Source: a virus | Lineage: Duplodnaviria > Caudoviricetes | Strand: one strand, 5' to 3' | Virus record (IMG/VR): IMGVR_UViG_2898902220_000006 | Coordinates: 20,854-84,853 of that record | Length of the DNA: 64,000 bases | Part shown: piece by piece, positions 1 to 64,000 of the stretch | Layout of the letters: every line of letters starts with the position of its first letter | How positions within the stretch are numbered: the first letter of the stretch is position 1 | The notes under the pieces: model-generated | Database searches by the model: none | The model's input: only the letters and a program-made list of their open reading frames with translations | What the model was told of the DNA's origin: nothing | Program-made: the position numbers and the translations under genes

Positions 1-1
1 A

Positions 2-130
2 TCAATCTTCTTTTATTTGGCTAACGAGCTGCTTTCCATTCTTGAAAATGCTGGTAGGATCGGTGTTCCTGTACCAGACGTAATTAAACGGGCTGTAGAG
101 GTTTTGAAAGATAAAGGAGAGGGTAAGTAA
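2..130 (+). CDS. Phage holin, 3' end (phage holin 4_1 / toxin-secretion-lysis type)
   Basis: Manual translation SIFFYLANELLSILENAGRIGVPVPDVIKRAVEVLKDKGEGK*; the NE..SI.ENAG..G.P.P motif is typical; the stop overlaps the lysin ATG. Confidence 0.85.
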   Translation, partial: SIFFYLANELLSILENAGRIGVPVPDVIKRAVEVLKDKGEGK

Positions 131-903
131 TGCAAGCTAAAAATGAAACCAACATCAAAGGGATTGACGTATCCCATCATAATAGCCTGATTGATTGGAA
201 GCAGGTTGCCTCAGACGGCGTGAAATACGCTTTTATTAAAGCGACAGAAGGAACGGGATTTGTTGATAAAAAGTTACGTGAGAACGCCACACAAGCCCAT
301 GAAAACGGAATCAAGGTTAGTTATTATCACTTTGCCCATCCTGATATGTCCCCACAGGCTCAGGCAAATCATTTTCTTACCACTATACAAGGGTTACCCC
401 TTGATTTTCCAGTGGTGCTAGATATAGAAACAACGAAAGGATTACAAGCATCACAGATTACAACGTTTTGTTTAGCGTTTCTTACTCACATCAAGGCTCG
501 CACAGATAAGACCCCTATCCTTTATACAGGAGCTTCTTTTGCTAAGACTCACTTAGGTAAAGAGCTTGTTGGCTTCCCATTGTGGGTTGCTCATTATAAC
601 GTTGACCAGCCGATGAAGAATAACACATGGAACCGTTGGGCTGTATTTCAATACACGGACAGTGGGAAGGTACGCGGCATCAATGGAAACGTAGACATGA
701 ACTGGATGGAAAAAGAATTTTGGGATATACACATGAAGGAGGAAACAACTGTGGATAAAATGTTAGCAAATGAGCTTATTTTGGTTTTGAAAACACAATG
801 GAAAGTTAGTGACGCAATGGGAATGAAGGAGCAAGCGAAATACCTTGGTGAACTTGCCGATCGGGTACGTGTTGCTAGTGGACAGGAGCCACAGAATAAA
901 TAG
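130..903 (+). CDS. GH25 muramidase endolysin
   Basis: GIDVSHH, FIKATEG, LDIE and FQYT..G.V.GI.GNVD motifs; follows the holin. Confidence 0.92.
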   Translation: MQAKNETNIKGIDVSHHNSLIDWKQVASDGVKYAFIKATEGTGFVDKKLRENATQAHENGIKVSYYHFAHPDMSPQAQANHFLTTIQGLPLDFPVVLDIETTKGLQASQITTFCLAFLTHIKARTDKTPILYTGASFAKTHLGKELVGFPLWVAHYNVDQPMKNNTWNRWAVFQYTDSGKVRGINGNVDMNWMEKEFWDIHMKEETTVDKMLANELILVLKTQWKVSDAMGMKEQAKYLGELADRVRVASGQEPQNK

Positions 904-925
904 TTAACGCTTTAAGGGAACAAGA

Positions 926-952
926 AAACGTCCGAGGGAGATTCGGACGTTT
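926..952. terminator. Probably bidirectional intrinsic terminator between lysin and lipoprotein genes
   Basis: AAACGTCCGA / TCGGACGTTT inverted repeat between convergent genes. Confidence 0.75.
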
Positions 953-971
953 CTCTTTGCATAATGATGCC

Positions 972-1607
972 TCAATCTAGATCAGTTATATCTTCAATAA
1001 GGTAATGATCCTTATCTTTGACAAGATTGAATTGTACCTTTACTATAATTTGTTGTTTATTTTTGAAATTAGAGGAATCGTATCCAATACCTGTTATCAG
1101 AACGCTTGTATTTGTTTCACTTTTCTTTTGGAGGTCTACTTTTAGGTCTTCCAAAATCCCTTGTAAGCTTGTTGTGAATCGTTCTGTCTCAATGCACTCA
1201 TAAGTGCCATCATCTTTCTTTTTAAAATAAAAAGCAAAGATTTCTTCTGCTTTAGTAGGAGTAAAATATTTTGTTAATGTTGAAACAATGACATCTTTCG
1301 AATTGCCATCAATGAACTGCTTTGATCTTGTTAACCATAAAAATTCGCTTGTCCATGTTTGCAATTTTTCAAACCAAATCCACTTAGGTATATCTCCTTT
1401 ACTGGTAAGGACTTCATCACTCAGTACCTCAGGAGCAGATTTTTCTACAAGAGATGCTATGAGAGTTATGTTTTCTTTTGTTAGTAAATCATTCCGTATA
1501 CTACTTGTAGTTTCAACTTTACTTGGAGAACACGCTGAAATTGAAGTGGTAGCAATTATGGAAATCAGTAAGAAAAGAAAAACTTTTTTCATCACCAAAC
1601 CCTCCAT
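972..1607 (-). CDS. Lipoprotein of unknown function (likely start MKKVF at 1592)
   Basis: Basic N-terminus, hydrophobic stretch and lipobox-like ISAC. Confidence 0.75.
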   Translation of the reverse strand: MEGLVMKKVFLFLLISIIATTSISACSPSKVETTSSIRNDLLTKENITLIASLVEKSAPEVLSDEVLTSKGDIPKWIWFEKLQTWTSEFLWLTRSKQFIDGNSKDVIVSTLTKYFTPTKAEEIFAFYFKKKDDGTYECIETERFTTSLQGILEDLKVDLQKKSETNTSVLITGIGYDSSNFKNKQQIIVKVQFNLVKDKDHYLIEDITDLD

Positions 1608-1678
1608 TCTGTATTCAATTTTTTATTTTAAAAGCAAGAACCCCCTTATTATAAAGGGGGCACAAGGCATTTGTCAAT

Positions 1679-2329
1679 TTATTCCAAAGGTATTCCTAAT
1701 TCAGTACGTTGCTCAGGTGTCATTGCACGAATTTCTTCAAGGCTATAAAAAATGGAGTCTTCATTCGTTAGCTCTGGAGGTAGCATGTCTGTCTCAATAC
1801 TATCTATATCGAATTCTTGTATCTTTGTAGTAAAGGTTTTAATCTTAGGGAAATATGGCAATGGATCAAAAGGTACGTTTCCAAAATCATATTTTGTACC
1901 ATTTCTTGTTTCAAAGTGTAAGTGAACACCATCGGCGCCACCTGTTTCTCCCATTTCCCCGATCTGTTCTCCTTCAGAAACTTTCTCATCATCCGAAACC
2001 AAGGGTTCTTTATTTAGATGAGCATACCAAGTTTGCACATTTTTTTTATCGACAGTATGGTTAATTACCACCAAATAACCATAACTACTCTTTTTACCTT
2101 TCTTGCTTTCATGGTATCCAGAAAAAGCAACTTTACCACCAAAAGCTGAAACTATAGAATCTCCAGCCTTCCCTGCTTTCTTAGCTCCAATATCTAGTCC
2201 CTTATGACCATTTCCGTACTTTTGTGTCACTCTAGTAGAGTCGGGAACAGGCCATGTTGCGGCTAATGCTGTAGTGGATGAGGTTAGAATTGCTATTGCA
2301 GTCAGTAGTGCGAATCCTTTTTTCATCAT
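1679..2329 (-). CDS. Secreted M23 family metallopeptidase
   Basis: Signal peptide, HKGLD (HxxxD), YAHL and HLHFE (HxH) motifs. Confidence 0.9.
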   Translation of the reverse strand: MMKKGFALLTAIAILTSSTTALAATWPVPDSTRVTQKYGNGHKGLDIGAKKAGKAGDSIVSAFGGKVAFSGYHESKKGKKSSYGYLVVINHTVDKKNVQTWYAHLNKEPLVSDDEKVSEGEQIGEMGETGGADGVHLHFETRNGTKYDFGNVPFDPLPYFPKIKTFTTKIQEFDIDSIETDMLPPELTNEDSIFYSLEEIRAMTPEQRTELGIPLE

Positions 2330-2447
2330 TTATCACCTTTCTACTTTTCGATATAGAATTGCTCAAACAATTCTTTTGAAAATTAATTAAATATTTACAT
2401 TGTATCCTTATGAAAATGATGTAAATATTTACAATTGTAAGGTTAGT

Positions 2448-2585
2448 TCATCGCTTTTTTTCTAGCAAAATCTTTTTAGCTTTATCTTTAAGATCAAGTC
2501 GGCGTTCAGACCATTCTTGTTTTAATTCTTGTTTTCGTAATATTTCCTCTGGCTCTATCAATTTCAATTTCTTGATAAGAGTCAC
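2448..2585 (-). CDS. Small basic protein, 45 aa (not in ORF track)
   Basis: GTG start; MTLIKKLKLIEPEEILRKQELKQEWSERRLDLKDKAKKILLEKKR*; GGGG just upstream. Confidence 0.5.
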   Translation of the reverse strand: MTLIKKLKLIEPEEILRKQELKQEWSERRLDLKDKAKKILLEKKR

Positions 2586-2701
2586 CCCATACCAACATAA
2601 TGGACATTCTAATTGTCTTAAAGGAATAGCTGAAACACGGCTGTTTTCTTTTCAAAAGGTTTATTCCGTACAGCTTATTCTCATATCCGACAACTACTTT
2701 T

Positions 2702-2878
2702 CTAATAAAAAAAATTTTTTCCCTTTAAACGCAAGGGCATGATAAACTTGAATGGAGCATTTTTTAAATGCTTGGAGTGTCGGGGTGTTCCTAAGCTTTC
2801 GTCGGGCCTATGGGAACATCCCGTTTTTATTTCCCTCTTAACTTCCTTCTCTGGACATTTATTGTCCCATACTAGCAT
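2702..2878 (-). CDS. Possible small protein, 58 aa (not in ORF track)
   Basis: Strong RBS AGAAAGGAG before ATG; MLVWDNKCPEKEVKREIK...KNFFY*; coding status uncertain. Confidence 0.35.
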   Translation of the reverse strand: MLVWDNKCPEKEVKREIKTGCSHRPDESLGTPRHSKHLKNAPFKFIMPLRLKGKNFFY

Positions 2879-3071
2879 GTGCCAACTCCTTTCTATGAGT
2901 ATTCCTTATTTGCTACCCTCCCTTCTCTGGCAACCACAAAAATGATAAAAATAACGTATTTTTCTATATTTTTCATGTGTTGCCATTTGTTGACTTAATT
3001 ATATATCAGTAGGAACAAATTTTCCTAATAGAAATTTGTGTTAATTAATTAAGTCTTTTTGTTTGATTCTC

Positions 3072-3236
3072 TTATTTTCTCTTAAAAATTAAATCTGGTA
3101 ATTTTAGTGAAACTATTATCGTGATAAATAATAAGATGCATCGTGTCCAGAAGGACAAGTCTGGAATCATGTTAATCGAATAAAAGGATAAAAATAGTAG
3201 AACTACTGTTAATAAAGTGTTTTTTATAGTGATCAT
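3072..3236 (-). CDS. Small two-TM membrane protein, 54 aa (not in ORF track)
   Basis: RBS AGGAGG; MITIKNTLLTVVLLFLSFYSINMIPDLSFWTRCILLFITIIVSLKLPDLIFKRK*. Confidence 0.7.
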   Translation of the reverse strand: MITIKNTLLTVVLLFLSFYSINMIPDLSFWTRCILLFITIIVSLKLPDLIFKRK

Positions 3237-3264
3237 AAAGTAGATTCTCCTCCTAATTCATTCC

Positions 3265-3291
3265 AAAAAAAAAGAGAGGATGCCCTCTCTA
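3265..3291 (-). terminator. Intrinsic terminator after the propeptide gene
   Basis: Minus strand AGAGAGG-GCAT-CCTCTCT followed by a long T run. Confidence 0.85.
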
Positions 3292-3292
3292 A

Positions 3293-3415
3293 TTACCAAC
3301 CTTCACCTACGCTTTTTGAAGAAGCTGTTGTTTCCAATTCCTTAACCTCAAAATTCGTTTCTGTAAAGCCGTACAAGGAAAGAATCGCTAGTAAGAAAAT
3401 TATTCCTCGCTTCAT
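3293..3415 (-). CDS. Secreted signalling propeptide, 40 aa (Phr/AimP/AloP-like; not in ORF track)
   Basis: MKRGIIFLLAILSLYGFTETNFEVKELETTASSKSVGEGW*: basic N-terminus, hydrophobic core, polar C-terminus; RBS-like GGGACGGTGA; overlaps the receptor 3' end. Confidence 0.85.
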   Translation of the reverse strand: MKRGIIFLLAILSLYGFTETNFEVKELETTASSKSVGEGW

Positions 3416-4697
3416 GTAAATCACCGTCCCTTTCTGTCATGACATCGACAAATTTGTCTTTTTGTTCTGGTGTTGCAAGATAATCATATTCATAATACTT
3501 CAAAATAATGCTACGGACTCTTTCTACATTTTTAAACATGATAGCTAGGTCTAGAGCTTCAAAGATGTATTCAAACCCTTTATTGCTATCCTCAATTATA
3601 AAATAATATGAGGCTAATGCTTGATAAAGTTTTAGCTTATGTCTTTTGGTAGGAATGCTTGTTTGACAAGCAATTTTTTTGATTTGTTCTTCAAAGGTAC
3701 AGATCAGTTTTTGAATGCTTTCTATATCTTTATTCTGTAAATATGTTTCAACAGCAACTGGCAATAACATAAATATTTCAACATCAGTAGCTAAACTAGC
3801 AAAGTTGTCAATGTATTCGACATGGCCCATTTCTATTGAAAATAATAATTCGTTTAATTTTGAAATTTGCTGATAGCCTTCATAGTTAGCATATTCTTTA
3901 GTTATAAGCAATGCTTTATTATAATCTTTCATTTCTCGATAACTAAAGGATTCATATAGTAAGGCTTCCGCTATGAATTTGTTATCGTTTAATGTGATAG
4001 CCAATTCCTTCAATTCTGCTGCATACTTTAATAATTCCCCCCATTTTTCTACGGCATTATAAAAAGTTAATATTTTATAATACGCTTCTAGTTTATATTC
4101 TTCTGGAAGTATAGGAAAGTATTCTAAAAATTGGTAAAGAGTTTGATACCCAGAGACAGTAAGGTCTATATCTCTAGCTATTACAAATCGTTTAAAATAA
4201 GAAATGGCTGCTCGTTCATTACGAGTTGTACTGTTCGCGGTCACGATATCATACAAGGGCAGACTGTAGTTTCTTTGATCGGATGAAAAAATATGCTCTG
4301 CCATCTTAAAGGTGTTATCAAGAAGCCTTCTTCTATCTGTATCATCTTTGATCAATTCTATGATCCTCTTTGTAATGTCATATCGTTCTACGTTGATACA
4401 ACTTGTGAAAAAATCAGCAGTTTTAACAGGTGACAATTTTCCTGATTCGTTAAAGCATTCCCCAATAAAATACTCATAGAAGGTGTCTTTCGGTAATCCT
4501 AAAGCTTCTGTAATAGCGTCTAATTGAGGTAATGTCAATCCCCGTTTGTTGTTCATTATTTGACTCAAAGTAACTGAATCAATTCCGGTGGCGAGAATCA
4601 AATCTTTTTGTTTCCATTCTTTTTTATCAAGTGCATCTTGCAAATGCTGACGTAGTTCTATTTGTGCCTCTTGATAACTGTATTCCAAAGCTTGCAT
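3348..4697 (-). CDS. XRE-HTH plus TPR-like regulator (RRNPP-type peptide receptor)
   Basis: N-terminal HTH (KQKDLILATGIDSVTLSQIMN), long helical Tyr/Ala-rich C-terminal region, adjacent propeptide. Confidence 0.8.
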   Translation of the reverse strand: MQALEYSYQEAQIELRQHLQDALDKKEWKQKDLILATGIDSVTLSQIMNNKRGLTLPQLDAITEALGLPKDTFYEYFIGECFNESGKLSPVKTADFFTSCINVERYDITKRIIELIKDDTDRRRLLDNTFKMAEHIFSSDQRNYSLPLYDIVTANSTTRNERAAISYFKRFVIARDIDLTVSGYQTLYQFLEYFPILPEEYKLEAYYKILTFYNAVEKWGELLKYAAELKELAITLNDNKFIAEALLYESFSYREMKDYNKALLITKEYANYEGYQQISKLNELLFSIEMGHVEYIDNFASLATDVEIFMLLPVAVETYLQNKDIESIQKLICTFEEQIKKIACQTSIPTKRHKLKLYQALASYYFIIEDSNKGFEYIFEALDLAIMFKNVERVRSIILKYYEYDYLATPEQKDKFVDVMTERDGDLHEARNNFLTSDSFLVRLYRNEF

Positions 4698-4877
4698 TTA
4701 CCTATCCCCCTTATTGGTCTTGGAAATATAAGGAAAAACGTAACTTCCCATATGATACTGTAATTAGATAATATTGTAAACTATAATGAAAGGAAATAAA
4801 TGATTTTTTTAGAAATATTAAGTACCTATAGGTTCTCAAATATTGTAGGAGAGAGTAGAAAATCTACTCATCAATGC

Positions 4878-5120
4878 CTATTGTTCCCGTTCCCATTCGT
4901 AGAGGTCTTCCATGCGGAAGTTTGGCATGTACGCCTGAATGATGCAAGTAATGGTATACATAGCTTCTGGAGACATCGGTTTTGTATTGGTAGCATAATG
5001 CGATATCATTCTGGCTGAATAACCTGTTCGCCTCGCTAACTCAGCTTGTTTCATACCAATAAAGTTCAGGACGGGCTGTAATAGGCATTTCCCACGTAGG
5101 TAAGATACCATTACATTCAT
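4878..5120 (-). CDS. Small XRE-family HTH regulator
   Basis: MKQAELARRTGYSARMISHY HTH; EDLYEW tail. Confidence 0.8.
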   Translation of the reverse strand: MNVMVSYLRGKCLLQPVLNFIGMKQAELARRTGYSARMISHYATNTKPMSPEAMYTITCIIQAYMPNFRMEDLYEWEREQ

Positions 5121-5172
5121 TCCCTATAGGTTAATATTTGATTTATCAGAGGCAAAATTATTTCCTAAAACC

Positions 5173-5203
5173 AGAACATACATTCCCGTTTTTATGTTAT
5201 AAT
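5173..5203 (+). promoter_or_regulatory. SOS-box-like site plus extended -10 promoter
   Basis: AGAACATACATTCC (5173-5186) is one mismatch from the GAAC-N4-GTTC core; TG-T-TATAAT at 5195-5203. Confidence 0.45.
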
Positions 5204-5266
5204 AGTTTTAACAACATTTAACAACTATGAAGAGAATTTAAAAGTAATAGGATGGGGGATTGATCA

Positions 5267-5446
5267 ATGGTACGTGATCGCGTAATTGTAGATATAGACA
5301 AATTAGCAAATGTAATAAAGATCAATTTACGAAATGTAATAGATGTTACACCTAATATTATTCGTAATCGCGTTCAACACGAAGAAAGGCAATTAACTTT
5401 TTCCATTCCTTCTCGGTCAACTCCCGACCATCCACAACTACTTTGA
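5267..5446 (+). CDS. Small ORF, 59 aa, overlapping the repressor 3' end in antisense (not in ORF track)
   Basis: GGGGG RBS; MVRDRVIVDIDKLANVIKINLRNVIDVTPNIIRNR...PQLL*; lies downstream of the promoter at 5195. Confidence 0.4.
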   Translation: MVRDRVIVDIDKLANVIKINLRNVIDVTPNIIRNRVQHEERQLTFSIPSRSTPDHPQLL

Positions 5447-5789
5447 ACTGTTTTCTTAATTCTTCATCGGATAGATCAATATTTTTTAGAAACTCTTTTT
5501 CGTTTTTATACGAATCAGGGTTTTCTTTTTTTTGCAGTTTTTCATCATCAGAAGGAGCGTAGTCATATAAGTTAACATCAGTTTTACATAATAAATAATC
5601 TGTAGTGACATTAAACAACTCAGCTAGTTTTGCTACAACTTCACTAGGAACATTGGTAATTTTTTCACGTTCATAATTTGAGATATTAGCTCTATTCATA
5701 TTGAGAAGTTTTGCTAGGTCATCTTGTGAAAATCCTCTTTTTTTTCTTAACTCGGCAAGTCTTTTTCCGAATGTCATACTGGAATTCAT
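5358..5789 (-). CDS. Prophage 1 CI-like XRE repressor
   Basis: FGKRLAELRKKRGFSQDDLA...ISNYER HTH; TTDYLL motif; divergent from the Cro-like gene. Confidence 0.88.
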   Translation of the reverse strand: MNSSMTFGKRLAELRKKRGFSQDDLAKLLNMNRANISNYEREKITNVPSEVVAKLAELFNVTTDYLLCKTDVNLYDYAPSDDEKLQKKENPDSYKNEKEFLKNIDLSDEELRKQFKVVVDGRELTEKEWKKLIAFLRVERDYE

Positions 5790-5884
5790 CTCCTATATTA
5801 CGATGAGTAATTTTTAATTTCGAAATTCACACTTGCGCAATTTTGAATTACATGTTATCTTAATCTACGAAAGGAGGTGAACCC

Positions 5885-6127
5885 ATGAAAGGTTCAACAA
5901 AGAAGCCTGTTAGAAAACCTCGATTACGTTTTAAAGAATTGAGAGAATCTAAAGGCACTCAGTTAAAGGTTGCGCAAGATATGGGAGTTACTGAGACAAC
6001 TGTGAGATATTTAGAGAATGGTTACATTAATCCTAGTGTAACTACGTTATTTGGTTTTGCTCATTACTTTGGAACAGATGTTTATGATCTTTGGCCTGAC
6101 TTAGCATTTCAAGGTGTAGAAGTTTAA
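5885..6127 (+). CDS. Cro-like XRE regulator
   Basis: GTQLKVAQDMGVTETTVRYLENG HTH; first gene of the early operon. Confidence 0.85.
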   Translation: MKGSTKKPVRKPRLRFKELRESKGTQLKVAQDMGVTETTVRYLENGYINPSVTTLFGFAHYFGTDVYDLWPDLAFQGVEV

Positions 6128-6321
6128 GAAAGATAATTGTTCTGTTGAGATTAGTATATTACGTAATTCATAATTACGCAACTGGCATTTTACAATTTGT
6201 GCAAATGTTTCTTTGTTATGCCCATAGAGTAATTAATAATTACTTTCGTAGAGGAATTACAAATTACTATTGCCATCCAATCATCAATTCATACTTAAAA
6301 ATAAAAGCGAGGAGATTTCAA

Positions 6322-7035
6322 ATGAAACAACTACAGGTGATTAATCAAAATGGACAACTATTAGCGGACAGCCGAGAAGTGGCTGAAATGGTAGGGAAAC
6401 GGCACGATCATTTGATTAGAGATATTGAGGGGTATGTAGCTGTTTTGGATCAAAACCCAAATTTGGGGACTGACCATTTTTTCTTTGAAAGTAGCTACAC
6501 ATCTGGAACAGGGAAACGATACAAATGCTATCTACTAACCCGCAAAGGTTGCGACATGGTAGCTAATAAAATGACTGGCGAAAAAGGTGTTCTATTTACT
6601 GCCGAGTATGTTACTCGATTCGAAGAAATGGAAAAACAGCTAAGTGGCAACAACTTTACTGGATTGAGTAAGGAGTTACAAGCAATCTTCTTTCTGGATA
6701 AAAAAACGCAGGAGATTGAAAGTCGTGTAACACATTTAGAACAAACGTCAACGATTGATTACGGGCAACAACTAGAGATTAGTAATTCATGCAGAAGTCG
6801 AGTTATGCACATTACTAGCGGTCGCGAGAGCAATGCATATAAAGATATAAACCTACGTTCTAAAGTTTTCAAAGCTATATGGAGAGATTACAAGAATTAT
6901 TTCAAGGTTGATTCTTACCGCAATACTTCTCCATTGGATTATCAAAAGGCCCGTGAATATATTCAGACATGGAAACCGGATGGGAAGCTGTTACGCGAGA
7001 TTGACGAAGCTAACAACCAATTAAGTTTTGTATAG
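6322..7035 (+). CDS. Rha-family regulator/antirepressor with C-terminal ORF6C-like domain (true start likely 6322, not 6145)
   Basis: DSREVAEMVGKRHDHLIRDI and CDMVANKMTGEKG...YVTRFEEME motifs; RBS GAGGAG. Confidence 0.88.
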   Translation: MKQLQVINQNGQLLADSREVAEMVGKRHDHLIRDIEGYVAVLDQNPNLGTDHFFFESSYTSGTGKRYKCYLLTRKGCDMVANKMTGEKGVLFTAEYVTRFEEMEKQLSGNNFTGLSKELQAIFFLDKKTQEIESRVTHLEQTSTIDYGQQLEISNSCRSRVMHITSGRESNAYKDINLRSKVFKAIWRDYKNYFKVDSYRNTSPLDYQKAREYIQTWKPDGKLLREIDEANNQLSFV

Positions 7036-7142
7036 GAAGGAGAAAAGTAAATTGACACTTTTAAAATTGGCTGAGATTTGGGGAAAGAAGCCTTTGCAAC
7101 AGGCTATCATTCTACGAAACGCACAACGAGAGGAGAAAAACC

Positions 7143-8660
7143 GTGGAAATTAAGTTTATATCTATTAAACTGCACAATTTTAAAAGTCACCGTGATCTTG
7201 TCGTAGAGTTTGGCGACCTTACCAAGATCACAGGTGACAACGCAAGAGGGAAATCTAGTATTTTAGAATCCATCTCATGGACATTGTACGGTACAGATAC
7301 GTTAGGTAGCAAGACCGATCCAACACCTACCAATTATGAATACGACCATATATACACAGAATTTTTACTATCTGTTGATAACAAGCAGATTTTACTTGGT
7401 CGCTCGATTGAAAAAGGCAAGAGCAAACTGTATGTAAATGAAGTCCCGACAAAATCCACAGAGTTTGACGAACTGGTCAAGTCTCTATTTGATAAAGATT
7501 TATTCTTAGCTCTATTTAATCCGGTCTACTTCTCTTCTCTACATTGGGAGAAACAGCGTAGTATGTTGCTTCAATACGTTACACCACCACTAAACAAAGA
7601 AGTATTTGCACAACTACCAGAAACACAAGCAAAAAAGCTGTCTGAGCAATTGAAAAAACACACATTATCAGATTTAGAAAAGATTCATCGGGACAATAAA
7701 AACAAGATGGACAAGGCTCTTATAGCGGAAGCAAGTCGTACTAGAACTTTGCAAAATCAACTCAAACATGTATCTCAACTTGATATCAATGTGGAAGAAA
7801 CGAAATCAGAAATTGAAAAGCTCACAAATCAGATCAAAGAGATAGAAGCTACCACGTTTTCAGCAAGTGAAAACAATCAACGATACAGTTCTTTACATGC
7901 TCAAATCCAGTCCCTACAAGAACAAGTTAGTTCCTCAGCTTCAAAGTGGCCCTCATTACGTGACGAGGCTATTGAGGACACATGCAGAACATGCAAGCGG
8001 CTATTAGATGCGGATTCAATTGAAGTAGTAAAGACAGACAAAGCAGAGCGAGAAGAACAGTACAAAGTTAATCACAAGTTGTTGGTGACAAAAAGAAACG
8101 AACTTCAATCTCAACTTGGGCATTTTGAATTTATTGATGTGTCGGAACAACTCGAAAAAATTCGGGAGCTAGAAAAAAAACAAAAATCATTACTTGCTAA
8201 CATTGCGGTACAAGATCAAAGAGAACTGCTACTAGACCAGATTAAACAGGCTGAGAGTGCGGAAATTGAAACTCGTGAAAGTCGAAATGAATCCATCCTA
8301 GTGTTGGATGCAATCAAGGCCTATGAAGCTAAAGCCGCAGAGTTACAAGCAATGAAAGTGCAAGACCTATTTACTACCCTATCCGTTCGCTTGTTTAAAC
8401 AGAACAAAGGTGACGGTGAATATAAACCAGATTTTGAAATTGAAATGGACGATAAACCATATCGAAAGCTTTCCCTCTCTGAAACCATCCGAGCAGGTTT
8501 GGAATTGCGAGACGTTTTGAGTAAACAGTCAGGAATTATTGCCCCTTGCTTTGTGGATAATTCAGAATCTATCACTCGCTTTACTAGACCTTTAGGACAG
8601 TTAATTACATCCAGAGTGGTAGCAGATCAAGAATTGATAATCGAGACGGAGGGCAAATAA
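7143..8660 (+). CDS. SMC/Rad50-like AAA ATPase of the phage recombination module
   Basis: Walker A GDNARGKS, coiled coil with CRTC hook, LS.SE signature, FVDNSES Walker B. Confidence 0.85.
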   Translation: MEIKFISIKLHNFKSHRDLVVEFGDLTKITGDNARGKSSILESISWTLYGTDTLGSKTDPTPTNYEYDHIYTEFLLSVDNKQILLGRSIEKGKSKLYVNEVPTKSTEFDELVKSLFDKDLFLALFNPVYFSSLHWEKQRSMLLQYVTPPLNKEVFAQLPETQAKKLSEQLKKHTLSDLEKIHRDNKNKMDKALIAEASRTRTLQNQLKHVSQLDINVEETKSEIEKLTNQIKEIEATTFSASENNQRYSSLHAQIQSLQEQVSSSASKWPSLRDEAIEDTCRTCKRLLDADSIEVVKTDKAEREEQYKVNHKLLVTKRNELQSQLGHFEFIDVSEQLEKIRELEKKQKSLLANIAVQDQRELLLDQIKQAESAEIETRESRNESILVLDAIKAYEAKAAELQAMKVQDLFTTLSVRLFKQNKGDGEYKPDFEIEMDDKPYRKLSLSETIRAGLELRDVLSKQSGIIAPCFVDNSESITRFTRPLGQLITSRVVADQELIIETEGK

Positions 8661-8661
8661 A

Positions 8662-9570
8662 TTGACTACTCAACTACAAGAAGCAAATACAAACGTAGTT
8701 ATCGGCAATTTCACGCAAAGGGAACTAGATACACTCAAAGCGACTGTTGCGAAAGGAACAACTAATGAACAATTCTCCTTGTTCGTTCAAACGTGCGTAA
8801 GTTCTGGATTAAACCCTTTTCTTAATCAAATATATTGCATCGTTTATAGAGGGCGTGACGGGGCAGTAATGAGTATGCAAATTGCTGTTGAGGGTATTGT
8901 TTCCCTAGCTAAAAGAAACCCACATTACAAGGGCTTTATAGCTTCTGAGGTTAAAGAACAAGATGAGTTTGAAATTAACGTAGCGGCAGGAGAAGTAACA
9001 CACAAAATCACAGCCATGCAACGTGGTAAAACGATCGGGGCCTATTGCGTAGCTTACCGTGAGGGGGCGCCGAACGTTGCGGTTGTAATAACCATAGACC
9101 AAATCGAACATTTAATTAAAGGTCGCAATAAAGATATGTGGCGCGATTACTTTGACGACATGATCGTAAAGCATGCAATGAAACGAGCGTTCAAACGTCA
9201 ATTCGGGATCGAAATTGCTGAAACTGAAAATGTTCCTTCTGAAACCTCTATCGAGAACATGCCCGAATATGAACCTACACAACGCGAAGTTGTGGTTGAG
9301 GTGAACGGTGAAGAAGTTAGAAATAAGAGTGAAAATGTACCTTCCTCTAATGCCGAAGATGAAGAAAGTCATATTAAGCGGATCAAGAAGGAATTAAAAC
9401 ATAAGTTTGAAGTGTTAGGTATTAGCGGAAAAGAAGAAATAAACGCATATATGCAACAGCATTGCCCAATCAAAGGAAATGCCCCTACTCTAGCAGAGCT
9501 AACGGGCCTACTAAAAATCATGGATAAGCACATTGCTGAAATGAACAGCAACGATGATGAACTGGAATAG
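8662..9570 (+). CDS. recT: RecT-family single-strand annealing protein
   Basis: GLNPFLNQIY, GA.GAY and M..KH..KRA.K motifs; lies between the ATPase and nuclease genes. Confidence 0.82.
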   Translation: MTTQLQEANTNVVIGNFTQRELDTLKATVAKGTTNEQFSLFVQTCVSSGLNPFLNQIYCIVYRGRDGAVMSMQIAVEGIVSLAKRNPHYKGFIASEVKEQDEFEINVAAGEVTHKITAMQRGKTIGAYCVAYREGAPNVAVVITIDQIEHLIKGRNKDMWRDYFDDMIVKHAMKRAFKRQFGIEIAETENVPSETSIENMPEYEPTQREVVVEVNGEEVRNKSENVPSSNAEDEESHIKRIKKELKHKFEVLGISGKEEINAYMQQHCPIKGNAPTLAELTGLLKIMDKHIAEMNSNDDELE

Positions 9571-9579
9571 GAGAAATCA

Positions 9580-10335
9580 ATGAAAGTCAAAATCCTTGCA
9601 TCCGGTTCAAATGGAAACTGCATAGCGATTCAATACGGTGATAAATGCATTCTTATTGATGCCGGAGTTGCCAAAACAAAGATAGAAAAGGCTCTACTAG
9701 AACAGGGCATCTACCCTACTAATGTACAAGCCATATTCATTACACACGCACATGGGGATCATGTAAAAGGTTTGCCATTTGCGAACAAGTACAAAATTCC
9801 AGTGTTCGCCACTTATGGCGAATGGAGAAGTATATCAAAAGTGGATATGGAGCTACAAAAACCAATAGAAACGATCTATGGGGCATACCAAGTAATTAAT
9901 ATACATGGGGCGAGTGTTTGCCCCTTCCCTACTCATCACGATGCATACGAGCCTGTAGGGTTCTCAATCATACATGACCAGATGAAAGTTAGTGTGTGCT
10001 TGGATACTGGCAAGGTGGATAAGGAAATGTTAGAAGCTATGAGAGATTCAGACATTTACATTATTGAGTCGAATCATGAACCAGAAATGGTTGAAGTAGG
10101 TCAATATCCTAGCAACGTAAAAGAACGTATCTTGTCAGACAATGGACATTTAAGCAACGAGCAAACAGCGAGGGCATTACAGCGATTAGTACAGGGGAAT
10201 GGTGAACATATCTATCTGGTGCATTTATCTAGTAAAAATAATTTGCCGTCTCTAGCAGAGCTAACAGTAAAACAATTTTTGAAGCAAAAGGGCCTAGTAA
10301 TAGGAGAACAATATAAAGTAGAGGTGATTTCATGA
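9580..10335 (+). CDS. MBL-fold metallo-hydrolase (nuclease)
   Basis: [25 protein letters not shown] and GHLSN motifs. Confidence 0.9.
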
Positions 10336-10748
10336 ATAAGGTATTTCTTATTGGACGACTTACTAAAGACCCTGAGTTGAGATATACGTCCAATGGTGTT
10401 GCAGTAGCTACATTTACCCTAGCCATTGATCGGAATTTTACTGGTACTGATGGGCGGAAAGAAGCGGATTTCATTGGGATTGTGGCTTGGAAGCAACTAG
10501 CCGATCTATGCGCTAACTATCTGGCTAAAGGTAGACAATGCGCCATTGACGGACGAATACAGACTAGAAGCTATGACAACAAGGAAGGCAAGAGAGTTTA
10601 TGTCACGGAGATTGTAGCAGAGCATGTGCAGTTTTTAGGGGGAAGCAAAGGCGAACAAGATAGACAGGGAACCGCAGCGCAACCAAGCGATCCATTTTAT
10701 AGCCCAGGTCAGAAAGTTCAAATAAAAGATGAAGATTTACCGTTCTAA
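10332..10748 (+). CDS. ssb: Single-stranded DNA-binding protein
   Basis: [18 protein letters not shown]; acidic DEDLPF tail. Confidence 0.95.
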
Positions 10749-10773
10749 TAAAAATTATGGGAGATGTTTATAT

Positions 10774-11250
10774 ATGAGAATTCCGATAGATTGTAGAGCA
10801 TTACAAAGTGAAATCAATAGACTTTCTGACAAGGTAAAAACTCTTACACAGGAAAAAGAATTGCTACAAGGTGAGATTAACAACCTAACTCTTTCTAAAA
10901 AATTAAAATTGCCACGCGAGGTTGCAGAAGCGATTGAGCAGGAGTTCGGGAAAGCATCAAATGATAAAAAACAATGGGGATTTTTCAACATCGTTGTTTG
11001 CCGACCAATAAGCTTAAATCACAATGCACGGATCATAAAAAGTTATTTTCATCCTGATAAATATATCGACCTTGCAACTGCTCTAGTAGCAGGCTATACG
11101 ATCGAAGAAACCAAGGAAGAACGGATAAAACGTGGGATACAAGCAATTTATAACCAATGGACTAGAGAACCATCTATCAATGATGAAGAAGACGGAAAGG
11201 ACTTAGGTCAACGAGTCTATACTCTGGTAAAAAGGGAATTGAATCTATAA
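10774..11250 (+). CDS. Phage protein, DUF1642-like
   Basis: LPREVAEAIE...ALVAGYTIE pattern; start moved to the ATG at 10774. Confidence 0.55.
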   Translation: MRIPIDCRALQSEINRLSDKVKTLTQEKELLQGEINNLTLSKKLKLPREVAEAIEQEFGKASNDKKQWGFFNIVVCRPISLNHNARIIKSYFHPDKYIDLATALVAGYTIEETKEERIKRGIQAIYNQWTREPSINDEEDGKDLGQRVYTLVKRELNL

Positions 11251-11262
11251 GTTGGTGGTTTA

Positions 11263-12042
11263 ATGTCTACCCAATTAGAAGATGGTTTTACAAGAATTGC
11301 AAATAAAATACTTGAAGATATTAGTAAGATCAGTTTGAACGGCACTCAATTTAGAATTGTTCTCACGGTGTGGAGATTTACCTACGGCTTTCAGAGAAAG
11401 GAACACGAGTTATCAATAGCTTTCTTAGTGAAATCTACAGAAATTGCTAGGGGACAGATTGACCGTGAGCTTACCGCACTGATTGAACGCAAAATATTAA
11501 CAGTCGTTCGAACTGGTCGAAGGGGGTCAAGAGTGATTATGTTTAACAAAAATCGTGAGGAATGGAATGACCGTCCTCCAATCCGAGGACTGTCCTCTAA
11601 AACGAGGACGGAACTGTCCGCTAATTCGAGGACACTACTGTCCTCTAAAACGAGGAACAAGAAAGAAAGTATTAAAGAAAAAGATAAAGATAATATGTCG
11701 TGTTATGAAGAAATCATTTCTTATCTTAACGAAAAAGCTGGTAAAAGATTTTCTCATAAATCACCTGCAAATAGAAAATTAATCAATGGCAGACTAGCTG
11801 AAGATCGTACAATTGATGATTTTAAATATGTGATTGATGTTAAGTGCAATCATTGGCTAGGTAATCCAGAAATGGAGGACTATTTACGACCAGCTACTTT
11901 GTTTGCCCAAAAGAACTTTGAAAACTATTTAAACCAGAAGGTAAAACAACAAGTCGTTAAACAAGACCCTCGAGACAAAGAAACGGATTTCCAAAGATGG
12001 GTACAAGGAGGTAATGATCCTGATGAATTTGATTGGTCATGA
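11263..12042 (+). CDS. Phage replication initiator (lambda O-like N-terminus, conserved phage C-terminal domain)
   Basis: LEDGFTRIAN.ILE; YLRPATLF...FENYLN; internal iterons. Confidence 0.88.
   Translation: MSTQLEDGFTRIANKILEDISKISLNGTQFRIVLTVWRFTYGFQRKEHELSIAFLVKSTEIARGQIDRELTALIERKILTVVRTGRRGSRVIMFNKNREEWNDRPPIRGLSSKTRTELSANSRTLLSSKTRNKKESIKEKDKDNMSCYEEIISYLNEKAGKRFSHKSPANRKLINGRLAEDRTIDDFKYVIDVKCNHWLGNPEMEDYLRPATLFAQKNFENYLNQKVKQQVVKQDPRDKETDFQRWVQGGNDPDEFDWS
11573..11657. repeat. Four 18-bp iteron-like repeats (probable origin of prophage 1)
   Basis: GTCCTCCAATCCGAGGAC (11573), GTCCTCTAAAACGAGGAC (11592), GTCCGCTAATTCGAGGAC (11616), GTCCTCTAAAACGAGGAA (11640). Confidence 0.8.
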
Positions 12043-13354
12043 TACTAATATCGACATGATGGCGGAACAAAGTGTACTGGGTGCTGTGCTGTTAAAGCAA
12101 AGTGTTTTAGATAAAATAACTTTCCTAGAACCCCGGGATTTTTCAATAGACAGCCACCAAAAACTATTTGAAGTTATGCGGTATATGGATTCAAACAGTA
12201 TTCCAATTGATATCGTGACTGTCACAACTGAATATCTCAATTTAAATAGACTAGCAGACCCTAGCTTTGTAACGTATATCACAGAGCTTGCAGGGGCTTG
12301 CCCTACTGCTTCAAACGTAAAACACTACGCAAAGCTCCTTAAATCAAAATCGATCCGTAGAAGAGGTACAGAAGCATTGTATGAGGCTTCCAAACTTTCG
12401 GAAAAAAACTTTGAATCGGATGAAGAATACTACTCAGCAATAGAGGCGGCAGTTTCTAACCTTAGACCAAGTAATACAGGTAAGATGCAACATGTAAAAG
12501 ATTTTCGAGATGAATATTTTGAGCATTTGAACAAGGAACCTGACTCTTTGAAAACTGGATTCATAGGATTTGATGATTGGGCAGGCGGTGTACGTAGAGG
12601 ATGGTTGTACGTTCTTGCAGGTCGACCGTCCGCAGGTAAAACAGCTAAGTTGTTACAGATGTTGCAGAACATAGCGGAACAGAAAAAAGGTGCTGTTTTT
12701 CTTTGGTCGCAAGAAATGGGACGTACTCAAATTATGGACAGGCTAGTTTCAAGTACATGTGAAATTAACTTCAAACGTTTCATAAGCAAAAAGTTTGAAC
12801 CGGGTGATATAGAGAAAATAAATCTAGCTTACAATTACCTAGAAAAACTACCAATTTACGTAGAAGATAGTTCGGGTGTAACGATCGACGAAGTGCATTC
12901 AATCGCTAAGAATTTTGTTAGAAAAGGCGGTAAGCTTGCGGCTGTTGCGGTTGATTACCTTCAAATCATGTCCATTCCTCAGAAAAATGGCGAACGTAGA
13001 GATCAAGCAATTGGACGTGTGACGACAACGGCAAAACGGATAGCAAGGGAGCTAGATTGTTGCTTTATCATGCTATCGCAAATGACAAGGGACTCTGAAA
13101 ATGCCGCCAAGCCGCAACTATCGCATTTGAAAGAATCTAGCAGTATTGAGCAAGATGCTGACGTTGTAGAGTTCCTATGGCACGATTCAAATGATGTAGA
13201 CACGGGCGGTAAGGTCATACAGTCATTCATCGCAAAAGGACGGGATACGGGCATAAACGACTTTAGACTCTTGTTCAAAGGATGGATTCAGCGGTTCTCA
13301 TGGCTTCCTAACTTAACAGGGGGCGGAAATCATGGAAAGAAAAATAAAAAATGA
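12014..13354 (+). CDS. DnaB-like replicative helicase
   Basis: AEQSVLGAVL, AGRPSAGKT Walker A, VDYLQIM, LSQ.TR, LKESSSIEQDADVV. Confidence 0.93.
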   Translation: MILMNLIGHDTNIDMMAEQSVLGAVLLKQSVLDKITFLEPRDFSIDSHQKLFEVMRYMDSNSIPIDIVTVTTEYLNLNRLADPSFVTYITELAGACPTASNVKHYAKLLKSKSIRRRGTEALYEASKLSEKNFESDEEYYSAIEAAVSNLRPSNTGKMQHVKDFRDEYFEHLNKEPDSLKTGFIGFDDWAGGVRRGWLYVLAGRPSAGKTAKLLQMLQNIAEQKKGAVFLWSQEMGRTQIMDRLVSSTCEINFKRFISKKFEPGDIEKINLAYNYLEKLPIYVEDSSGVTIDEVHSIAKNFVRKGGKLAAVAVDYLQIMSIPQKNGERRDQAIGRVTTTAKRIARELDCCFIMLSQMTRDSENAAKPQLSHLKESSSIEQDADVVEFLWHDSNDVDTGGKVIQSFIAKGRDTGINDFRLLFKGWIQRFSWLPNLTGGGNHGKKNKK

Positions 13355-13743
13355 TGAGCAGTTTATGAAATCAGTAGAATGGCTAGTAGAAAAAGCGTAT
13401 CAAATAGAACACCCCCTAATGGATGAGAAGACAAAAGTCGAGCTGATTGCCAAGTACGACTATGTAAGTGAGAGGGTTATCGAATATCGGAAACGCGACC
13501 TAGATAAGCTGCTTTATCCAACAGAGAAAGTACAGAAAGTGAATTTATCCGATTGGTTAAATGAATAGGAGGAATAACGTGTCTGTAAGTTCCAAAAAGG
13601 CCCATAAACCTAGAAAAAATCATCCGTGGCGAAATGATTTAATGATTCACAAAAAAGTAAGTGACTTTGTTACTCTTTCAAATTCAGTTGGCAGAACGAA
13701 TATAAATGCTATAGGTGGCGGTAGACCATCTTATATGAAATAA
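13332..13743 (+). CDS. Two small hypothetical phage proteins (13332-13568; 13561-13743)
   Basis: Overlapping, co-oriented ORFs within the early operon. Confidence 0.6.
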
Positions 13744-13825
13744 GAGATAGCCACTAATAAGGGCGTAGCTAAAAAAAATGTTCAATAATATTTGAACTAT
13801 AATACAAAATATAGGAGATAAGATA

Positions 13826-14353
13826 ATGAGATTTGTTGGAATTGACCCATCAACAAAGACCGGATTAGTTGCTTTAGATGAGCAAGGAAAAGTATTACGA
13901 GCCAAGGAGATTACTGGGGCTGGAAGTAAAGACCCTTACCGTATGCGTACCATGATTGAAGATGTAATGTGCCACATTCACCCGTGCGACTTGATCTGCA
14001 TAGAGGGATTCGGGTACGCCTCACAGCAAGCCGTACAGAACGGTGGGATTGGTTGGGGAATCCGAATGGCACTTGATAAACATGGAATTGACTATAAAGA
14101 CGTAGCTCCTAATACCGTCAAAAGTTTTGTCGGCGTTACGGGATGGACTGGAGAAAAAGGCAGTAAAGTCCGTTTGCAAGGTAAGGCAAAAAAAGATGCG
14201 GTTGCTGTAGCTGTCGAGGAAATGTTCGGATATAGTCATGCAAGTGATAACGTCATTGACGCTTATGTATTAGCCAGAATTGCCCTTCATCAATATCGGG
14301 AGTCCGTAAGAAAGTACAACCTACGCCTTTTAAATAAAAAATATACCAACTAA
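13826..14353 (+). CDS. RuvC-like Holliday junction resolvase
   Basis: FVGIDPS.KTG, IEGFGY and N..DAY.LARI catalytic pattern. Confidence 0.82.
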   Translation: MRFVGIDPSTKTGLVALDEQGKVLRAKEITGAGSKDPYRMRTMIEDVMCHIHPCDLICIEGFGYASQQAVQNGGIGWGIRMALDKHGIDYKDVAPNTVKSFVGVTGWTGEKGSKVRLQGKAKKDAVAVAVEEMFGYSHASDNVIDAYVLARIALHQYRESVRKYNLRLLNKKYTN

Positions 14354-14367
14354 GGAGAGAACAATAT

Positions 14368-14778
14368 ATGAAAACATTAGTTAAAGCTACATTCCTTGAT
14401 TTTAATGCAGGTTCAAAAAAGGACATTTTGAAATTTGAGATTAAAGGCGATCTTACAGATGCACAAATTGTCAATTTGCATAAATTAAAAGGCAATATTG
14501 TGTTCCTGAATATTTCAAGCGACCAGCTCGATATTTACGATTACGACAGTGAATCAAACGTACATGAAGGCATTTGGTACAACGTAGAATCAGGCGGAAA
14601 TGTTGAGGTAACAGAAGATCAATTGACCATTGAAGACGTTCCTACTCCAGTAGATGAGTTTAACAAGGCAAAAGAAGCTCATGACAATGAAGAAAAGGAA
14701 CCGCTAGAAGAGACGGAACAAGAAGAATCTAACGTAGATTCTACAAATAATGAAAATGACGATGATTTACCATTCTAA
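14368..14778 (+). CDS. Hypothetical acidic phage protein ending DDDLPF
   Basis: RBS AAGGAG; acidic SSB-like tail. Confidence 0.7.
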   Translation: MKTLVKATFLDFNAGSKKDILKFEIKGDLTDAQIVNLHKLKGNIVFLNISSDQLDIYDYDSESNVHEGIWYNVESGGNVEVTEDQLTIEDVPTPVDEFNKAKEAHDNEEKEPLEETEQEESNVDSTNNENDDDLPF

Positions 14779-14844
14779 ATTGTTCATGGCCCCTGCTACT
14801 AACAGGGGCAAAATCTTTCAATCCAGGTATTAAGGGGAGATACG

Positions 14845-15300
14845 ATGCAGATGAGCTTTTTTGCAGAAATAGACCAGAAAGAAACTCATAGGGCTGTAGA
14901 GTCTGCATTTGAACAATATCGGTTAAATAAATATTTGATGTTTGAAGAGCGAGAAGCAAGTACAACAGCGGGATATACAGAAAGGTTTCATGGGCCAACG
15001 AATGTAACCAGCGATCAAACTGCTTCTATAGCAATACACAATGTTGATACTCTGAACGCAAGAAAGGCTTATTGTAGTTTAGTGGAACGTGCAGTAAATA
15101 ACTTGCCACGTAAGGAACGTTATTTAATAGAAGAAAGGTACATGTGTAGAGAAGCAGAGTATATCACTGACTACAATGTATATAATTTTAAGTTTGATCC
15201 ACCCATTAGTAAGGACACCTACAGAAAAATTCGAAAGAAAGCATTTCGCAAACTAGCTATGGTATTAAATATCCAAGTCGAAAAAAGTTCTTCATTATAA
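14845..15300 (+). CDS. ArpU-family late-gene transcriptional regulator
   Basis: S..TA.Y...HG.TN..SDQTA; LI..RY...Y..D..VY; Y..IR.KAF..LA motifs. Confidence 0.85.
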   Translation: MQMSFFAEIDQKETHRAVESAFEQYRLNKYLMFEEREASTTAGYTERFHGPTNVTSDQTASIAIHNVDTLNARKAYCSLVERAVNNLPRKERYLIEERYMCREAEYITDYNVYNFKFDPPISKDTYRKIRKKAFRKLAMVLNIQVEKSSSL

Positions 15301-15359
15301 CGGTTAAGTCTAGAAGGCGATTTGAATAAAATATACAACTAGAAAAAAGGGGGAGTTAG

Positions 15360-15563
15360 ATGCATTCTGTTAAGTCAGAAAATCCAGCAGTTTTAAAAGA
15401 CATTAGAGAACGGGTTACGCTATGGATTGATGGTAAACATGGCAGAATTGGCATTATAGCCCCTAAAGAAAAACCAACACGCAAAGAATGGATTGAACTA
15501 CATAGGGAAATAGCAAGCATAATAGTTCAATCAGCCAAGAGAAAAAATGAGGCCTCCGAATAG
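15360..15563 (+). CDS. Hypothetical protein, last phage gene before the att junction
   Basis: RBS GGGGGAG; followed by a terminator. Confidence 0.65.
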   Translation: MHSVKSENPAVLKDIRERVTLWIDGKHGRIGIIAPKEKPTRKEWIELHREIASIIVQSAKRKNEASE

Positions 15564-15579
15564 GGGCCTCTTCTTTTTT
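15549..15579 (+). terminator. Intrinsic terminator at the right end of prophage 1
   Basis: GAGGCC...GGCCTC hairpin plus T tract. Confidence 0.75.
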
Positions 15580-15632
15580 GTTCAGTATATTTATATCGCA
15601 AGAAATGCATGACTATAGGATTTTTATTTTAG

Positions 15633-16688
15633 GTGTATGAGATAATAACGGATGAGCTTATAATTGCTCATACAAACGAAACGGAATACAAAACCTTTAT
15701 CGGAAATAAAAAGAATGAAGCATTACAGTCTAGAATGATTGTCATGCCAGTTCCTTACAATCTGCGGGTAGCAGAAGAAGAAAAGATTTATGATAAATTA
15801 ATTAAGCAATCTGATTTAGGCCATGTTCATATTGCTCCACATGCGCTATATACGGCGGCCATTTTTTCTATTTTAACCCGTTTAAAAGAGTCCAAGAAAC
15901 AAGGCGCTGATCTATTAAAGAAATTACGTTTGTATAATGGTGAATCGGTTGAAGGCTTCAAAGGCTCTGACATCGAGGAATTACGTAATGAGCATGTGGA
16001 TGAGGGAATGTCTGGAATTGATCCTCGTTATGTCATAAACCGGATTTCCAGTGCACTCATTCGTCGTGATACTGAGTCTATTAATGCCTTGGATATTTTG
16101 CGGGCATTAAAAGAAGGGCTCGATCAGCATGCTTCCATTAGCAAGGAACAGCGAGAGCGTTACTTAAATTTCATCTCTATCGCACGTAAAGAGTACGATG
16201 AGATTGCGAAAAAAGAAGTTCAGAAGGCTTTTGTGTACAGCTATGAGGAATCAGCTAAAACCATGATGGATAATTATCTGGATAATGTTGAGGCGTATTG
16301 CAACTCTAACCGCTTACGTGATCCAGTAACAGGTGAAGAATTGGAACCAGATGAACGTCTCATGCGGTCTATTGAAGAGCAGATTGGTATTTCCGAAAAT
16401 GCCAAACGTGCATTCCGTGAAGAGATTCTTATTCGAATATCAGCTTATGCGCGTAAAGGTAAACGTTTTGACTACAACACGCATGATCGTCTGCGGGAAG
16501 CGATTGAGAAAAAATTATTTGCAGATTTAAAAGATGTGGTTAAAATAACAACCTCCACGAAAACACCAGATGAGCATCAATTGAAGAAAGTGAATGAAGT
16601 GACACGTCGTTTGGTTGAAGAACACGGATATACGCCAATTTCAGCAAATGAACTGCTGCGTTATGTGGGTAGTTTGCTGAATCGATAG
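15633..16688 (+). pseudogene. prkA: 3' part of the split sporulation gene prkA (YeaG family)
   Basis: DELIIAHTNETEY...NKKNEALQSRMIVMPVPYNL, EGMSGIDPRYVINRISSAL and [12 protein letters not shown] are PrkA-like; the N-terminal ATPase part is missing and the first codons (VYEIIT) come from the phage side. Confidence 0.88.
15634..15674. other. Putative attR of prophage 1 inside prkA
   Basis: TGTATGAG / CTCATACA 8-bp inverted repeats centred at 15654 (GATGA), where similarity to PrkA (DELI.AHTNE) begins. Confidence 0.6.
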
Positions 16689-16696
16689 GAGGGGGA

Positions 16697-17761
16697 ATGA
16701 TGAACGACTCCTCGTTTATCGTCTCCAAAGAAGACTGGTCTCTGCATCGCAAAGGTCATCAGGACCAGAGCAGACATCAGGAAAAGGTAAAAGAGGCGAT
16801 CAAGAAAAACCTGTCTGATTTAGTAAGTGAAGAAAACATCATTATGTCTAATGGGCGAGAAATTATTAAAATACCAATCAGATCGCTGGATGAGTATCGC
16901 TTCCGTTACAATTTTAATAAAGGCCAGCATACAGGCCAAGGTCAAGGGAATTCCAAGATAGGAGATGTGGTAGCTAAAGACGGTGAACCGGCTGATGCTA
17001 CTGCGGGCCAAGGTCAAGGAGCTGGCGATCAACCTGGTAACGATTATTATGAAGCGGAGATTACAGTAGAAGAGTTGCAGGAAATGCTGTTTGCTGAGTT
17101 GGAGTTGCCTAATCTCCAAACGAAAGACGAACAGAAAATTACCATAGAAGATATTCAGTTTAATGATGTTCGGAAAAAAGGTTTAATGGGTAACATTGAT
17201 AAAAAGCGTACCTTGATGTCTGCAATTCGCCGAAATGCACTAGCTGGGTATGACGATCTGGAGCTAGGTATCTCTATGGATGACTTGCGATTTAAAACAT
17301 GGGAAGAGATTGTGAAGCCACATTCCAATGCCGTAATTTTGGCAATGATGGATACGAGTGGATCTATGGGAGTTTTTGAAAAATACGTAGCCCGCAGCTT
17401 TTTCTTTTGGATGCTTCGCTTTTTGCGTACCAAGTATGAAAAGGTGGAGATCGCCTTCATCGCGCATCATACGGAAGCGAAGGAAGTGACGGAGGATGCG
17501 TTCTTTTCTAAAGGAGAGAGCGGCGGAACCATCTGCTCATCTGCCTATCGAAAAGCTTTGGAAATTATCGACGCACGATATCCGGTAAGCCAATACAATA
17601 TTTATCCGTTTCATTTTTCCGATGGGGATAACCTGACTTCGGATAATGAACGGTGCGTGAAATTGGTGAAAGAATTGATGGAGAGGTCTAATATGTTTGG
17701 GTATGGTGAAGTGAATCAGTATAACTCACTGTTGTATACACAAAACGGTTCCACTATGTAG
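16697..17761 (+). pseudogene. yhbH: 5' part of the split sporulation gene yhbH (YeaH/UPF0229 family)
   Basis: [37 protein letters not shown] and FHFSDGDN motifs; after GYGEVNQYN the frame runs into non-family sequence and meets the integrase stop. Confidence 0.9.
17696..17744. other. Putative attL of prophage 2 inside yhbH
   Basis: 49-bp imperfect palindrome centred at 17720: TTTGGGTAT/ATACACAAA (8 of 9 pair) and AGTGA/TCACT. Confidence 0.7.
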
Positions 17762-19328
17762 GGAACCGTAAGATAATTTCAATTTCAAATTGCTCTGGTT
17801 TCTTCCACTCTTTCTTGCGAATATAGATTACCTTCTCAATAATGGTTTTGAGGAGGTTATTTTTTTGCTCTGGATCATCTAAGGATTTGTAAGCTTGAAT
17901 AACCTTGTGAATTTTAGGGATAACCTGAGCTTGCATTTTAAGTCGGCTTTTCAATTGATTGATTTCGTTCTGAGACTTTTCTATTTCTGCCTCAAGTTGT
18001 TTTATCTTATCAGAGATGGTTTTATGTCGTTGTAAGAATAACTCTTCTGTATAAATTTTTCTTTCTAACATTTCGAATGTTGTTTCTCTCATACTGTGTT
18101 GCTCTTTCAATTCGGTAGTAGCTTTTTGAATATAATTAGTTAGTGCTGACATACGTTCTTCATTCTTATCTTTTCGTTTATTACGACTACTCAGTTCTGT
18201 TTGTGTCATTTCTTTTTGTTCCACTAACTCTTCTAAGCCAGCTATGATTTTTTCTTCAACCAAGTAAGTTACAATACCTTTCTGTATTGTCTTACATGCA
18301 ACATTGGTACATCTTATTTGGGGATTAGGTCTTTCAGGATTAACAAGCTGTGCTAATGTGCGCCCGCATACTCCACATCTTGCGATACCAGCAAGAGGAT
18401 TAGATACAGATGAGCCTTCTTTTCTAGAGACTCGAAAACGCCCTGTGTGAGCTTCATTAGCTTTAATAAATAATTCCTGACTAACTATTGGTTCATGCGC
18501 ATTGTCATGTCTAGTCCATAATTCTGGGGGGAGTCTTTTAGTGACTCTTTTTCCGTTACGTTTCGTATGTTTCTTCCTGCCCCATACAATGTGACCGATA
18601 TAGACTTCATTTTTAACTAAATAACTTATGGTAGAGTGTTCCCAGATATCTCTTTTCGAGGGAGCCTTATACCCTGCCTGCATAAGATACTCTATGACTT
18701 TAAAACGTCCATATCCTTCAGCCAGTAGCTCGAAGATTTTTTTAACAACTGGAGCTTCTTCGGGATGAGGATAGAGCTTTAGGTTTTCGTCTCTTAAATA
18801 TCCATAAGGGGGGGTTTTAGCGATATGTCGACCATCTTTTACTGCACGCCGCCGACCACCTTGCAAACGCTTATTAATCTGTTTTAACTCTTCACGAGCG
18901 ATGATAGACTTCACACCAAACAATAGTTCTGCACCTTCGGCGTTGCAGTCGATCACTTCTGAGGGGGTAATAATCAGTGTTTCAGAATATTTAAAAGCTC
19001 TGAATATCGTTCCTGCATCGATCATATCTCCACGCCCAAGACGATCTAAGTCCATCACTATTACGCCATCGCATTCTCCATCTTCAACGTTACGCAGCAT
19101 CTCTTGTGCTTCTGGTCTTTCCGATAGAAACTCACCTGATACAATTTCCTCAAAGATTTTTATAACATTATGCTGCTCTCTTCGTACAAGCTCCATTAGC
19201 TCACGTTTGTGCTTATCAAGAGTATCGAAGGGGATGCCAGTTTCAAGGGCCTTTTTTTCTTCTTCGATGTCTTTTCGGCTTTTGCGTAGATGGATAATCA
19301 CGTCAAGGTTTGTAGGTCTACTCATCAA
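17754..19328 (-). CDS. Large serine recombinase (integrase)
   Basis: HLRKSR catalytic Ser motif, [13 protein letters not shown] recombinase domain, CGVCG...C...C zinc ribbon, coiled coil. Confidence 0.95.
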
Positions 19329-19500
19329 ATCACCTCACCATCGATTATACACAAGTTTTGAAATGTACACATTGTGGGTTGAACGAAAGTAGAGAATAGT
19401 AAAATTTTTCATGTTATAATAACCAAGTACAATAGAATCGGCTCTCTCAATGGCGATCCTGGCTCATCCCCATGTCACAAATAGCAAGGGGGTGACGCTC

Positions 19501-19593
19501 ATGTCCGTATATGAAGCTCTTATGGTAATGTTTGCTTTCGGAACATTTATCATTGCTTTAATTGGACTATTTGTCAAAATGACAAAAAAGTAA
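19501..19593 (+). CDS. Type I toxin-like small membrane peptide, 30 aa (putative holin-like toxin family; not in ORF track)
   Basis: MSVYEALMVMFAFGTFIIALIGLFVKMTKK*; RBS GGGGGTGA; single TM with basic tail. Confidence 0.85.
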   Translation: MSVYEALMVMFAFGTFIIALIGLFVKMTKK

Positions 19594-19722
19594 GATCGCC
19601 ATTGAGCCGTGGAAAGCTAGACGATCTTACTCCGTGATTTGAGCCAATCCCATTGAGGGATGGTCTATTGTACAAACCGTAGGTGCTCTAACACCTGCGG
19701 TCTTTTTTATTATATGCGCTTG
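19584..19722 (-). ncRNA. Predicted cis-antisense antitoxin RNA
   Basis: Minus-strand extended -10 TG-G-TATTAT (19730-19738); terminator GTAAGATCG/CGATCTTAC (19590-19630) followed by a U run; overlaps the toxin mRNA 3' region. Ends approximate. Confidence 0.55.
19676..19708 (+). terminator. Terminator of the toxin mRNA
   Basis: ACCGTAGGTG / CACCTGCGGT hairpin plus T tract. Confidence 0.8.
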
Positions 19723-19914
19723 TACTTCTATAATACCATATTATAGGCATTCTGAAACAATATAAATGATTAGAGGAGGTAAAAAATTAATGTTTTATGT
19801 GTAGAAAGAAAAGAGAATGAAGAGTAAAATGTTAATGAAGTGAAAAAAAGATACTGAACGAAAGGAGAAAAGTTATAAGAGAGATTTTACTACTGATAGA
19901 TTGAGGTAATATGA

Positions 19915-20583
19915 ATGGACACTTTCATGTACATAATTTTAGGTAGCATCGATATTCTGGCGATATTAGTCCTGGCGTTCAAGATATTTCGCTTCCCTCT
20001 GGCGTGGAAAAAAGAGTTTTTAATCATATCAATCACAGCATCATTAATATCATACTTGAATAGGGTAATACTTGATATTCCAAATGTTGACAGTTGGTTG
20101 CAATATTCGATAATTATTTTGTTTTTCAGATATATGTTAAAGGTGAAGTTATTTGACAGTATAGTAGTAGCAACTGTAGGATATTTAGGCTTTAACATCG
20201 TACAATACAGTACATACGTAGTTATGCTCTGGACAGGGATAGTATCGTTTGCTGATGGACAAGCACTAACAAACTTGGGTACTTACCTAATACAGTTAAC
20301 AACTCATCTATTTATGTTTGGTGTAGCCTGGTTAATCTACAGATACAATCATGGATTTTCATTTATTATGGTCCCGCCACATGATGTCCATATAAAGATT
20401 AAAATGACACCTTTAAAATATCTAATAATGACAATGGTGTTTCTATCATCAACAACAATTTTAGTTGTAACAAATTGGATGCTTGCATTCAATGGAAACC
20501 CAACTTGGTTAGTGCCTGTTTTCATAATCTATTTAATTATCCTTATCAAGTTATTGGAGAAAAAGGAAATGACCAATGATTGA
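19915..20583 (+). CDS. Polytopic membrane protein resembling the AgrC sensor module, with no kinase domain
   Basis: About six hydrophobic segments; first gene of the agrB operon; ends with no HisKA/HATPase motifs. Confidence 0.7.
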   Translation: MDTFMYIILGSIDILAILVLAFKIFRFPLAWKKEFLIISITASLISYLNRVILDIPNVDSWLQYSIIILFFRYMLKVKLFDSIVVATVGYLGFNIVQYSTYVVMLWTGIVSFADGQALTNLGTYLIQLTTHLFMFGVAWLIYRYNHGFSFIMVPPHDVHIKIKMTPLKYLIMTMVFLSSTTILVVTNWMLAFNGNPTWLVPVFIIYLIILIKLLEKKEMTND

Positions 20584-21088
20584 AAAACTATCCTATTCTC
20601 TTGCGGTTAAGATTCACGATGCCAATCCCGATAAAAAAGAGAGTGTGGATGTCTTGTCTTATTCATTGTCCATTACCCTTAATTATTTACTAGTATTATT
20701 TTTTTCTTTATTGATCGGTTACTTAACAAATGAATTTGTTGACACAATTATTTCAATGGTGAGTTTTATTGCTCTACGTATTTTTTCAAAGGGGTATCAT
20801 GCAAAATCATTAACTACATGCTTTATTTTGACAACAGCGATCATAGCATTGATTCCTCATGTTCCAATGCAAGATTATCTGAGTGTTACTAATATAGTAA
20901 ACGTTTTTCTGGTGCTATTTCTCGCGCCAAATGGTAGATTCGAGGAAGAAGTAATCCCTCAAAAAAGAGTTTATTTACTAAAAGGAATTTCATTGATTAT
21001 AGTCCTATCCAACTTTATTATCTCGTCGCATATTGTGGCTCTATCTTTTTTTGCGCAATCATTATTATTACTACCTAAAAGGAGGTGA
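20576..21088 (+). CDS. agrB: AgrB-family peptide-processing membrane protease
   Basis: FIALRIFSKGYHAKSLTTC (R..SGG.H...C catalytic pattern); LAP in a later TM segment. Confidence 0.9.
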   Translation: MIEKLSYSLAVKIHDANPDKKESVDVLSYSLSITLNYLLVLFFSLLIGYLTNEFVDTIISMVSFIALRIFSKGYHAKSLTTCFILTTAIIALIPHVPMQDYLSVTNIVNVFLVLFLAPNGRFEEEVIPQKRVYLLKGISLIIVLSNFIISSHIVALSFFAQSLLLLPKRR

Positions 21089-21093
21089 GGACA

Positions 21094-21213
21094 ATGAATA
21101 AACAGTTCGCGAAAACAATTTCAAAGGGATTAGGTACTTTGGGTAAGGTTTATACAAAGCTTGCCAAAGTTACAATCGGTAGCCCGGTTGTACCTAAAGA
21201 ATTAAGAAAGTAA
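21094..21213 (+). CDS. agrD: AgrD-like autoinducer propeptide, 39 aa (not in ORF track)
   Basis: RBS AGGAGGTGA; MNKQFAKTISKGLGTLGKVYTKLAKVTIGSPVVPKELRK*: amphipathic leader and P..PKEL tail. Confidence 0.82.
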   Translation: MNKQFAKTISKGLGTLGKVYTKLAKVTIGSPVVPKELRK

Positions 21214-21223
21214 GAGTAGAGCT

Positions 21224-21592
21224 ATGGGGAATTCGCCAAAGTTTTTTGGAATAACGCCGTCGGGGAATAGAAGCGATAGATCAGCGTATGTAGAACTCTC
21301 AATAGATGACTTTAATTTCGTTAATCGGTATAACGATACAACCATTGCATACAATACGAATAAAGGGTTATTCTTACCTGTGAACTCGTTGGAAGGTATG
21401 TTCATTTGTCTTGAAAAATACGGATTCACAAACTTAGACTCAACGAATGTCACAAATCTTAAAAATATAGAAAGTATAGATGTTAGTCCATATGGGATCG
21501 GCGTCCACTTTCCAAACGGAATGCATACAACTGCATCTCGGATCAAGTATAAACAATTTTTAAAAGACTTACCGAAAAGGCCACCTAAATAA
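21224..21592 (+). CDS. Stand-alone LytTR DNA-binding protein (no receiver domain)
   Basis: GF..LD.TNVTNLKNI..ID...V.F......SR pattern; only 122 aa. Confidence 0.8.
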   Translation: MGNSPKFFGITPSGNRSDRSAYVELSIDDFNFVNRYNDTTIAYNTNKGLFLPVNSLEGMFICLEKYGFTNLDSTNVTNLKNIESIDVSPYGIGVHFPNGMHTTASRIKYKQFLKDLPKRPPK

Positions 21593-21604
21593 GGTGGTTT
21601 TTTT
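21580..21604 (+). terminator. Terminator closing the agr-like operon
   Basis: GCCACCT / AGGTGGT hairpin plus T tract. Confidence 0.8.
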
Positions 21605-21865
21605 GTGTCTTTTATTCAATGTTTTAAGTGGGGTATTATACATCAGGATAATGCAAAAGTAAAGTTAAATTGACCTAGGGGTCTATTGACACTTAACAAT
21701 CGCAAGATTCGACAAAAAACTAACTTTTTAGATGGTACATTTTTTAAAGAAATAAAAATTCATTCATTATCACTTTAAATAAATTAAAATTACGAATCAT
21801 TACTCAGCGTTCTATCTGTAAGAGCAAGAATGTAGCGATTTTATTTTCCGCTGGAGGTGCGTGTT

Positions 21866-21997
21866 ATGGATAAAACCAAAAAAGTAAATATACCTTTTAC
21901 TACAAAAGATGTTGAAATACTTAAGGATATTCTTACGAATAAAAAGCAGTTAGCAAAAACGTATAAAGAAAAACTAAAAGCCATCCTTTCATCTTAA
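21866..21997 (+). CDS. Small basic protein, 43 aa, convergent on the repressor (not in ORF track)
   Basis: RBS GGAGG; MDKTKKVNIPFTTKDVEILKDILTNKKQLAKTYKEKLKAILSS*; shares a hairpin (AAAAGCCATCCT/AGGATGGCTTT) with the repressor end. Confidence 0.6.
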   Translation: MDKTKKVNIPFTTKDVEILKDILTNKKQLAKTYKEKLKAILSS

Positions 21998-22010
21998 AAA
22001 GGATGGCTTT

Positions 22011-22394
22011 CTAATTATCTATCTCTGATTTAAAGGCTTCTAGAAGCTCTTTTACTAAATGCTTTTTGTTTGGAGGTAGGTTACGGATTAGATTGATAAT
22101 ATTTTTGTCTTCTTCAGAAAGAGTCGGGTCATTAATGGTAGAGATAAATGGATCAGTTATATCTGTACTGCATTTTTCATTAGTTCTTCCTAATAAGTAG
22201 TCAACAGAAACATTAAAGAAATCAGCTATTTTTTCTAATCGTTCATGCCTTGGCAAACTTTGATCTGATGATTCTAATCTTCTGATTGTAGACTCGGGTA
22301 TGTCTAAAGCTCTAGCTAATTCTTCTTGTGTTATCATTTTTTCTGCTCTTAATTCTTTTAAACGTTTTTTAAAAATCATAGATATCACGCTCAT
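22011..22394 (-). CDS. Prophage 2 CI-like XRE repressor (switch A)
   Basis: RLKELRAEKMITQEELARAL HTH; VSVDYLLGRT. Confidence 0.9.
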   Translation of the reverse strand: MSVISMIFKKRLKELRAEKMITQEELARALDIPESTIRRLESSDQSLPRHERLEKIADFFNVSVDYLLGRTNEKCSTDITDPFISTINDPTLSEEDKNIINLIRNLPPNKKHLVKELLEAFKSEIDN

Positions 22395-22420
22395 TTCTTG
22401 ACTTGATTATACACAAAAAC

Positions 22421-22514
22421 GCTCATTTAATAAACGTTCAATAATTGAACAAAAAGATGTTGACATGCTCATAATTTGAACGTATACTAGCATTATAAAG
22501 TTCATTAAACGAGC
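22421..22514. promoter_or_regulatory. Switch A control region: four 15-bp palindromic operators and a sigmaA promoter
   Basis: GCTCATTTAATAAAC (22421), GTTCAATAATTGAAC (22436), GCTCATAATTTGAAC (22467), GTTCATTAAACGAGC (22500); TTGACA-17bp-TATACT at 22460-22488. Confidence 0.8.
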
Positions 22515-22523
22515 TAAAGGAGG

Positions 22524-22769
22524 TTGAACATGAAAAAACTTATACCCTTAGAAAATTTAATTAAAACGCGTCTAGGTTTAAAGTTGACGCAAGGTGAGTT
22601 AGCTAAAAGAGCTGATTTATCTAGAGCAATGCTATCTAACATAGAACGAGGATATGCACTGCCATCCCTACCTGTTGCTTACCGTATTTCAAAAGTATTA
22701 AAAAAACCAATTGAATATATTTTTTTTAATGAAAACGCTCGAAATATGAGCGGAAAACGATCAGCATAA
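22524..22769 (+). CDS. Cro-like XRE regulator (switch A)
   Basis: LTQGELAKRADLSRAMLSNIERG HTH. Confidence 0.88.
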   Translation: MNMKKLIPLENLIKTRLGLKLTQGELAKRADLSRAMLSNIERGYALPSLPVAYRISKVLKKPIEYIFFNENARNMSGKRSA

Positions 22770-22822
22770 GAGTGATTACATGGACGAGCAGAACAAGGAG
22801 AGATGAGCCGCCAGTAAGACGG

Positions 22823-23047
22823 CTATTGATTAGTTAAAACACGCTTAATCAGCTTAATATCCGTTTCAAGAGCTTCAATTTTACTAGTAGCCTCGTTTAA
22901 ATTAGCTTCTTGCTCAGTGTTGTGAGCAACTTGTGTATAGATGGTATCAAGTTTTTGTTTAATCTCGTTTACATCATCTTTGGTAGCCATTGTTGACTTA
23001 ATGATTGTGAGTTCTTCAAGGATTTGTTTAAGAAGCTTTTCATTCAT
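22823..23047 (-). CDS. Small coiled-coil hypothetical protein
   Basis: Heptad pattern; coupled to the upstream XRE gene. Confidence 0.65.
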   Translation of the reverse strand: MNEKLLKQILEELTIIKSTMATKDDVNEIKQKLDTIYTQVAHNTEQEANLNEATSKIEALETDIKLIKRVLTNQ

Positions 23048-23360
23048 TAGAATTCACCCTTCCCAAAATGGTTTGGAGCATATCAGTAACTTTCTTCCGT
23101 TCCTCTGGAGTTAGCTTCTTTGCTGTCTCGATGAGTTGAAGTAGGTCAGTTGGCACAGCTGGTTCTTTACCAGCAAAGAAATCATATAGCGTGACTCCAA
23201 GAGCAGTACAGATAACCGAAAGTGCTTCTAAGTCAATTCGTCGTTGCCCGTTTTCGAGTTTACTTATTGCAGACTGTGACATGCCTGTTAGTTTCGCAAG
23301 TTCTACAGTCGACAGGCCAGATAGTTGTCTTAATTCTTTTAATCTATCAGAAAAAATCAT
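23040..23360 (-). CDS. XRE repressor-like regulator (switch B)
   Basis: LSTVELAKLTGMSQSAISKLENG HTH. Confidence 0.88.
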   Translation of the reverse strand: MIFSDRLKELRQLSGLSTVELAKLTGMSQSAISKLENGQRRIDLEALSVICTALGVTLYDFFAGKEPAVPTDLLQLIETAKKLTPEERKKVTDMLQTILGRVNSNE

Positions 23361-23379
23361 TGGTCATCTCTCCGGATTT

Positions 23380-23505
23380 ATTCCATTTTGGAATTTAGTT
23401 AGTTCTAGTTTAAGTGGCTGGAACTGATTGAACAAGGGATGACTAAAAATTTCATAATAATATTCTTTAATGGACTAGACAAACTAATCCAAAATAGAAT
23501 ATAAT
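23380..23505. promoter_or_regulatory. Switch B control region with a different 15-bp operator type
   Basis: ATTCCATTTTGGAAT (23380), ATTCTTTAATGGACT (23462), AATCCAAAATAGAAT (23486); TAGACA-18bp-TATAAT. Confidence 0.6.
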
Positions 23506-23537
23506 CGTAATAAGACCAACTATGAAAAGTCAAGGAG

Positions 23538-23753
23538 GTGAGATTAATGACTGGACAAAGGCTAAAACTTATTCGGGAAAGTAAAAACATTACACAGCAT
23601 GAGCTTGCTGTAAGAACAGGGTTCACTCAGTCAAAAATCAGTAAACTTGAACGAGGTTCCATTAGATTAAAACTTGATGACTTAATATTGATCGCTGGTA
23701 CTCTAAGCGTCCCAATAACAGACTTGCTTGATGAAGAAAAACAATCAGCATAG
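23538..23753 (+). CDS. Cro-like XRE regulator (switch B)
   Basis: ITQHELAVRTGFTQSKISKLERG HTH. Confidence 0.85.
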   Translation: MRLMTGQRLKLIRESKNITQHELAVRTGFTQSKISKLERGSIRLKLDDLILIAGTLSVPITDLLDEEKQSA

Positions 23754-23912
23754 GAGTGATAAGAATGTCAATTACAACTCAACAAGAGTTAGAAAAAACT
23801 ATTGTTATTTTATGCGGATGGGTCAACGAGCGAGTTACAGGTACATGCTCGGAAGAACAGAGAGAAATCCTTCCGAGCGTAATACAAAGTATTTCAGGTT
23901 TAGTCGAGGCAA

Positions 23913-24098
23913 TTAAAAGCTAACTGGCCTTTCGCTTCCCTCTTTGACAGTTTGAAGGGTTGTTTTATAAAACTTTGAAATTTCTTCTGCTCTTTTTTCA
24001 TTATCTTCGTGTAAATCTGTAGATTTATGTAACCGAATGTAACCTGCATTAAGAGCAGCAATAACAATATCACGAGTTATTTCTTCAGGTTTAGCCAT
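23913..24098 (-). CDS. Small hypothetical protein with its own promoter
   Basis: RBS GGAGGTGA; minus-strand TG-G-TAAAAT upstream near 24140-24148. Confidence 0.7.
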   Translation of the reverse strand: MAKPEEITRDIVIAALNAGYIRLHKSTDLHEDNEKRAEEISKFYKTTLQTVKEGSERPVSF

Positions 24099-24185
24099 TT
24101 AAATCACCTCCTCTCATGGTTATGAAGTCGGACAACTCCATTTTACCAGAAGGAGGAAATTTAATGTAGTTAAAGGAGCAAGCAA

Positions 24186-24677
24186 ATGTCGATATCATCT
24201 AGGGTTGTCCCATTAACATCACCACATATAAATAGGTCAAGAGGTGATGAGAGAATGGAAAAATTCGGTCCTTGGTTCAAAGTGCTACGTGAGTCAAAAA
24301 AGATGACGGTTGATGAACTATCTAACATCTCAGATGTAAGCATTGATTACATCACAGAGATGGAGGAGGAAGAAAGATTCCTGATCGAACCGGAAGCCTT
24401 CAGAAAGATAGCTCATGTTTTGAAAGTGGACTTTGTGGACTTGATTTCCAAAGCAAGCTTCTTAGCAAAAAGAGAAGATCGACCTTTATTTGTAAAACAA
24501 CATGGCTTAACAACCATAAAAATCAGATCTACTCTTCCGTTCATGACACCAGACGAAAGAGATAAATGGTACGACGATAATGCTGATTTACCAGAAGTGA
24601 AGAACTATCGTAGAGCTTTGGCTCAAGCAAACATTTATCTTCACGAACGAGATCAAAACAATGTATCTACAGCATAA
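24186..24677 (+). CDS. XRE-like HTH protein
   Basis: FGPWFKVLRESKKMTVDELSNISDVSIDYITEME. Confidence 0.75.
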   Translation: MSISSRVVPLTSPHINRSRGDERMEKFGPWFKVLRESKKMTVDELSNISDVSIDYITEMEEEERFLIEPEAFRKIAHVLKVDFVDLISKASFLAKREDRPLFVKQHGLTTIKIRSTLPFMTPDERDKWYDDNADLPEVKNYRRALAQANIYLHERDQNNVSTA

Positions 24678-24804
24678 ATGCCCAGACTGGGCATGGTGGA
24701 CAAGCTTACAAAAATTCCCCCAGGTGAGCAGCCCGAGGGAAAGCATGAAAGATGAACACAATTTAATTGTAATGCCTGATGAAGGCGAAAGGGAGACTAA
24801 TTTC

Positions 24805-25404
24805 ATGGCGATTCAACCGAGTTTTATGTGGAATTTCGGGGAGTTTTTACGACATTTCAGGGTTCATGGAGGTAATCATGACTTTTCAACGCAGGTCAAA
24901 CTTGCCAAGCACCTGCGTATTGATCCAAAGAAAATTTCAAAAGTGGAATGCGAAAACGAAGGCATTGACATCGAGACAGCAGCCAAATGGTGCAAAGCAG
25001 TTGGATGGTACGAAGGGCTGGACCTCCTCTCAAGCAAGCTAGGTCTTGACCCTTTTGGTCTCATCCCTGTAAATCCAAAGCTTAATGAAAACGTACTGGC
25101 AGCGCTCAATAATCTACACACTCAGCTAACAGATGCATTACGTGCAGTGGAGAAATTGCAGGAAGAAGAACGTAAAGCTCAGCCAGCTATAGCAAGAGGA
25201 GTATATAAACCAAACAAAAACATGGTGATGTACAAAAAAGAAATTGCTGACTGCATCCCTGCTGTTAAAACATTCTTCTACGCTAATGAGCGACAAAACC
25301 GAATTGGAATGAAAGAAATAGGAGCCTTATGGAACCAGCAAGCTTTAGATGACCTAGTTGCAATGCCAAAGATTGATGAGTTTAGAGCACCAGTAGCTCT
25401 GTGA
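24805..25404 (+). CDS. XRE-HTH phage regulatory protein (start probably 24805)
   Basis: STQVKLAKHLRIDPKKISKVE HTH; RBS GGGAG. Confidence 0.65.
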   Translation: MAIQPSFMWNFGEFLRHFRVHGGNHDFSTQVKLAKHLRIDPKKISKVECENEGIDIETAAKWCKAVGWYEGLDLLSSKLGLDPFGLIPVNPKLNENVLAALNNLHTQLTDALRAVEKLQEEERKAQPAIARGVYKPNKNMVMYKKEIADCIPAVKTFFYANERQNRIGMKEIGALWNQQALDDLVAMPKIDEFRAPVAL

Positions 25405-26903
25405 AGGGAGGTGAGAAGGTGAAAGAAATGTTAGACGGTCTAGATGAAGAGGAGCTGTATCACATCATAAATGGGATGCTTGATCTTTCGAAGATTAGTC
25501 TAAGAGATGGAAAAATCATTGATGCAAAAAAAGCAAGAGATTATTGCAAGAAAGGTATCGGATATCAAGGTAACACGTCAGGTCGAACAAGCTAAACAAA
25601 TCCTAAACAGGGAGGTAACAGCTTGAACATTCAATTTCCTGAACTGGATGAAGCAGTTAGCAAATTCCTTGAAGACAACAAAAAATGTAGTTCCAAGATT
25701 TTATCAGATAAAACGCATCTGAGTACAAACATACCATTTCGAGAAGTTTGTATTGCAACATCATCTATCATGGATATCTTTCGTCAAGGTTACGACTTGG
25801 ATTTTAAAAAGTACACAGAGCTTGAACGCGTGTGGATCAGCATACAACATGCAAAGGATTTTCTGAATCACTATGAAGGAAAGGGTGAGTGACTATGACG
25901 TTGGCGACCTTAGAAAGGAAATTAAGAAAGGCGCAACTTGAAATGATGAAAAGCAAAAGCGATGCAATAGCTCATGAAGCTATGAGAGCATACGTGAGGG
26001 AGTTGGAAAGCCAGATAAAAGAAAAAACCGCCTGCTCTCAACAGACGGCATCTTGAAAAATTATCTTATGTATATTTTAGCACATCAAACAAAAAACCAA
26101 AAGGGGCTGTTGATCAATGAAAACTAGAGTTGGCCATGTGTACTGGGTAGATGAATTTTACTTGCATTCTGAAACAAGTACTCATCAAACCTACGGTAGA
26201 GCGAATCGAAAGAAGCGCTCAAGAGAAATAAAGAGTCGAAACCAAGGGGAATATCCTTGGTCTACCGGAAATGACCTCCCGGTACTGATGAGACAGGTTG
26301 TGAAAGGAGTTGCTATACGGAACAAGACAAACAAAAATCCCCTGCTACCAACAGGGGACCTTGAAACAAAATATGTACCTCTACCATACCAAATGATTGG
26401 AGGATGGACAAGCATGGAACGAAATATTAGAACCGTTCAAATGGAGCTAAACGAACAAAATCGTGCTATCGATCGCTTAAATACAGAAATTATATCAATG
26501 GATGAAGAAATGCGAGCTTTAGAAGAAAAAATCAATAAGATCGGTAGAGAGCTTGCTGAAATGGAATCAACAAGAAGTGGATTACGGGAAGAGTTATGGC
26601 GCCGCGAAGACTATGTAGCAGCCTTAGTACGGGAGGGAAAACATCATGCCAACATTGCTTGATTTTCCAGAGTATACAGAGCGTGTTGAACCAGATCGGC
26701 AAGGGTATCTCCTTCATGGCATTACAACCTTTAATGAACCTGGGGATGAGCTACGGGAAAAGGTAGAAAGCATTAACGAGGATTTAAAATACCTACTTTT
26801 ATCTTGGGAAGAGTTTTCATCAGAACAAAATTTTGAATATCTAATGGATGTGAAAAAACACTTTGACCAAGTGATGAAGCTCTACGGAGGTGTTGGACTG
26901 TGA
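25401..26903 (+). CDS. Run of hypothetical early proteins (25401-25595, 25623-25892, a short ORF near 25896-26055, 26117-26662, 26646-26903)
   Basis: Co-oriented, closely spaced ORFs with RBS; no family recognised. Confidence 0.6.
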
Positions 26904-27385
26904 GGCTGTATGATCTAGCTGGCGCTTACGCAGAGGTTGCACAAATCATAATGGATGATGAGACGCAAATAGAGGCTCTAGGCGACACCCTCCAATCCCT
27001 AGAGGGTGCTATCGAAAACAAGGCTGATAACATTGCAAAAATGGTGCGTAATATCGCGGCTGAAGTAGACATGATTAAGCTCGAAGAGGTTCGTCTAGCT
27101 GAACGTAGGAGGCGCCTAGAAAAGAAGCAGGAGGGCTTAAAACTCTATCTTAAAGAGCAACTAGAGATTGCCGGATTACAAAAAGTCAAAACACCGATCT
27201 TCACTATCTCACTTAGAAAGAGTCCCGGTTCAGTACAAGTGGTAAACGAAATTGAAATCCCACAAATGTTCTGGGTAACGCCACCACCGATTCTTGATAA
27301 AAAGTCGATGTCAGAACGTTTGAAATCAGGTGAGGAAATACCAGGTGTAACGCTAGTAAAAGGTACTTCCTTACAGATCAAATAG
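26900..27385 (+). CDS. Siphovirus Gp157-family protein
   Basis: LY.L...Y; IENKADNIA; K.KTP.FTIS.RK; GEEIPG..L. Confidence 0.85.
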   Translation: MRLYDLAGAYAEVAQIIMDDETQIEALGDTLQSLEGAIENKADNIAKMVRNIAAEVDMIKLEEVRLAERRRRLEKKQEGLKLYLKEQLEIAGLQKVKTPIFTISLRKSPGSVQVVNEIEIPQMFWVTPPPILDKKSMSERLKSGEEIPGVTLVKGTSLQIK

Positions 27386-27395
27386 GAGTGAGAAC

Positions 27396-27992
27396 ATGAG
27401 TGTATACAAAAAGATTCTCGCTGTCATGAATGATGTGTCTTATCTCCAGAAAGATGACAAAGTGGAGTTTAAAACCACGAAATATAAGGCTATCTCAGAA
27501 GAGAAAGTAACGTCTGCTGTAGGAAAAGCAATGAGGGAACATGGGCTTGTGATAATTCCTATTCATCAAGAGCATTCCAAAGTGGATCAGCTTACCACAG
27601 TGAATGTTCGGTACCGGATTGTTGATGTAGATACAGGGGACAGCATAGAAGCCGTTTCAAGTGGAACAGGAGTAGATACACAAGATAAAGGTGTAGGTAA
27701 GGCTATGACATACGCCTACAAGTATCTGCTTCTAAGAACCTTTGCGATTCCTACAGGAGAGGACCCAGACAAAGTAAGTTCTGCTGAACTAGATGAAAAG
27801 CCTAAAGCTCAACCGAATGTTAGCAACAGTAAAGAAGCTACTTTAAAAGCCAAATGGCAGTTACTCGCTGGATCGCTAAATGGATTTGATGATTGGTATC
27901 AGAAGAAGCGAAGTGATGATCATACTGACCAAGATATTGAACAGTTCTTAACAGAAAAGCTAAAAGAGAAAGGAGTACAGCAAAGTGCTTAA
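27396..27992 (+). CDS. ERF-family single-strand annealing protein
   Basis: G.G.DTQDKG.GKAMTYAYKYLL...F.IPT.ED.D motif. Confidence 0.88.
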   Translation: MSVYKKILAVMNDVSYLQKDDKVEFKTTKYKAISEEKVTSAVGKAMREHGLVIIPIHQEHSKVDQLTTVNVRYRIVDVDTGDSIEAVSSGTGVDTQDKGVGKAMTYAYKYLLLRTFAIPTGEDPDKVSSAELDEKPKAQPNVSNSKEATLKAKWQLLAGSLNGFDDWYQKKRSDDHTDQDIEQFLTEKLKEKGVQQSA

Positions 27993-28398
27993 CAGAGTAA
28001 TCCTGATCGGCAACTTAACAAAGGACCCCGAGTTGCGCTATACCTCAAACGGTGTTGCAGTAACTACTTTCACTCTAGCAATCAATCGTCCTTATTCGGG
28101 GGCAGGAAAAGAAAAGGAAGTCGACTACATCAATATAGTGGCATGGAGACAATTAGCTGACCTATGCGCTCAATATTTGGCTAAAGGTAAGAAATGCGCT
28201 GTAGAAGGTCGATTGCAAACTAGAAGCTATGACAACAAAGAAGGTAAAAGAGTCTTTGTCACTGAGGTAGTGGCTGAAAACACACATTTCCTAAGCAGTA
28301 AAGATGGACAAGCTCAACAAAGCAATGAGCGATCATTCGAAGACCCTTTTGCAAGTAACAAACCAATCAATATATCAGATGATGACTTACCTTTCTAG
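27985..28398 (+). CDS. ssb: Single-stranded DNA-binding protein
   Basis: [18 protein letters not shown]; DDDLPF tail. Confidence 0.95.
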   Translation: MLNRVILIGNLTKDPELRYTSNGVAVTTFTLAINRPYSGAGKEKEVDYINIVAWRQLADLCAQYLAKGKKCAVEGRLQTRSYDNKEGKRVFVTEVVAENTHFLSSKDGQAQQSNERSFEDPFASNKPINISDDDLPF

Positions 28399-28411
28399 GA
28401 TGGTGATAAAC

Positions 28412-28759
28412 ATGGGATTGTTTGATGAAGTAAGAGCTGTACAAAAGCCGAATTTCAAGCGTAGAACGAAAAAACGTGTAGCCCGGGGAAGAATTTCCCC
28501 GGAGGTCTATGACGAAGTGATGAAGCGAGATAACGGGCGTTGTGTGCTATGTGGCAAGACTACATGGTTACAAGCACACCACATCATTTTTAGAAGCGAG
28601 GGAGGCACTGGAGAGGCCGATAACCTTGCCTTAGCTTGCGGGCCATCTACTCAAACAGGCACGTGCCATTGGAAGGCTCATCACACGAAGGAAGGTCGGC
28701 AAGCGTTTCGGGATTATCGAGAGAATGTATTGCTTCCATTGTATCAAGGAGCATCGTAA
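28412..28759 (+). CDS. HNH endonuclease (start probably 28412)
   Basis: RD.GRCVLCG...QAHHII.RSEGG...DNL...C...CH. Confidence 0.85.
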   Translation: MGLFDEVRAVQKPNFKRRTKKRVARGRISPEVYDEVMKRDNGRCVLCGKTTWLQAHHIIFRSEGGTGEADNLALACGPSTQTGTCHWKAHHTKEGRQAFRDYRENVLLPLYQGAS

Positions 28760-28778
28760 CAAGAGGGGAGCGCGAAGG

Positions 28779-29846
28779 ATGGACACAACAGATAAATACG
28801 GGGCGGGCTTCGTGGTCATCCCCCGTATAACCTTTGAACATTTTATAGATGAGGTACTTTATAACTACCTGATGAAGGGTGCGAATTACAAGGCATCTAG
28901 CGAGTGCCAGAGAGGACAAATGATTGTGTCGGTTAGGAAATTACCCGAAGTAATGGGATGGACTTACCAGCAGATCAGGACTTCACTAGACAGATTATCA
29001 AGCAACCATCTAATCAAAATGGAGCAGATAAAATACAAAGGCAACAAAGCTTCACTAATCACAATTGTAAATTATGACGGGTTTCAGCAGCTAGAAAACT
29101 ACTCAAAAATTAACGCACCGAACAACGCACCGAACAACGCAAGTGCTAACGCACCTGATAACGCACCTAACGAACCTGAAAACGACGTTGTACCAAGCGT
29201 TTCGAGTGATGGAGAAGATGCGAACAACGCACCGAACAACGCAGGTACAAACGCACCGAACAGCGCACCGAACAACGCTAATAGAACATCAGTTAAACAA
29301 CAAGATAAACAACAAGTAAAACATATAAAAGAATCTTGTCGGAGTCGTGAAGACATTACCTCTTTTGTTGACTCGCAACAGCTCCTCAACCGGATTGAAT
29401 TACCTAATCGTTTGTTTGTTGAATACTTCGATCTAGTGAGACTTCAAAGAAAATCAGGAAAGATAGCAAACAGCGTTCTTGAAGGACTGTGGGGCAGGCT
29501 AGTTAAACAGGCTGCTAATGCAAAACAATCAGCAGAAGCAAATCAGGCCATCGTCACCTATGCGCTATCTACATACATCGTGGACTACGGTCATAAGCCT
29601 GCTGAGTATGCATTCGGTATCATTCGCAATACAAGCGAGCCTGAAGCAAGACAGGGGCTTATCAGATTGCAGAACATGAAAGAAGACAAATCCTCTAGAG
29701 GTGATAAACATGATCCAAGCAGGGGCGGGGCTAGAAGAAAAGTTCCGGGAGTTGCAAAGAAAAATGGCGATCAATTCGCCCACCTCAACATCAATTCAGT
29801 ACCAGTGCTTAACGTGCAAGGATTTAGGTGGGAAGATGTCCAGTGA
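28779..29846 (+). CDS. Phage replication initiator with internal Asn-Ala-Pro repeats (start probably 28779)
   Basis: N-terminal winged-helix-like RGQ..VS.R.L...GW...IR..L..L; precedes the DnaC-like loader. Confidence 0.8.
   Translation: MDTTDKYGAGFVVIPRITFEHFIDEVLYNYLMKGANYKASSECQRGQMIVSVRKLPEVMGWTYQQIRTSLDRLSSNHLIKMEQIKYKGNKASLITIVNYDGFQQLENYSKINAPNNAPNNASANAPDNAPNEPENDVVPSVSSDGEDANNAPNNAGTNAPNSAPNNANRTSVKQQDKQQVKHIKESCRSREDITSFVDSQQLLNRIELPNRLFVEYFDLVRLQRKSGKIANSVLEGLWGRLVKQAANAKQSAEANQAIVTYALSTYIVDYGHKPAEYAFGIIRNTSEPEARQGLIRLQNMKEDKSSRGDKHDPSRGGARRKVPGVAKKNGDQFAHLNINSVPVLNVQGFRWEDVQ
29112..29280 (+). repeat. Two clusters of 12-bp AACGCACCGAAC-type repeats (probable origin iterons)
   Basis: Tandem exact and degenerate copies at 29112-29170 and 29222-29280. 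Confidence 0.8.
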
Positions 29847-30525
29847 TGAATATGATTACAAGGGCAAGAAAATCAAGTATGAGATTTGGCAAGAATGCGA
29901 GTGCAGAGAACTCAAGAGGATTGAACGTATGTTTCAGTCCAGTCATATCACAGAGGGATTCCGAAAAATGGGATTCAAAAGTTTTATTTGCGACAACAGA
30001 CCACCAGTCATTCAGCAAGCTTTTGATATTGCAGCCGCATACTTCAAAAATTTTGAACAGATACGAAAAGAGGAACGAAATAGTATAGCTCTTCTAGGGA
30101 GACCAGGTTCAGGGAAAACGCACCTACTAATGGCAATATCAAACAACCTAATTAAAAGAGGTGTACCAGTTTTTTACTTCCCATGGGTTGAGGGTCTTAA
30201 CGAGTTGAAGGATGACTTTGACCAGTTGAATGCAAAAGTTAGAAGGTTACAAACGGTTGAAGTATTGTTTCTGGATGATCTGTTCAAAGCAAGAGCAAAC
30301 CCTACTGATTTTCAACTAGAGCAGCTATTCGCCATCGTCAATTACCGGTATTTAAATAATCTACCGATCTTAGTTTCGTCAGAAAGAACATTCAAGGAGA
30401 TGTGCATTATTGATGAGGGAACAGGGTCTCGGCTATACAAAATGACAAAAGATTATCGAGTTACATTCGAAGGCGAAGGATTGAACTACAGATTAAAAGA
30501 TGTGGAGGGATATACACATGTTTAA
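29710..30525 (+). CDS. DnaC/IstB-like helicase-loader ATPase
   Basis: C..C.D.G zinc motif, GRPGSGKTHL Walker A, LFLDDL, RY.NNLP..VSSE. Confidence 0.9.
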   Translation: MIQAGAGLEEKFRELQRKMAINSPTSTSIQYQCLTCKDLGGKMSSDEYDYKGKKIKYEIWQECECRELKRIERMFQSSHITEGFRKMGFKSFICDNRPPVIQQAFDIAAAYFKNFEQIRKEERNSIALLGRPGSGKTHLLMAISNNLIKRGVPVFYFPWVEGLNELKDDFDQLNAKVRRLQTVEVLFLDDLFKARANPTDFQLEQLFAIVNYRYLNNLPILVSSERTFKEMCIIDEGTGSRLYKMTKDYRVTFEGEGLNYRLKDVEGYTHV

Positions 30526-30787
30526 ACGACTAACACAAGATGAGCTTAGTCAAATACGTACAGACATTTTCCAAGGGCGTCCAGACAGAGTGACAACACA
30601 CGATCTACAACGCCTAGTAAACGAACGAGATGCGTTTGAGTTCATGGTGAAACAGCAGGAGGCAGGACAACAACGAATCAATGAGTTTTTAACAGTTCTA
30701 GAGATTCAAAGCCAGCAAGAAGAAGAAATCAAGGCGCTTAAACAACGATTAGAAAAATATGAGCCAACACTAAATCAAGCTGTCTAG
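30518..30787 (+). CDS. Hypothetical phage protein
   Basis: RBS GGAGGG; in operon. Confidence 0.6.
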   Translation: MFKRLTQDELSQIRTDIFQGRPDRVTTHDLQRLVNERDAFEFMVKQQEAGQQRINEFLTVLEIQSQQEEEIKALKQRLEKYEPTLNQAV

Positions 30788-30799
30788 GAGGAATCGAGC

Positions 30800-31606
30800 A
30801 TGAATCAATTACAAGTAATCGAACAGCGTGAGGTATTAGGCAAAGGATTCACCGTTTACGGAGACTTGGACCAGCCTTTATTTTTGGCAAAGGACGTTGC
30901 AGGATGGATCGAACATAGTAATCCTAGATCAATGCTACGTACAGTTGACGAGAGTGAAAAAGCGAAAATCTCCTACCCTGTAAACAATCCTTACGGCGGG
31001 TACCAGGAGGAAGAACAGTGGTTTCTCACGGAAGATGGGGTTTACGAAGTCTTAATGCAAAGTCGTAAGCCAATTGCTAAACAGTTCAAGAAACAAGTAA
31101 AAGAAATTCTAAAGTCTATCCGCAAACACGGTATGTATGCCAAGGACGAGATTTTAGACAATCCTGACTTGTTGCTGGATGTAGTCACTAAACTCAAAGA
31201 TGAACGGGATAAGCGTTTAACAGCCGAAATGAAAGCATTGACCTTGGAACAACAAGTAGCAGAGTACGAACCAAAAATTACGTATCTGGACCAGATTCTA
31301 CAAAGCAAGGATGCTGTAACCATTACGCAAATCGCAAAGGATTACGGCATGACTGGAACAGAGCTTAACCGTTTACTTAACGAAGAAGGCATACAGTACA
31401 AACAGAACGATCAATGGCTCTTATATCGCAAGTATCAAAGCGAAGGCTATACAAAGTCTATGACCCTAACCATTCCACGATCAGACGGCTCACAAATGGT
31501 CAAAATGAATACTCGCTGGACCCAAAAAGGACGGCTATTCATTCATGAACTACTGAAGAAACGAAACATTACCGCAATAATTGATCGGAAAGACATCGGG
31601 GCATAG
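30800..31606 (+). CDS. Phage antirepressor (BRO-N plus ANT/KilAC domains)
   Basis: PLFLAKDVA.WIEHSN; FLTEDGVYEVLMQSRKPIAKQFK; T..I.KDYG; WT.KGR.FI. Confidence 0.92.
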   Translation: MNQLQVIEQREVLGKGFTVYGDLDQPLFLAKDVAGWIEHSNPRSMLRTVDESEKAKISYPVNNPYGGYQEEEQWFLTEDGVYEVLMQSRKPIAKQFKKQVKEILKSIRKHGMYAKDEILDNPDLLLDVVTKLKDERDKRLTAEMKALTLEQQVAEYEPKITYLDQILQSKDAVTITQIAKDYGMTGTELNRLLNEEGIQYKQNDQWLLYRKYQSEGYTKSMTLTIPRSDGSQMVKMNTRWTQKGRLFIHELLKKRNITAIIDRKDIGA

Positions 31607-31617
31607 GAGAAGATCAG

Positions 31618-31827
31618 ATGAACAACGACAAAGCAGTATTAGCCTTACAAATTAACTACTTTAAAAAATACGTACATGAGTTAGAAGAGGATATCAAAAA
31701 CGTGCAGTATGACTACTCTAAAAGAATTCTGGAGGGCAGTCTCAAAGACTATCAGAAGGGCTTGGCAGAGGTTCAAGCTAGATGGGAGGCACTAGATGCG
31801 AGAGATAAAGTTCCGTGCTTGGGATGA
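31618..31827 (+). CDS. Small hypothetical protein
   Basis: RBS AGGAG; overlaps the YopX start. Confidence 0.6.
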   Translation: MNNDKAVLALQINYFKKYVHELEEDIKNVQYDYSKRILEGSLKDYQKGLAEVQARWEALDARDKVPCLG

Positions 31828-32176
31828 CGTAAGTAAAGTAATGTCATTTAGTAATTTCGAACAGTTCGATGACATGATGGGGTTCCGATTTTCTCACTTT
31901 GAAACAGTGAAACCTATTTACATGCAGTGTACTGGGATTCGTGATAAAAACGGCAAGGAGATTTACGAGGGGGATTTTGTACGAGTACTTATACAAGGTG
32001 GTTACAGTCAACATTTTATCGATCAAGAAGTAGTGACATCAGTCATGTACATTCCGAGTAAAGCTCACTATAAACCGTTTGATCAATGCAGAATATGGAT
32101 GGAAGACGGGAAATTGCCGAAAGTGGAAGTCATCGGTAACATTTACGAGCATCCACATCTGTTAAATCAAGAGTGA
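31796..32176 (+). CDS. YopX-family protein (copy 1)
   Basis: MREIKFRAWD; MQ.TG..DKNGKEIYEGD; EVIGNIYE.P.LL. Confidence 0.92.
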   Translation: MREIKFRAWDDVSKVMSFSNFEQFDDMMGFRFSHFETVKPIYMQCTGIRDKNGKEIYEGDFVRVLIQGGYSQHFIDQEVVTSVMYIPSKAHYKPFDQCRIWMEDGKLPKVEVIGNIYEHPHLLNQE

Positions 32177-32542
32177 GCAAACGGAGGGAGAGCATGAACG
32201 AACACAAGCTTGACCAGAGCAAAAGCCATAAGAAGGGCAAACCATTTATTCATGTACCAAGACATATAAGCGAATGGGCAAAGAACAGCAGTACAAACGC
32301 CACAGTAAACAACTACAAAATAGGCGGCGGTAGAGCATCCAATAAATAAAAAAATAGGGGAGCGATCTCAGATGAATACACAGGACAATCAAAAAGTTCA
32401 ACAATCATTGAACAAAAAGCAGCTGGATTGGCAGAAACAAGTCATTCGTGAGGAGATGGGTACCGATGTCAAATAGCTACGGCTTTACATGGGTTGAAGT
32501 TGATGAGGGGCAAGCGCTGAGAGAGTGGTCGGACAGCAAGAA

Positions 32543-32755
32543 TTACCCTCCAGACAAGGGATAAGCTTCACCAGCTCTTCCAAACAACAAATGCACGACA
32601 TGATACTGCCGCACTGGTAGATCAGGAAAAACAAACCTAACGTTATCGCTGTTTCGGATAGCTTCTACATCAAACACTATGCCGTGTCGTCGAAACTTTC
32701 TAACTAACCTAGCAGATCGGCTACACGGCACTAGATAATAAAACGATTTTTGCAT
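32543..32755 (-). CDS. Small protein on the opposite strand within the early operon
   Basis: RBS AAAGGAG upstream; sensible composition. Confidence 0.6.
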   Translation of the reverse strand: MQKSFYYLVPCSRSARLVRKFRRHGIVFDVEAIRNSDNVRFVFPDLPVRQYHVVHLLFGRAGEAYPLSGG

Positions 32756-32817
32756 GATATCAACTCCTTTTGATAGAGCGTAACACTAGCATTTGGGACA
32801 AAAATAGGAGGTACAAG

Positions 32818-33234
32818 ATGCGAGAAGTAAAGTTCAGAATTTGGGATAAAGCAAATGAAATCATCATTCAAGACGACGGGCATTTTTATATTACAGCAGA
32901 TGGAGATGTAATTGGTGTAAACGATGATTTAGATATTTCAGAGAGTGTTATCCTCATGCAATACACCGGACTCAAAGACCGCAACGCTAAGGAAATATAC
33001 GAAGGGGATATTTTCCAAACAGGCAACTATCCACTAACTAAAGAAGATGATTACGTGGGTGTAGTTGAATATGACCATGATAGATTTTGGGGCGTAAAGA
33101 GAGTTAAAGCTGGCTCAGATGTACGAGGTATTTCAGACGGTATGGCAGATGGTCTTTGGGAGTTTATAGATGAATCAATTGAAGTCATCGGCAATATCTA
33201 CGAACGTCCAGAGTTACTGGAGGAAGCACGATGA
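32818..33234 (+). CDS. YopX-family protein (copy 2; start probably 32818)
   Basis: MREVKFRIWD; MQYTGLKD.N.KEIYEGD; EVIGNIYE.PELL. Confidence 0.92.
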   Translation: MREVKFRIWDKANEIIIQDDGHFYITADGDVIGVNDDLDISESVILMQYTGLKDRNAKEIYEGDIFQTGNYPLTKEDDYVGVVEYDHDRFWGVKRVKAGSDVRGISDGMADGLWEFIDESIEVIGNIYERPELLEEAR

Positions 33235-33291
33235 CCGAACAGCAGATCACTTGGGACAAAAAGATATGTTAAATGGTCAGCAACGAGAGAG

Positions 33292-34308
33292 GTGAACGAA
33301 GTGATAAAAATACTTGAATTATTCGGAGGAATTGGAGCACCAAGGAAGGCGCTCGTTAACTTAGGAATCGATCATAAAGCAATTGATTATGTGGAATGGC
33401 AAGCGAACAGAGTAAAGGCATATAACGCTCTTTATGACCATCTACACAAACCACAAGATGTTAAAGGATGGAATTTAAAGCCTGACATTCTAGTTCATGG
33501 GTCACCTTGTCAAGATAACAGTAGAGCAAATAAAAAACGTAAAGGTACTGCTAAAGATTCACGTTCGCAATTGTTGCTTGAAACGTTGCGGATAATCAAA
33601 GAAATGGGTGAATGGCGACCGAAAGTTGTTATTTGGGAGAACGTGAAAGGTGTACTTGATCGTAATGTAGTGCCAGTTTTTAATTATTATCTTCAAGAAA
33701 TGAAAATGTTAGGTTATACAAACACCTTTGATGTATTGGATGCTAGAAATTTCGGTATTCCCCATGCGAGAGAAAGAGTGTTTTGTATCTCATTATTAGG
33801 AAACGAAACATTTGATTTTAGTAAGCTGCGGTATAAACCAATGAAGAACATTAAAGAGTTTTTAGAGTATGAACCAGATGATGAGATTCCATCACAATAC
33901 TTAATTAATATTCCATCGATGTTAAGTAAAATTAAAGAATTTAATCCAAGGGTAAGTGGGAGTTATAAACGACAGTTAGATGTTATTAATGATTATTGTT
34001 ATACGATTACCGAAAGACAAGATAGATGCCCAAACGCTGGAATTATTCGACTAAACAAACCGCAATATCGTTATTTAACAGAGCGTGAGTGTTGGCGATT
34101 ACTAGGTTTTGATGATGAAGATTATGAGCTTATGTTAAAAGAATTTCCAAGTAAGAATGGGAAGCGTAATGCAACTCTTTATGCTCTAGCTGGAAATAGC
34201 ATTGTAGTTGATGTGCTAGAAGCAATTTTTGAAGTGTTGCTGACAGGAAACCACGAGCAAATAGAAATCAATACTAACAGATCCGGTCAACTGGAGTTGG
34301 TTTGTTAA
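33292..34308 (+). CDS. C5 cytosine DNA methyltransferase (orphan)
   Basis: Motif I LELFGGIG, motif IV GSPCQ, motif VI WENVKG, motif VIII P..RERVF, motif X Y..AGNSIVV. Confidence 0.95.
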   Translation: MNEVIKILELFGGIGAPRKALVNLGIDHKAIDYVEWQANRVKAYNALYDHLHKPQDVKGWNLKPDILVHGSPCQDNSRANKKRKGTAKDSRSQLLLETLRIIKEMGEWRPKVVIWENVKGVLDRNVVPVFNYYLQEMKMLGYTNTFDVLDARNFGIPHARERVFCISLLGNETFDFSKLRYKPMKNIKEFLEYEPDDEIPSQYLINIPSMLSKIKEFNPRVSGSYKRQLDVINDYCYTITERQDRCPNAGIIRLNKPQYRYLTERECWRLLGFDDEDYELMLKEFPSKNGKRNATLYALAGNSIVVDVLEAIFEVLLTGNHEQIEINTNRSGQLELVC

Positions 34309-34342
34309 GCTATTCAACACATTAAGTAGGGAGGAATGAACG

Positions 34343-34735
34343 GTGCTGAAACTAAACAAGCAGCAACGCATTGAGATAGTAAATAGGATCATCAAGGAAA
34401 TATCACAAAGAGGACGTGGATTCTTTTATTCCAAGGATAAGGAGCGTACGGCTTACTTTGTTCAAGGCGAACGTACTTTGTGGTTTATAGACGAATACAC
34501 AGGAATTCCTATCAAGATGGTAAAAGGACAAATGTACAACGATAGAGGATTTTCTCATGGCGGTACATTGTGGGGGTTAGTCAATGACTTTAAAGATTTT
34601 ATTAATGGCGATGATGATGCTAACCACAACAATGGTTATGGCGGTCTGTATTGTCCGCATTGGGGCTATCCAGAAGAAGATATGGAAGCCATACAAAAAT
34701 ATGCAATTGAATTAGGATATTTGAAATCAACTTAA
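34343..34735 (+). CDS. Conserved hypothetical phage protein
   Basis: RBS GGGAGG; FSHGGTL and HWGY motifs. Confidence 0.7.
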   Translation: MLKLNKQQRIEIVNRIIKEISQRGRGFFYSKDKERTAYFVQGERTLWFIDEYTGIPIKMVKGQMYNDRGFSHGGTLWGLVNDFKDFINGDDDANHNNGYGGLYCPHWGYPEEDMEAIQKYAIELGYLKST

Positions 34736-34759
34736 CACAATAGTTAGGGAGGAAGCACA

Positions 34760-35107
34760 ATGACCGAACAACAGATCATTGTAACACTGGCAACTAAGGT
34801 GATGGGGTGGAAAAGGTATCAAGAAACAGACTTTTGGTTTGGCTATAATGGTAATTTGTTTAATTCTAGTCTTTGGAATCCACTCCAAAATATAGCTGAT
34901 GCGTGGATGATCATGGAGGAAATGCGAAAACGACAGTATTATCTAGTGATTTCACCTTGTTTCATTGGGTATGAAGTTTATCCACAAAGAGTAAACGGAT
35001 CAAGAATATGTGAGGAAGTTTATGCGAAAACAGTACAAGAAGCCATCTGCAACGCTGCTATGCGGTTGGTTGGAAAGGAGAAGCATGATGGCGAGACAGC
35101 GAAATGA
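34760..35107 (+). CDS. Phage protein resembling the ABA-sandwich / BC1872 family
   Basis: ATKVMGW...W.P..NIADAW.I.E...AIC.AA pattern. Confidence 0.6.
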   Translation: MTEQQIIVTLATKVMGWKRYQETDFWFGYNGNLFNSSLWNPLQNIADAWMIMEEMRKRQYYLVISPCFIGYEVYPQRVNGSRICEEVYAKTVQEAICNAAMRLVGKEKHDGETAK

Positions 35108-37381
35108 GATGAAAGAAGCTTTAGGATTCTTGGCTATATTGGCTGGAGTTGGACTGCTTTCATTGGTTGGGTTGATTATATACGGTATTTATTGGGCGGT
35201 GACAGGATGAGGAAGCTTATGTGCTACTTTTTCGGACACAAGCTCTTTGATCGCAAAGGGATAATGCACGCTTATTGCCTGCGATGCGACAGGTAACACA
35301 ACATACGATTTGTTTAATGGGGTGATGAAGTGGAAGATCATAAAGCTGGCTTCAAGGTAATATGTCTGGCATGCGGTAGCGAAGTGATCATCACCAACGA
35401 TTACAAACGAGATTGTCCAATTGAAATATATACACGCCATGATGACAGTTGGACGGGATGCTCAAGCATTGAAGTAAATATTGATTGTAAGTGCGGTCAA
35501 ATGATCGAGTTCAGAACGTGGTGATTAGACGTAAAAAATTGATAAATAGGAGGGTAATGAAATGGATATAAATGACCTGTTCGTTAAGGTTGTTGATAAC
35601 GGTCATTCAATAATTGCTCAGAAAGGGAACCAACGGCATGTATATACGAGGGAATATCTAACAAAATGCTGGCTGACTATGAGTAATGATTGCTTTTTTA
35701 ACATGTTTGGCTTTAATTGGGTTCCACCAACCAGTTTACAAGATCGGGTAAGAAAAACGCTTTGATAAGGAGTGAAAGCGACATGCCGAAAACGTTTGAA
35801 ATCGAATGTAATGGGGAAGCGACGGAGCATGAAGTTGGGGCAACAGAGTGCCCTGGTTGTTTCAAAAAACCAGAACCATGCGAGTGTGGAGGATTGGTAC
35901 ATTGTCAATTTATAGATTACGTCGAAAGTGGCACAGCAGTGATTTATCAGTGTGACAAGTGTGGGGAAATATCATAACAAACCATCACTTGTGATAAGGG
36001 AGGAATAAATCATGAAACAAGAAGTGTACGAGAAAAAATTGGTTGATCTAATGAATGATTTACAAGTGGTTAAAACTAACGCAGGTCGCGAAGCTATTAA
36101 TGCTCATATTAATCAGTTGAACGAAGTGATCATGAGAGAAAAGGGCTTATCGAGTGCATGCACTTGCGAAGAACATGAATGTTGTCCAGAATGTTCACCG
36201 GATGAGAACTGAACACAACGCATGATTTGTAAAAGAAGTTATCGCTCATTACAAGGTAACTCCTGTTAAAAAGAATGAGCCATTACTTGTGATAAGGGAG
36301 GATGCGGAATGAAGAACCGGCAACGTAAAAAGATTTTGAAGATAGTTGCTCGTCAGATTAACAGTGGTGATTTCACTAAGTTAAAACCAGTCTACTTCCG
36401 ATGCGTTGATAAAACAATTGACGACTACATCTATAACAAATACATTACGGAGTTTCAGCCGTGGTGGTACGACCAAATCGACAACTGGAGCAATATGAAT
36501 CTTGGAGAAGAGCATGGGAAGCACTACGATAAAACTATCGCAGAGCTACAAAATTGGACAGGTATTAACATGGAACAATACCGCCAGTATTTTGAACTCA
36601 ACGACAAATATGTTCCAAAAAGAAAGCGTGGTAAACGCAAGTCGAGAAAATCAAAGGAGCAACCAATCAGGAAACTGAAAAATCCTAAGGAGTACAAAAT
36701 CAGGGTTATCCAAGACGGTAAACCAGAATGGGAAAGTATTATTGCTGAACAAGCCTTTCAATACCGTGGTTGTGAGTTCTTTATTACTCATTATCATGGT
36801 TGGTGGGTAGTATCAGATGTTGCAGCAGGAATTCAAATTGCTCGCCATGACCGATATAAGAAGTCGATTCAACTTGCTAAGGAACGGATAGAGAATAATT
36901 TTGAAAAGTATGTCTCGCAGGTTACTAGCAGCTATTTGAAGGAGGATGCAGAATGATCGGTGGGATAGATATAACTCCTGATAAGTGGTACCACAAACTC
37001 TGGTTTTACCCATTAATAATTACTTTGTGTATTGGATGGGCAATATACGGTTTTATAGAATGTGCGGTTATATGGCTGAAACGAAAATTTGAAATACGGG
37101 GGAGTAAGCCAATGACCAAAACAACGCATGCAAGCAATTGGAAAAGATTCGCTACTGGAGTTAATTGGCGGAGCTGGTGCATTGGGTTACAAATACATGA
37201 TTTGAGAGACAGTTACGGCTACGTCATTACTGAGATCAATATATTGCCATTAACGTTTTTGCTGAGATTTGGTGACGGAACCAAAAAGCTGAAATGTAAA
37301 AAATGCAAAAAGGTACTAGATAGAGTGAATGTGGATGAAAGCGAAGAGGTTAAATGTTTGGACTGTTACAACAATTCATAA
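35088..37381 (+). CDS. Cluster of small accessory ORFs, several Cys-rich (e.g. 35330-35524, 35562-35765, about 35777-35977, 36012-36212, 36309-36956, 36953-37381)
   Basis: Each has an RBS; CxxC pairs in several; no family recognised. Confidence 0.55.
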
Positions 37382-37473
37382 GGAAATGAGCAATAAAAAA
37401 GCCCCCTCACCGGGAGCAACATGTGTTCGCTAAAACTATTATACCATGAGCAGATGGTGAGGGGGAATGGAAG

Positions 37474-37989
37474 ATGAACACAATGCAAGAACTTTTAAAA
37501 GAGTACAAAGAGACAAGAAAGAATTTGAAAAAAGCATACGCTGATCTAAGAGCAACAGAGACAGTACTTGATGATGTGACAGAAACAGAAAAAAACTACC
37601 TCTCTGAAATGATTAGCGATGTAGAGTATGTAATTGAATGGCTAGAGACAGGACGTAGACCAAAGAGTAAACGTGGGATTGAGAGAAGAGCAGCCTATCA
37701 ACGAGAAAAACTAGTAGATCCTATCAGAATGCAGGCGTTTGTTTTTAGAGGAACAGCAGGCAGTCCTTGCAACCTTACAGAGTGGGAGAAAGAACAACTA
37801 GAGGATGCGCTGTGTTGCCTGTCACCAAGAGAAAAAGAGTGCTATATCCTAACTCACGGTGAAGGATTTTCATTTGAGGAAACGGCTAGATTTTTGTGTA
37901 TTTCGAGAAGTAGTGTACAAACACTTGTAACGCGGGCACAAAATAAAATTGCAAATCGTGTAGTTTCAAGCCTATTCCTTGTTGGATAG
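37474..37989 (+). CDS. Sigma70 region-4-like late transcriptional activator
   Basis: WLETGRRP..KRGIERRAAYQRE; LSPREKECY....GEGFSFEETA.FL.IS.SSVQ..V.RA. Confidence 0.85.
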   Translation: MNTMQELLKEYKETRKNLKKAYADLRATETVLDDVTETEKNYLSEMISDVEYVIEWLETGRRPKSKRGIERRAAYQREKLVDPIRMQAFVFRGTAGSPCNLTEWEKEQLEDALCCLSPREKECYILTHGEGFSFEETARFLCISRSSVQTLVTRAQNKIANRVVSSLFLVG

Positions 37990-38061
37990 GCTTTTTTTGT
38001 CATGCAAAAGCCACCTATAAGCAGAAGGGTAAAACGAGATATTCGATAAAGGAGATGTAAA

Positions 38062-38400
38062 ATGAAAATTTCCCATGAACTAAACGGGATAACTTTGGAA
38101 GAAATGAAAGTAATGGGCGCTACTTTTGGAATTGGTTTAGCAATTTATTTGATGAAAGAAGACCACATTCGAGTAGCCCGTAAAGGATGGAACGGAAAAG
38201 ACATGTTCCTTGTTTATCAAAAAGGTTATCCAGATGGTATTCCAATTAACAATAACACAGCCGAGGCTACTGGATTAAAAGAAGGAACAGTTTGCAGGTT
38301 TCAACCGTACATCATGATGAAAACAGCAGATAATACATTTGTTCCATGGTTAGCGTCACAAACAGATTTGTTAGCTGAGGACTTCTATATTGTTGAATAG
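38062..38400 (+). CDS. DUF2829 / Tad2-like anti-defence sponge protein
   Basis: RVARKGWNGKDMF; QPYI.MKTAD...VPWLASQTDLLAED motif. Confidence 0.82.
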   Translation: MKISHELNGITLEEMKVMGATFGIGLAIYLMKEDHIRVARKGWNGKDMFLVYQKGYPDGIPINNNTAEATGLKEGTVCRFQPYIMMKTADNTFVPWLASQTDLLAEDFYIVE

Positions 38401-38412
38401 AGGAGGGATAAC

Positions 38413-38673
38413 ATGGCATCAACTGCAATTACAGTTAAAGTTAATGGGATCGAGGAACTAAAGGAGCTTACAAAAGCGATAGAAGATGTTGTAACAGCGC
38501 TTGAGAAGCTAAATAAATGTACGAACAAAAGTAATTACGTAACGCTATCACCTACTGTAAATATCACAACGGGCCAATGTGTAGATGCTGTTTCTACCAA
38601 TATTATAGATCGGATAAATGATGAGCTTACCAAGTCTCTTGAAGTGCATGGTGGAAAATATGGACTAGGATAA
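38413..38673 (+). CDS. Hypothetical protein
   Basis: RBS AGGAGG. Confidence 0.6.
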   Translation: MASTAITVKVNGIEELKELTKAIEDVVTALEKLNKCTNKSNYVTLSPTVNITTGQCVDAVSTNIIDRINDELTKSLEVHGGKYGLG

Positions 38674-38711
38674 AAAACAAAACAAACTCAATAGGTGGTG
38701 GTGATCATGTA

Positions 38712-39479
38712 ATGGCAAAAGCAAGAAGTCCTAACCGCGACAAAGCTGAAACAATGTATCTGGAAAGTGGCGGAAACATGCTCTTGAAAGACATTGCTGA
38801 ACAGCTTGGAGTAAGCGATTCACAAATACGTAAGTGGAAAAACCAAGATCAATGGGAATCTAAGCTCAATAGTAACGTTACCAATGAGAATAGTAACGTT
38901 ACCAAACGAGTAGGAGCACCAGAGGGGAATAAAAACGCCGTTGGCAATCGCGGAGGAGCTGCGCCCAAGAGGAACAGTAACGCGGTAAGCCACGGCTTTT
39001 TTCGTAAGTACTTTCCTGAGGAAACGGCTGATATCATGCAGGAGATTGAAACGAAGTCATCTATAGACATGTTATGGGATACCATCACGATCCAGTATGC
39101 GGCAATTATCAGGGCACAGAGGATTATGTTTGTGCAGGACAAAGATGAGATGATCAAGGAGCTTAAAAAGAGAAAGTACGAGATTCATAATGTTGGTTCA
39201 AAAGAGCAGCCGATTCTTGAACAGATGATGACAGAAGAGGAGCACGAATTCCAATTCTCTTGGGATCGCCAAGCCACTTTCCTAAACGCTCAATCTAGGG
39301 CTATGGCTACTTTGCAAGGGTTAATCAAACGCTACGAGGATATGCTCAATGGTCATCTAGCTACCGAGGAGCAACGTTTGCGTATAGAGAAGTTAAAAGC
39401 AGAAGTACAAGCTATCGGTACGAATGAGAGTGCTGGCGTAACCATCATTGATGATATCGGTGGTGAGGTTGATGGTTAA
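38712..39479 (+). CDS. terS: Terminase small subunit
   Basis: N-terminal HTH (LKDIAEQLGVS...IRKWK..D.W), GAP.GN.NA.G..G, HG.F.K, EEQR.RIEKLK. Confidence 0.9.
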   Translation: MAKARSPNRDKAETMYLESGGNMLLKDIAEQLGVSDSQIRKWKNQDQWESKLNSNVTNENSNVTKRVGAPEGNKNAVGNRGGAAPKRNSNAVSHGFFRKYFPEETADIMQEIETKSSIDMLWDTITIQYAAIIRAQRIMFVQDKDEMIKELKKRKYEIHNVGSKEQPILEQMMTEEEHEFQFSWDRQATFLNAQSRAMATLQGLIKRYEDMLNGHLATEEQRLRIEKLKAEVQAIGTNESAGVTIIDDIGGEVDG

Positions 39480-40728
39480 GGTTAAACTATCCGAGATCGT
39501 AACAACACATTTTCAAAGCTTCTGGAAGGTAGCCAACTCTCGCAAATATCTAAAGCATGTATTAAAAGGTGGTCGTGGTTCTGCTAAATCAACTCACATA
39601 GCCATTCTGTTGATTATCTACATGATGAAGTATCCAGTAACTACCCTGTGTGTCCGTAAAGTAGCGAATACGCTTGGTGAATCTGTCTTCGAGCAGTTGA
39701 AAGAGGCTATAGAGATACTTGGCGTAGGAGCTTACTGGAAGGTTCAGAAAAGCCCTATGCAGTTGATCTACAGGCCAAGAGGCAACAAGATCATATTCCG
39801 TGGTGCAGATGATCCAGCTAAGATCAAATCTATCAAGATGAGTAAGTTTCCATTAGCTTTCCTATGGATCGAGGAGCTTGCTGAGTTCAAAACAGAAGAT
39901 GAAGTAACAACCATCGAAAATTCCGTATTACGTGCGGAGCTACCAGATGGTCTTTTTTATGCCTTCTTCTACTCATACAATCCACCTAAACGTAAACAAT
40001 CATGGGTGAATAAGAAGTATGAGACGCAATTCCAAGCTAGTAACACATATGTTCATCATAGTAGTTATTTACAGAATCCTTATATCTCCAAGGCATTCAT
40101 AACTGAGGCTGAGGGAGTAAAGGAAAAGAACGTACAGAAATACGAGTGGGAGTATCTAGGTAAAGCGATAGGCAGTGGCGTTGTGCCGTTTGATAATCTG
40201 AATTTCAGACGCATTACAGATGAAGAGATCAAGACGTTTGACAATATACGCCAAGGAATTGACTGGGGCTATGGTGTTGATCCATTCGCATTTGTTCGCT
40301 GGCATTATGACAAGACAAGGCGCAAGATATATGCGCTAGATGAAGTGTATGGTGTTAAACTCTCCAACAGAGAAGCAGCCGATAAGATCAAAGCAAAAGG
40401 CTACGATACTACTATGAGTATTGCTGATAGTGCAGAGCCTAAATCAGTCGATGAAATGAAACGTGATTATCAATTGCGTATCAAAGGAGCTAAGAAGGGA
40501 CCGGGTTCAGTGGAATACGGTGAAAAGTGGCTTGATGACTTAGAAGAGATTGTCATTGATGCTGTACGTACCCCTAACCTTGCTAGAGAGTTTGAGAATA
40601 TTGACTATCAAACAGACTCAGACGGTGATCCTAAAGCTCGTTTAGAAGATAAGGACAATCACACCATAGATGCTACTCGCTATGCATTTGAAAACGATAT
40701 GAAAAAGTCAGGATTATCTTTTGACTAG
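39448..40728 (+). CDS. terL: Terminase large subunit, PBSX family
   Basis: KGGRGSAKS, WIEE, YNPP, G.DWGY..DP, NH.IDA.RYA. Confidence 0.95.
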   Translation: MMISVVRLMVKVKLSEIVTTHFQSFWKVANSRKYLKHVLKGGRGSAKSTHIAILLIIYMMKYPVTTLCVRKVANTLGESVFEQLKEAIEILGVGAYWKVQKSPMQLIYRPRGNKIIFRGADDPAKIKSIKMSKFPLAFLWIEELAEFKTEDEVTTIENSVLRAELPDGLFYAFFYSYNPPKRKQSWVNKKYETQFQASNTYVHHSSYLQNPYISKAFITEAEGVKEKNVQKYEWEYLGKAIGSGVVPFDNLNFRRITDEEIKTFDNIRQGIDWGYGVDPFAFVRWHYDKTRRKIYALDEVYGVKLSNREAADKIKAKGYDTTMSIADSAEPKSVDEMKRDYQLRIKGAKKGPGSVEYGEKWLDDLEEIVIDAVRTPNLAREFENIDYQTDSDGDPKARLEDKDNHTIDATRYAFENDMKKSGLSFD

Positions 40729-40740
40729 AAAGGAGGCCAT

Positions 40741-42189
40741 ATGTTCTCTACTGAAACAGATCGGATTAACAAAATAATTACCGAGGGCGCTAAGTCAGGT
40801 ATGACACTAGAAGAGTTTATTCAACGCGAAGTAGATGAGTGGGAAACATCAAAAATCCGTGAGCTTATGATCAAGGGTGATAAATACTACCGTGGCGACA
40901 GTGAGATTTTAAACAGGAAGCGAGAAGTGATTGGCGATGGTGGTAAGGTGGAGGATAAGAACCTAGCCAATAACAAGCTTGTACACAACTTCGCAAGGAA
41001 ACTAGCAGATCAAAAGGTTGGCTATCTACTCTCTAAACCAATGAGTGTACAAACGAATAACAACACATACCAAACCTTGCTAGGAGATTACATCGGCAAG
41101 GCTTTTTTGCGTACTCTCAAAAACGTAGGTAAGGAATCTATCAATAAGGGTAAGGCGTGGCTCCAAGTCTATTACAACGAGGCAGGAGAGCTATCATTCA
41201 AGCGTATTCCAAGCGAAGAGGTCATTCCTATGTGGAAAGATAGTGCACACACTGAATTGGACGCGGTTATCCGAGTCTATGAGGTTGAAACGTATGAAGG
41301 TAAAGAGAAGAAGACTATCAAAAAAGTTGAATACTGGGACACTCAGGGCGTTAAGCGCTATGTGCATGATGGACAACTCATACCAGATGTAGAGATTGGT
41401 GACGAAGGTAGTCATTTTGCTGTAACGGATGCAAGAGGTCAGGAACAGGGCTTTAATTGGGAGCGAGTGCCGTTCATCTGTTTCAAGTACAACGATGAAG
41501 AAATACCGTTAATCAAATTTATTCAATCACTTATTGACGACTACGATTATCGTAAATCAGACAATGCGAACAATCTAGAAGACATGCCGAACAGTATCTA
41601 TGTGTTAAAAGACTATGACGGTACCGACTTAGGAGAGTTCCGATACAATCTAGCTGCTTACCGAGCTGTTAAAGCAACGGGTGATGGTGGAGTCGATACC
41701 ATTAGCTTGCCGATTGACACCGAGGCGTTTAAAACTCATGTGGAGATGAACAGAAAAGATATCTATGAGTTTGGACGTGGGGTTGATACGCAGTCTAGTA
41801 ACTTCGGAAACGACCCGTCAGGCATCGCCTTGAAATTCCTATATGCCGACCTAGACATGGATGCAAACATGATTGAAACAGAGTTCCAAGCGTCTATGGA
41901 GCATCTACGCTGGTTCATTGATCAGCACGTAGTTAACACAACCCAACAAGATTTCAGCAATGAAACAGTAGAATTCATATTCAATCGAGACATTTTAATC
42001 AACGAAACGGATGCGATTACAAATGCAAAGGATAGTGTGGGCATCATATCTGACGAAACAATTGTCGCTAACCACCCATGGACAACCAATGCGCAAGACG
42101 AGATTGCGAGGAAAAAGAAAGAGCGTGAGGACACGGTTTCACAAACTGATCCATACGCTGGTTTCGATCCTAAGGAAGAACCTGAATGA
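40741..42189 (+). CDS. Portal protein, SPP1 gp6 family
   Basis: NNKL.HNF...L.DQK.GY; N.SG.ALKF.Y..LD; S.ET....HPW. Confidence 0.93.
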   Translation: MFSTETDRINKIITEGAKSGMTLEEFIQREVDEWETSKIRELMIKGDKYYRGDSEILNRKREVIGDGGKVEDKNLANNKLVHNFARKLADQKVGYLLSKPMSVQTNNNTYQTLLGDYIGKAFLRTLKNVGKESINKGKAWLQVYYNEAGELSFKRIPSEEVIPMWKDSAHTELDAVIRVYEVETYEGKEKKTIKKVEYWDTQGVKRYVHDGQLIPDVEIGDEGSHFAVTDARGQEQGFNWERVPFICFKYNDEEIPLIKFIQSLIDDYDYRKSDNANNLEDMPNSIYVLKDYDGTDLGEFRYNLAAYRAVKATGDGGVDTISLPIDTEAFKTHVEMNRKDIYEFGRGVDTQSSNFGNDPSGIALKFLYADLDMDANMIETEFQASMEHLRWFIDQHVVNTTQQDFSNETVEFIFNRDILINETDAITNAKDSVGIISDETIVANHPWTTNAQDEIARKKKEREDTVSQTDPYAGFDPKEEPE

Positions 42190-43229
42190 AAAAGGGTAAA
42201 CAGCCACCACGTAGTTATTGGCAAAAGCGTAGTGAGCAGGTAGCGCAACTATCCTTTGATGAGGCTGACAAATATGCCGAGCAACTTAGAAAAGAGTATG
42301 ACCGCGCTATAGCAAGTATTAATCGTGATATCGAGGTATTCTATCAACGTTTTGCTCACAACAACCAGATTGATCTAGCAGATGCTCGTAGGCTATTAAC
42401 TGGCAATCAAATGAAAGAGTTTAAAATGACACTAGAGGATTTTACAGCACGGGCAAAGGATAACGTAGATGGTCGATGGACAAAGGAATTAAACAACGTC
42501 TACTACAAAACTCGCGTAAGCCGTTTAGAGGCACTTTTAGTTCAGATCAGGCAATCAGTCGAGGAGTTAACTGCAAAGCAAGAACAAGGCACCAAGAGAC
42601 TTCTGGGGAGCAACTACACAGACACCTATTATAGAACTGTATTTGAGGTTCAAAAGGGTACAGGAATAGGTGTTTCTTTTGCTCGAGTGGATAAGGAATC
42701 GCTAGAGAAAACGCTACAGATCAACTGGAAGGATGGCAACTACAGCGAACGTATCTGGAGCAATCGAGATAAATTGCTATCTGAGGTTCAAACACTACTC
42801 TCTCAATCGTTTATACGTGGGGATAGTTCCGATAAGACAGCAAAGGCGCTGTCAGAAAGAATGAACGTCTCCTATTCGCATGCGGCAAGGATAGTGAGGA
42901 CAGAGAGTAGCTACATTACTCATCAAGCTACTATGGATGGTTATAAGGCAAGTGGAGTGGTCCAAAAATATGAATTTTTAGCTGCTCTTGATAGCCGGAC
43001 CAGTCATGTATGTAGAGGTATGGATGGCAAGGTGTTCAAACTAAGCGAACAAGAGGTCGGTGTGAATTTCCCTCCTCTTCATCCGAATTGCAGATCAACT
43101 ACAGTTGCTTACTTTGATGATGAGATCGATCCGGGTGAACGAATTGCCAGAGACAAGGACGGTAACGCGTACTATGTACCAGGTGATATGACTTATGAAC
43201 AATGGAATCAGAAATATGTGGATAACTAG
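42186..43229 (+). CDS. Minor capsid protein (SPP1 gp7 / Mu F-like)
   Basis: A.RIVRTE; A.LDSRTS..C...DG; PPLHPNCRST. Confidence 0.92.
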   Translation: MKKGKQPPRSYWQKRSEQVAQLSFDEADKYAEQLRKEYDRAIASINRDIEVFYQRFAHNNQIDLADARRLLTGNQMKEFKMTLEDFTARAKDNVDGRWTKELNNVYYKTRVSRLEALLVQIRQSVEELTAKQEQGTKRLLGSNYTDTYYRTVFEVQKGTGIGVSFARVDKESLEKTLQINWKDGNYSERIWSNRDKLLSEVQTLLSQSFIRGDSSDKTAKALSERMNVSYSHAARIVRTESSYITHQATMDGYKASGVVQKYEFLAALDSRTSHVCRGMDGKVFKLSEQEVGVNFPPLHPNCRSTTVAYFDDEIDPGERIARDKDGNAYYVPGDMTYEQWNQKYVDN

Positions 43230-43303
43230 CCGTTTCGGTACTGTCGGCGTAAAAGAACAGGACATCACCGGACGCGACCGGGTTAAAAAGCGAAGATGAA
43301 AGG

Positions 43304-43933
43304 ATGGATAATATGGATTGGTTGAAGAAGTTGCTTCAAGAGTTAGGTGCTCCAGAGGAACGTATCGAGAAGATTACAGGAAGTGTAGAAGAGAATTACA
43401 AGGGATATGTGCCGAAACAACGGTTTGATGAGGTGAACGAAACCAAGAAAGAGTTAGAGGGGCAGATCAAGGATCGTGACAAGCAACTTGCAGAACTGAA
43501 GAAGAACACAGGTGACAATGAGGACTTGAAGAAGCAGATTGAGACGTTGCAAGCAGAGAATAAGACCAAAGGGGAAGAATACGAAACTAAACTCAAGGAT
43601 ATGCAGGTGTCTACAGCTATCAAACTGGCTCTTACAGGAGAGGCACACGACCCTGACCTAATTGCTAGTTTATTGGACAAATCGAAAATTGAGATCAATG
43701 AAGACGGTACATTAAAAGGCGGTCTGGATGATCAAGTTAAGGCGTTGCGTGAGAGCAAGGCTTTTTTGTTTGTCGAAAAACAGCAAGAAGAACCTAAGCC
43801 GACATTCAAAGGAACTACTCCTGCTGACGGCAGTGGCAGACAAACGGACCCTGCTACAAACAGCGCCGGAGCCAACTTTGCTAAGCAAGCGAACCAAGCT
43901 GGTAAGCCAGCAGAAAACAATATTTGGGGTTAG
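43304..43933 (+). CDS. Capsid scaffolding protein
   Basis: YVPK.RFDEVN; L.E.K.FLF; position before the capsid genes. Confidence 0.85.
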   Translation: MDNMDWLKKLLQELGAPEERIEKITGSVEENYKGYVPKQRFDEVNETKKELEGQIKDRDKQLAELKKNTGDNEDLKKQIETLQAENKTKGEEYETKLKDMQVSTAIKLALTGEAHDPDLIASLLDKSKIEINEDGTLKGGLDDQVKALRESKAFLFVEKQQEEPKPTFKGTTPADGSGRQTDPATNSAGANFAKQANQAGKPAENNIWG

Positions 43934-43949
43934 AAAGGGGAATTTCAGT

Positions 43950-44273
43950 ATGCCATATGTTAAGGATTACGGAAAAAGAGAGGAAATCAACTTCCTTGCA
44001 AGTCAGAAATATACAAGCTTCACCTATCAGGTTTCAGATAAAGACGTTGTCGCGAATAAAGAAGGTCGAAAGATTGTGCCTGCTGGAACGATTTATCCAA
44101 GCAATGATGATAAAGCAATCGGTATTCTTTTTGTAGATGTGGACGTGACGGAAGGACCACAACCAGCACCTATTCTGGTGGACGCTTGGATTCTAGAGGC
44201 ACGTTTGCCGAAAGCTCCTACAGCAGAAGCCAAAACAGCAATGAAAAGTATCTCATTTAAAACAATCGTTTAG
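43950..44273 (+). CDS. Head decoration / small capsid protein (start 43950)
   Basis: G.KIVPAGT.YP.ND..A.G.L..DVD; RBS AAAGGGG. Confidence 0.8.
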   Translation: MPYVKDYGKREEINFLASQKYTSFTYQVSDKDVVANKEGRKIVPAGTIYPSNDDKAIGILFVDVDVTEGPQPAPILVDAWILEARLPKAPTAEAKTAMKSISFKTIV

Positions 44274-44288
44274 GGAGGAAAATAAATC

Positions 44289-45314
44289 ATGGCAAATGTA
44301 CTTGAACTATTTAATCAACGTGATATTCTGAATTACCTTCAAAATCGAGAGTATCCAGCCTTGCTAGGTGAAACGCTCTTTCCAGAAGTGAAACGTCAAA
44401 GTTTGGAGTTTGATCAGATCAAAGGAGCAGGGAAAATCCCAGTTGTAGCGAGTGTGCATGCGTTTGATTCTGAGGCTGAAATTGGTAGCCGTGAAGCAAG
44501 CAAACAAGCTTTGGAACTAGCTTTGATTAAACGAAAGCTACCATTAAAAGAAAAAGACATCATTGCATTGGAAAGCCCGCGCAATACAGCCGAGCAACAA
44601 TACTTAATGCAAGAGGTTTTCAATGACATTGACGTTTTGGTACAAGGTGTAAAAGCCAGAGTTGAAGCTATGCGAATGGAGGTTCTAGCGAAAGGGACTG
44701 TTACGCTTGTAGAGAACAACCTCAACGCAGCAATAAAGTACGGAGTACCATCGGAACACAAGGAAGCTTTGGCAGGTACCAACGTGTGGACGAATGCTGA
44801 TAGTGATCCAATTGGGGACTTAGAACGCTGGTCTGATACTTTGGATACGAAACCAACTCGTGCGTTAACATCCCGTGCCGTTCTGAATGCACTATTGCGT
44901 CACCCGAAGATCATTGGTGCGCTATATGGACGTGATTCTATGCGCGTACCAACACGAGCAGACCTGAATGCATTCATGACTCAACATGAACTTCCGGTTA
45001 TTGCTACGTATGATCAAGTTTATCGAAAACAAAAAGCCGATGGCACATATGAGCGTCTACGTTACTTCCCGAACAACGGTTTTGTTATGTTTGGCGATGG
45101 CATGCTTGGTGAAACAATTTATGGTCCAACAGCAGAAGAGATTCGCCTTACCCGTGATCCTAATATCCAAACGAGCACCATCGGTAATGTCTTGGCGATG
45201 GTTTACGAAGAAGGACGTGACCCTGTAAGTACTTGGACAAAAGCTGTTGCAACTGCTTTACCGTCATTTCCTGCTGCTGATGAGGTGTTCCAAGCACAAC
45301 CAATTACAGGGTAA
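44289..45314 (+). CDS. Major capsid protein (phage E family)
   Basis: Size and position; E.MRM..L..G; W....DPI.D..; P.FP..D. Confidence 0.88.
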   Translation: MANVLELFNQRDILNYLQNREYPALLGETLFPEVKRQSLEFDQIKGAGKIPVVASVHAFDSEAEIGSREASKQALELALIKRKLPLKEKDIIALESPRNTAEQQYLMQEVFNDIDVLVQGVKARVEAMRMEVLAKGTVTLVENNLNAAIKYGVPSEHKEALAGTNVWTNADSDPIGDLERWSDTLDTKPTRALTSRAVLNALLRHPKIIGALYGRDSMRVPTRADLNAFMTQHELPVIATYDQVYRKQKADGTYERLRYFPNNGFVMFGDGMLGETIYGPTAEEIRLTRDPNIQTSTIGNVLAMVYEEGRDPVSTWTKAVATALPSFPAADEVFQAQPITG

Positions 45315-45328
45315 GGTGGTGATTCAAG

Positions 45329-47170
45329 GTGAAAGTAAAAATTTTGGATATCCCGATCCGATACGGTCATAACACGTATCGGGTGGGGGAAGTGTTTGAA
45401 ATAGAAGAAGAACATTTGAAGGGTATTGAAGAGTTAGTGAAAATCACGGAAGAAGATGAACCAAAGACTCTTAATAAAATGACTTTGGCTGAGTTGAAAG
45501 AATACGCTATTCAGCATGATATTGATTTAGGTGAAGCAACTAAAAAAGACGATATTCTTGCGGTTATCCAAGGCGTTGAAACAGATGAATGAGGCTGTAC
45601 TAGCTCTTGTAAAACTCAGAATGGGCTTAGTGAACGATAGTCTCGATCTACTGATTAACTCCTTTATTTACGAGATAGAACGGCGTATCCTTCATTACTG
45701 TAATATTGCCGAGATTCCAGAGGCTTTACAGTTTGTATGGTCCTCTATGGTGATTGATGCGCTACGTATTGATCAAGCAACTCTTAACGAGGTGGCTGCT
45801 ACAACTGCTGGTAGCGAATCTATCAAGATCGGTGATACTTCAATCTCACCAGGTAAAAGTGATGGAGTAACTAGCACATCAAAAGAGGTAATAGAGTCAG
45901 TAGTTTTAAACTATCGAGTGGATCTGAACCGATATCGAAAGTTGGTGTGGTGATGAATTACGATAAGCATCGATTGGCGATAGAACGCATGTATGAGGAC
46001 AAGGCTACCATTAAGCGAACTATTCAAAAAGAGGAAGAATGGGGCGAAACAACTACTGTAGTTGAAGAGGTATATGTTGATCAACCTTGCCGTATCTCTC
46101 AGAAAGCTCTCGCAACAAACGGACAGACGGTCACAGTAAACCAAGTTGTCTATGAAACGAAACTCTTTATCTCACCAGACATTGTGATTCTGCAAGGTGA
46201 CGAGATAGAGGTTACAGGCAGAGGAGTTACACGAACTTATATAGCAGGTGAACCATTCCCTTATCCAACTCACCAAGAGATCAGCATTCAGCGTAAGGAG
46301 AAGGCGTAATGGCTGGTAGCTTTGACATGGGTGATTTCGAACGTCTGGCTAAAGCGTTCCAGAAAGCTGATAGAGAACGTGTTGTTGAGCGATTCATCCG
46401 AGATTTTCTACTGGAGATGGCATACCGAGCTGAAAGGAAGATTAAAAAGCGCACACCTGTTGATGAAGGTGAATTGAGGAGAAACTGGCGAGTAGGTAAT
46501 GTCGAGCGTCATGGCAATGCGTATGTAGTCGAGTTGATAAACTTGACAGAATATGCTCCTTTTGTTGAATACGGACACAGAACCAGAGGTGGAGGGGGTT
46601 GGGTGGAAGGTCGATTCATGATGACCATTTCTATGAAAGAAATAGAAAAGGAATTCCCCAAATACCTTGAGAAACGCCAAGTTGAACTACTTAACGACAT
46701 CATGAATGGTCGCCCAGCTAGAAGAGGTGATTCCGATTGAAATAACGATTAACGATGTGCGCCGTGCAGTAATGACAGCACTAAAACGTGCTTTCCCTAG
46801 CTCAACCATTTATGGAGAACAACTACCACAAGGTTTTAAGGAGCCTTGTTTTTTTGTGCTCATGTTAGAGGGTTCGCAAGATAAGGAGCTAGACAGGCGA
46901 TACAAGCGTTTTCATCCGTTTGATATCCATTACTTTACCTCATCAAATACGGAGCGATATGAAGTCGCTGAGAAGCTGACAGACGTATTGGAATTGATCG
47001 AACTGCAAGGCAAGCCGATACGAGGCAGTAAGATGCGACACACGATTGTAGATGATGTGTTGCATTTTTTTGTTGATTACAACTTTCATGTTGTCCGTCC
47101 GAAACCTATGGTTCCTAAGATGCAAACGAACTGGATTGAAAGGGGGTTAAAGTATGAGCAAGAAAAATAG
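45329..47170 (+). CDS. Head completion genes: 45329-45592 (small, helical tail), about 45585-45953 (head-tail connector), 45947-46309 (head closure), 46309-46740 (HK97 gp10-like), about 46730-47170 (tail terminator-like)
   Basis: Canonical order; TPVD.G.LR..W and YA.FVEYGHRT motifs in the gp10-like protein. Confidence 0.8.
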
Positions 47171-47330
47171 CGATTCACCACGGTTTAAGAAAGAACAATT
47201 TATCGGTTCTGATCGGTATACAGAGGTTCAAAAAGACATTATTTCGGCTCTATTAGATAATACGAACACTTATACGAAAGAGGAAGTAGACAACGTGCTT
47301 TTAGATTTTTCGAGAAAGGAGTTTGGTTGA
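47154..47330 (+). CDS. Small conserved pre-sheath protein, 58 aa (not in ORF track)
   Basis: MSKKNSDSPRFKKEQFIGSDRY...DII.ALL....YTKEEV...KEFG*. Confidence 0.7.
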   Translation: MSKKNSDSPRFKKEQFIGSDRYTEVQKDIISALLDNTNTYTKEEVDNVLLDFSRKEFG

Positions 47331-48645
47331 TATGATGCAAAATTGGGTAACTCAAAACAAAATACGCCCTGATACGTACGTTACCGTTGTCAGCGAGGCA
47401 AAACCACAAGGTGCTATTAGTGACCGAGGAACAGTTACAATGGCTCTTTCATTAAGTTGGGGGCCATCTGGTGAAGTTATTGAAATACAGGCAGGAGAGA
47501 ACACGTTAGAAAAACTAGGTTACGATATTTCTGAGCCTCAGGTTCTTTTGGTGCAGGAATCACTAAAGCGAGCTAAAACCTTGCTGCTGTACCGTCTTAA
47601 CACAGGAACAAAGGCACAGGCTACGAGTGATAACTTAACGGTTACGGCTCTATACGGTGGCGTAAGAGGTAATGACATCACTGTTGTGGTAGAGCAAAAT
47701 ATTGACGATGAGACAACTTTCATTGTAAAAACTTTAGTAGCTGGTTCTATCGTAGATAATCAGCTTGCTAAGAAAATTGAGGATTTGAAAGCTAATAAAT
47801 TTGTAATATTTTCTGGTACAGGCGCCCTTGTCGCAAGCGCTGGTATCCCATTAACTGGCGGTACCGATGGAACAGAAACAGGAGTAAACCACACAGCCTA
47901 CCGAGAAGCTATCGAGCTACACGACTTTGATGCAATGGCTGTACCTTATGACGACCCAACGATTAAATCAGTTTACGTTGCCTTTGCTAAACGCTTGGCA
48001 AATCAACAAAACAGATTTATTCAAATCGCGGTACCTACCTATGCATTGGCTGACGATCCTACAGTTATTAGCGTTTCTAACGGCGTTATACTGTCTAACA
48101 GCACTGTAATTGATGCGGTTAAAGCAACTGCTTGGGTGGCTGGCGCAACAGCAGGTGCTAATGCTAACCAATCTCTTACGCATACTGCCTATGATGATGC
48201 TGTAGCCGTACATGGGCGCCTAAACGATTCACAGATCACGAGAGCTCTCCTTAACGGGGAGTTTTTGTTTGAACAGCACAACGGCAAAGTGGTCGTAGAA
48301 CAGGATATCAATACGTTTACTAGCTTTAGCCCAGATAAACGTAAACATTTCAGTAAAAATCGTGTTATACGAACTATAAATGGCGTTGTAAAGGATTGGA
48401 AACGTGCTTTTGATAGTGATTACTTAGGGAAGATCAATAACAACGATGATGGACGGAATCTTTACAAGAAAGAATGCATCAAGATAGCAGAGGAGTATCA
48501 AGCAATGGGAGCTATCCAGAACTTTGATGCCCAAAAGGACATTATTGTTTCTCCAGGCAATGATAGTGATTCATTGCTAACGGAGGGGTATATCCAACCT
48601 GTCGATGCCATGGAGAAAAACTACTTAAAGGCGGTGGTGCGATAA
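47323..48645 (+). CDS. Tail sheath protein (XkdK-like)
   Basis: QNKIRP..Y; L.W G; GE.LF.....V.VE.DIN.F; F.KNRVIR. Confidence 0.93.
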   Translation: MVDMMQNWVTQNKIRPDTYVTVVSEAKPQGAISDRGTVTMALSLSWGPSGEVIEIQAGENTLEKLGYDISEPQVLLVQESLKRAKTLLLYRLNTGTKAQATSDNLTVTALYGGVRGNDITVVVEQNIDDETTFIVKTLVAGSIVDNQLAKKIEDLKANKFVIFSGTGALVASAGIPLTGGTDGTETGVNHTAYREAIELHDFDAMAVPYDDPTIKSVYVAFAKRLANQQNRFIQIAVPTYALADDPTVISVSNGVILSNSTVIDAVKATAWVAGATAGANANQSLTHTAYDDAVAVHGRLNDSQITRALLNGEFLFEQHNGKVVVEQDINTFTSFSPDKRKHFSKNRVIRTINGVVKDWKRAFDSDYLGKINNNDDGRNLYKKECIKIAEEYQAMGAIQNFDAQKDIIVSPGNDSDSLLTEGYIQPVDAMEKNYLKAVVR

Positions 48646-49110
48646 ATGTCATTCTTAAAATTCGAAGATACTATTTCAGGTGCAGGTGGTCGTGCCTACG
48701 CCACTATCAACGGCCGTGTGGAAGAGATGTTCTATCTCAAAAAGTTTGAAGCCAAGATGGAAAAAACAAAAAAAGAAGGCAAAACACTTGGCTATCTTGG
48801 TACACAGCATAAGGCAACAGGATGGAAAGGAACGGGTTCTATGACAATTTACTACGTCACCAGCCTTTTCCGTCAAATGATGCTGGATTACATGAAAACT
48901 GGCAAAGATATGTACTTTGACGTACAGATTGTTAACGAAGATTCAACATCTTCTATCGGTAAACAAACAGTAGTTATTAAAGGGGTAAACATAGATTCTA
49001 TTACGATGGCACAGCTTGATATCGACTCAGAGGAGTTAGACGAGGAAGTAAGCTTCACGTGGCAAGGTGCCGACATTTTGGATAGTTTCGCAAAACCAAC
49101 ATTAGGATAA
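48646..49110 (+). CDS. Tail tube protein (XkdM-like)
   Basis: DTISG..GRAYATI.G; HKA.GWKG.GSMTIYYVTS.F. Confidence 0.92.
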   Translation: MSFLKFEDTISGAGGRAYATINGRVEEMFYLKKFEAKMEKTKKEGKTLGYLGTQHKATGWKGTGSMTIYYVTSLFRQMMLDYMKTGKDMYFDVQIVNEDSTSSIGKQTVVIKGVNIDSITMAQLDIDSEELDEEVSFTWQGADILDSFAKPTLG

Positions 49111-49538
49111 TGAGAGGGGAATATAATATGAGTTTTCAAGATTTCTTTATGGATGAATTTGAGGATGCAGAAGTAGTAGAACGTAAGATGAAATTTGCAG
49201 GGAAAGAAAAGAAGATGCAATTCAAACCGATCAGCGCAACGCAAGGGGATGAAATCCGTAAGAGTTGCCGTAAAACTACCCGTCACAAAGGAACAAAAGA
49301 AGTTGATTTTAACGAAGACGCTTATATGGTTAAAATGATTATCGAGACTACAGTCAATCCTGATTTCAAGAATAAGGAGTTGCAGGATAGTTGGAAGGTA
49401 ATAGGGGCGGACAATCTACTAGCAGCTATGAAATCTAAAATGCGTGATGGTGAGTATGCTGAACTTATCGGAGTGGTTTCAGGAATCAACGGTTTTGATA
49501 AAGGCATCAATGAGTTTAAAGAAGAAGTAAAAAACTAG
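49110..49538 (+). CDS. Tail assembly chaperone (XkdN-like)
   Basis: PDFKN.ELQ.SW...GA..L...GEY..L...V..INGF. Confidence 0.88.
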   Translation: MRGEYNMSFQDFFMDEFEDAEVVERKMKFAGKEKKMQFKPISATQGDEIRKSCRKTTRHKGTKEVDFNEDAYMVKMIIETTVNPDFKNKELQDSWKVIGADNLLAAMKSKMRDGEYAELIGVVSGINGFDKGINEFKEEVKN

Positions 49539-49708
49539 TAGAGGAGGGCGATGGCGATGCCAATTACGCATACTATGCCCTCCACGAACTAAAGATATTA
49601 CCAAGAGACTTGATGGAAATGAGTGTGAAAGATAGGGCATCTATCTATCAATTTATCGATATCAGACTTGAAGCTGAAAAGAAGGCTAGGAAAGAATCTA
49701 AAAAATAA
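49529..49708 (+). CDS. -1 frameshift extension of the tail chaperone
   Basis: Slippery heptamer A AAA AAC at 49529-49535 before the TAG; the -1 frame reads KKLVEEGDGDANYAYYALHELKILPRDL...KK*. Confidence 0.8.
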   Translation, partial: KKLVEEGDGDANYAYYALHELKILPRDLMEMSVKDRASIYQFIDIRLEAEKKARKESKK

Positions 49709-49766
49709 ACACTTATACTCCCACTTGTAAATTTGGTACCATGTGGTAAAGAGATAATTTACGGAG

Positions 49767-50321
49767 GTGCCAAATTTGCAAGGTGCTGATTTTGTTTGGT
49801 TCTTACTAATAATGATCATAATTTTTTTTGGAGTTAGTTTAAGAAGGAAGAAGAAAGCGCAAGAAAAAGCTATGGGTGCATATGAAAGTGCTGGGTGTTT
49901 ACATGAATATGGAATTCCTCAGTTAAAGCCTAAAGAAGCTACTGATATTTATTTAACACCTGAAAAACTTGTTGTGAAGTCTAAGAGTTTAACATTTGAG
50001 TTACCTATCGAAAGAGTTATGGCTGCTCAATATTTAACAAAGACTGATTTTCTAAAGCAAGATAAGTCTGTTATAGCACGTGGGGTTGTTGGTGGTGTAT
50101 TGATAGGACCACTTGGCGCAATTGTAGGTGGTATGTCTGGAGTAGGAAGTAAACACAAAAAGGGGAATTACTTAGTTATTAACTACAAAACACCAGACAG
50201 TAGTGAGCCGAAAGTACTTATTTTTAATGTGTTTTTATCTAAAGTTGCTACCGATCTTTCTGAAAAATTAACAATGCAAATTACATTACAAAATATCAAT
50301 AGCGGTGTAATCGAACTGTAA
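49767..50321 (+). CDS. Membrane-anchored moron protein inserted before the tape measure gene
   Basis: N-terminal TM plus basic stretch; GVVGG.L.GP.GAIVGGMSG glycine-zipper motif; own terminator GCGTCCT/AGGGCGC plus T tract near 50321-50345. Confidence 0.75.
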   Translation: MPNLQGADFVWFLLIMIIIFFGVSLRRKKKAQEKAMGAYESAGCLHEYGIPQLKPKEATDIYLTPEKLVVKSKSLTFELPIERVMAAQYLTKTDFLKQDKSVIARGVVGGVLIGPLGAIVGGMSGVGSKHKKGNYLVINYKTPDSSEPKVLIFNVFLSKVATDLSEKLTMQITLQNINSGVIEL

Positions 50322-50367
50322 GCGTCCTAATTAGGGCGCTTTTTCTTATGTTAGAGAGGGTGAGACC

Positions 50368-52401
50368 TTGGCTACAGTATCATCAAGCTTACAACTATTC
50401 GATTCGTTTTCTGGCCCATTGAAGCAGATTACTCAGGCATTAAACATTACTATTTCTACAATGGAAAAGATGCAGTCAACTGCTGAGAGAAACGGGAATC
50501 TTGGAAATAGTCTTCAAACCGCAAGAAGACAAATAGCAAGCGCAGAAGCTGATATACAAAATGCTTTGGAAGGGGCAAGACGGCAACAAGAGGATTTTAA
50601 TAAGTTATTAGACAATGGCACACAATCTGCTAACTCCTTGCTTGATTCAATCAAAGGTTTTGTTCTTGCTTATGCTGGTATTGAAACAATCAAGCATTTA
50701 GGGAATGTCGCTATGGGTGGGGCCATGGAACAATTAAAGCTGAGGGATATGCTCATCGCGCGTACCAAGAATGTTGAATTAGGAACCTCTATGTTTGAGC
50801 AATTCAAGAAGGAAGCTGTAAGGGTTGGAGCTGACGTTTCGGAGTACCTAAACGGAACCTTAGGAAATTTATCTGTTACAAGTGACATCGGACAATTGAA
50901 ACAACTGAATATGCTAGCTAAACAATTAAGCGCTTTTGATACTTCTGGACAAGGTATTCAAGGAGCTTTTTTCTCATTAAAAGAAGCTCTAAGTGGTGAT
51001 ATTGTCAGTCTTTCTGAACGATTTAATATGTCAAAAGATTTAATACGCAAATTTAAAATTGATAAACTAGGCAAATCTGGTAATCTCAACGAATTTATTA
51101 GTCAGTTTAACAACCTGTTAGAATTTCAACATATGGGGAAAGAATCTTTTGAGAGGATGCTCGATTCTCCCGTAAAGAAGTGGGAAATTCTCTTAAATAG
51201 AACTAAGTCCATGTTTGCAGACGCAGGAGAGGGAGCTGTTCAAGCTATTGTTCCTTTGATTAACACTTTAAACTCAGCGTTTGAACAGGAAAAGTTTCAA
51301 GGGTTCTTTACAGCATTCAACAAAGGTTTGGCTGGATTTGCTTGGATGCTCTCTTATGTTGCAAATGGAGCAATGGGTGTCTGGGATGTTTTTGCACAGT
51401 ACTGGACTCAAATTATATATTTCGTAGGAATTTTAAGTATGTCAGCTATACCATTTCTTACAAAACAACTATGGGCTATGTTAGTGCCCATAAAATCAGC
51501 TATAGCAGGCTGGTTAGTCGCTTACTGGCCTATCCTTGTTGTGGGACTTGCAGTTGTTTGGTTAATTAACAAACTCCAAGAATTTGGAGTAACAACAGAG
51601 GAAATCATAGGTTTCACAATAGGGTTGTTTTACTCACTGTTTGCTTTTATTCATAATCACGTTTCGTTCATGTGGAATTTAATTTTAAGCTTTGCTGAAT
51701 ACCTCGCAAACGTGTTTATTGATCCTGTATATGCGGGACAAAAGCTCTTCTATGACCTAGCAATGACATTCAGTTCTCACACGTACAATATGGCACGTTC
51801 AGCAGAAGATTTCGCAGGTAATTTCATGAAAGTTATTTTAAAAGCTATTAACAAGACGTTAGAAGGCTTTAACTGGCTTGTTGATAAGATGAATGAAATG
51901 TTTGGAACAGACTTTACGGGAGCCAAGTTGTTTGATGAAGGTAACATTCATGCTGTGAGCGACAATATCAAAAACATGATGGACATGATCCAAAAACCGA
52001 CTACTAATAGTGATGTTTTCGATCTTTCTAAGTACCGTATGGTCGAAAAGAATCTACACCAATCTTTTGGAGAGGGGTACTACAAAGGCTTCAACATGAC
52101 GGCTAATGCTGCCAATCCTTTCAATCCAAACATTAACGGCAAGGTAAATAATATTGGTAGAGTTGACGAGGTAGGAAAAATCAAAGACAAAGTAGATATC
52201 TCGAATGAGGATCTAAAAATGATGAGAGAACTGGCTGAGATGAAAAATATCCAAAACTTTGTCACTCTGACTCCTACCGTACAGGTTACTACAGGAGATA
52301 TTAACCAAGGATCTGATATTGATACGGTCGTAGCTGAAATCACAAGGAAGCTACAAGCAGACGTGGTAAATTCAGCGAAAGGGGCTTATAACCATGCCTA
52401 A
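50368..52401 (+). CDS. Tape measure protein
   Basis: Long helical protein after the chaperone, hydrophobic central repeats, C-terminal ED.K..R..AE...N..TL.P motif. Confidence 0.88.
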   Translation: MATVSSSLQLFDSFSGPLKQITQALNITISTMEKMQSTAERNGNLGNSLQTARRQIASAEADIQNALEGARRQQEDFNKLLDNGTQSANSLLDSIKGFVLAYAGIETIKHLGNVAMGGAMEQLKLRDMLIARTKNVELGTSMFEQFKKEAVRVGADVSEYLNGTLGNLSVTSDIGQLKQLNMLAKQLSAFDTSGQGIQGAFFSLKEALSGDIVSLSERFNMSKDLIRKFKIDKLGKSGNLNEFISQFNNLLEFQHMGKESFERMLDSPVKKWEILLNRTKSMFADAGEGAVQAIVPLINTLNSAFEQEKFQGFFTAFNKGLAGFAWMLSYVANGAMGVWDVFAQYWTQIIYFVGILSMSAIPFLTKQLWAMLVPIKSAIAGWLVAYWPILVVGLAVVWLINKLQEFGVTTEEIIGFTIGLFYSLFAFIHNHVSFMWNLILSFAEYLANVFIDPVYAGQKLFYDLAMTFSSHTYNMARSAEDFAGNFMKVILKAINKTLEGFNWLVDKMNEMFGTDFTGAKLFDEGNIHAVSDNIKNMMDMIQKPTTNSDVFDLSKYRMVEKNLHQSFGEGYYKGFNMTANAANPFNPNINGKVNNIGRVDEVGKIKDKVDISNEDLKMMRELAEMKNIQNFVTLTPTVQVTTGDINQGSDIDTVVAEITRKLQADVVNSAKGAYNHA

Positions 52402-52413
52402 GGAGGAGAAAAG

Positions 52414-52695
52414 ATGAGTAGAAATGTGACGATAGGGGTTTTATCCTATAAGATTGAACAGGATTTTCAAGAAGGTAAGCTTATACTTGAACTCTATTTC
52501 GATAATCCTTCTGGTGACATTAAGGAGTATGCAAATTTTGTTGATGCGTTCCATGTTTTTTTGAAAGAAAAGGGATACGCTGCTCCTGTTGTTACATCAA
52601 CCAAAGGTGATATAGATGAAGTGGTTACTAAGATTAGTAAGTCATTAGGGGAACAGATCGCAAATTCTACTCAAGGGGTATACAACAATGCCTAA
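52414..52695 (+). CDS. Hypothetical protein whose C-terminus resembles the tape measure C-terminus
   Basis: GDIDEVVTKISKSLGEQIANSTQGVYNNA vs GSDIDTVVAEITRKLQADVVNSAKGAYNHA. Confidence 0.65.
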   Translation: MSRNVTIGVLSYKIEQDFQEGKLILELYFDNPSGDIKEYANFVDAFHVFLKEKGYAAPVVTSTKGDIDEVVTKISKSLGEQIANSTQGVYNNA

Positions 52696-55600
52696 AGAGT
52701 TAATGAGCCTAAGCTACAACAATCGGGCAGAAGTAATTGCTTTCCCCATACTTCCTGAGAGCATTGACATTAGCGACGGTAATAACAGCAAAACCTATAC
52801 AACGGTGGGATTAGGTGAAATCAATGTGATTAAGGACCCTAAACTCACCGTTTATAAATTTAGCAGCGAGTTTCCCAATCAAGCATACCCGTGGGTTGTC
52901 TATCCAGATAATTTATTATCACCAGCACAATATGTGAAGTACCTTGAAACGTGGCGTCAAACGAAAAAACCAGTCCGTTTTATTTACACAGGTGATAGCT
53001 TTGGTATTAATGAGGCAGTTTCAATTGAAGATTTCGTTTGGAAAGAGGTTGCAGGTACAGGTGGGGACATAGAATTTAGCATCACATTAAAAAAGTATAT
53101 TTTCTATGGAGCCAAGCAAGCCAAGGTAGTAAGTGATCCAGCAGATCCCAAAAAGAAAGTTGTACAGAAGAAATCTGCTCCTCGACCATCTGATAGGCAA
53201 CCGCCTAAGACACACAAAATAGTTGCTGGTGATGATTTATGGTCCATTGCAAAGAAGACATATGGTAACGGGGCTAAGTATAAGGACATCCAGAAACTAA
53301 ATGGGCTGACAGATGCCCAGGTAAAGAAATTGAAGGTAGGTACGGTACTTAAAATGCCAAAATAGGAGGGGAATACCGATTGGAGCTATTAATTGATAAC
53401 AAAAAGGGTACGGTCTGGGATATTACAGACATTACTACTGATATCACATGGAAGACAAGTCGGATCGGGAAACCTTCTAGCTTGTCTTTTTCTTTTGTCG
53501 ATCGAGGGATATATCAGGAAAAAACATCATTTACTGTGCAAAATGGTGATATCGTGCGGTTCATAAAAGATGGGACCAACGTCTTCTATGGATATGTTTT
53601 CTCTGTCATTGGTGGAATGGATGAGGATGTAAAGGTAACTGCTTATGATCAATTAAGGTATTTACTAACGAATGATACGTATGTGTTTGCCAAGAAAACA
53701 GCAACAGAAATCATTAAGCAGATTACAGAAGATGTGGGCCTAAAAGTGGGTGAGCTTGAAAATAGTAGTTACAAGATACCTACCATGATTGAAGATAATC
53801 AAAAGCTACTAGATATCATCTGCAAAGCCCTAGATTTATCCATTGTTGCTAACGGAAGAAACCTTGTTCTTTATGATGATTTCGGTAAACTGGTCCTGAA
53901 AGACTCGACTAAGATGCTACTAGACTTTTATCTAGGTGACGAAAGTTTGATGACCGATTATGCGATAGATCGAAATATTGATACGGACACGTACAACCGA
54001 GTCAAGATTGTGCAAGACAATAAGAAAACGAAAAAGCGAGATGTATACATTGCTCAAGACTCAGCAAACATCGCGAAGTGGGGTCGGTTGCAGTTATTCG
54101 AAAAAGTGGATGAAGGTATGACTAAAGCGCAGGTCAAACAGCTTCTCGATACGTTGATTGCAGTGAAGAACAGAGAGACACAAAGGCTATCGCTTACTGC
54201 TATCGGCGATATTCGAGTAAGAGCAGGCTGTTTTGTTCCCGTTTCCATTGAGAGACTAGAAATTAATCAGCCTTTTCTTGTGGACGAATGTACCCATAAA
54301 TTTGACGGCTCAGAACATACGATGACAGTAGAATTAAAGGTGGTGTAAAAGCGTGTTAGAGCTAATTAAACAGGCGAGTCTAGGAGCGATTGAGGCGAGT
54401 GGTCCGGTCGCTATTTTTTATGGGAGTGTGACAAGTGCGGAACCTCTAAAGGTCAACGTAGACCAGCGATTTACGCTGACTGAGGAATTTCTAGTCATTC
54501 CAGAACGACTCATTCCCTACGAGGTTGATCTAAGCCACACCCATACCTACAGTGATGGAACACCAACTGGCACAGTTAATAAAAGCACGGCTGTAGCTCT
54601 GCGGGAGAAACTAATTATCCGGCGCGCTTTTAAAGTTGGCGATACAGTCCTGCTTATGCGTGTACAGGGTGGGAACAGCTACGTTGTGCTAGATCGGGTG
54701 GTGGCCACATGATTCTACCCCAAGGCTCTTCGATTGATTCAACCACCCTAGAAGAGGTGGAACAACCGAGCCGCACATATAAGCTAGACCTTGTAAATAA
54801 ACGAATAGTAGGCTTTGTGGACGGTCTGGATGCTGTTAAACAGGCTGTATTTAAAATACTTTCTACTTTACGATTTGAATACCTCATTTACTCTCATGAC
54901 TATGGGTTTGAATCCCCCAGTATGGCAGATGAGGCTATTTTTCGTTCTGAGATACAACGGTGCATCAAAGAGGCCCTTATGCAAGATGACCGTATCCTTG
55001 ATGTAACAGACTTTAAAATCACGGTTGAAGGAGATACATCTTTAACTGAGTTTGTTGTCGTGTCTAAGTATGGGGATTTTAAAGAGACAAAGCAGGTGGC
55101 ACGATGAAATGGACATTTGAGTCTTTATTCCAATTCATGCTCGATCAGGTACGTGATGATGTAGACAAAAGACCTGATAGCAGCGTAATCTATGACGCCC
55201 TTTCTTCTGTGGCCATAGCTATTATCAAGATACAAACCGAACAAGAGATCAATGAAAATCTTTACTATGCTGACACAGCAACAGGTGAATATCTAGACCG
55301 ACGAACGGAAGAGGATGGAATTGAAAGGCGTCTGGCAACGAAGGCAAAGCGAAAGGGCGTATTCTACGACCAAGAAGGCAGATTGTTTGATATCCCACTC
55401 AGGAGTAGATACTCGCACGAGGATTTGAATTTTATTGTGTTAGAACGATTAGCAGCAGGTGAATTTATCTTGGAGTGTGAGACATCTGGTTCAGCAGGTA
55501 ACATGGTATTTGGTACCCTTATTCCCATCGAATATATTGAAGGACTAGCAAAAGGAGAAATCTCAGATGTTTTAATACCTGGGGCCGATGAGGAAGACGA

Positions 55601-56844
55601 TGAATCGTTACGAAAAAGGTATTTTGATGCGCAAGAGCGTCAAGCATTCGGTGGGAACATTGCTGATTATCAGGAAAAGGTAGGCAGTATACCAGGTGTC
55701 GGCGGTGTAAAAGTATTTCCTGCTTGGAAAGGTGGAGGTACAGTCAAATGTACCATTATGGGTAGTGACTACAATCCACCCTCACAAAAGTTGATTGATG
55801 ATGTTCAAACCTTCGTTGACCCCGTAACGAATAGTGGTCTTGGATTGGGGTTAGCTCCGATTGGTCATCGCGTTACGATCATGGGGAACAAAAAGAAAAC
55901 GATCGATCTACGTACCAAGCTAATTTTGGAGGCTGACATGCATCCAGATCAAGTAAAGTCCGAAGTTGAAAAGGTCTATTCTGATTATCTACAAGAACTA
56001 CGAAAAGCATGGAAAAACGCAACGAAAACCGTTGTTCGAATCAGTCAGATCGAATCGCGGTTTCTTTCTATTACAGGGGTATTAGATGTAATGGATTCTA
56101 CATTAAACGGAACTTCTGGAAATCTTGAATTAGATACGGAAGAAGCGCCGTATATGGGGGCGGTGACGATTGTCTGATGAATTGATGCAGTATCTTCCCC
56201 CGTACTATCATGACATTCTGGAAATGAAAGAATATACACGGGCAGCCTCTCTTGCTGTTGATATGGTAGCAAAATCAGTAGAACAGGAGTTAGCAGACCA
56301 ATTCATTGATACTGCAAGCGAGAAGGGCATAGCTCGCCGCGAGAAGATGCTACGAATTAAACCAAGAAGTGATGAGACACTGGAGTTCCGTAGGATGAGG
56401 CTAAAGAATCGAAAATCTATCAAACCACCATTTACAGAGCGCTGGCTACAACATCAATTAGACCGGTTACTCGGCAAAGGAAGGGTAACGGTTGAGATTG
56501 ATGTCCTTCATTTCATTCTTAGTGTTAACGCTGAAATCGAAAATGCACCAGCTTTCCGAGAAGTGGAACATACAGTCAGGACAACGATTCCAGCTAACTT
56601 GGTGTATCAACAGCGAACACAAATTAGAGAAAGTATCACTCTTTCAGAAAAGATCATTAAACAAACAATTGTTCGTCAAACAAGACTTTCTACTACATGG
56701 AAACTTGGACGGACACCGTTTGCAGAGGCCCTAGATGAAAAAGAAGTGATTCAACTTCCTTTAAACCGACTTACCAAACTATCAACGAAATGGCAGGTAG
56801 GTTCCACTCCATTTGCGGAGGCGATAAGAGATGATAACCAGTGA
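52688..56844 (+). CDS. Baseplate module: LysM protein (52688-53365, XkdP-like), hub (53380-54348, XkdQ-like), DUF2577-like (54353-54712), DUF2634-like (54709-55107), baseplate J (55104-56177), DUF2313/YmfQ-like (56170-56844)
   Basis: LysM K.V.GD.LW.IAK..YG.G..Y..I...N; baseplate J G.D.E.D..LR.RY and FGGN..DY; PBSX-like order. Confidence 0.88.
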
Positions 56845-58984
56845 TTTAATACTAGATACAGCGAATTTTGTAAAGGGCAAGCTGAAAAAAATAACGCTTA
56901 ATGGTTCATTTGAAGTTACAGGCTTTACTGTAACGCAAGATAAAAACCTTTTGTTCGTAGAATTTTCAGTAAGTCCTTCTGATGTTCAATTGATCAATCT
57001 AATTGAGATTCGAGATTCCGAATCAACTGTAGTTAGTTCCAGCGTAGTCTATGTTCCTATTAATTCAGAAACGATTATTAAACACATCATTACTGTTAAG
57101 GAGGGGTGATACATGGCGTTTAGTGCAAAAACAGACTGGAAATACGATGAGATCGTCACAGAAAAGGATATGAACCGAGTAGAGAAGGGGATTAAGGATG
57201 CACACGATGCTGTAGCAAGCACAGATGGGAAGATAGGAAACCTTGACGGGCTTAATACTACAGCAAAATCTAATGTTGTCGTAGCAGTAAATGAGCTTTT
57301 TACAAATGTCAGTAACGGTAAAAATAAAATCGCTACCGCCCTTACTGACAAAGGAGTTCCAGCGTCAGGTAGTGAGACGTTCGACCAACTGGCAGCTAAA
57401 ATATTCAAGGATGGGATAGGGGACACAGATAAGAAAGCTCTTATTGATATTGCAAATAGAGCGACCGATAACGATAGCACAGTCCGAAAGGCGATTATTA
57501 CTAAACTAAAAGCTGTATCTACCGAAAATCCTTTAGGATTAACAGACCAATCAACGTGGGCTGATATTAGTGCTGTGATACCTAATATAAAGGCAGGGAA
57601 GAGATTTGCGAGTGGTACAGCTATATCTGCGAATACAGGTGCTTCTGAACCTAGTGGACCAGCCTATTTAATTAAGGTTACTGGCATTAACTTTAAACCA
57701 AATGTAGTAATAGTAGAGTATGAATCAGGGGAGAATCTTTATGGAATGATGCGTAAAGTTTATCATAGTAGTCCTATTATAGATAAGATTCTCTACGTTA
57801 AATATCAATGCTTTGATACAGGAGGATGGACAGTTACTGAAGATGGATTTTCGACCGGAATGAGTTACAAAAACATTACTGTCAAATGGTATGCCTATGA
57901 ATAGAAAGGAGGAAGCACATGGCGAAATTACCTGATACAGCAAGTATTGGCGATATTATCAAGGCTTTAACAGAGGTCGAGGCGATCAATCAAAAGGCCG
58001 ATCTTGTTTCTGTTGTTGGCAGTCCTGCAACAAGTGGGGATAGTGTGGCTTCTATTATCCAAAAGTTTCAGAACGCAAAAAACATCCTTGCAACCAATAT
58101 CTCAGGCAAAGGGGGATCGGCTACTGGAACCGACAGCCTTCATTCTCTTGCTAACAAAGTAGCTTCTCTTTCAGTAAATCGCTGGGCAACAGGGACTGTC
58201 GCTATCCCTGGATCAAGTAGCTTTTTGAACACCATTACAATCAACGGATTGTTATTTGTACCAACCATGCTAATCGCGCTCACATCAACAGAACCAACAA
58301 GTATTAATCCAAATTTTCACGGGTATATGAATATCTACGCATATAGCGATACGAACATGACCGGAGCGAAAACATGGAAAAGGCTTGATAACATGTCAAA
58401 CTCAATGTTTGCTTACCAAACAATAGCTCCCACGACTGGACAATTTAAACTCACAAATGTTTCATCTGATGCCTACACAGATTACACGCGATGGATAGCA
58501 TTTGAATAAAAGGAGGAAGTGAATCATGCAAATTATCGGACGTAAAATTTACTTCGACAGAGTAACAGGAAATGTATTGGTAGACACTGGTGAGCGTGCT
58601 GGTGCAGTTCGTGAAACTACTCTTGAAGAGGATTTTCAGACCTATGTCGCATTGTCAGAGAGGGTTACAACAACTGTCGACTGCCTACAGCTTGAATACG
58701 GACAGTATAGCGATAACTTTTCGAAAGGCTACTCGTACCATATCAATGCTGAAACGGGCGAAATTGTATGGAACTTAACACCGCCACAGGTGGAGGAACG
58801 AGAGCGCGAAAAGACATTACAAGAGAAAGTGGAATCCCTTGAAAAAGAAAGACAAACGCTTCAACTCGCTGTTACTCAGCTTTACGAGACAAACCTTTCA
58901 TTAGAAGAAAAGAATCAAACGAATCAACTTGCTATCACTGAATTATATGAACAAATGAAAAAAATCCAAGGAGGACAACAATAA
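56831..58984 (+). CDS. Tail fibre region: 56831-57109, two paralogous fibre/receptor-binding proteins (57113-57904, 57919-58509), and 58526-58984
   Basis: KTDW....V.E.D.NR.E.GI N-terminus; shared K..IA..L..KG..A.G...F..LA.KI segment and similar C-terminal domains ending W.A.E. Confidence 0.75.
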
Positions 58985-59097
58985 TGAATCCATTTGCAAA
59001 AATCTATTGTGATCTTATCTGCGCTGGTCTAAAAGTTTTAAACGATGTACCGATGAAAGTACGTAGTGATGTAGAAAAAATTTTAGCTGAGAAATAA
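58984..59097 (+). CDS. Small XkdX/CD1375-like protein, 37 aa (not in ORF track)
   Basis: MNPFAKIYCDLICAGLKVLNDVPMKVRSDVEKILAEK*. Confidence 0.75.
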   Translation: MNPFAKIYCDLICAGLKVLNDVPMKVRSDVEKILAEK

Positions 59098-59188
59098 GCG
59101 TCTCCCTCATTTGAGAGAGGCGTTTTTTCATGGGGAGCTTCGGCTCCCTATTTTATTTGCCCCAAGGGGGTGATGAGGAGAGGGAAGC

Positions 59189-59455
59189 ATGGAGGAAGGG
59201 ATTTTTAATGCCATGTTGGCACAAGGACCATTTGCGGCTTTGTTTGTATGGCTATTGTTTTCTACTAAAAAAGAGGGGAAAGAACGGGAAACAAGGTTGG
59301 TAAAACAAGCCGAAGTACGTGAAACAAAGCTCATGGAGCATAATGAGCGAATGGTAGTTCAATTAGAGCGAAACACAGGAACATTACAGCAGATTGAACG
59401 CAGTTTGAATGGGCTAGAGAACGAATTGCAGGAACTAAAAGAAAAGGTGGGCTGA
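59189..59455 (+). CDS. BhlA/UviB-family holin-like protein
   Basis: QGPFAALFVWLLF.T.KE...RE..L motif. Confidence 0.88.
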   Translation: MEEGIFNAMLAQGPFAALFVWLLFSTKKEGKERETRLVKQAEVRETKLMEHNERMVVQLERNTGTLQQIERSLNGLENELQELKEKVG

Positions 59456-59458
59456 TAC

Positions 59459-59710
59459 ATGATAGAGATTGGTTTAGTGATTGCAGTAGTAATGGCATCG
59501 GGTGCTTGGCTGAAAACGCGGAGTTGGTTTCCAAATGATTACATTCCTCTTGCTATTGTTGTGATGGCAGTAGCTTATAATGCTATCAACGCTTTACTGT
59601 TCGGGGGAGATTTACTCGAAGCTGGCAAGATTGCTTTCATTGAGGCAACGGCTGCTATTGGGATTCATTCTGGAGTTAAAAATTCGTTTCAAAAGGGAGA
59701 TGTAGAGTAA
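59459..59710 (+). CDS. Holin
   Basis: TM segments; YIPL; A.G.HSG.KN; precedes the lysin. Confidence 0.8.
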   Translation: MIEIGLVIAVVMASGAWLKTRSWFPNDYIPLAIVVMAVAYNAINALLFGGDLLEAGKIAFIEATAAIGIHSGVKNSFQKGDVE

Positions 59711-60333
59711 TGAAACCACAAGACTTTATAGATAAAATTGCACCTAGTGCTGTAGCTGATATGAAGAAAACAAAGATACCTGCATCTCTTACAATCGCTC
59801 AAGCTATTCTTGAATCAGCTTGGGGTGAGAGTGAATTAACCAAGCAAGGGAATAACTTGTTCGGCATTAAAGGAACAGGTCCAGCAGGCGTCTGCTCAAT
59901 GCCTACAAAGGAGAATTATAACGGTCAATGGACAACCATCACAGCTAATTTCCGAGCCTACAACAATTGGGGAGAGTCTATTGCAGATCATTCCAAGCTA
60001 ATTCTAAACGGCACGAGAGACAAGCCTACACGTTATCATGGCGTGTTAGGTGCTGATTATAAGACTGCTTGCTACGCCATCCACAAGGGCGGTTATGCTA
60101 CTGATCCAGGTTATCCAGGTAAGCTTATTGGTTTGATCGAAAAGTACGGACTAACTAAATATGACAAGGAGGAATCAACAGTGAAACCAGAAATAGCAAA
60201 TGAAATTATCAGCCATTTACAAGGGCAATGGGCTTTCTATAATCAAATGGGTATGAAGGATGAGGCTGTGAGGATCGGGCAATTGGCAGATGAGTTGAGG
60301 GTTGCTAGCGGGCAAGTCGTACTGAATAAATAA
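59710..60333 (+). CDS. GH73 glucosaminidase-type endolysin
   Basis: S.TIAQAILESAWG, NNLFGIKG, FR.Y.NW.ES..DH, GYATDP.Y..KL. Confidence 0.93.
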   Translation: MKPQDFIDKIAPSAVADMKKTKIPASLTIAQAILESAWGESELTKQGNNLFGIKGTGPAGVCSMPTKENYNGQWTTITANFRAYNNWGESIADHSKLILNGTRDKPTRYHGVLGADYKTACYAIHKGGYATDPGYPGKLIGLIEKYGLTKYDKEESTVKPEIANEIISHLQGQWAFYNQMGMKDEAVRIGQLADELRVASGQVVLNK

Positions 60334-60415
60334 TTTCAAGAAAGTGCCTTCCATACGGTTGGCACTTTTTTTCTCTACTACCAACACAAACTATAACATC
60401 ATGGGTGCTGGTACG

Positions 60416-60510
60416 ATGATCTACAAAATGGATTGTATTAGTGGAGCAAGACATTATCTAAAAGATGAATCAGCTGATCTTGTTGTAACTATCCTCTTCA
60501 CAAGGAACGA
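60416..60510 (+). pseudogene. Remnant of an adenine/N4-cytosine DNA methyltransferase 5' end
   Basis: MIYKMDCISGARHYLKDESADLVVT resembles the IY..DC...M..L.DES.DL.VTDPPY start; restoring one base gives TDPLH; similarity then ends. Confidence 0.5.
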
Positions 60511-60618
60511 AAAAACGAGGTTCAATATAAGAAGTGAATATCAGAATGGATAAGTGAAATTGGAATTAAAAAAGCACCCCTTTTAGAGATGCTTTCAATT
60601 CCTCTCATTTAAAGAGAG

Positions 60619-61323
60619 CTATCGTAGTAATTGTATTTTTGGGGTAGAAATACTACTAGTTATTTTAATTATTTGATCAACTCTTAAACCAAAAAATGAG
60701 AATCCGAAAAGATTTTTATTTAAGATAAAATAAATATTAGTTAATCTATTTATAGCTTCAGAAAATTTTTTAACATTATCAAATAAATTTTCAAAATAAC
60801 TATTTATTACCAGATCATCTTCACTATAACTCGTTGAGTGACCATGAATTTGTTTTGAAGATTCACCGTATAAAAGGCAAAGGTCAATAATTGATTCTTT
60901 TGTGACACCACTAGTAGATTTCTTTATTTCTTCTTTTAAGTGACGAAAGCTTGTCCTTGACACGTCTTCATAATTTTTAAATGGAAATAAATGTGCATAA
61001 ACAAGTTTCAGAAGAGTTTCGCATGCAGTTCTAATGTTATAGGAAATAAAACCTGGATGATTAGTAGGCCAGGCAATTAATATAGATAAAATATTTTCTT
61101 TATAAAAAGCAAATAGTATCTTTTTTGACTTTGGACTTTGAAACATTGCATTGTCTGTATTGATTTCAGCTAAAATTAAGTTTTCTTGAATGGCGTTAAA
61201 CACTTCCAAAAAACTTGAATTAATTTTTTCACTCTTTACCCAAGGGGAGTGGGGCATCACTTGTTTCAAAAAAACATAATATTTTTCGAATGAAGTATTA
61301 TATTTTTGTAACATCGTCTTCAC
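60619..61323 (-). CDS. Unknown AT-rich protein, possibly HEPN-like fold
   Basis: Helical; IRTACE and LYGESSKQIHG segments resemble R..xE / Y...S..xH patterns; GTGA-coupled to the upstream gene. Confidence 0.7.
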   Translation of the reverse strand: MKTMLQKYNTSFEKYYVFLKQVMPHSPWVKSEKINSSFLEVFNAIQENLILAEINTDNAMFQSPKSKKILFAFYKENILSILIAWPTNHPGFISYNIRTACETLLKLVYAHLFPFKNYEDVSRTSFRHLKEEIKKSTSGVTKESIIDLCLLYGESSKQIHGHSTSYSEDDLVINSYFENLFDNVKKFSEAINRLTNIYFILNKNLFGFSFFGLRVDQIIKITSSISTPKIQLLR

Positions 61324-61715
61324 TTAACCTTAGGATTATATTTGTCAATTATTTTACTTACATAATTTTCTTTATGTCCTTTGGGAGTACCTTTTTTATT
61401 GCCCTCTTGGATGTCAGGAAATTTTTCATATAAAATTTGTAATAGGTGTCGATTAAAATCTTTTAACTGTTCCTCTTCAAATTTTTCTATATCTCGAATT
61501 ACTCTTGAAATAATAAGGGTCCTACTAAGATACACATATTCCTTATAATGAAAACCTAATAATTCCAAAAAGCTTTTAATCTCGTCATTTTTTTTAAATT
61601 GTTCTTTTGATAAAATGAGAATACTCATAAATCCAAATAAAAATGAATGTAACAAGGAAGTATCATTTTCTGTAGAAATAGTCTTTTTAGCTTTATTTAA
61701 AAGTTTATTGTTCAT
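61320..61715 (-). CDS. Unknown 131-aa protein coupled to ParA
   Basis: Starts 11 nt inside the parA 3' end; YKEYVYLSRTLIISRVIRDI segment. Confidence 0.75.
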   Translation of the reverse strand: MNNKLLNKAKKTISTENDTSLLHSFLFGFMSILILSKEQFKKNDEIKSFLELLGFHYKEYVYLSRTLIISRVIRDIEKFEEEQLKDFNRHLLQILYEKFPDIQEGNKKGTPKGHKENYVSKIIDKYNPKVK

Positions 61716-62562
61716 CTAATTTCTCTATCCTTTCTAAAAATTCCGTGGCTATTGACTTAATAATTTCTTCTAATTTTACGTCATCTCTATCAGCAATGAA
61801 AGTGTCCATTTTACCAGTAAGTAGTTTTTCATAATATGGAAGTGTCTTTTCAAAAATATGAATATCTTTACTAACTGCAAAATCTCGAATATCTGCAATT
61901 CTTTTACTCATCCCAGGGCTCTCAGAGGACATAGTTATTACGATCCCAATACATTTAATATCTCTACCGTTAAGAGCTAATGCTTGATCTACCTCAACAA
62001 ATTTATTAATAACATTCGTAAGCATATTCAAACCTAACACAGAATATAAATCTGGTTTTGCTGGTATAAAGTAATAATCAGATGCTAATAATGCAGCAGT
62101 GGTATAGAAAGAATATGTAGGGGGACAATCTATTAGAATAAGGTCATACTTATCTTTTAACCCCCATTTATTAATAGTTAGCGCAAGCTTTTGTTCATTT
62201 GCACTATTATTGCTTCTTTCCATAAAAACAATCTGCAAATCCCCAGGTATTATATGAAGATTGTCTGTTAATTCTAAAATTACATCACTTATACTAGGGG
62301 AAGTCACTGATGAATCATATAAACTATGTATAGAAGGAATTTCCTCTTTTAGAATTTGATTCCCTTGGTCATCTCTGTCAAATGCTTTAGCTTGATATTT
62401 TTCATAGAATGATTGAGTACAATTTGATTGTGGATCAATATCAATCACGAGTACCTTAAGTCCTAAAGTATCAGCTAGATAGAATGAAAGATCTTTACAT
62501 AAAGTGGTTTTTCCAACCCCTCCTTTCATATTCAAAAATGAAATTACTTTACCTTTACCCAT
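61705..62562 (-). CDS. ParA/Soj-family ATPase
   Basis: Deviant Walker A KGGVGKTT, DIDPQSN, DCPPT. Confidence 0.92.
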   Translation of the reverse strand: MGKGKVISFLNMKGGVGKTTLCKDLSFYLADTLGLKVLVIDIDPQSNCTQSFYEKYQAKAFDRDDQGNQILKEEIPSIHSLYDSSVTSPSISDVILELTDNLHIIPGDLQIVFMERSNNSANEQKLALTINKWGLKDKYDLILIDCPPTYSFYTTAALLASDYYFIPAKPDLYSVLGLNMLTNVINKFVEVDQALALNGRDIKCIGIVITMSSESPGMSKRIADIRDFAVSKDIHIFEKTLPYYEKLLTGKMDTFIADRDDVKLEEIIKSIATEFLERIEKLDEQ

Positions 62563-62777
62563 TTTGATAGCCCCGTTTCATAATATAAGTTAAATTTTTA
62601 AAAAAATACCTCTGTAAACGTTATTACTTCAAATATAACAAAAAATAGGAATTCGTGCATACGAAGTATCATAAGTGTTTATATCATCAATACAACCATT
62701 GCATCCAGTTGTTACCTTACTTCGTTATCTGCTGGAGGAATTTTTCATTTAAACAACTTCTTAATCACCTTTAAAAC

Positions 62778-62819
62778 ATACGAAACCCCTCCAACGTTAG
62801 AGAAGGAGGGGTTTCGTAT
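62778..62819. terminator. Strong hairpin terminator after the Kelch gene
   Basis: Perfect 15-bp inverted repeat ATACGAAACCCCTCC / GGAGGGGTTTCGTAT. Confidence 0.8.
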
Positions 62820-64000
62820 TATCTACTGTATTCTTGGACTTCAAAGCTTTCGATGTGACTGTAGCTAATGAAGTCTTTTCTAGAATTGAAAGGTCCGATG
62901 TTGTATTTCTTATTAACGATGTATGCTTCTCTACCGTTTCCTTTTGCTCTACCTTCATACCATTCGGTAAAGTTTCTGATTTCTTCATTTGTCATTTCAA
63001 ATTCTTTGATTAAACCACTATCCATGTAAATAACCAAGAGTGCATTTCCAGTTGGATTTGGGTTAGGGTCTGGATCTGGATCCGGATTAACTAGATCAGA
63101 AAGATTTAATTCTAAAACATCTGAAGTAGTACTAGGTGCTCTCCCACCAATAACATATAGTTTACCGTTTACAATGCCATAAGTACCACCAGTAGTTCTA
63201 TTTAACAGGGCTACAGAGTATGTAACTAATTTGTTGTTACTAACATCATAACTATATAATGTTGTTGGAGTTACAAATACAATCTTGTCATCAAATGCTA
63301 ATGAGCCCAAGACCATTCCAATTTCTGAAGGAATTTCATCTACTTGTGTCCATGTATCTTGTAAATGGTTATAAAGGTAAATTGTGTTTTTATCATCACC
63401 ATTGTGAATTACATATATTGAATTGTCTTTAATGAATGATACAGTGTGTCCTTTAAAAGGCATCGGATTTTTAGAAACCCAAGAATTCGTTTCGGGATTA
63501 AATGAGTATACTAAATCAGTGCGTTCATTTCCATTTTCTATTCCACCAAAAGTATAGATAGTATTATCTAAAGAAGCAGCATTAAGAAAACGAAGAGATT
63601 TTGGCATTGACCGGGCTGACGTCCATTTATTTGAAACAGGGTCAAACACTTCGACAATGTTAGTAGGTCCAGAGTCAGTGGCTCCCCCGATGGCATAAAA
63701 TTTTCCTTTGTTTTCTACAAATGCCATAGCACCTCTAGCATGAGAAGAGCTAGGTAACTTTTCCCACTCATCTTTTGCTGGATCATACATTTCAAGATTA
63801 GCTAGGGAACCAGATCCAGAAGTTCCCCCGTATACATAAATATTATCATCGTACACTATGCTACCAATGTTATATCTAGCTGTTGGCATTGGTGCTTTTT
63901 TAACCCATTCCATTTCTTCTGCTGCTAACGAATGCGGTTGAAAACTAAACAAGGTCATAATCATCGCTAAAGCGAATAGTCCTATTTTCTTTAGGTTCAT
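62819..64000 (-). CDS. Secreted Kelch-repeat beta-propeller protein with PD/PN linker and C-terminal domain
   Basis: Signal peptide; repeated IYV.GG...E.YDP....W units; NPDPDPDPNPNP linker. The ATG sits at the window edge. Confidence 0.88.
   Translation of the reverse strand: MNLKKIGLFALAMIMTLFSFQPHSLAAEEMEWVKKAPMPTARYNIGSIVYDDNIYVYGGTSGSGSLANLEMYDPAKDEWEKLPSSSHARGAMAFVENKGKFYAIGGATDSGPTNIVEVFDPVSNKWTSARSMPKSLRFLNAASLDNTIYTFGGIENGNERTDLVYSFNPETNSWVSKNPMPFKGHTVSFIKDNSIYVIHNGDDKNTIYLYNHLQDTWTQVDEIPSEIGMVLGSLAFDDKIVFVTPTTLYSYDVSNNKLVTYSVALLNRTTGGTYGIVNGKLYVIGGRAPSTTSDVLELNLSDLVNPDPDPDPNPNPTGNALLVIYMDSGLIKEFEMTNEEIRNFTEWYEGRAKGNGREAYIVNKKYNIGPFNSRKDFISYSHIESFEVQEYSR

Follow-up and report, generated by a model that had tools for sequence, protein, structure and literature searches.

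The question raised by this locus is whether a prophage carries a peptide signaling pair of its own and, if so, what the pair controls. To our knowledge, arbitrium in Bacillus is essentially the only phage peptide communication proven by experiment. Large screens predict many other phage-borne RRNPP pairs, some of them in Brevibacillus phages, and we know of none that has been tested. We analyzed a stretch of 64,000 nucleotides (the window) whose viral record is occupied by late genes up to the window's first letter (record positions 1-20853). The window holds a Brevibacillus laterosporus prophage in which a receptor gene and an overlooked, overlapping small-peptide gene adjoin the repressor switch. 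The features of this region are as follows.

130..903, plus strand: GH25 endolysin, at the end of the same prophage's late operon and convergent with the module (Pfam Glyco_hydro_25, E 1.3e-51)
3265..3290, minus strand: intrinsic terminator directly after aloP (stem-loop 3290-3273 plus T-run)
3293..3415, minus strand: aloP-like propeptide gene, 40 aa, from ATG (ORF, locus comparison, hydropathy)
3348..4697, minus strand: aloR-like receptor, 449 aa (ORF; Pfam HTH_26/HTH_3; AF2; VIA-align; hhalign)
4752..4780, minus strand: candidate sigma-A promoter of aloR, TTTACA-17-TATCAT (consensus scan only)
4878..5120, minus strand: protein of 80 aa with a weak HTH, encoded upstream of aloR (Pfam HTH_3, E 7.6e-4, below cut-off)
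5358..5789, minus strand: CI-like repressor, 143 aa (HTH_19/HTH_3)
5885..6127, plus strand: Cro-like HTH protein, divergent from CI (HTH)
15633..16688, plus strand: 3' portion of the host gene prkA, where the prophage ends on the right (Pfam)

The prophage is inserted in prkA, and the part found at its right end encodes PrkA starting at about position 271 of the AAA domain model. The module occupies the lysogeny strand between the endolysin and CI/Cro, where it follows CI directly and neighbors Cro; Pfam and gene context bear out an earlier note, made from the letters alone, that had placed it in a prophage beside the CI/Cro switch. Strain LMG 15441 has the same prkA-CI-aloR arrangement, and the lysin-module-CI synteny is seen again in several loci. 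Megablast of window positions 1-12000 against sequenced phages gave no match. The 80-aa HTH gene travels with the module, being co-conserved in the G006, G005, G004 and L007 loci, and the conserved block stops near 5139. Genomes hold 3-4 paralogous modules whose peptides differ. Decayed prophage remnants keep aloR, aloP and the downstream element intact, while CI is gone and the lysin is a 59-80-aa fragment. A non-phage nature of the L002/L007-type loci was considered and rejected, as endolysin fragments are present; in the L007 locus the 80-aa HTH gene and a remnant of yhbH are found as well.

Pfam recognizes in the receptor an N-terminal Cro/C1-type HTH only (aa 18-71). The AF2 model (mean pLDDT 92.1, pTM 0.87) shows this HTH followed by stacked helical pairs that form an all-helical TPR domain at aa ~76-423, with the last ~25 aa disordered, and the receptor family profile matches consensus TPR proteins (E 3e-7). 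An HTH plus TPR superhelix is predicted with high confidence, in agreement with the 449-aa HTH plus helical-repeat protein described earlier. The best match by VIA-align is NprR-NprX (4gpk, Z 17.2, rmsd 5.8, 277 residues aligned), and the top 11 include Phi105 Rap, SPbeta AimR, RapH, RapI and phAimR; PlcR-PapR scores Z 12.8. The predicted fold resembles RRNPP receptors, as the earlier note had anticipated, with non-RRNPP TPR proteins scoring nearly as high (Z 16.4-16.1), the TPR fold being generic. Likewise, Foldseek against the PDB returned generic TPR matches only, and it was VIA-align that brought out the RRNPP receptors. Conservation is uneven along the receptor: the HTH side (aa 1-220) is conserved at 0.85-0.95 and aa 221-380 are divergent, a pattern that fits a conserved downstream promoter element. 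Among 60 homologues, N282 of the receptor is almost invariant.

The overlapping gene, aloP, covers the last 68 nt of the receptor gene, about 22 codons, and a terminator-like hairpin starts 3 nt past its stop codon; both the unlisted 40-aa ORF and the terminator following it at once had been noticed before and hold up. An upstream GTG offers an alternative start (3293..3424, 43 aa). The hairpin is kept in most loci compared. Purine-rich, SD-like AAGGGA/AAGGGGGA lies ~9-12 nt before the ATG in the window and in the homologous loci. The product carries an MKR n-region and a 14-residue hydrophobic core (Kyte-Doolittle 9-mer peak 3.2), from which we judged its N-terminus to be signal-peptide-like, with no obvious AXA at the cleavage site, and it ends in SVGEGW. 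Among close homologues, with receptors 58-99% identical, aloP overlaps the receptor gene in the same place in each of the 12 distinct loci examined. Their propeptides are 40, 44 or 45 aa long, the genes differing in internal length by multiples of 3 nt, and all have a signal-peptide-like N-terminus. The codons of the conserved C-terminal glycines (GGT/GGA/GGC) and the stop (TAA/TAG) vary synonymously. Because the position is kept in 12/12 loci, the indels stay in frame and the Gly and stop changes are synonymous, aloP is, by comparative sequence analysis, a genuine conserved gene and not a chance ORF.

The C-terminal GEGW is invariant, and the pair before it is SV, SF, IY, TY or GY. Each peptide type is restricted to one receptor clade (SV clade 100/100), and the pair co-diverges with the TPR half of the receptor. 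Thus the small ORF recurs beside homologous receptors with variable residues that follow the receptor clades, a check that the earlier note had proposed, although the mapping of peptide types onto clades could reflect shared descent alone. Distant paralogues with a receptor-peptide overlap of only 4 nt encode the same kind of peptide; the C-terminus of propeptides from distant paralogues is IVGGGW, a further paralogue contains two copies of NVGEHG, and the wider family pattern is xxGxGW. Judging from these sequences, the mature peptide is quite probably of the C-terminal xxGEGW type. By analogy it is most likely the C-terminal 6-mer SVGEGW, to which a phage homologue described below points, its propeptide repeating HGGIGW twice. 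The mature form guessed at first, (S)VGEGW, fits both the xxGxGW pattern and this 6-mer repeat.

Which family does the pair belong to? A phmmer search with the receptor gave 160 clusters, the distant ones being Paenibacillus regulators of 450-490 aa that carry AloR motifs; QLDxIT, GLPxxxFY and SERLA-type motifs are common to the receptor family and AloR. Aligned by hhalign with a non-HTH fragment of P. polymyxa AloR6 (aa ~113-190), profile A1 gave 98.8% and E 9.3e-17, the fragment falling on the equivalent position, aa 126-198. By sequence, the receptor is a member of the AloR family, and we regard the two genes as almost certainly an RRNPP/Alo pair. The earlier note had recognized the RRNPP layout, which stands; it had named AloR-AloP as one example and left the pair unplaced. 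The pair belongs to this already described family; it is no new family and, as far as searches of Pfam, NCBIfam, PHROGs and PDB sequences go, no arbitrium relative. Its membership makes it, on sequence grounds, a credible phage-linked signaling module, and no new kind of system.

Voichek 2020 (PMC7425212), whose Table S2 includes three AloR-like proteins of 449 aa from B. laterosporus DSM 25, searched for aloP overlapping the aloR 3' end. In the same work the mature form of AloP13 is the C-terminal 6-mer SHGRGG, and the gene that comes right after aloP13 is under direct activation by AloR13 and is shut off by the peptide. For a B. laterosporus plasmid, a pair of the AloR subfamily is listed with an overlap of 47 nt. 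A Spo0E-like gene downstream is frequent in the Alo family and does not define it (6/16 P. polymyxa systems; PMC7425212). The module shares with AloR13-AloP13 and its family a homologous receptor of ~450 aa with an HTH and a divergent TPR half, a propeptide gene of 32-50 aa immediately downstream of or overlapping the receptor 3' end, several paralogous systems per genome and, as predicted here, a C-terminal ~6-mer as the mature signal. It differs in that the receptor is only ~20-30% identical to the Paenibacillus AloRs, the peptide signature is xxGEGW, unlike SHGRGG, the 68-nt overlap is fixed, and the clade is tied to a prophage lineage. Furthermore, a conserved ~0.4-kb element with secreted hydrolases stands downstream, where Alo13 has a Spo0E-like gene.

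NprR-NprX of the Bacillus cereus group, the best structural match to the TPR domain, is likewise an HTH plus TPR regulator with an adjoining gene for an exported propeptide. Identity is 11%, with no sequence-level match, and unlike the phage-borne module NprR-NprX is chromosomal and regulates a neighboring protease gene. The mature NprX peptide is internal, not C-terminal. A further counterpart is gp60-gp61 of Brevibacillus phage Emery (KC595516), an isolated B. laterosporus phage, where a homologous pair is annotated as 'DNA binding protein' and 'hypothetical protein' and adjoins XRE regulators. Emery gp60 is a full-length receptor homologue (hhalign 100%, E 3.8e-64; identity about 22-24%). 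The 43-aa signal-peptide ORF gp61 has two copies of HGGIGW, of which the second forms the C-terminus (...GGIGW); unlike aloP, it has these two repeats and does not overlap the receptor gene. We found no paper discussing the Emery pair, and in the accessible parts of the RRNPP_detector supplements neither GEGW nor Emery nor the Emery accessions appear.

What the pair might act on lies behind the aloP terminator, where the following features are found.

3072..3236, minus strand: 54-aa two-TM small ORF with an AGGAGG RBS, inserted past the aloP terminator and ahead of the downstream promoter (ORF list, locus comparison)
2998..3028, minus strand: conserved promoter-like region, candidate AloR-controlled promoter/operator of putative function (12 loci)
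2597..2997, minus strand: conserved ~0.4-kb element in the aimX/spo0E position (alignments A3 and A4)
2448..2585, minus strand: 45-aa basic small ORF, multicopy cassette member (locus comparison)
1679..2329, minus strand: secreted M23 peptidase, cargo (Pfam Peptidase_M23, E 1.9e-21)
972..1607, minus strand: predicted lipoprotein of 211 aa, cargo, with a consensus promoter of its own (ORF, promoter scan)

The promoter-like region, conserved across 12 loci, reads TTAGGAAAATTTGTTCC with a GGAA-N6-TTCC inverted repeat, followed by TGATATATAAT. In the window the candidate operator motif is found a single time, and no second copy lies near the CI/Cro switch within 3 mismatches. In loci with the terminator directly adjoining the promoter, the left arm of the repeat is unconserved; the operator is a candidate. 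The 54-aa two-TM ORF is limited to the window and a 99%-identical G006 locus.

Behind the promoter, the ~0.4-kb element runs from a 5' hairpin through a strong SD and a 58-aa ORF (2702-2878) to further hairpins. This ORF is intact in 9/12 loci with in-frame indels and broken in 3/12, and its variable sites are spread over the codon positions without bias (16, 14, 15); the coding status of the element is ambiguous. Folding gives an MFE z of -2.85, and RNAalifold finds many conserved hairpins with 3 compensatory pairs out of 88, too little for claiming a structured RNA. Rfam (positions 1-7000, E <= 1) returned only a chance-level rli48 match on the opposite strand; the element therefore fits no described RNA family. 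An antisense target was considered for the element and rejected, complementarity elsewhere in the window being no better than chance. Nor did a Spo0E identity find support: at E <= 1, Pfam assigns no family to the 58-aa ORF, the 45-aa ORF or the homologues of either. No known family was found for the 45-aa ORF, and its profile has no match among PDB sequences.

We consider it probable that the lysogeny-strand arm of the B. laterosporus prophage carries a peptide quorum-sensing cassette of the AloR-AloP (RRNPP) type, with the promoter behind aloP as its target. By analogy with AloR13/AloP13 and AimR/AimP, Sec would export the propeptide, and cleavage would leave a C-terminal peptide of ~6 residues; as in Alo13 and arbitrium, this peptide would be re-imported and bind the TPR groove. 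Going by the family, binding would switch receptor activity at the promoter just behind the aloP terminator, and we lean slightly towards the adjacent downstream unit being the direct target of the receptor. The promoter would drive the conserved ~0.4-kb small-ORF/structured leader. As the prediction places no terminator on the minus strand from 3265 to 1661, the same promoter probably serves the 45-aa ORF and the secreted M23 peptidase as well. The most probable sign is that of Alo13 and arbitrium, in which the peptide-free receptor activates the promoter and the peptide means off; whether the peptide is an off-signal here appears evenly balanced. The homologue from which this sign is borrowed is ~25% identical.

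A rival that we hold less likely, and still take seriously, is a domesticated or moron unit, in which host-level density control of secreted cell-wall hydrolases would serve autolysis or competition and play no part in the phage cycle. The gene past the element always encodes a signal-peptide protein and its kind varies: M23 peptidase plus lipoprotein here, elsewhere a C92/CHAP-like amidase or others. In G006, a different contig matches the M23 and lipoprotein genes at 97% identity, indicating that the cargo block is exchangeable, and the module is kept in decayed prophages and recurs as paralogues with different peptides. Against this, the cassettes of 45-aa ORF and secreted-protein gene, diverse in the protein encoded, are also found many times where no receptor is present, so they may have promoters of their own, and read-through from the element is deduced from the missing predicted terminator only. 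The moron unit also overlaps with the quorum-sensing cassette preferred above, differing solely in who benefits.

Could the pair instead act as an arbitrium analogue, reporting lysogen or recent-infection density and biasing lysis-lysogeny or induction through an AimX-like element? Like AimR-AimP-AimX of SPbeta-like Bacillus phages, the module is phage-borne, has an HTH plus TPR receptor and a predicted C-terminal 6-mer, and its order of receptor, peptide, terminator, own promoter and short conserved transcript is that of aimR-aimP-aimX. The position beside CI and Cro, its recurrence in several loci and the XRE regulators next to the Emery pair speak for such a role. Furthermore, Pfam finds no peptidase domain in the CI-like repressor, which makes a non-SOS input conceivable. 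However, the structural likeness to AimR (5xyb Z 15.2, 5zvv Z 14.5) is no higher than to other RRNPP receptors. Pfam, NCBIfam and PHROGs show only HTH matches in the receptor, and phmmer against PDB sequences finds no AimR at E <= 10. Unlike arbitrium, the host genus is not Bacillus, the peptide lacks the xxxxGA/RGA pattern, and the element has no sequence relationship to AimX and no above-chance complementarity to the rest of the prophage. Downstream lie genes for secreted enzymes and none for regulators, the switch region has no operator-like motif, and the survival of the module in remnants argues for a benefit independent of the lysis-lysogeny decision. We find this analogue doubtful. The earlier note's claim that the prophage counts lysogens for lysis-lysogeny control is not borne out; the only operator-like site found lies downstream of aloP, and the module is intact where the switch is lost. 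Such control is possible but unsupported. A second, evolutionarily independent arbitrium-like system in a Brevibacillus temperate phage lineage, with an xxGxGW hexapeptide and an AimX-like RNA or micro-protein, is improbable; if it were true, copies in decayed prophages would let the host eavesdrop on or jam incoming related phages.

Least of all does the locus look like an orphan XRE-TPR regulator without a cognate peptide, beside a by-product of its own reading frame: the small ORF is unannotated and two thirds of its signal-peptide part lies within the conserved receptor 3' end, where the frame could stay open passively, but the 18-22 intergenic codons past the receptor stop are open to GEGW-stop in 12/12 loci, and with the in-frame indels, the synonymous changes, the conserved SD-like motif before the ATG and the same kind of peptide in the 4-nt-overlap paralogues and phage Emery, this explanation is close to refuted.

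Taken as the preferred cassette alone, the locus is one more Alo system. It is a well-defined case, with a precise receptor and an overlapping peptide gene, and it offers a predicted 6-mer, four natural pherotype variants and a single candidate target promoter. B. laterosporus is an insect-control and probiotic organism that occurs in beehives, which gives density-controlled behavior of its prophages or secreted hydrolases some practical relevance. Gene callers that disallow long overlaps will miss genes of the aloP type.

The receptor gene (aloR-like, HTH plus TPR) and the propeptide gene that overlaps it (aloP-like) lie as the earlier note had described, in the order receptor, overlapping small ORF, terminator. 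ORF coordinates, together with a hairpin and T-run, confirm this layout as written:

3348..4697, minus strand: receptor ORF, 449 aa
3293..3415, minus strand: small peptide ORF, 40 aa from ATG; alternative upstream start GTG at 3424
3290-3273, minus strand: G+C-rich hairpin with T-run, directly after the small-ORF stop codon

The small ORF overlaps the last 68 nt of the receptor gene. The window is taken from an IMG/VR provirus record of 84.9 kb (record positions 20854-84853); plus-strand late genes fill the 20.8 kb preceding it and end in a GH25 endolysin (window 130-903). Past the endolysin, the minus strand holds genes for a lipoprotein and an M23 peptidase, then a 45-aa ORF and a conserved element with a 58-aa ORF; next come a membrane ORF of 54 aa and the small peptide ORF, and after these the receptor, an 80-aa weak-HTH gene and a CI-like repressor. 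Cro and the early genes run opposite to the module (aloR, aloP and the element), up to a truncated host prkA (15633-16688), followed by yhbH. This order, from lysin through module and CI/Cro to truncated prkA, places the receptor-peptide pair in a single prophage inserted in prkA, between lysin and switch. The sporulation genes prkA (C-terminal ~351 aa only) and yhbH/DUF444 (15633-17761) are host genes flanked by two prophages; the module-bearing prophage interrupts prkA, and a decayed prophage occupies the same prkA site in strain LMG 15441. The second prophage begins at ~17.7 kb with a large serine recombinase (17754-19328, minus strand) abutting yhbH; its remaining stretch, 19.9-60.4 kb, includes a separate XRE repressor (22011-22394), late genes and, at the prophage end, a glucosaminidase lysin (59710-60333).

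We examined whether the receptor could be assigned to a known family. The sole Pfam match is an HTH of the Cro/C1 type (aa 18-71), NCBIfam gave no match, and PHROGs returned generic regulator families only. The AlphaFold2 model, built from a 60-sequence alignment (mean pLDDT 92.1, pTM 0.87), displays an HTH followed by ~20 paired helices, with disorder only in the last 25 residues, which the peptide gene overlaps. Likewise, the receptor-family profile matches consensus TPR proteins (E 3e-7), and the TPR-type fold proposed in the earlier note is thereby predicted. Foldseek recovered generic TPR proteins, Rap proteins among them. An exhaustive VIA-align search ranked NprR-NprX first (Z 17.2), and its top 11 include phi105 Rap (15.7), SPbeta AimR (15.2), RapH, RapI and phAimR; PlcR-PapR scored 12.8. 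Unrelated TPR proteins score almost as highly as RRNPP receptors, and therefore the fold alone assigns no function.

At the sequence level, the receptor belongs to the AloR family. A phmmer search against 1.8 billion representatives returned 160 clusters, the distant ones being Paenibacillus regulators of 450-490 aa that carry motifs visible in published AloR sequences. Furthermore, a stretch of 78 residues from outside the HTH of P. polymyxa AloR6, published in the supplement of Voichek et al. (PMC7425212), aligns with the family profile at the equivalent position (98.8% probability, E 9e-17). The same paper already credits B. laterosporus DSM 25 with three AloR-like proteins of 449 aa, and among the RRNPP_detector entries is a B. 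laterosporus plasmid with an AloR-subfamily pair that overlaps by 47 nt. Close homologues of the receptor all come from Brevibacillus (21/21), mostly B. laterosporus.

Comparison of homologous loci, drawn from assemblies and species-representative genomes, shows that the small ORF is a gene. In every close-clade locus (receptors 58-99% identical), a 40-45-aa ORF begins at the same place inside the receptor 3' end; conservation beside homologous receptors was a check set in the earlier note. Receptor and small ORF share 68 nt, or 92 nt if the receptor carries a C-terminal extension, and each ORF has a Lys/Arg n-region, a hydrophobic core and a GEGW-stop end. The part past the receptor stop, otherwise intergenic, diverges freely with indels in frame, and the conserved end shows synonymous changes in its Gly codons and stop codon. 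An SD-like motif, AAGGGA/AAGGGGGA, lies upstream of the ATG. The DNA common to the aloR end and the aloP signal peptide (3348-3425) encodes the last ~25 receptor residues, predicted to be disordered (pLDDT 43-53), and a conserved YRNEF closes the receptor C-terminus despite this disorder.

The active form of AloP13 is its C-terminal 6-mer (PMC7425212). In Brevibacillus phage Emery, gp60 is a full-length receptor homologue (hhalign E 3.8e-64), and the adjoining gp61 contains a signal peptide followed by two copies of HGGIGW, the second at the extreme C-terminus. The repeat marks out a hexapeptide, xxGxGW, from which we infer SVGEGW as the mature peptide of the window propeptide, close to the (S)VGEGW first guessed. 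More distant paralogues in the same genomes, including L026 and L029, end in IVGGGW; these two loci each carry one in-frame stop (TGA, TAG) within the receptor match. At L012 (2286-2432; contig C45 of Brevibacillus genome G001), beside a distant AloR paralogue (25% identical), the propeptide contains NVGEHG twice, once internally and once C-terminally. The Emery genes (KC595516; L041:3950-5433), from an isolated phage, are annotated merely as 'DNA binding protein' and 'hypothetical protein', and adjoin XRE regulators and an AgrB-containing cassette, gp54-57 (L041:1593-3271).

The residue pair before GEGW falls into five types (SV, SF, IY, TY and GY), each confined to one receptor clade in a maximum-likelihood tree (SV clade 100/100, SF clade 94/94). 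This is consistent with receptor-peptide co-divergence and no proof of it, because related sequences share labels. Per-column conservation of close-clade receptors is 85-95% in the first 220 residues versus 66-79% in residues 221-380, as would be expected of receptors that retain their DNA recognition and diversify in peptide recognition. The pair belongs to the Alo branch of RRNPP systems and probably works like its other members. Brevibacillus phages and prophages already feature among the RRNPP predictions of large screens; our literature search found no study of the GEGW clade or of Emery gp60-gp61. Specific to the pair are a constant overlap of 68 nt, through which aloP escapes annotation, a defined pherotype set and a single candidate target.

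That candidate is the element directly behind the aloP terminator, common to all loci at ~80-87% nucleotide identity, above that of the receptor genes. Within it, TTAGGAAAATTTGTTCC lies beside an extended -10-like TGATATATAAT; there are also a long hairpin on the 5' side, a strong SD, an ORF of 58-64 aa and more hairpins. The promoter-like/operator-like motif has a single occurrence in the 64-kb window. Of 12 loci, 9 keep the ORF intact, with indels in frame, and three that retain intact receptor and peptide have it broken; its variable sites are even across codon positions (16, 14, 15). The predicted RNA fold is more stable than those of shuffled sequences (z = -2.85), compensatory changes affect only 3 of 88 consensus pairs, and Rfam holds no matching family; the element may act as RNA or as peptide. 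From the element to the end of the M23 peptidase gene, the minus strand has no predicted terminator. The element occupies the position of the spo0E-like gene of Alo13, which AloR13 activates and AloP13 shuts off (PMC7425212). In the module-bearing prophage and a 99%-identical G006 locus only, an inserted 54-aa ORF (3072-3236, minus strand; two TM, perfect AGGAGG RBS) separates the aloP terminator from the conserved promoter.

The element also sits where aimX sits in arbitrium, and an arbitrium-like control of the lysis-lysogeny switch by the module was considered; the likeness to arbitrium is limited to layout and phage location. The module belongs ancestrally to this phage lineage, since close-clade loci keep traces of it: a convergent GH25 lysin or lysin fragment lies downstream wherever the flank suffices, and CI, Cro-side or 80-aa weak-HTH sequences persist upstream in several. 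In LMG 15441, the same site holds a full-length but diverged lysin (67% identical) together with a CI-like gene and prkA; at L002, L007 and the G006 locus the lysin is reduced to 59-80-aa fragments. The module is intact where the surrounding prophages have decayed, which argues for a benefit independent of a functioning lysis-lysogeny decision. The element shows no complementarity to other prophage regions, and its operator-like motif has no second site at the CI/Cro switch. We therefore rank switch control as possible but less likely than the element as output.

Genes beyond the element vary by locus: in the window they encode M23 peptidase and lipoprotein, whereas at other loci they encode a C92/CHAP-like amidase or different proteins with signal peptides. 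The cargo block (925-2700: lipoprotein, M23 peptidase, 45-aa ORF) is 97% identical to contig C2 of Brevibacillus genome G006, and the module (2466-5139) shows 94% identity to the G006 chromosome, in which a C92 amidase comes next instead. Cargo and module thus match different contigs, and the locus is mosaic. Contig C2 is 131 kb long and possibly a plasmid. Ahead of each cargo stands a multicopy cassette (window 2448-2700, minus strand; L035-L040) with an ORF of 45-52 aa, also present without any receptor. Its ORF is basic, starts with GTG and the consensus VT[PL]IKKLKL..., and matched no family in Pfam, PDB or Atlas searches. The cassette includes ~110 nt of upstream sequence, occurs in >10 copies in G006, and its ORF always immediately precedes a gene for one of various signal-peptide proteins.

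Follow-up and report, generated by a model that had tools for sequence, protein, structure and literature searches.

Adjacent Sporulation Genes prkA and yhbH Split by Two Different Prophages in a Bacterium of the Brevibacillus laterosporus Group

Introduction

Elements carrying a large serine recombinase (LSR) split the sporulation genes sigK, spsM, kamA, spoVFB, spoVR and gerE and are excised in the mother cell, and the excision from yabG is growth-phase-dependent (PMC4191935, PMC5595907, PMC10747680, bioRxiv 10.1101/2021.11.22.469490). The reversible splitting of sporulation genes by prophages is a textbook case of phage–host co-option, yet few of its targets have been studied. Among the closest described systems is SPbeta with its recombinase SprA and directionality factor SprB, an active temperate phage that splits the mother-cell sporulation gene spsM in B. 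subtilis 168. In the layout of SPbeta, the gene of a Holliday-junction resolvase (yotM) is followed by sprB as the last gene and then by the att site opposite to the sprA end. The expression of spsM in B. subtilis 168 requires the excision of both skin and SPbeta (PMC4191935).

Elements such as skin (in sigK), vfbin (spoVFB), vrin (spoVR), gin (gerE) and yin (yabG) are also LSR elements inside sporulation genes, which can be restored in frame. The target of vrin, spoVR, presumably encodes the third partner of the PrkA/YhbH pathway, judging from the yeaG-yeaH-ycgB module of E. coli. In Listeria, the prophages phi10403S and A118 in comK are examples of active lysogeny, in which a serine-integrase prophage acts as a switch of a developmental gene.

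In B. subtilis, prkA is under sigmaE control; its deletion lowers the spore yield from 67% to 7%, and function depends on the Walker A motif of the protein (PMC9512850). No paper naming prkA as an attachment target was found in our literature search, and the gene appears to be an undescribed target of sporulation-gene splitting. The neighbouring yhbH is said to have been listed as a target already in 2013, by Abe. Here, we consider a locus where both genes are split, each by a different prophage.

The Split Operon and Its Breakpoints

The analysed stretch of 64,000 nucleotides, called the window below, corresponds to contig positions 20854-84853 of an 84,853-base IMG/VR provirus record, and the host is a bacterium of the Brevibacillus laterosporus group. 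Phage genes flank the stretch with the prkA and yhbH fragments on either side, according to Pfam and PHROG scans and megablast. The main features are the following:

1-15650, plus strand: right-hand 15.6 kb of the left prophage (Pfam and PHROG scans; similarity to the IMG/VR provirus L087)
15634-15674, no strand: attR of the left prophage, core GATGA at 15651-15655 (attB/attL/attR alignment, inverted repeat)
15651-16688, plus strand: 3' part of prkA, codons ~291-636, within the open reading frame 15633-16688 (Pfam; alignment with the intact operon)
16697-17725, plus strand: 5' part of yhbH, 343 codons, equivalent to codons 1-337 of the 381-codon reference
17700-17750, no strand: attL of the right prophage, core AATCAGTATAAC at 17714-17725 (alignments with attB, the attP of Jimmer1, and the attL and attR of the genomes G005 and G050)
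17726-64000, plus strand: Jimmer-like prophage, right end incomplete (megablast, annotation, blastn/tblastx, Pfam)
17754-19325, minus strand: LSR of 523 aa, convergent with the yhbH fragment (Pfam Resolvase and Recombinase)

The operon of B. laterosporus MSSRFCCT15 (L004), with 635 codons in prkA and 381 in yhbH, was the closest intact one found and served as the reference. DNA homology to it (88% identity) extends exactly from 15651 to 17725 in the window and has a sharp boundary on either side. The frame 15633-16688 corresponds to positions 271-356 of 358 in Pfam AAA_PrkA and includes the entire PrkA C-terminal domain, and the frame 16697-17761 covers positions 1-334 of 371 in TIGR02877 (spore_yhbH). 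The original prediction, made from the sequence of the window alone, had placed only the C-terminal ~345 codons of prkA and the first ~341 codons of yhbH between two prophages. The domain matches and the L004 alignment confirmed both figures, giving codons ~291-636 for the former and 343 codons for the latter.

The open frame of the prkA part reaches back to a GTG at 15633, inside phage DNA. A working restart supplied by the phage for this half of the gene was ruled out: no ribosome-binding site is evident before the GTG, and the Walker A region, without which the protein does not function, is missing from the fragment. The yhbH frame continues for 11 codons into phage DNA up to a stop at 17761. 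A replacement of the YhbH C-terminus by the phage was likewise ruled out for the right element, as just 11 unrelated codons follow the core.

Imperfect palindromes centred at 15654 and 17720 had been proposed to mark the two breakpoints. They are real: the first is an 8-nt inverted repeat, TGTATGAG/CTCATACA at 15634-15641/15667-15674, which belongs to the att site of the left prophage, and the second, AGTGA/TCACT, is a dyad of 5 nt and weaker. Alignments of attB, attP, attL and attR sites place the crossover cores at these two palindromes, and from these alignments the breakpoints are judged to be genuine LSR attachment sites. In our opinion, insertion by LSRs at prkA codon ~291 and at yhbH codon ~337 of 381 is very probable on the sequences compared.

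Since the record comes from an automated provirus catalogue, one may ask whether two phage contigs were joined via a host fragment during assembly or binning; nothing specific speaks for this. The left junction is found again, gene for gene, in the NCBI genome GCA_051713385.1 (L118), the right junction is identical in G005 and in the provirus L098, and the position of each breakpoint is exactly that of an att core also carried by an isolated phage. The same junctions in independent genomes therefore exclude an assembly artefact for practical purposes, and we regard this explanation as scarcely conceivable.

The Left Prophage and the prkA Attachment Site

The left element is already present at contig base 1, ahead of the window, while the end that carries its recombinase is outside the record. 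Contig positions 1-36,500 contain a complete-looking phage genome, with the structural genes at 1-20 kb, and comprise an HNH gene, terminase, portal, capsid, tail and endolysin genes, a receptor-repressor-antirepressor switch, recombination and replication genes, a RuvC-like resolvase and an ArpU-like late activator. No integrase is contained in this region, and megablast gave no match to isolated phages. The following genes of the left prophage are in the window:

130-903: GH25 endolysin
1679-2329, minus strand: M23 peptidase
3348-4697, minus strand: HTH receptor of 449 aa
5358-5789, minus strand: cI-like repressor
also present in the window: Rha antirepressor, SbcC-like ATPase, RecT, MBL nuclease, SSB and replication initiator
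12014-13354: DnaB
13826-14353: RuvC-like resolvase
14845-15300: ArpU-like late activator
15360-15563, plus strand: orf67, an open reading frame of 67 aa, the last gene before attR and ~90 bases from the core, in the same position as sprB in SPbeta

The provirus L087 has 90% nucleotide identity to the first 7 kb of the contig, and ~3 kb further left it carries prkA codons 4-295 and then a convergent LSR of 546 aa. Because L087 and the genome G004 show the LSR together with the N-terminal part of prkA at this place, the trimming on the left can be located. By this comparison, the record starts at the HNH gene and is trimmed just inside the left recombinase, about 3 kb short.

The GATGA core is common to attB (L004), attL (L087) and attR (the window). 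The arms of the putative attP, ATGAGATAATAACG and CGGTTATTATCTCAT, form a near-perfect inverted repeat when joined, which is a hallmark of LSR attP sites. As predicted from the three sites, with attL taken from L087, precise excision of the left element would rejoin prkA in frame.

The recombinases found in L087, L099 and G004 occupy the same position at the left element and are 91% identical to one another. Among solved structures, the best match of the L087 enzyme is SprA (PDB 9dxh, E 7e-137, residues 10-539). The prkA-site clade has 42.5% identity over 97% of the length to yokA of SPBc2, i.e., SprA of SPbeta, and to SprA of other SPbeta-like phages; among the isolated phages of the collection, none has a closer enzyme. 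The parallel to skin and SPbeta, which had been drawn in advance, is apt, as this clade is the closest relative of SprA of SPbeta among solved structures and isolated phages. Membership in the SprA (YokA) family applies to the relatives of the left element; the LSR encoded in the window is far more distant.

As in SPbeta, the recombinase gene lies at one end of the prophage, convergent with the 5' fragment of the split gene, and at the other end a small gene comes last before the att site. Unlike SPbeta, the left phage has prkA and not spsM as its target, is about 40 kb in size, carries unrelated other genes and, by BLASTP and tblastn, no SprB homologue, and has its LSR outside the sequence in the record.

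The Right Prophage and the yhbH Attachment Site

The right prophage is 86-87% identical at the nucleotide level to Jimmer1 and Jimmer2, Osiris and Powder over 37% of a 24-kb query, including the integrase, and the match begins 10 bases past the breakpoint; the likeness to Jimmervirus refers to this query, at 87% and 37%, with the structural region compared in part. Against the Jimmer phages the element is mosaic, with other cargo after the endolysin (a ParA-like ATPase and others).

A large serine recombinase had been reported to adjoin the yhbH breakpoint, and the gene at 17754-19325 on the minus strand, with its Resolvase and Recombinase domains, bears this out. Its region has ~80% nucleotide identity to the integrase region of Jimmer1 (gp49), and its likely catalytic serine is in LRKSRKD. 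The nearest solved structure is again SprA, at a greater distance (E 7.6e-48), and the identity to the LSR of L087 is 25%. The view that two different prophages, each with its own serine recombinase, split adjacent genes of a sigmaE-type operon is upheld.

In Jimmer1, a short non-coding stretch before gp49 aligns with the window on the phage side. The core AATCAGTATAAC is common to this stretch beside the integrase, which is taken as attP, and to intact yhbH. The attR of the yhbH site was supplied by G005, which has a complete Jimmer-like prophage, and by G050, which has another. All four sites, attB, attP, attL and attR, carry AAYCAGTATAA, and their flanks are exchanged as site-specific recombination predicts. 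Therefore, given the common core and the exchanged flanks, precise excision would restore yhbH in frame. From this locus, the isolated Jimmer phages can be assigned an attachment site, which lies inside yhbH: the sequence beside the integrase of Jimmer1 carries the yhbH core, and in this the right element resembles Jimmer1 and Jimmer2 (Jimmervirus). A paper on the Jimmer cluster names neither attP nor the integration site (PMC4909266).

The last open reading frame of the window (62819-64000, minus strand) is a homologue of Jimmer1 gp45, a Kelch protein, and the window ends within it. In Jimmer1, gp45 lies ~2 kb before attP, and the record is therefore ~2 kb short of the expected attR and of the 3' end of yhbH; the layout of G005 also places the shortfall there.

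The 5' part of prkA and the last 44 codons of yhbH are absent from the entire 84.8-kb record, as found with tblastn and blastn, because the record is trimmed. It is a provirus cut at gene boundaries, which ends before both missing halves. It had been suggested that the missing halves be located and checked for in-frame restoration; they could not be found in the record itself, and in the relatives they are intact and would rejoin in frame.

With respect to the described class of elements intervening in sporulation genes, the following can be stated. The interrupted genes are mother-cell sporulation genes, with the sigmaE assignment of prkA taken from B. subtilis (PMC9512850). An LSR lies beside the att site, in the case of the left element as known from the relatives L087, L099 and G004. 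Recombination of attL with attR is predicted to restore the genes in frame, with the partner sites taken from G005, G050 and L087.

Recurrence of Splits in Related Bacteria

Searching IMG/VR with the 5' part of prkA yielded 17 provirus loci, which define three sites in this gene, near codons 145, 291-296 and 511. The loci at site 291 all have SprA-like LSRs 45-91% identical to that of L087, the loci at site 511 have LSRs 38% identical to the yhbH enzyme of the window, and the locus at site 145 has a third LSR type. Among the hosts of these proviruses are strains similar to B. thermoruber and B. porteri as well as more distant Bacillales.

Either prkA or yhbH is split by a large insert in 10 of 61 species genomes of Brevibacillaceae. 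Splits of prkA were found in three (G004, G011 and G012) and splits of yhbH in seven, near codon 337 (G005, G018, G030, G034, G050 and G054) or near codon 218 (G005 and G056). In some relatives, yhbH is intact beside a duplicated 3' end.

Two yhbH sites and three prkA sites have thus been found, each with its own LSR, and at all of these sites, without exception among the examples, the recombinase adjoins the 5' fragment of the gene. On this comparative evidence, the prkA-yhbH operon is judged to be a recurrent landing pad, or hot spot. The observation is more general than could be seen in the original prediction: one operon is hit at five places, and natural single, double and remnant states exist in culturable B. 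laterosporus strains.

Stacking of two elements is frequent in the B. laterosporus group, with these combinations of occupied sites:

the window: prkA-291 and yhbH-337
L098: prkA-145 and yhbH-337
L099: prkA-145 and prkA-291
L118: prkA-291 and yhbH-218
G005: yhbH-218 and yhbH-337, with yhbH in three pieces

Among the 61 species genomes, prkA and yhbH are both split in the same genome in 0 cases versus about 0.3 expected, a comparison that is uninformative either way.

State of the Split Genes and of Degraded Elements

The fragments in the window are open and have 96-98% protein identity to intact alleles. The prkA piece has 98% amino acid identity to intact PrkA and a dN/dS of 0.016, and the dN/dS of the yhbH piece is 0.037. 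Values for split pieces (0.005-0.066) are no higher than those for intact alleles (0.007-0.076). Low dN/dS does not separate recent insertion from maintained function.

Degraded elements are found at both genes. In G004, an 18.4-kb remnant of the left phage is left, from which almost all genes for structure and replication are gone and in which the late activator is frameshifted, but its LSR of 546 aa is intact and both halves of prkA are retained. Besides an intact LSR, the 15.5-kb element of G005, at yhbH codon 218, carries non-phage cargo, namely a PLP enzyme, an amino-acid permease, an EmrE-like transporter and a GntR regulator. A check for spare copies had been proposed, since such copies elsewhere would argue against reconstitution of the genes; neither G004 nor G005 was found to have another, intact copy of its split gene.

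Such degraded versions in relatives (18 kb in G004, 15.5 kb in G005) are also a likeness to skin, vfbin, vrin, gin and yin. Unlike the skin-type elements, both elements in the window look complete and inducible, not like relics, and two adjacent genes of one operon are hit. Remnants with an LSR, intact halves and low dN/dS fit a host-relevant excision as for skin, and they fit tolerated recent insertions equally.

The absence of the missing halves from the 84.8-kb record would also agree with the view that the split genes are dead relics, whose other halves have been lost or have decayed in this strain. Against it, the record is cut at gene boundaries, short by ~3 kb on the left (L087, G004) and by ~2 kb on the right (Jimmer1, G005); the fragments are open, 96-98% identical to intact alleles and under strong purifying selection; and both gene halves are on the same contig in G004, G005, G012, G018, G050, G054 and G056. 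We consider this view very improbable.

Possible Control of Excision

The left-type LSR gene has a promoter of the vegetative type, TTTACA-16-TATAAT, and upstream of the window's LSR there is a sigmaA-type extended -10 promoter. The recombinase genes look, from these motifs, constitutively expressed from sigmaA-like promoters. A regex scan with B. subtilis consensus sequences gave no sigmaE or sigmaK promoters before the LSR genes or orf67 or near the att-proximal genes. Vegetative LSR promoters of this kind resemble that of sprA, whose control rests with the directionality factor SprB (PMC4191935). By analogy, the LSRs looking constitutive, the control of excision would lie with a directionality factor.

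In the left phage, the candidate for a recombination directionality factor would be orf67, at 15360-15563 (67 aa), by its position only. BLASTP gave no alignment of its product with SprB (YotN), and tblastn found nothing significant as a SprB homologue in the contig and all related loci. Compared with solved structures, orf67 has just a weak match to a CsrA-like motif (E about 1). A homologue is kept in the degraded element of G004 (73% identity), and the divergent element of G012 has an open reading frame of 97 aa in the same position, with 30% identity (pairwise E 0.002). Only in these two genomes is the gene seen together with the recombinase clade: five related provirus records contain no homologue, and a large protein collection contains only two close ones.

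Excision in Sporulation or Plain Inactivation

We propose that two unrelated temperate phages were inserted by LSRs in adjacent sporulation genes and that, by analogy with the described systems, they may be excised in sporulation as well as on induction; this proposal as a whole is, in our opinion, evenly poised between true and false. As the sequences show, the phage with a SprA-family recombinase has entered prkA at codon ~291, and the Jimmer-like myovirus has entered yhbH at codon ~337 of 381. Each gene is cut cleanly at a short core within a dyad-symmetric att site, and therefore precise excision by the recombinase with a directionality factor would rejoin it in frame. Excision would probably occur on phage induction and in the terminally differentiating mother cell, as for SPbeta in spsM and skin in sigK. 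The lysogen would then still make PrkA and YhbH during sporulation, and both prophages would be passed on in the spore. To lose prkA permanently would be costly, given the spore yield of the B. subtilis deletion mutant (PMC9512850).

Sporulation-linked excision, taken as a separate part of the proposal, has in our estimation an even chance. Both elements look fully functional and were possibly acquired recently, and therefore the intact halves and low dN/dS may reflect recent insertion only. Mutants of B. subtilis in prkA and yhbH sporulate at reduced levels, and lysogens might therefore just tolerate the loss.

A rival explanation is plain insertional inactivation, in which conserved sequence in vegetatively dispensable genes serves as a safe landing site, sporulation is altered or reduced, and the phages leave only on ordinary induction. 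Stacking would be cheap, since a second hit in a broken PrkA/YhbH pathway costs nothing, and the double occupancy common in the B. laterosporus group (the window, L098, L099, L118 and G005) is easier if extra insertions are free. The vegetative-type promoters of both recombinase genes, the lack of a sporulation promoter and of a SprB homologue in the searches described above, and the fact that loss of sporulation without prkA is not absolute in B. subtilis point in the same direction, and relatives with intact yhbH beside a duplicated 3' end show other solutions. However, in a spore-former of soil and insects, selection against a tenfold drop in spore numbers would be heavy, and the degraded remnants retain an intact recombinase and gene halves. 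Moreover, the elements of this kind tested in the cited papers, skin, SPbeta, phi3T, vfbin, vrin, gin and yin, were excised in sporulation or growth-phase-dependently (PMC4191935, PMC5595907, PMC10747680, bioRxiv 10.1101/2021.11.22.469490). Plain inactivation is, in our opinion, a quite possible explanation, with somewhat less than an even chance.

Returning to excision during sporulation, the operon is whole only if both elements leave. An AND gate made of two independent excisions had been suggested for the locus; it is plausible and follows logically if both elements excise, and it is not evidence of designed logic. The idea has a precedent because spsM needs rearrangement at both skin and SPbeta (PMC4191935). 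The locus is also comparable to the comK prophages of Listeria in that a reversible excision could switch the gene on, and the host process is a different one.

A broader and rather doubtful reading is that the operon of Brevibacillaceae would be a docking platform that offers five or more att sites, every one of them used by a separate LSR lineage, and bears two to three stacked elements, ranging from live phages to domesticated remnants; the PrkA/YhbH pathway would work only after all of these had been excised in the mother cell. If it were true, sporulation efficiency would be a combinatorial read-out of the decisions of several prophages, each possibly informed by its own peptide signalling.

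In the strains with stacked elements, nature provides a setting in which to ask whether such elements excise independently of one another, and the recombinase/att pairs are new, well-defined candidates for genome-engineering toolkits. As to the peptide-sensing systems which had been ascribed to each element, an AgrB domain and an HTH receptor are seen among the element genes.

Further attachment sites in prkA

Prophages were found at two more attachment sites within prkA, one near codon 145 and the other near codon 511 (loci L097/L100, L098, L099, L101, L102 and L089–L091, and the Brevibacillaceae genome G011; L097 and L100 belong to a single IMG/VR record). At both sites, the 5′ fragment of prkA is adjoined by the large serine recombinase of that particular site, and in L099 codons 142–295 are all that is retained of the gene between two prophages. 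In genome G008 (C1:3711880-3722838), prkA codons 507–635 and a complete second yhbH are duplicated in tandem, 7.8 kb from the intact operon, and the boundary of this duplication falls at the codon-511 attachment site. A prkA fragment similar to the duplicated one is carried by genome G028.

The 31-kb element of genome G012 (L116) also divides prkA; the 5′ fragment can be aligned up to codon ~331 and the 3′ fragment from codon 289, giving an apparent overlap of about 40 codons at the two ends of the element. Its recombinase shows only 35% identity to the type found in L087, an IMG/VR provirus inserted at codon ~291.

Degraded relatives of the left prophage

In genome G004 (L108, G004:C1:752001-772000), prkA codon ~291 is occupied by a degraded form of the left prophage, 18.4 kb in length. 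It has lost its structural and replication genes by deletion, and its ArpU-like activator is frameshifted; the 546-aa recombinase, the 67-aa att-proximal ORF (orf67) and both prkA halves are all intact, and an additional insert of 1.35 kb lies between orf67 and attR. Further degraded copies were noted in L119 (GCA_022346405.1) and L120 (a Logan contig), where the ArpU-like gene and orf67 are retained, the portal genes are split, and an inserted LepA/EF-G-like GTPase gene, itself in three pieces, lies amid those of the phage.

In the orf67 protein (window 15360-15563), the stretch GRIGIIAPKE is reminiscent of the CsrA signature (PDB 2jpp, E about 1), a likeness in sequence too weak for an assignment.

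Insertions in yhbH and a possible site at or past its end

A 15.5-kb element is situated within yhbH codon ~218 in genome G005 (L110 1440-16927, contig C1). Its right end is occupied by a 510-aa serine recombinase; besides vestiges of an endolysin and of an Alo-type receptor, the element carries the following non-phage cargo:

PLP-dependent enzyme
amino-acid permease
EmrE-like transporter
GntR regulator

The cut yhbH of L118 (GCA_051713385.1) is followed by the same element.

Six genomes with intact yhbH (G058, G059, G046, G048, G049 and G057) contain an additional copy of the last ~50 codons of the gene, and this copy begins at the codon-332 att position. It lies 1–3 kb downstream, without an intervening recombinase, in G058 and G059.

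Extra yhbH 3′-end copies
L121 (G058), 4978-5124
L122 (G059), 14878-15024 and 1074-1178

These copies may be scars, left either by elements that carried a substitute for the 3′ end or by imprecise loss.

In L094, from a distant host, a recombinase (3323-4887) 50% identical to the yhbH-site enzyme of the window begins 11 bases past an apparently full-length yhbH (codons 6–380), and this layout therefore suggests a related att site at the yhbH stop codon or just beyond.

Cargo of the right prophage

Low-GC cargo on the minus strand occupies window 60619-64000, after the right prophage's endolysin.

Right prophage cargo
within 60619-64000, minus strand, two unknown proteins
61705-62562, minus strand, ParA/MinD-like ATPase
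62819-64000, minus strand, Kelch-repeat protein, homologue of Jimmer1 gp45

Elsewhere, window 32765-32807 matches L004 7355-7397 of Brevibacillus laterosporus over 43 nt (86%); the L004 stretch lies about 200 bases past the end of yhbH, and the match is possibly a short repeated element.

Follow-up and report, generated by a model that had tools for sequence, protein, structure and literature searches.

The Brevibacillus laterosporus prophage described here carries a four-gene Agr-type cassette, which on balance appears to belong, as an intact phage-borne copy, to a very large phosphorelay-free Agr-type family of Brevibacillus and Paenibacillus, and which would signal through a peptide, a membrane sensor and a LytTR protein. 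Among the peptide quorum-sensing systems of Firmicutes Agr is the textbook case, and to our knowledge every studied example combines a (thio)lactone peptide with a phosphorelay between kinase and regulator. Since lysine replaces the ring-forming Cys or Ser of the precursor, and since kinase and phospho-receiver are absent, both the signal chemistry and the mode of sensing of the cassette are probably new. A literature search of incomplete coverage found no earlier study of a kinase-less sensor-AgrB-AgrD-LytTR architecture.

The window, i.e. the whole stretch of 64,000 nucleotides that was analysed, harbours the cassette at positions 19915-21604 on the plus strand. The preliminary description had proposed a tight four-gene operon with its own terminator, located between integrase and repressor. 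The checked ORF coordinates, a hairpin followed by a T-run and the annotation of the flanking genes agree with this. The features are as follows.

17754-19328, minus strand: large serine recombinase, flanking the cassette
19676-19701: terminator of a BsrG-type toxin gene, bounding the cassette upstream region
19700-19914, plus strand: upstream region with the presumed cassette promoter, between that terminator and the first start codon
19915-20583, plus strand: sensor-like membrane protein, 222 aa, seven TM helices, kinase-less
20576-21088, plus strand: AgrB-type membrane peptidase, 170 aa, overlapping the sensor gene by 8 nt
21094-21213, plus strand: AgrD-like precursor, 39 aa from ATG (42 aa from an alternative GTG start at 21085)
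21224-21592, plus strand: LytTR-only DNA-binding protein, 122 aa, without receiver domain
21573-21605, plus strand: intrinsic terminator of the cassette, a 14-bp stem followed by a T-run, conserved in related phages
21622-21705, no strand assigned: non-coding block directly 3' of the cassette, near-identical among relatives, candidate regulatory target
22011-22394, minus strand: CI/RstR-like HTH repressor, flanking the cassette
22524-22769: Cro-like gene, divergent from the CI/RstR-like repressor gene

Between phage copies, dN/dS ranges from 0.04 to 0.28 over all four cassette genes, which are therefore maintained genes and not chance ORFs. The 3' end of yhbH, sought as the right end of the prophage, is absent from the window.

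The first protein was modelled by AF2 with seven TM helices at a pLDDT of 95.9. A Pfam domain search of the 84.8-kb provirus record gave zero matches to HATPase_c, HATPase_c_5 and Response_reg, and an all-transmembrane protein without histidine kinase is what the preliminary description had proposed. The protein has no match in Pfam or NCBIfam. Sequence and profile searches revealed no PDB relatives of the sensor or of the long forms described below, and Foldseek of the sensor model against the PDB returned nothing at E <= 0.001. The best VIA-align match of the model, to Pex3 at Z 7.1, is within helical-bundle noise, and the ESM Atlas search with the sensor matched unnamed Bacillota clusters only. 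Relatives of the sensor form 143 clusters, every one of them with proteins of at most 293 aa and mostly of about 220 aa. The idea of a truncated kinase, which the preliminary description had raised for the homologues, was ruled out by this family-wide short length. Residues S46, R50, D59, Q127, G147 and P154-P155-H156 are invariant or nearly so. The window sensor possesses the family motifs S-x3-R, Q127 and G-F-S-F-x3-P-P-H-D, and it is directly followed by AgrB, the small peptide gene and the LytTR-only gene.

The sensor profile is a distant homologue of the membrane half of long-form proteins of 406-450 aa (hhalign, 96%), whose genes precede those for AgrB, AgrD and a REC+LytTR regulator. 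One such comparison, with residues 7-212 of a 416-aa protein in the AgrC position, gave 96.2% and an E of 2.4e-9. This profile homology to the membrane half of AgrC-position proteins backs the label "sensor-like", already used in the preliminary description, for the predicted function of the seven-helix protein. In the long forms HATPase is not recognisable and the position of the H-box histidine is occupied by Arg or Lys, so that homology to AgrC sensors rests on gene position and not on a proven kinase. Conservation is 0.62, 0.50 and 0.47 in the predicted cytoplasmic loops of the sensor, versus 0.42, 0.33 and 0.21 in the predicted outer loops, and the PPHD loop is specific to the short sensors, being missing from the long forms. 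Some loci contain arrays of up to five sensors, and the Brevibacillus phages Davies and Emery possess additional orphan paralogues, a pattern expected of receptors.

The 122-aa protein matches LytTR (PF04397) over residues 23-114 with an E of 0.003, a weak single-sequence match below the cut-off. Twenty-four out of 27 aligned relatives match LytTR, the best at 1.6e-14, and the profile of the protein aligns with the LytTR half of an AgrA-like regulator (hhalign, 93.8%). As LytTR spans residues 23-114 of 122, there is no space for a receiver domain, and the preliminary description of a LytTR protein without receiver holds. The AF2 model of this protein, based on a four-sequence alignment, has a low pLDDT of 44.

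With profile search, the short-sensor family was detected in 200 of 301 Paenibacillales, 24 of 61 Brevibacillales and 34 of 401 Bacilli genomes sampled. Single-protein searches for related loci found none in genome contigs and one (L009) in viral contigs. The synteny survey, suggested in the preliminary description, showed that the order sensor-AgrB-peptide-LytTR is conserved among related loci. A short sensor is followed by an AgrB gene and an AgrD-like ORF in 87 loci; a LytTR gene comes next in 69 of these, and 63 of the 87 scored loci continue with a LytTR-only ORF. Within the family the sensor gene lies directly 5' of AgrB, and its stop codon often overlaps the AgrB start codon. In loci L091 and L110 the short sensor is paired with a REC+LytTR regulator, so that a kinase encoded at another locus of the genome can serve some members. 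The family is mostly chromosomal. The likely host genome encodes six AgrB genes, each beside a short sensor, and no canonical agr, which weakens the earlier suggestion that the cassette jams a host Agr system; one of its cassette copies sits among housekeeping genes. The survey supports the view that in a large family the circuit normally lacks kinase and receiver, and that the window copy is not a decayed one. An Agr variant without either phosphorelay domain occurs in roughly two of every three Paenibacillales genomes sampled; in the likely host it is the sole Agr type.

The second cassette protein matches AgrB in Pfam (PF04647, 1.1e-19). Its motif R..GG.H-x6-C, containing His75 and Cys82, is kept in every AgrB of about 45 aligned loci, in all classes, and the spacing of the two residues is that of the catalytic pair His77 and Cys84 of S. 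aureus AgrB. The ATG of the AgrD-like gene at 21094 is preceded by a strong ribosome-binding site, AGGAGG. The precursor ends in an AgrD-type C-terminal motif, P-K-E-L-R-K, and its core is A-K-V-T-I followed by G-S-P-V-V-P. Across 72 distinct precursors Pro at +6 and Leu at +9 vary rarely or never, and dN/dS of the gene is 0.07-0.28 between phage copies. The window precursor has no Cys at all, and Ala instead of Ser or Thr occupies the ring position (-5), with Lys at -4. The cyclic peptide of the preliminary description is thus not supported in its usual kind, whereas the invariant Lys one residue later would allow a ring closed as a lactam.

Each of 65 distinct cores has either Ser/Cys at -5 or Lys at -4 from the predicted cleavage site, and never neither. 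Counted over the 87 loci, 55 are of Lys-type and 31 of Ser/Cys-type, one has both and none has neither. Lys is found at -4 in all 52 distinct precursors of Lys-type, and any Ser, Thr or Cys within the ring in just 18 of these 52 cores. Ring-size arithmetic gives 16 atoms for K-x-x-x closed via N-zeta and 16 for C-x-x-x-x closed via S, i.e. the placement of Lys one residue later exactly offsets its longer side chain. In the sensor tree, Lys-type sensors are not one clade, since a Lys-Pro subgroup groups with Ser/Cys sensors with 99% support; the peptide class has therefore switched at least twice. No AgrB column cleanly separates the Lys-type from the Ser/Cys-type, and the differences at positions 79-80 and 119-131 are confounded by phylogeny. 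Such strict switching between Lys at -4 and Ser/Cys at -5 suggests an autoinducer closed as a lactam, which would resist hydrolysis. If true, the lactam would be the product of a new AgrB reaction and the natural counterpart of synthetic amide-bridged AIP analogues.

According to the family motifs, AgrB would cut the 39-aa precursor after the Ile of A-K-V-T-I by means of His75 and Cys82, giving an acyl-enzyme. The epsilon-amine of the invariant Lys could then resolve it to a 16-membered lactam c(K-V-T-I) with an N-terminal tail, which, judging from the strict either/or pattern and the ring size, would stand in for the usual Cys/Ser (thio)lactone. The exported peptide may be sensed by the seven-helix protein, whose homology to the sensor half makes it the candidate to bind the ligand. 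As neither kinase nor receiver is available, the sensor in turn would control the LytTR-only protein by direct contact, sequestering or releasing it as in the streptococcal LytTR regulatory systems, in which a membrane inhibitor binds the regulator directly. The higher conservation of the cytoplasmic loops is consistent with such a hold-and-release of the LytTR protein by the membrane protein, and the short-form-specific loop G-F-S-F-x3-P-P-H-D is the likely point of contact.

The LytTR protein may then act on the cassette promoter, on the conserved downstream block, or on both. The upstream region contains TATAAT at 19729-19734, flanked by a 10-nt direct repeat at 19708 and 19739, and its stretch 19700-19914 is also conserved in loci L009 and L095. 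However, convincing LytTR-type direct repeats were not detected upstream of the presumed promoter, and the repeat TATTATAKGC shows no enrichment in the window over shuffled sequence. The block at 21622-21705 is shared almost unchanged by the window, phage Davies, an IMG/VR contig and a second B. laterosporus genome, whereas the genes downstream of it differ. It includes a palindrome at 21673-21684 and a promoter-like site on the minus strand, TTTACT-17-TATAAT, at 21663-21635. A 9-mer of the block, TATAATACC, recurs upstream of the cassette at 19729. The motif of the downstream block occurs once per cassette and is confined to close relatives. A search for a LytTR site at the CI/Cro switch found none.

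Similar to the window prophage, the Brevibacillus phages Davies (gp45-48) and Emery (gp54-57) carry the cassette between integrase and repressor, with sensor, AgrB, peptide and LytTR protein 70-90% identical to those of the window. Davies and Emery encode a tyrosine recombinase and a second, orphan sensor gene, whereas the window prophage has a serine recombinase and no orphan sensor. The peptide is nearly identical in the three, with Thr of the window core replaced by Ser in Davies, while the sensors differ by 18-25%. Placed in the lysogeny module, the cassette most likely signals how densely lysogens of related phages are present; its output may be prophage maintenance or induction, so that a role in lysis-lysogeny is conceivable, or else a host trait. 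The agr-like cassettes of these two phages and of phage Abouo were mentioned in one paragraph by Hargreaves et al. 2014 (PMC3901668), who are silent on the LytTR-only gene, the family distribution, the sensor homology and the lysine-type peptide. In these phages the LytTR-only gene is annotated as "peptidase" or "hypothetical". As Davies, Emery and their host are culturable, the cassette can be tested now.

Four other readings of these data were weighed. The loss of both phosphorelay domains and the LytTR match of the window copy below the Pfam cut-off would suit a non-working, decaying remnant of a canonical agr operon. We consider this very improbable, given the low dN/dS of all four genes, the recurrence of the short architecture in two of every three Paenibacillales genomes sampled, the intact catalytic residues of AgrB and the very high confidence of the seven-helix model. 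The seven-helix protein might instead mature or export the peptide or confer immunity to it, for example as a leader protease, with the LytTR protein regulated otherwise; in S. aureus the protease MroQ removes the N-terminal leader. The family is devoid of kinase, the gene always immediately precedes AgrB and its stop codon often overlaps the AgrB start, and the invariant polar residues in or near the membrane (S46, R50, D59, Q127, H156) could be catalytic. Nevertheless, this role seems rather improbable. The profile homology is to the membrane half of two-part proteins in receptor position, Pfam shows no match of the protein to the CPBP/Abi protease family, the sensor tree tracks the peptide class, and orphan copies and tandem arrays without extra AgrB/AgrD suit receptors better than processing enzymes.

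The other two readings concern the signal and its use, and are unlikely to a lesser degree. A linear peptide, or a Thr/Ser lactone of unusual size, with Lys serving recognition or N-terminal processing, is favoured by the Thr and Ser in the window core K-V-T-I-G-S (Thr to Ser in Davies). Moreover, a literature search of incomplete coverage gave no natural lactam AIP, and we know of no demonstration of aminolysis by AgrB. What speaks for the lactam is the fixed offset of Lys in 52 of 52 Lys-type precursors, as opposed to Ser/Thr/Cys in the ring of only 18, together with the absence of any locus lacking both Lys at -4 and Ser/Cys at -5, and the one-residue shift that yields 16 atoms either way. 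With a similarly low likelihood, the cassette could be a lysogenic-conversion module, or host quorum sensing that hitch-hikes on the phage, acting on host genes with no part in lysis-lysogeny or induction. This would fit the mostly chromosomal family, the likely-host copy among housekeeping genes, the moron-like possession of an own promoter region and terminator, and the CI/Cro switch without a detected LytTR site. It is countered by the same integrase-repressor position despite different integrases (serine here, tyrosine in Davies and Emery), by the conserved non-coding block that travels with the cassette, and by a near-identical peptide among phages whose sensors differ by 18-25%.

On the boldest reading, a possibility short of probable, temperate phages of Brevibacillus (and Paenibacillus via the family) would communicate by an autoinducer of a kind not seen before, an AgrB-made 16-membered Lys-isopeptide lactam. 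It would be perceived by a seven-helix receptor in direct contact with a bare LytTR protein without phosphorylation, and unrelated phages of one host would share this signal.

The cassette has in common with canonical agr (agrBDCA) of Staphylococcus aureus, Listeria, clostridia and lactobacilli an AgrB with the His/Cys pair, a multi-helix membrane sensor, a LytTR output domain, and a short precursor with amphipathic N-terminus and C-terminal P-x-E-L tail. However, AgrC joins the sensor to a histidine-kinase module, whereas the cassette sensor lacks the DHp and ATPase half, and AgrA consists of receiver and LytTR, whereas the cassette regulator lacks the receiver. Canonical precursors possess Cys/Ser at -5 for the (thio)lactone, in contrast to Lys one residue later in the window precursor, and the gene order of the cassette also differs, being sensor-B-D-regulator.

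Similar to the cassette, the LytTR regulatory systems HdrRM and BrsRM of Streptococcus mutans encode a LytTR-only regulator beside a membrane protein, and these signal without phosphotransfer (Zou et al. 2018, PMC6193735). Unlike the cassette, in which AgrB/AgrD are present and the sensor comes first, HdrRM and BrsRM lack AgrB/AgrD, are not known to have a peptide ligand, and begin with the regulator gene. Their hallmark direct repeats, which serve positive autoregulation, lie just upstream of -35; before the cassette the search found only the 10-nt repeat around the TATAAT of the presumed promoter. No sequence relationship was found between their membrane proteins and the cassette sensor.

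The agr3 locus of Clostridioides difficile phage phiCDHM1 is likewise an Agr-type locus on a temperate phage. It encodes a kinase with ATPase domain and no regulator, while the cassette is the reverse, with a regulator and no kinase. Arbitrium (AimR/AimP) of SPbeta-like Bacillus phages is also a phage-encoded secreted-peptide system in the lysogeny region. Its signal is an unmodified linear hexapeptide, which is taken up again by the cell and recognised by a TPR receptor in the cytoplasm; none of its components is homologous to the cassette, and the four cassette proteins gave no TPR-type Pfam match. The cassette may represent, beside arbitrium, a second and chemically distinct phage communication system.

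The cassette of the Brevibacillus laterosporus prophage consists of four tightly packed plus-strand ORFs closed by a hairpin and T-run, in agreement with the four-gene operon with its own terminator proposed in the preliminary description. Its reported position between integrase and repressor also holds, with a serine recombinase on one side and a CI/RstR-like repressor on the other. The order from left to right is serine recombinase, BsrG-type toxin, cassette, conserved non-coding block, small ORF, CI/RstR-like repressor and Cro-like gene. Because of the flanking recombinase, repressor and Cro-like genes, the cassette is placed in a lysogeny module.

Features of the cassette region (window coordinates, strand).
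17754-19328, minus, large serine recombinase, left of the cassette, abutting the yhbH break
19428-19699, plus, BsrG-type type I toxin RNA (Rfam RF01412, 106 bits, above the gathering score)
19450-19593, plus, ORF of the Hol_Tox peptide of the BsrG-type locus (PF16935, 2e-13)
19676-19701, terminator of the BsrG-type toxin locus, directly upstream of the cassette
19915-20583, plus, sensor-like membrane protein, 222 aa
20576-21088, plus, AgrB, 170 aa (PF04647, 1e-19)
21085/21094-21213, plus, AgrD-like peptide, 42/39 aa, strong AGGAGG site
21224-21592, plus, LytTR-only protein, 122 aa, LytTR over residues 23-114
21573-21605, plus, cassette terminator (hairpin and T-run), end of the four-gene set
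21622-21705, conserved non-coding block, directly after the cassette terminator
22011-22394, minus, CI/RstR-like repressor, with a divergent Cro-like gene

The sensor and AgrB ORFs overlap by 8 nt, and the peptide ORF begins, with alternative starts, 4 nt inside the AgrB ORF or 6 nt past its end. All four genes show dN/dS values of 0.04-0.28 between phage copies. The sensor has no match in Pfam or NCBIfam, and its predicted fold contains seven transmembrane helices (pLDDT 95.9, 71-sequence alignment). HATPase_c, HATPase_c_5 and receiver-domain matches were absent across the whole 84.8-kb provirus record, which bears out a first protein without histidine kinase and a LytTR protein without receiver domain. 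The window LytTR protein alone gives a weak LytTR match (E 0.003); 24 of 27 aligned relatives of this fourth protein match LytTR (best 1.6e-14), and a profile of its relatives aligns with the LytTR half of an AgrA-like regulator (93.8%).

The kinase-less sensor belongs to a large family, with 143 clusters of relatives, nearly all of 203-248 aa, recovered by exhaustive HMMER search among 1.84 billion representatives. A truncated kinase, which the preliminary description had named as an outcome that would refute its reading, is rejected, as all 143 clusters reach at most 293 aa. With a profile built from 71 of these clusters, the family was found in 34 of 401 sampled Bacilli genomes. Within the order that includes B. 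laterosporus, 24 of 61 genomes carry it, and within the order of a Paenibacillus genome 200 of 301 do, with as many as nine copies in a single genome. The synteny survey proposed earlier, covering about 120 fetched loci, gives sensor, AgrB, small peptide and LytTR protein as the usual order. Where the peptide was called with confidence (87 short-sensor loci), a LytTR-only ORF of about 108-143 aa lies within 450 bp at 63 loci and a longer regulator at six, while at 18 a regulator was undetectable with the model used. The longer regulators scanned are mostly tandem double LytTR proteins, besides two REC+LytTR proteins (loci L091 and L110) and one HTH+LytTR fusion beside a cassette.

Longer regulators at fetched loci (locus coordinates, strand).
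L099 116-844, minus, tandem double LytTR protein, about 240-250 aa
L138 309-1034, minus, tandem double LytTR protein, about 240-250 aa
L143 1411-2148, plus, tandem double LytTR protein, about 240-250 aa
L156 1406-2155, plus, tandem double LytTR protein, about 240-250 aa
L004 1687-2235, minus, XRE-HTH fused to LytTR, on a contig also with five sensor paralogues in a row

Genome G421, which carries a cassette identical to that of the window, possesses six AgrB genes, every one adjoining a short sensor, including one in the studied prophage, one on a phage-like 60-kb contig and one amid housekeeping genes. Canonical agr was not seen in this genome. A G421 cassette with core K-S-F-V (locus L210 10558-11991, minus strand, and neighbours, G421:C1 at about 4.47 Mb) stands beside a SEFIR/TIR-domain protein, a tubulin/FtsZ-like GTPase and a C5 DNA methylase, and its surroundings look like a mobile or defence island.

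The short-sensor profile matches the first ~210 residues of 406-450-aa proteins with weak but significant scores, and hhalign of this profile against a long form gave 96.2% (E 2.4e-9, 200 columns). In both forms helix 2 has the S-x3-R motif and helix 5 the Gln; the cytoplasmic loop G-F-S-F-x3-P-P-H-D is conserved in short forms only.

Long sensor relatives (locus coordinates, strand).
L123 2395-3645, minus
L124 2933-4174, plus
L125 2746-4098, minus
L126 2383-3603, minus
L127 2097-3332, minus

All five directly precede an AgrB gene and an AgrD-like ORF, with AgrD of the Ser/Cys type, and in four a REC+LytTR response regulator follows, which is the AgrC position; no regulator was found downstream at L124. 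This homology to the membrane half of the long forms supports the designation sensor-like. The cytoplasmic C-terminal half of the long forms has no ATPase match in Pfam, the H-box has Arg or Lys in place of the histidine, and a weak DcuS/MalK-kinase match occurs in one long form only. Long forms may be pseudokinases, forming a pseudokinase branch of Agr. By the positive-inside rule, we infer that the sensor has its N-terminus outside the cell and its C-terminus in the cytoplasm. On this topology cytoplasmic loops are more conserved than outer loops, in keeping with a cytoplasmic partner that stays constant and a ligand that varies.

All precursors were anchored on the invariant Pro of P-x-E-L, which lies six residues past the cleavage site in the precursors of S. 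aureus, L. plantarum and C. perfringens. The 87 loci yield 65 distinct five-residue cores. Ser or Cys, the canonical ring nucleophile, stands at -5 in 31 of the 87, and Lys at -4 without Ser/Cys at -5 in 55; one locus has both features and none has neither. No alternative nucleophile is conserved in the Lys type, since Ser, Thr or Cys occurs at a ring position in just 18 of 52 distinct Lys-type cores. A predicted ring from the -1 carbonyl to N-zeta of Lys at -4 has a calculated 16 atoms, the size of the five-residue thiolactone ring, because the lysine side chain, longer by three methylene groups, makes up for the one-residue shift. The His/Cys pair of AgrB is kept in both classes. In the sensor tree Lys-type loci are not one clade, and a Lys-Pro subgroup groups with Ser/Cys sensors (99% support), so the peptide class changed at least twice. 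Together, the two-class pattern, the lack of another conserved nucleophile, the ring size, the AgrB pair and the tree point to a lysine lactam, a structure we slightly favour for the family signal. For the window precursor (A-K-V-T-I, then G-S-P-V-V-P-K-E-L), with Thr and Ser also nearby, a lactam would be a shade less probable.

Phages Davies (gp45-48) and Emery (gp54-57) have the same cassette, with 70-90% identity per protein; their integrases are of the tyrosine type, whereas the window prophage has a serine recombinase. Hargreaves et al. 2014 (PMC3901668) described phage cassettes in one paragraph as AgrB, putative AgrD and membrane proteins without ATPase domain, and the LytTR gene went unnoticed. 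The cassettes of Davies, Emery and Abouo reported there and the window cassette are one and the same entity. A literature search found no functional study of this architecture. Davies and Emery each also possess an orphan sensor paralogue upstream of the cassette, absent from the window prophage, which is 33-37% identical to the cognate sensor; the two orphans show 80% identity between themselves and could respond to a different peptide.

Orphan sensors (locus coordinates).
L002 4149-4808, Davies gp44
L003 3297-3962, Emery gp53

The core K-V-T-I is common to the window prophage, an IMG/VR contig and Emery, and Davies has K-V-S-I, despite a sensor divergence of 18-25% among these phages. The host-chromosomal cassette has core K-A-S-I and proteins just 36-52% identical to those of the phage cassette. 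The predicted peptide signal is shared between different phages of a single host and is not private to any one of them.

The non-coding block (~85-125 bp) is almost identical in the window, the IMG/VR contig L009, a second B. laterosporus genome (L095) and Davies, and the genes that follow differ. It carries a near-consensus minus-strand promoter-like site (21663-21635) oriented towards the LytTR gene, a palindrome (21673-21684) and the 9-mer TATAATACC, which recurs at the presumed cassette promoter. For an output or feedback element, this block is the leading candidate. The CI/Cro intergenic region (22387-22489) contains a 10-nt direct repeat at 22387 and 22419 and an inverted repeat around GTTCAAT-A-ATTGAAC, which probably serve as operators of the switch.

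Of the sporulation locus prkA-yhbH, the window (15633-17761) has only a 2.07-kb fragment, which encodes the last 351 aa of PrkA and the first 343 of the 381 residues of YhbH; the yhbH 3' end is absent from the window. The yhbH fragment adjoining the element is 94% identical to B. laterosporus yhbH, and a second, intact yhbH lies 745 kb away in G421. The prophage may interrupt a sporulation gene as an intervening element, and prkA may contain a second one.

The cassette differs from canonical agr in three defining features, and since the canonical ring nucleophile, kinase and receiver are all missing, it should not be classed as agrBDCA. By analogy it would be Agr-like at the production end and probably similar to a LytTR regulatory system (Zou 2018, PMC6193735) at the reception end.
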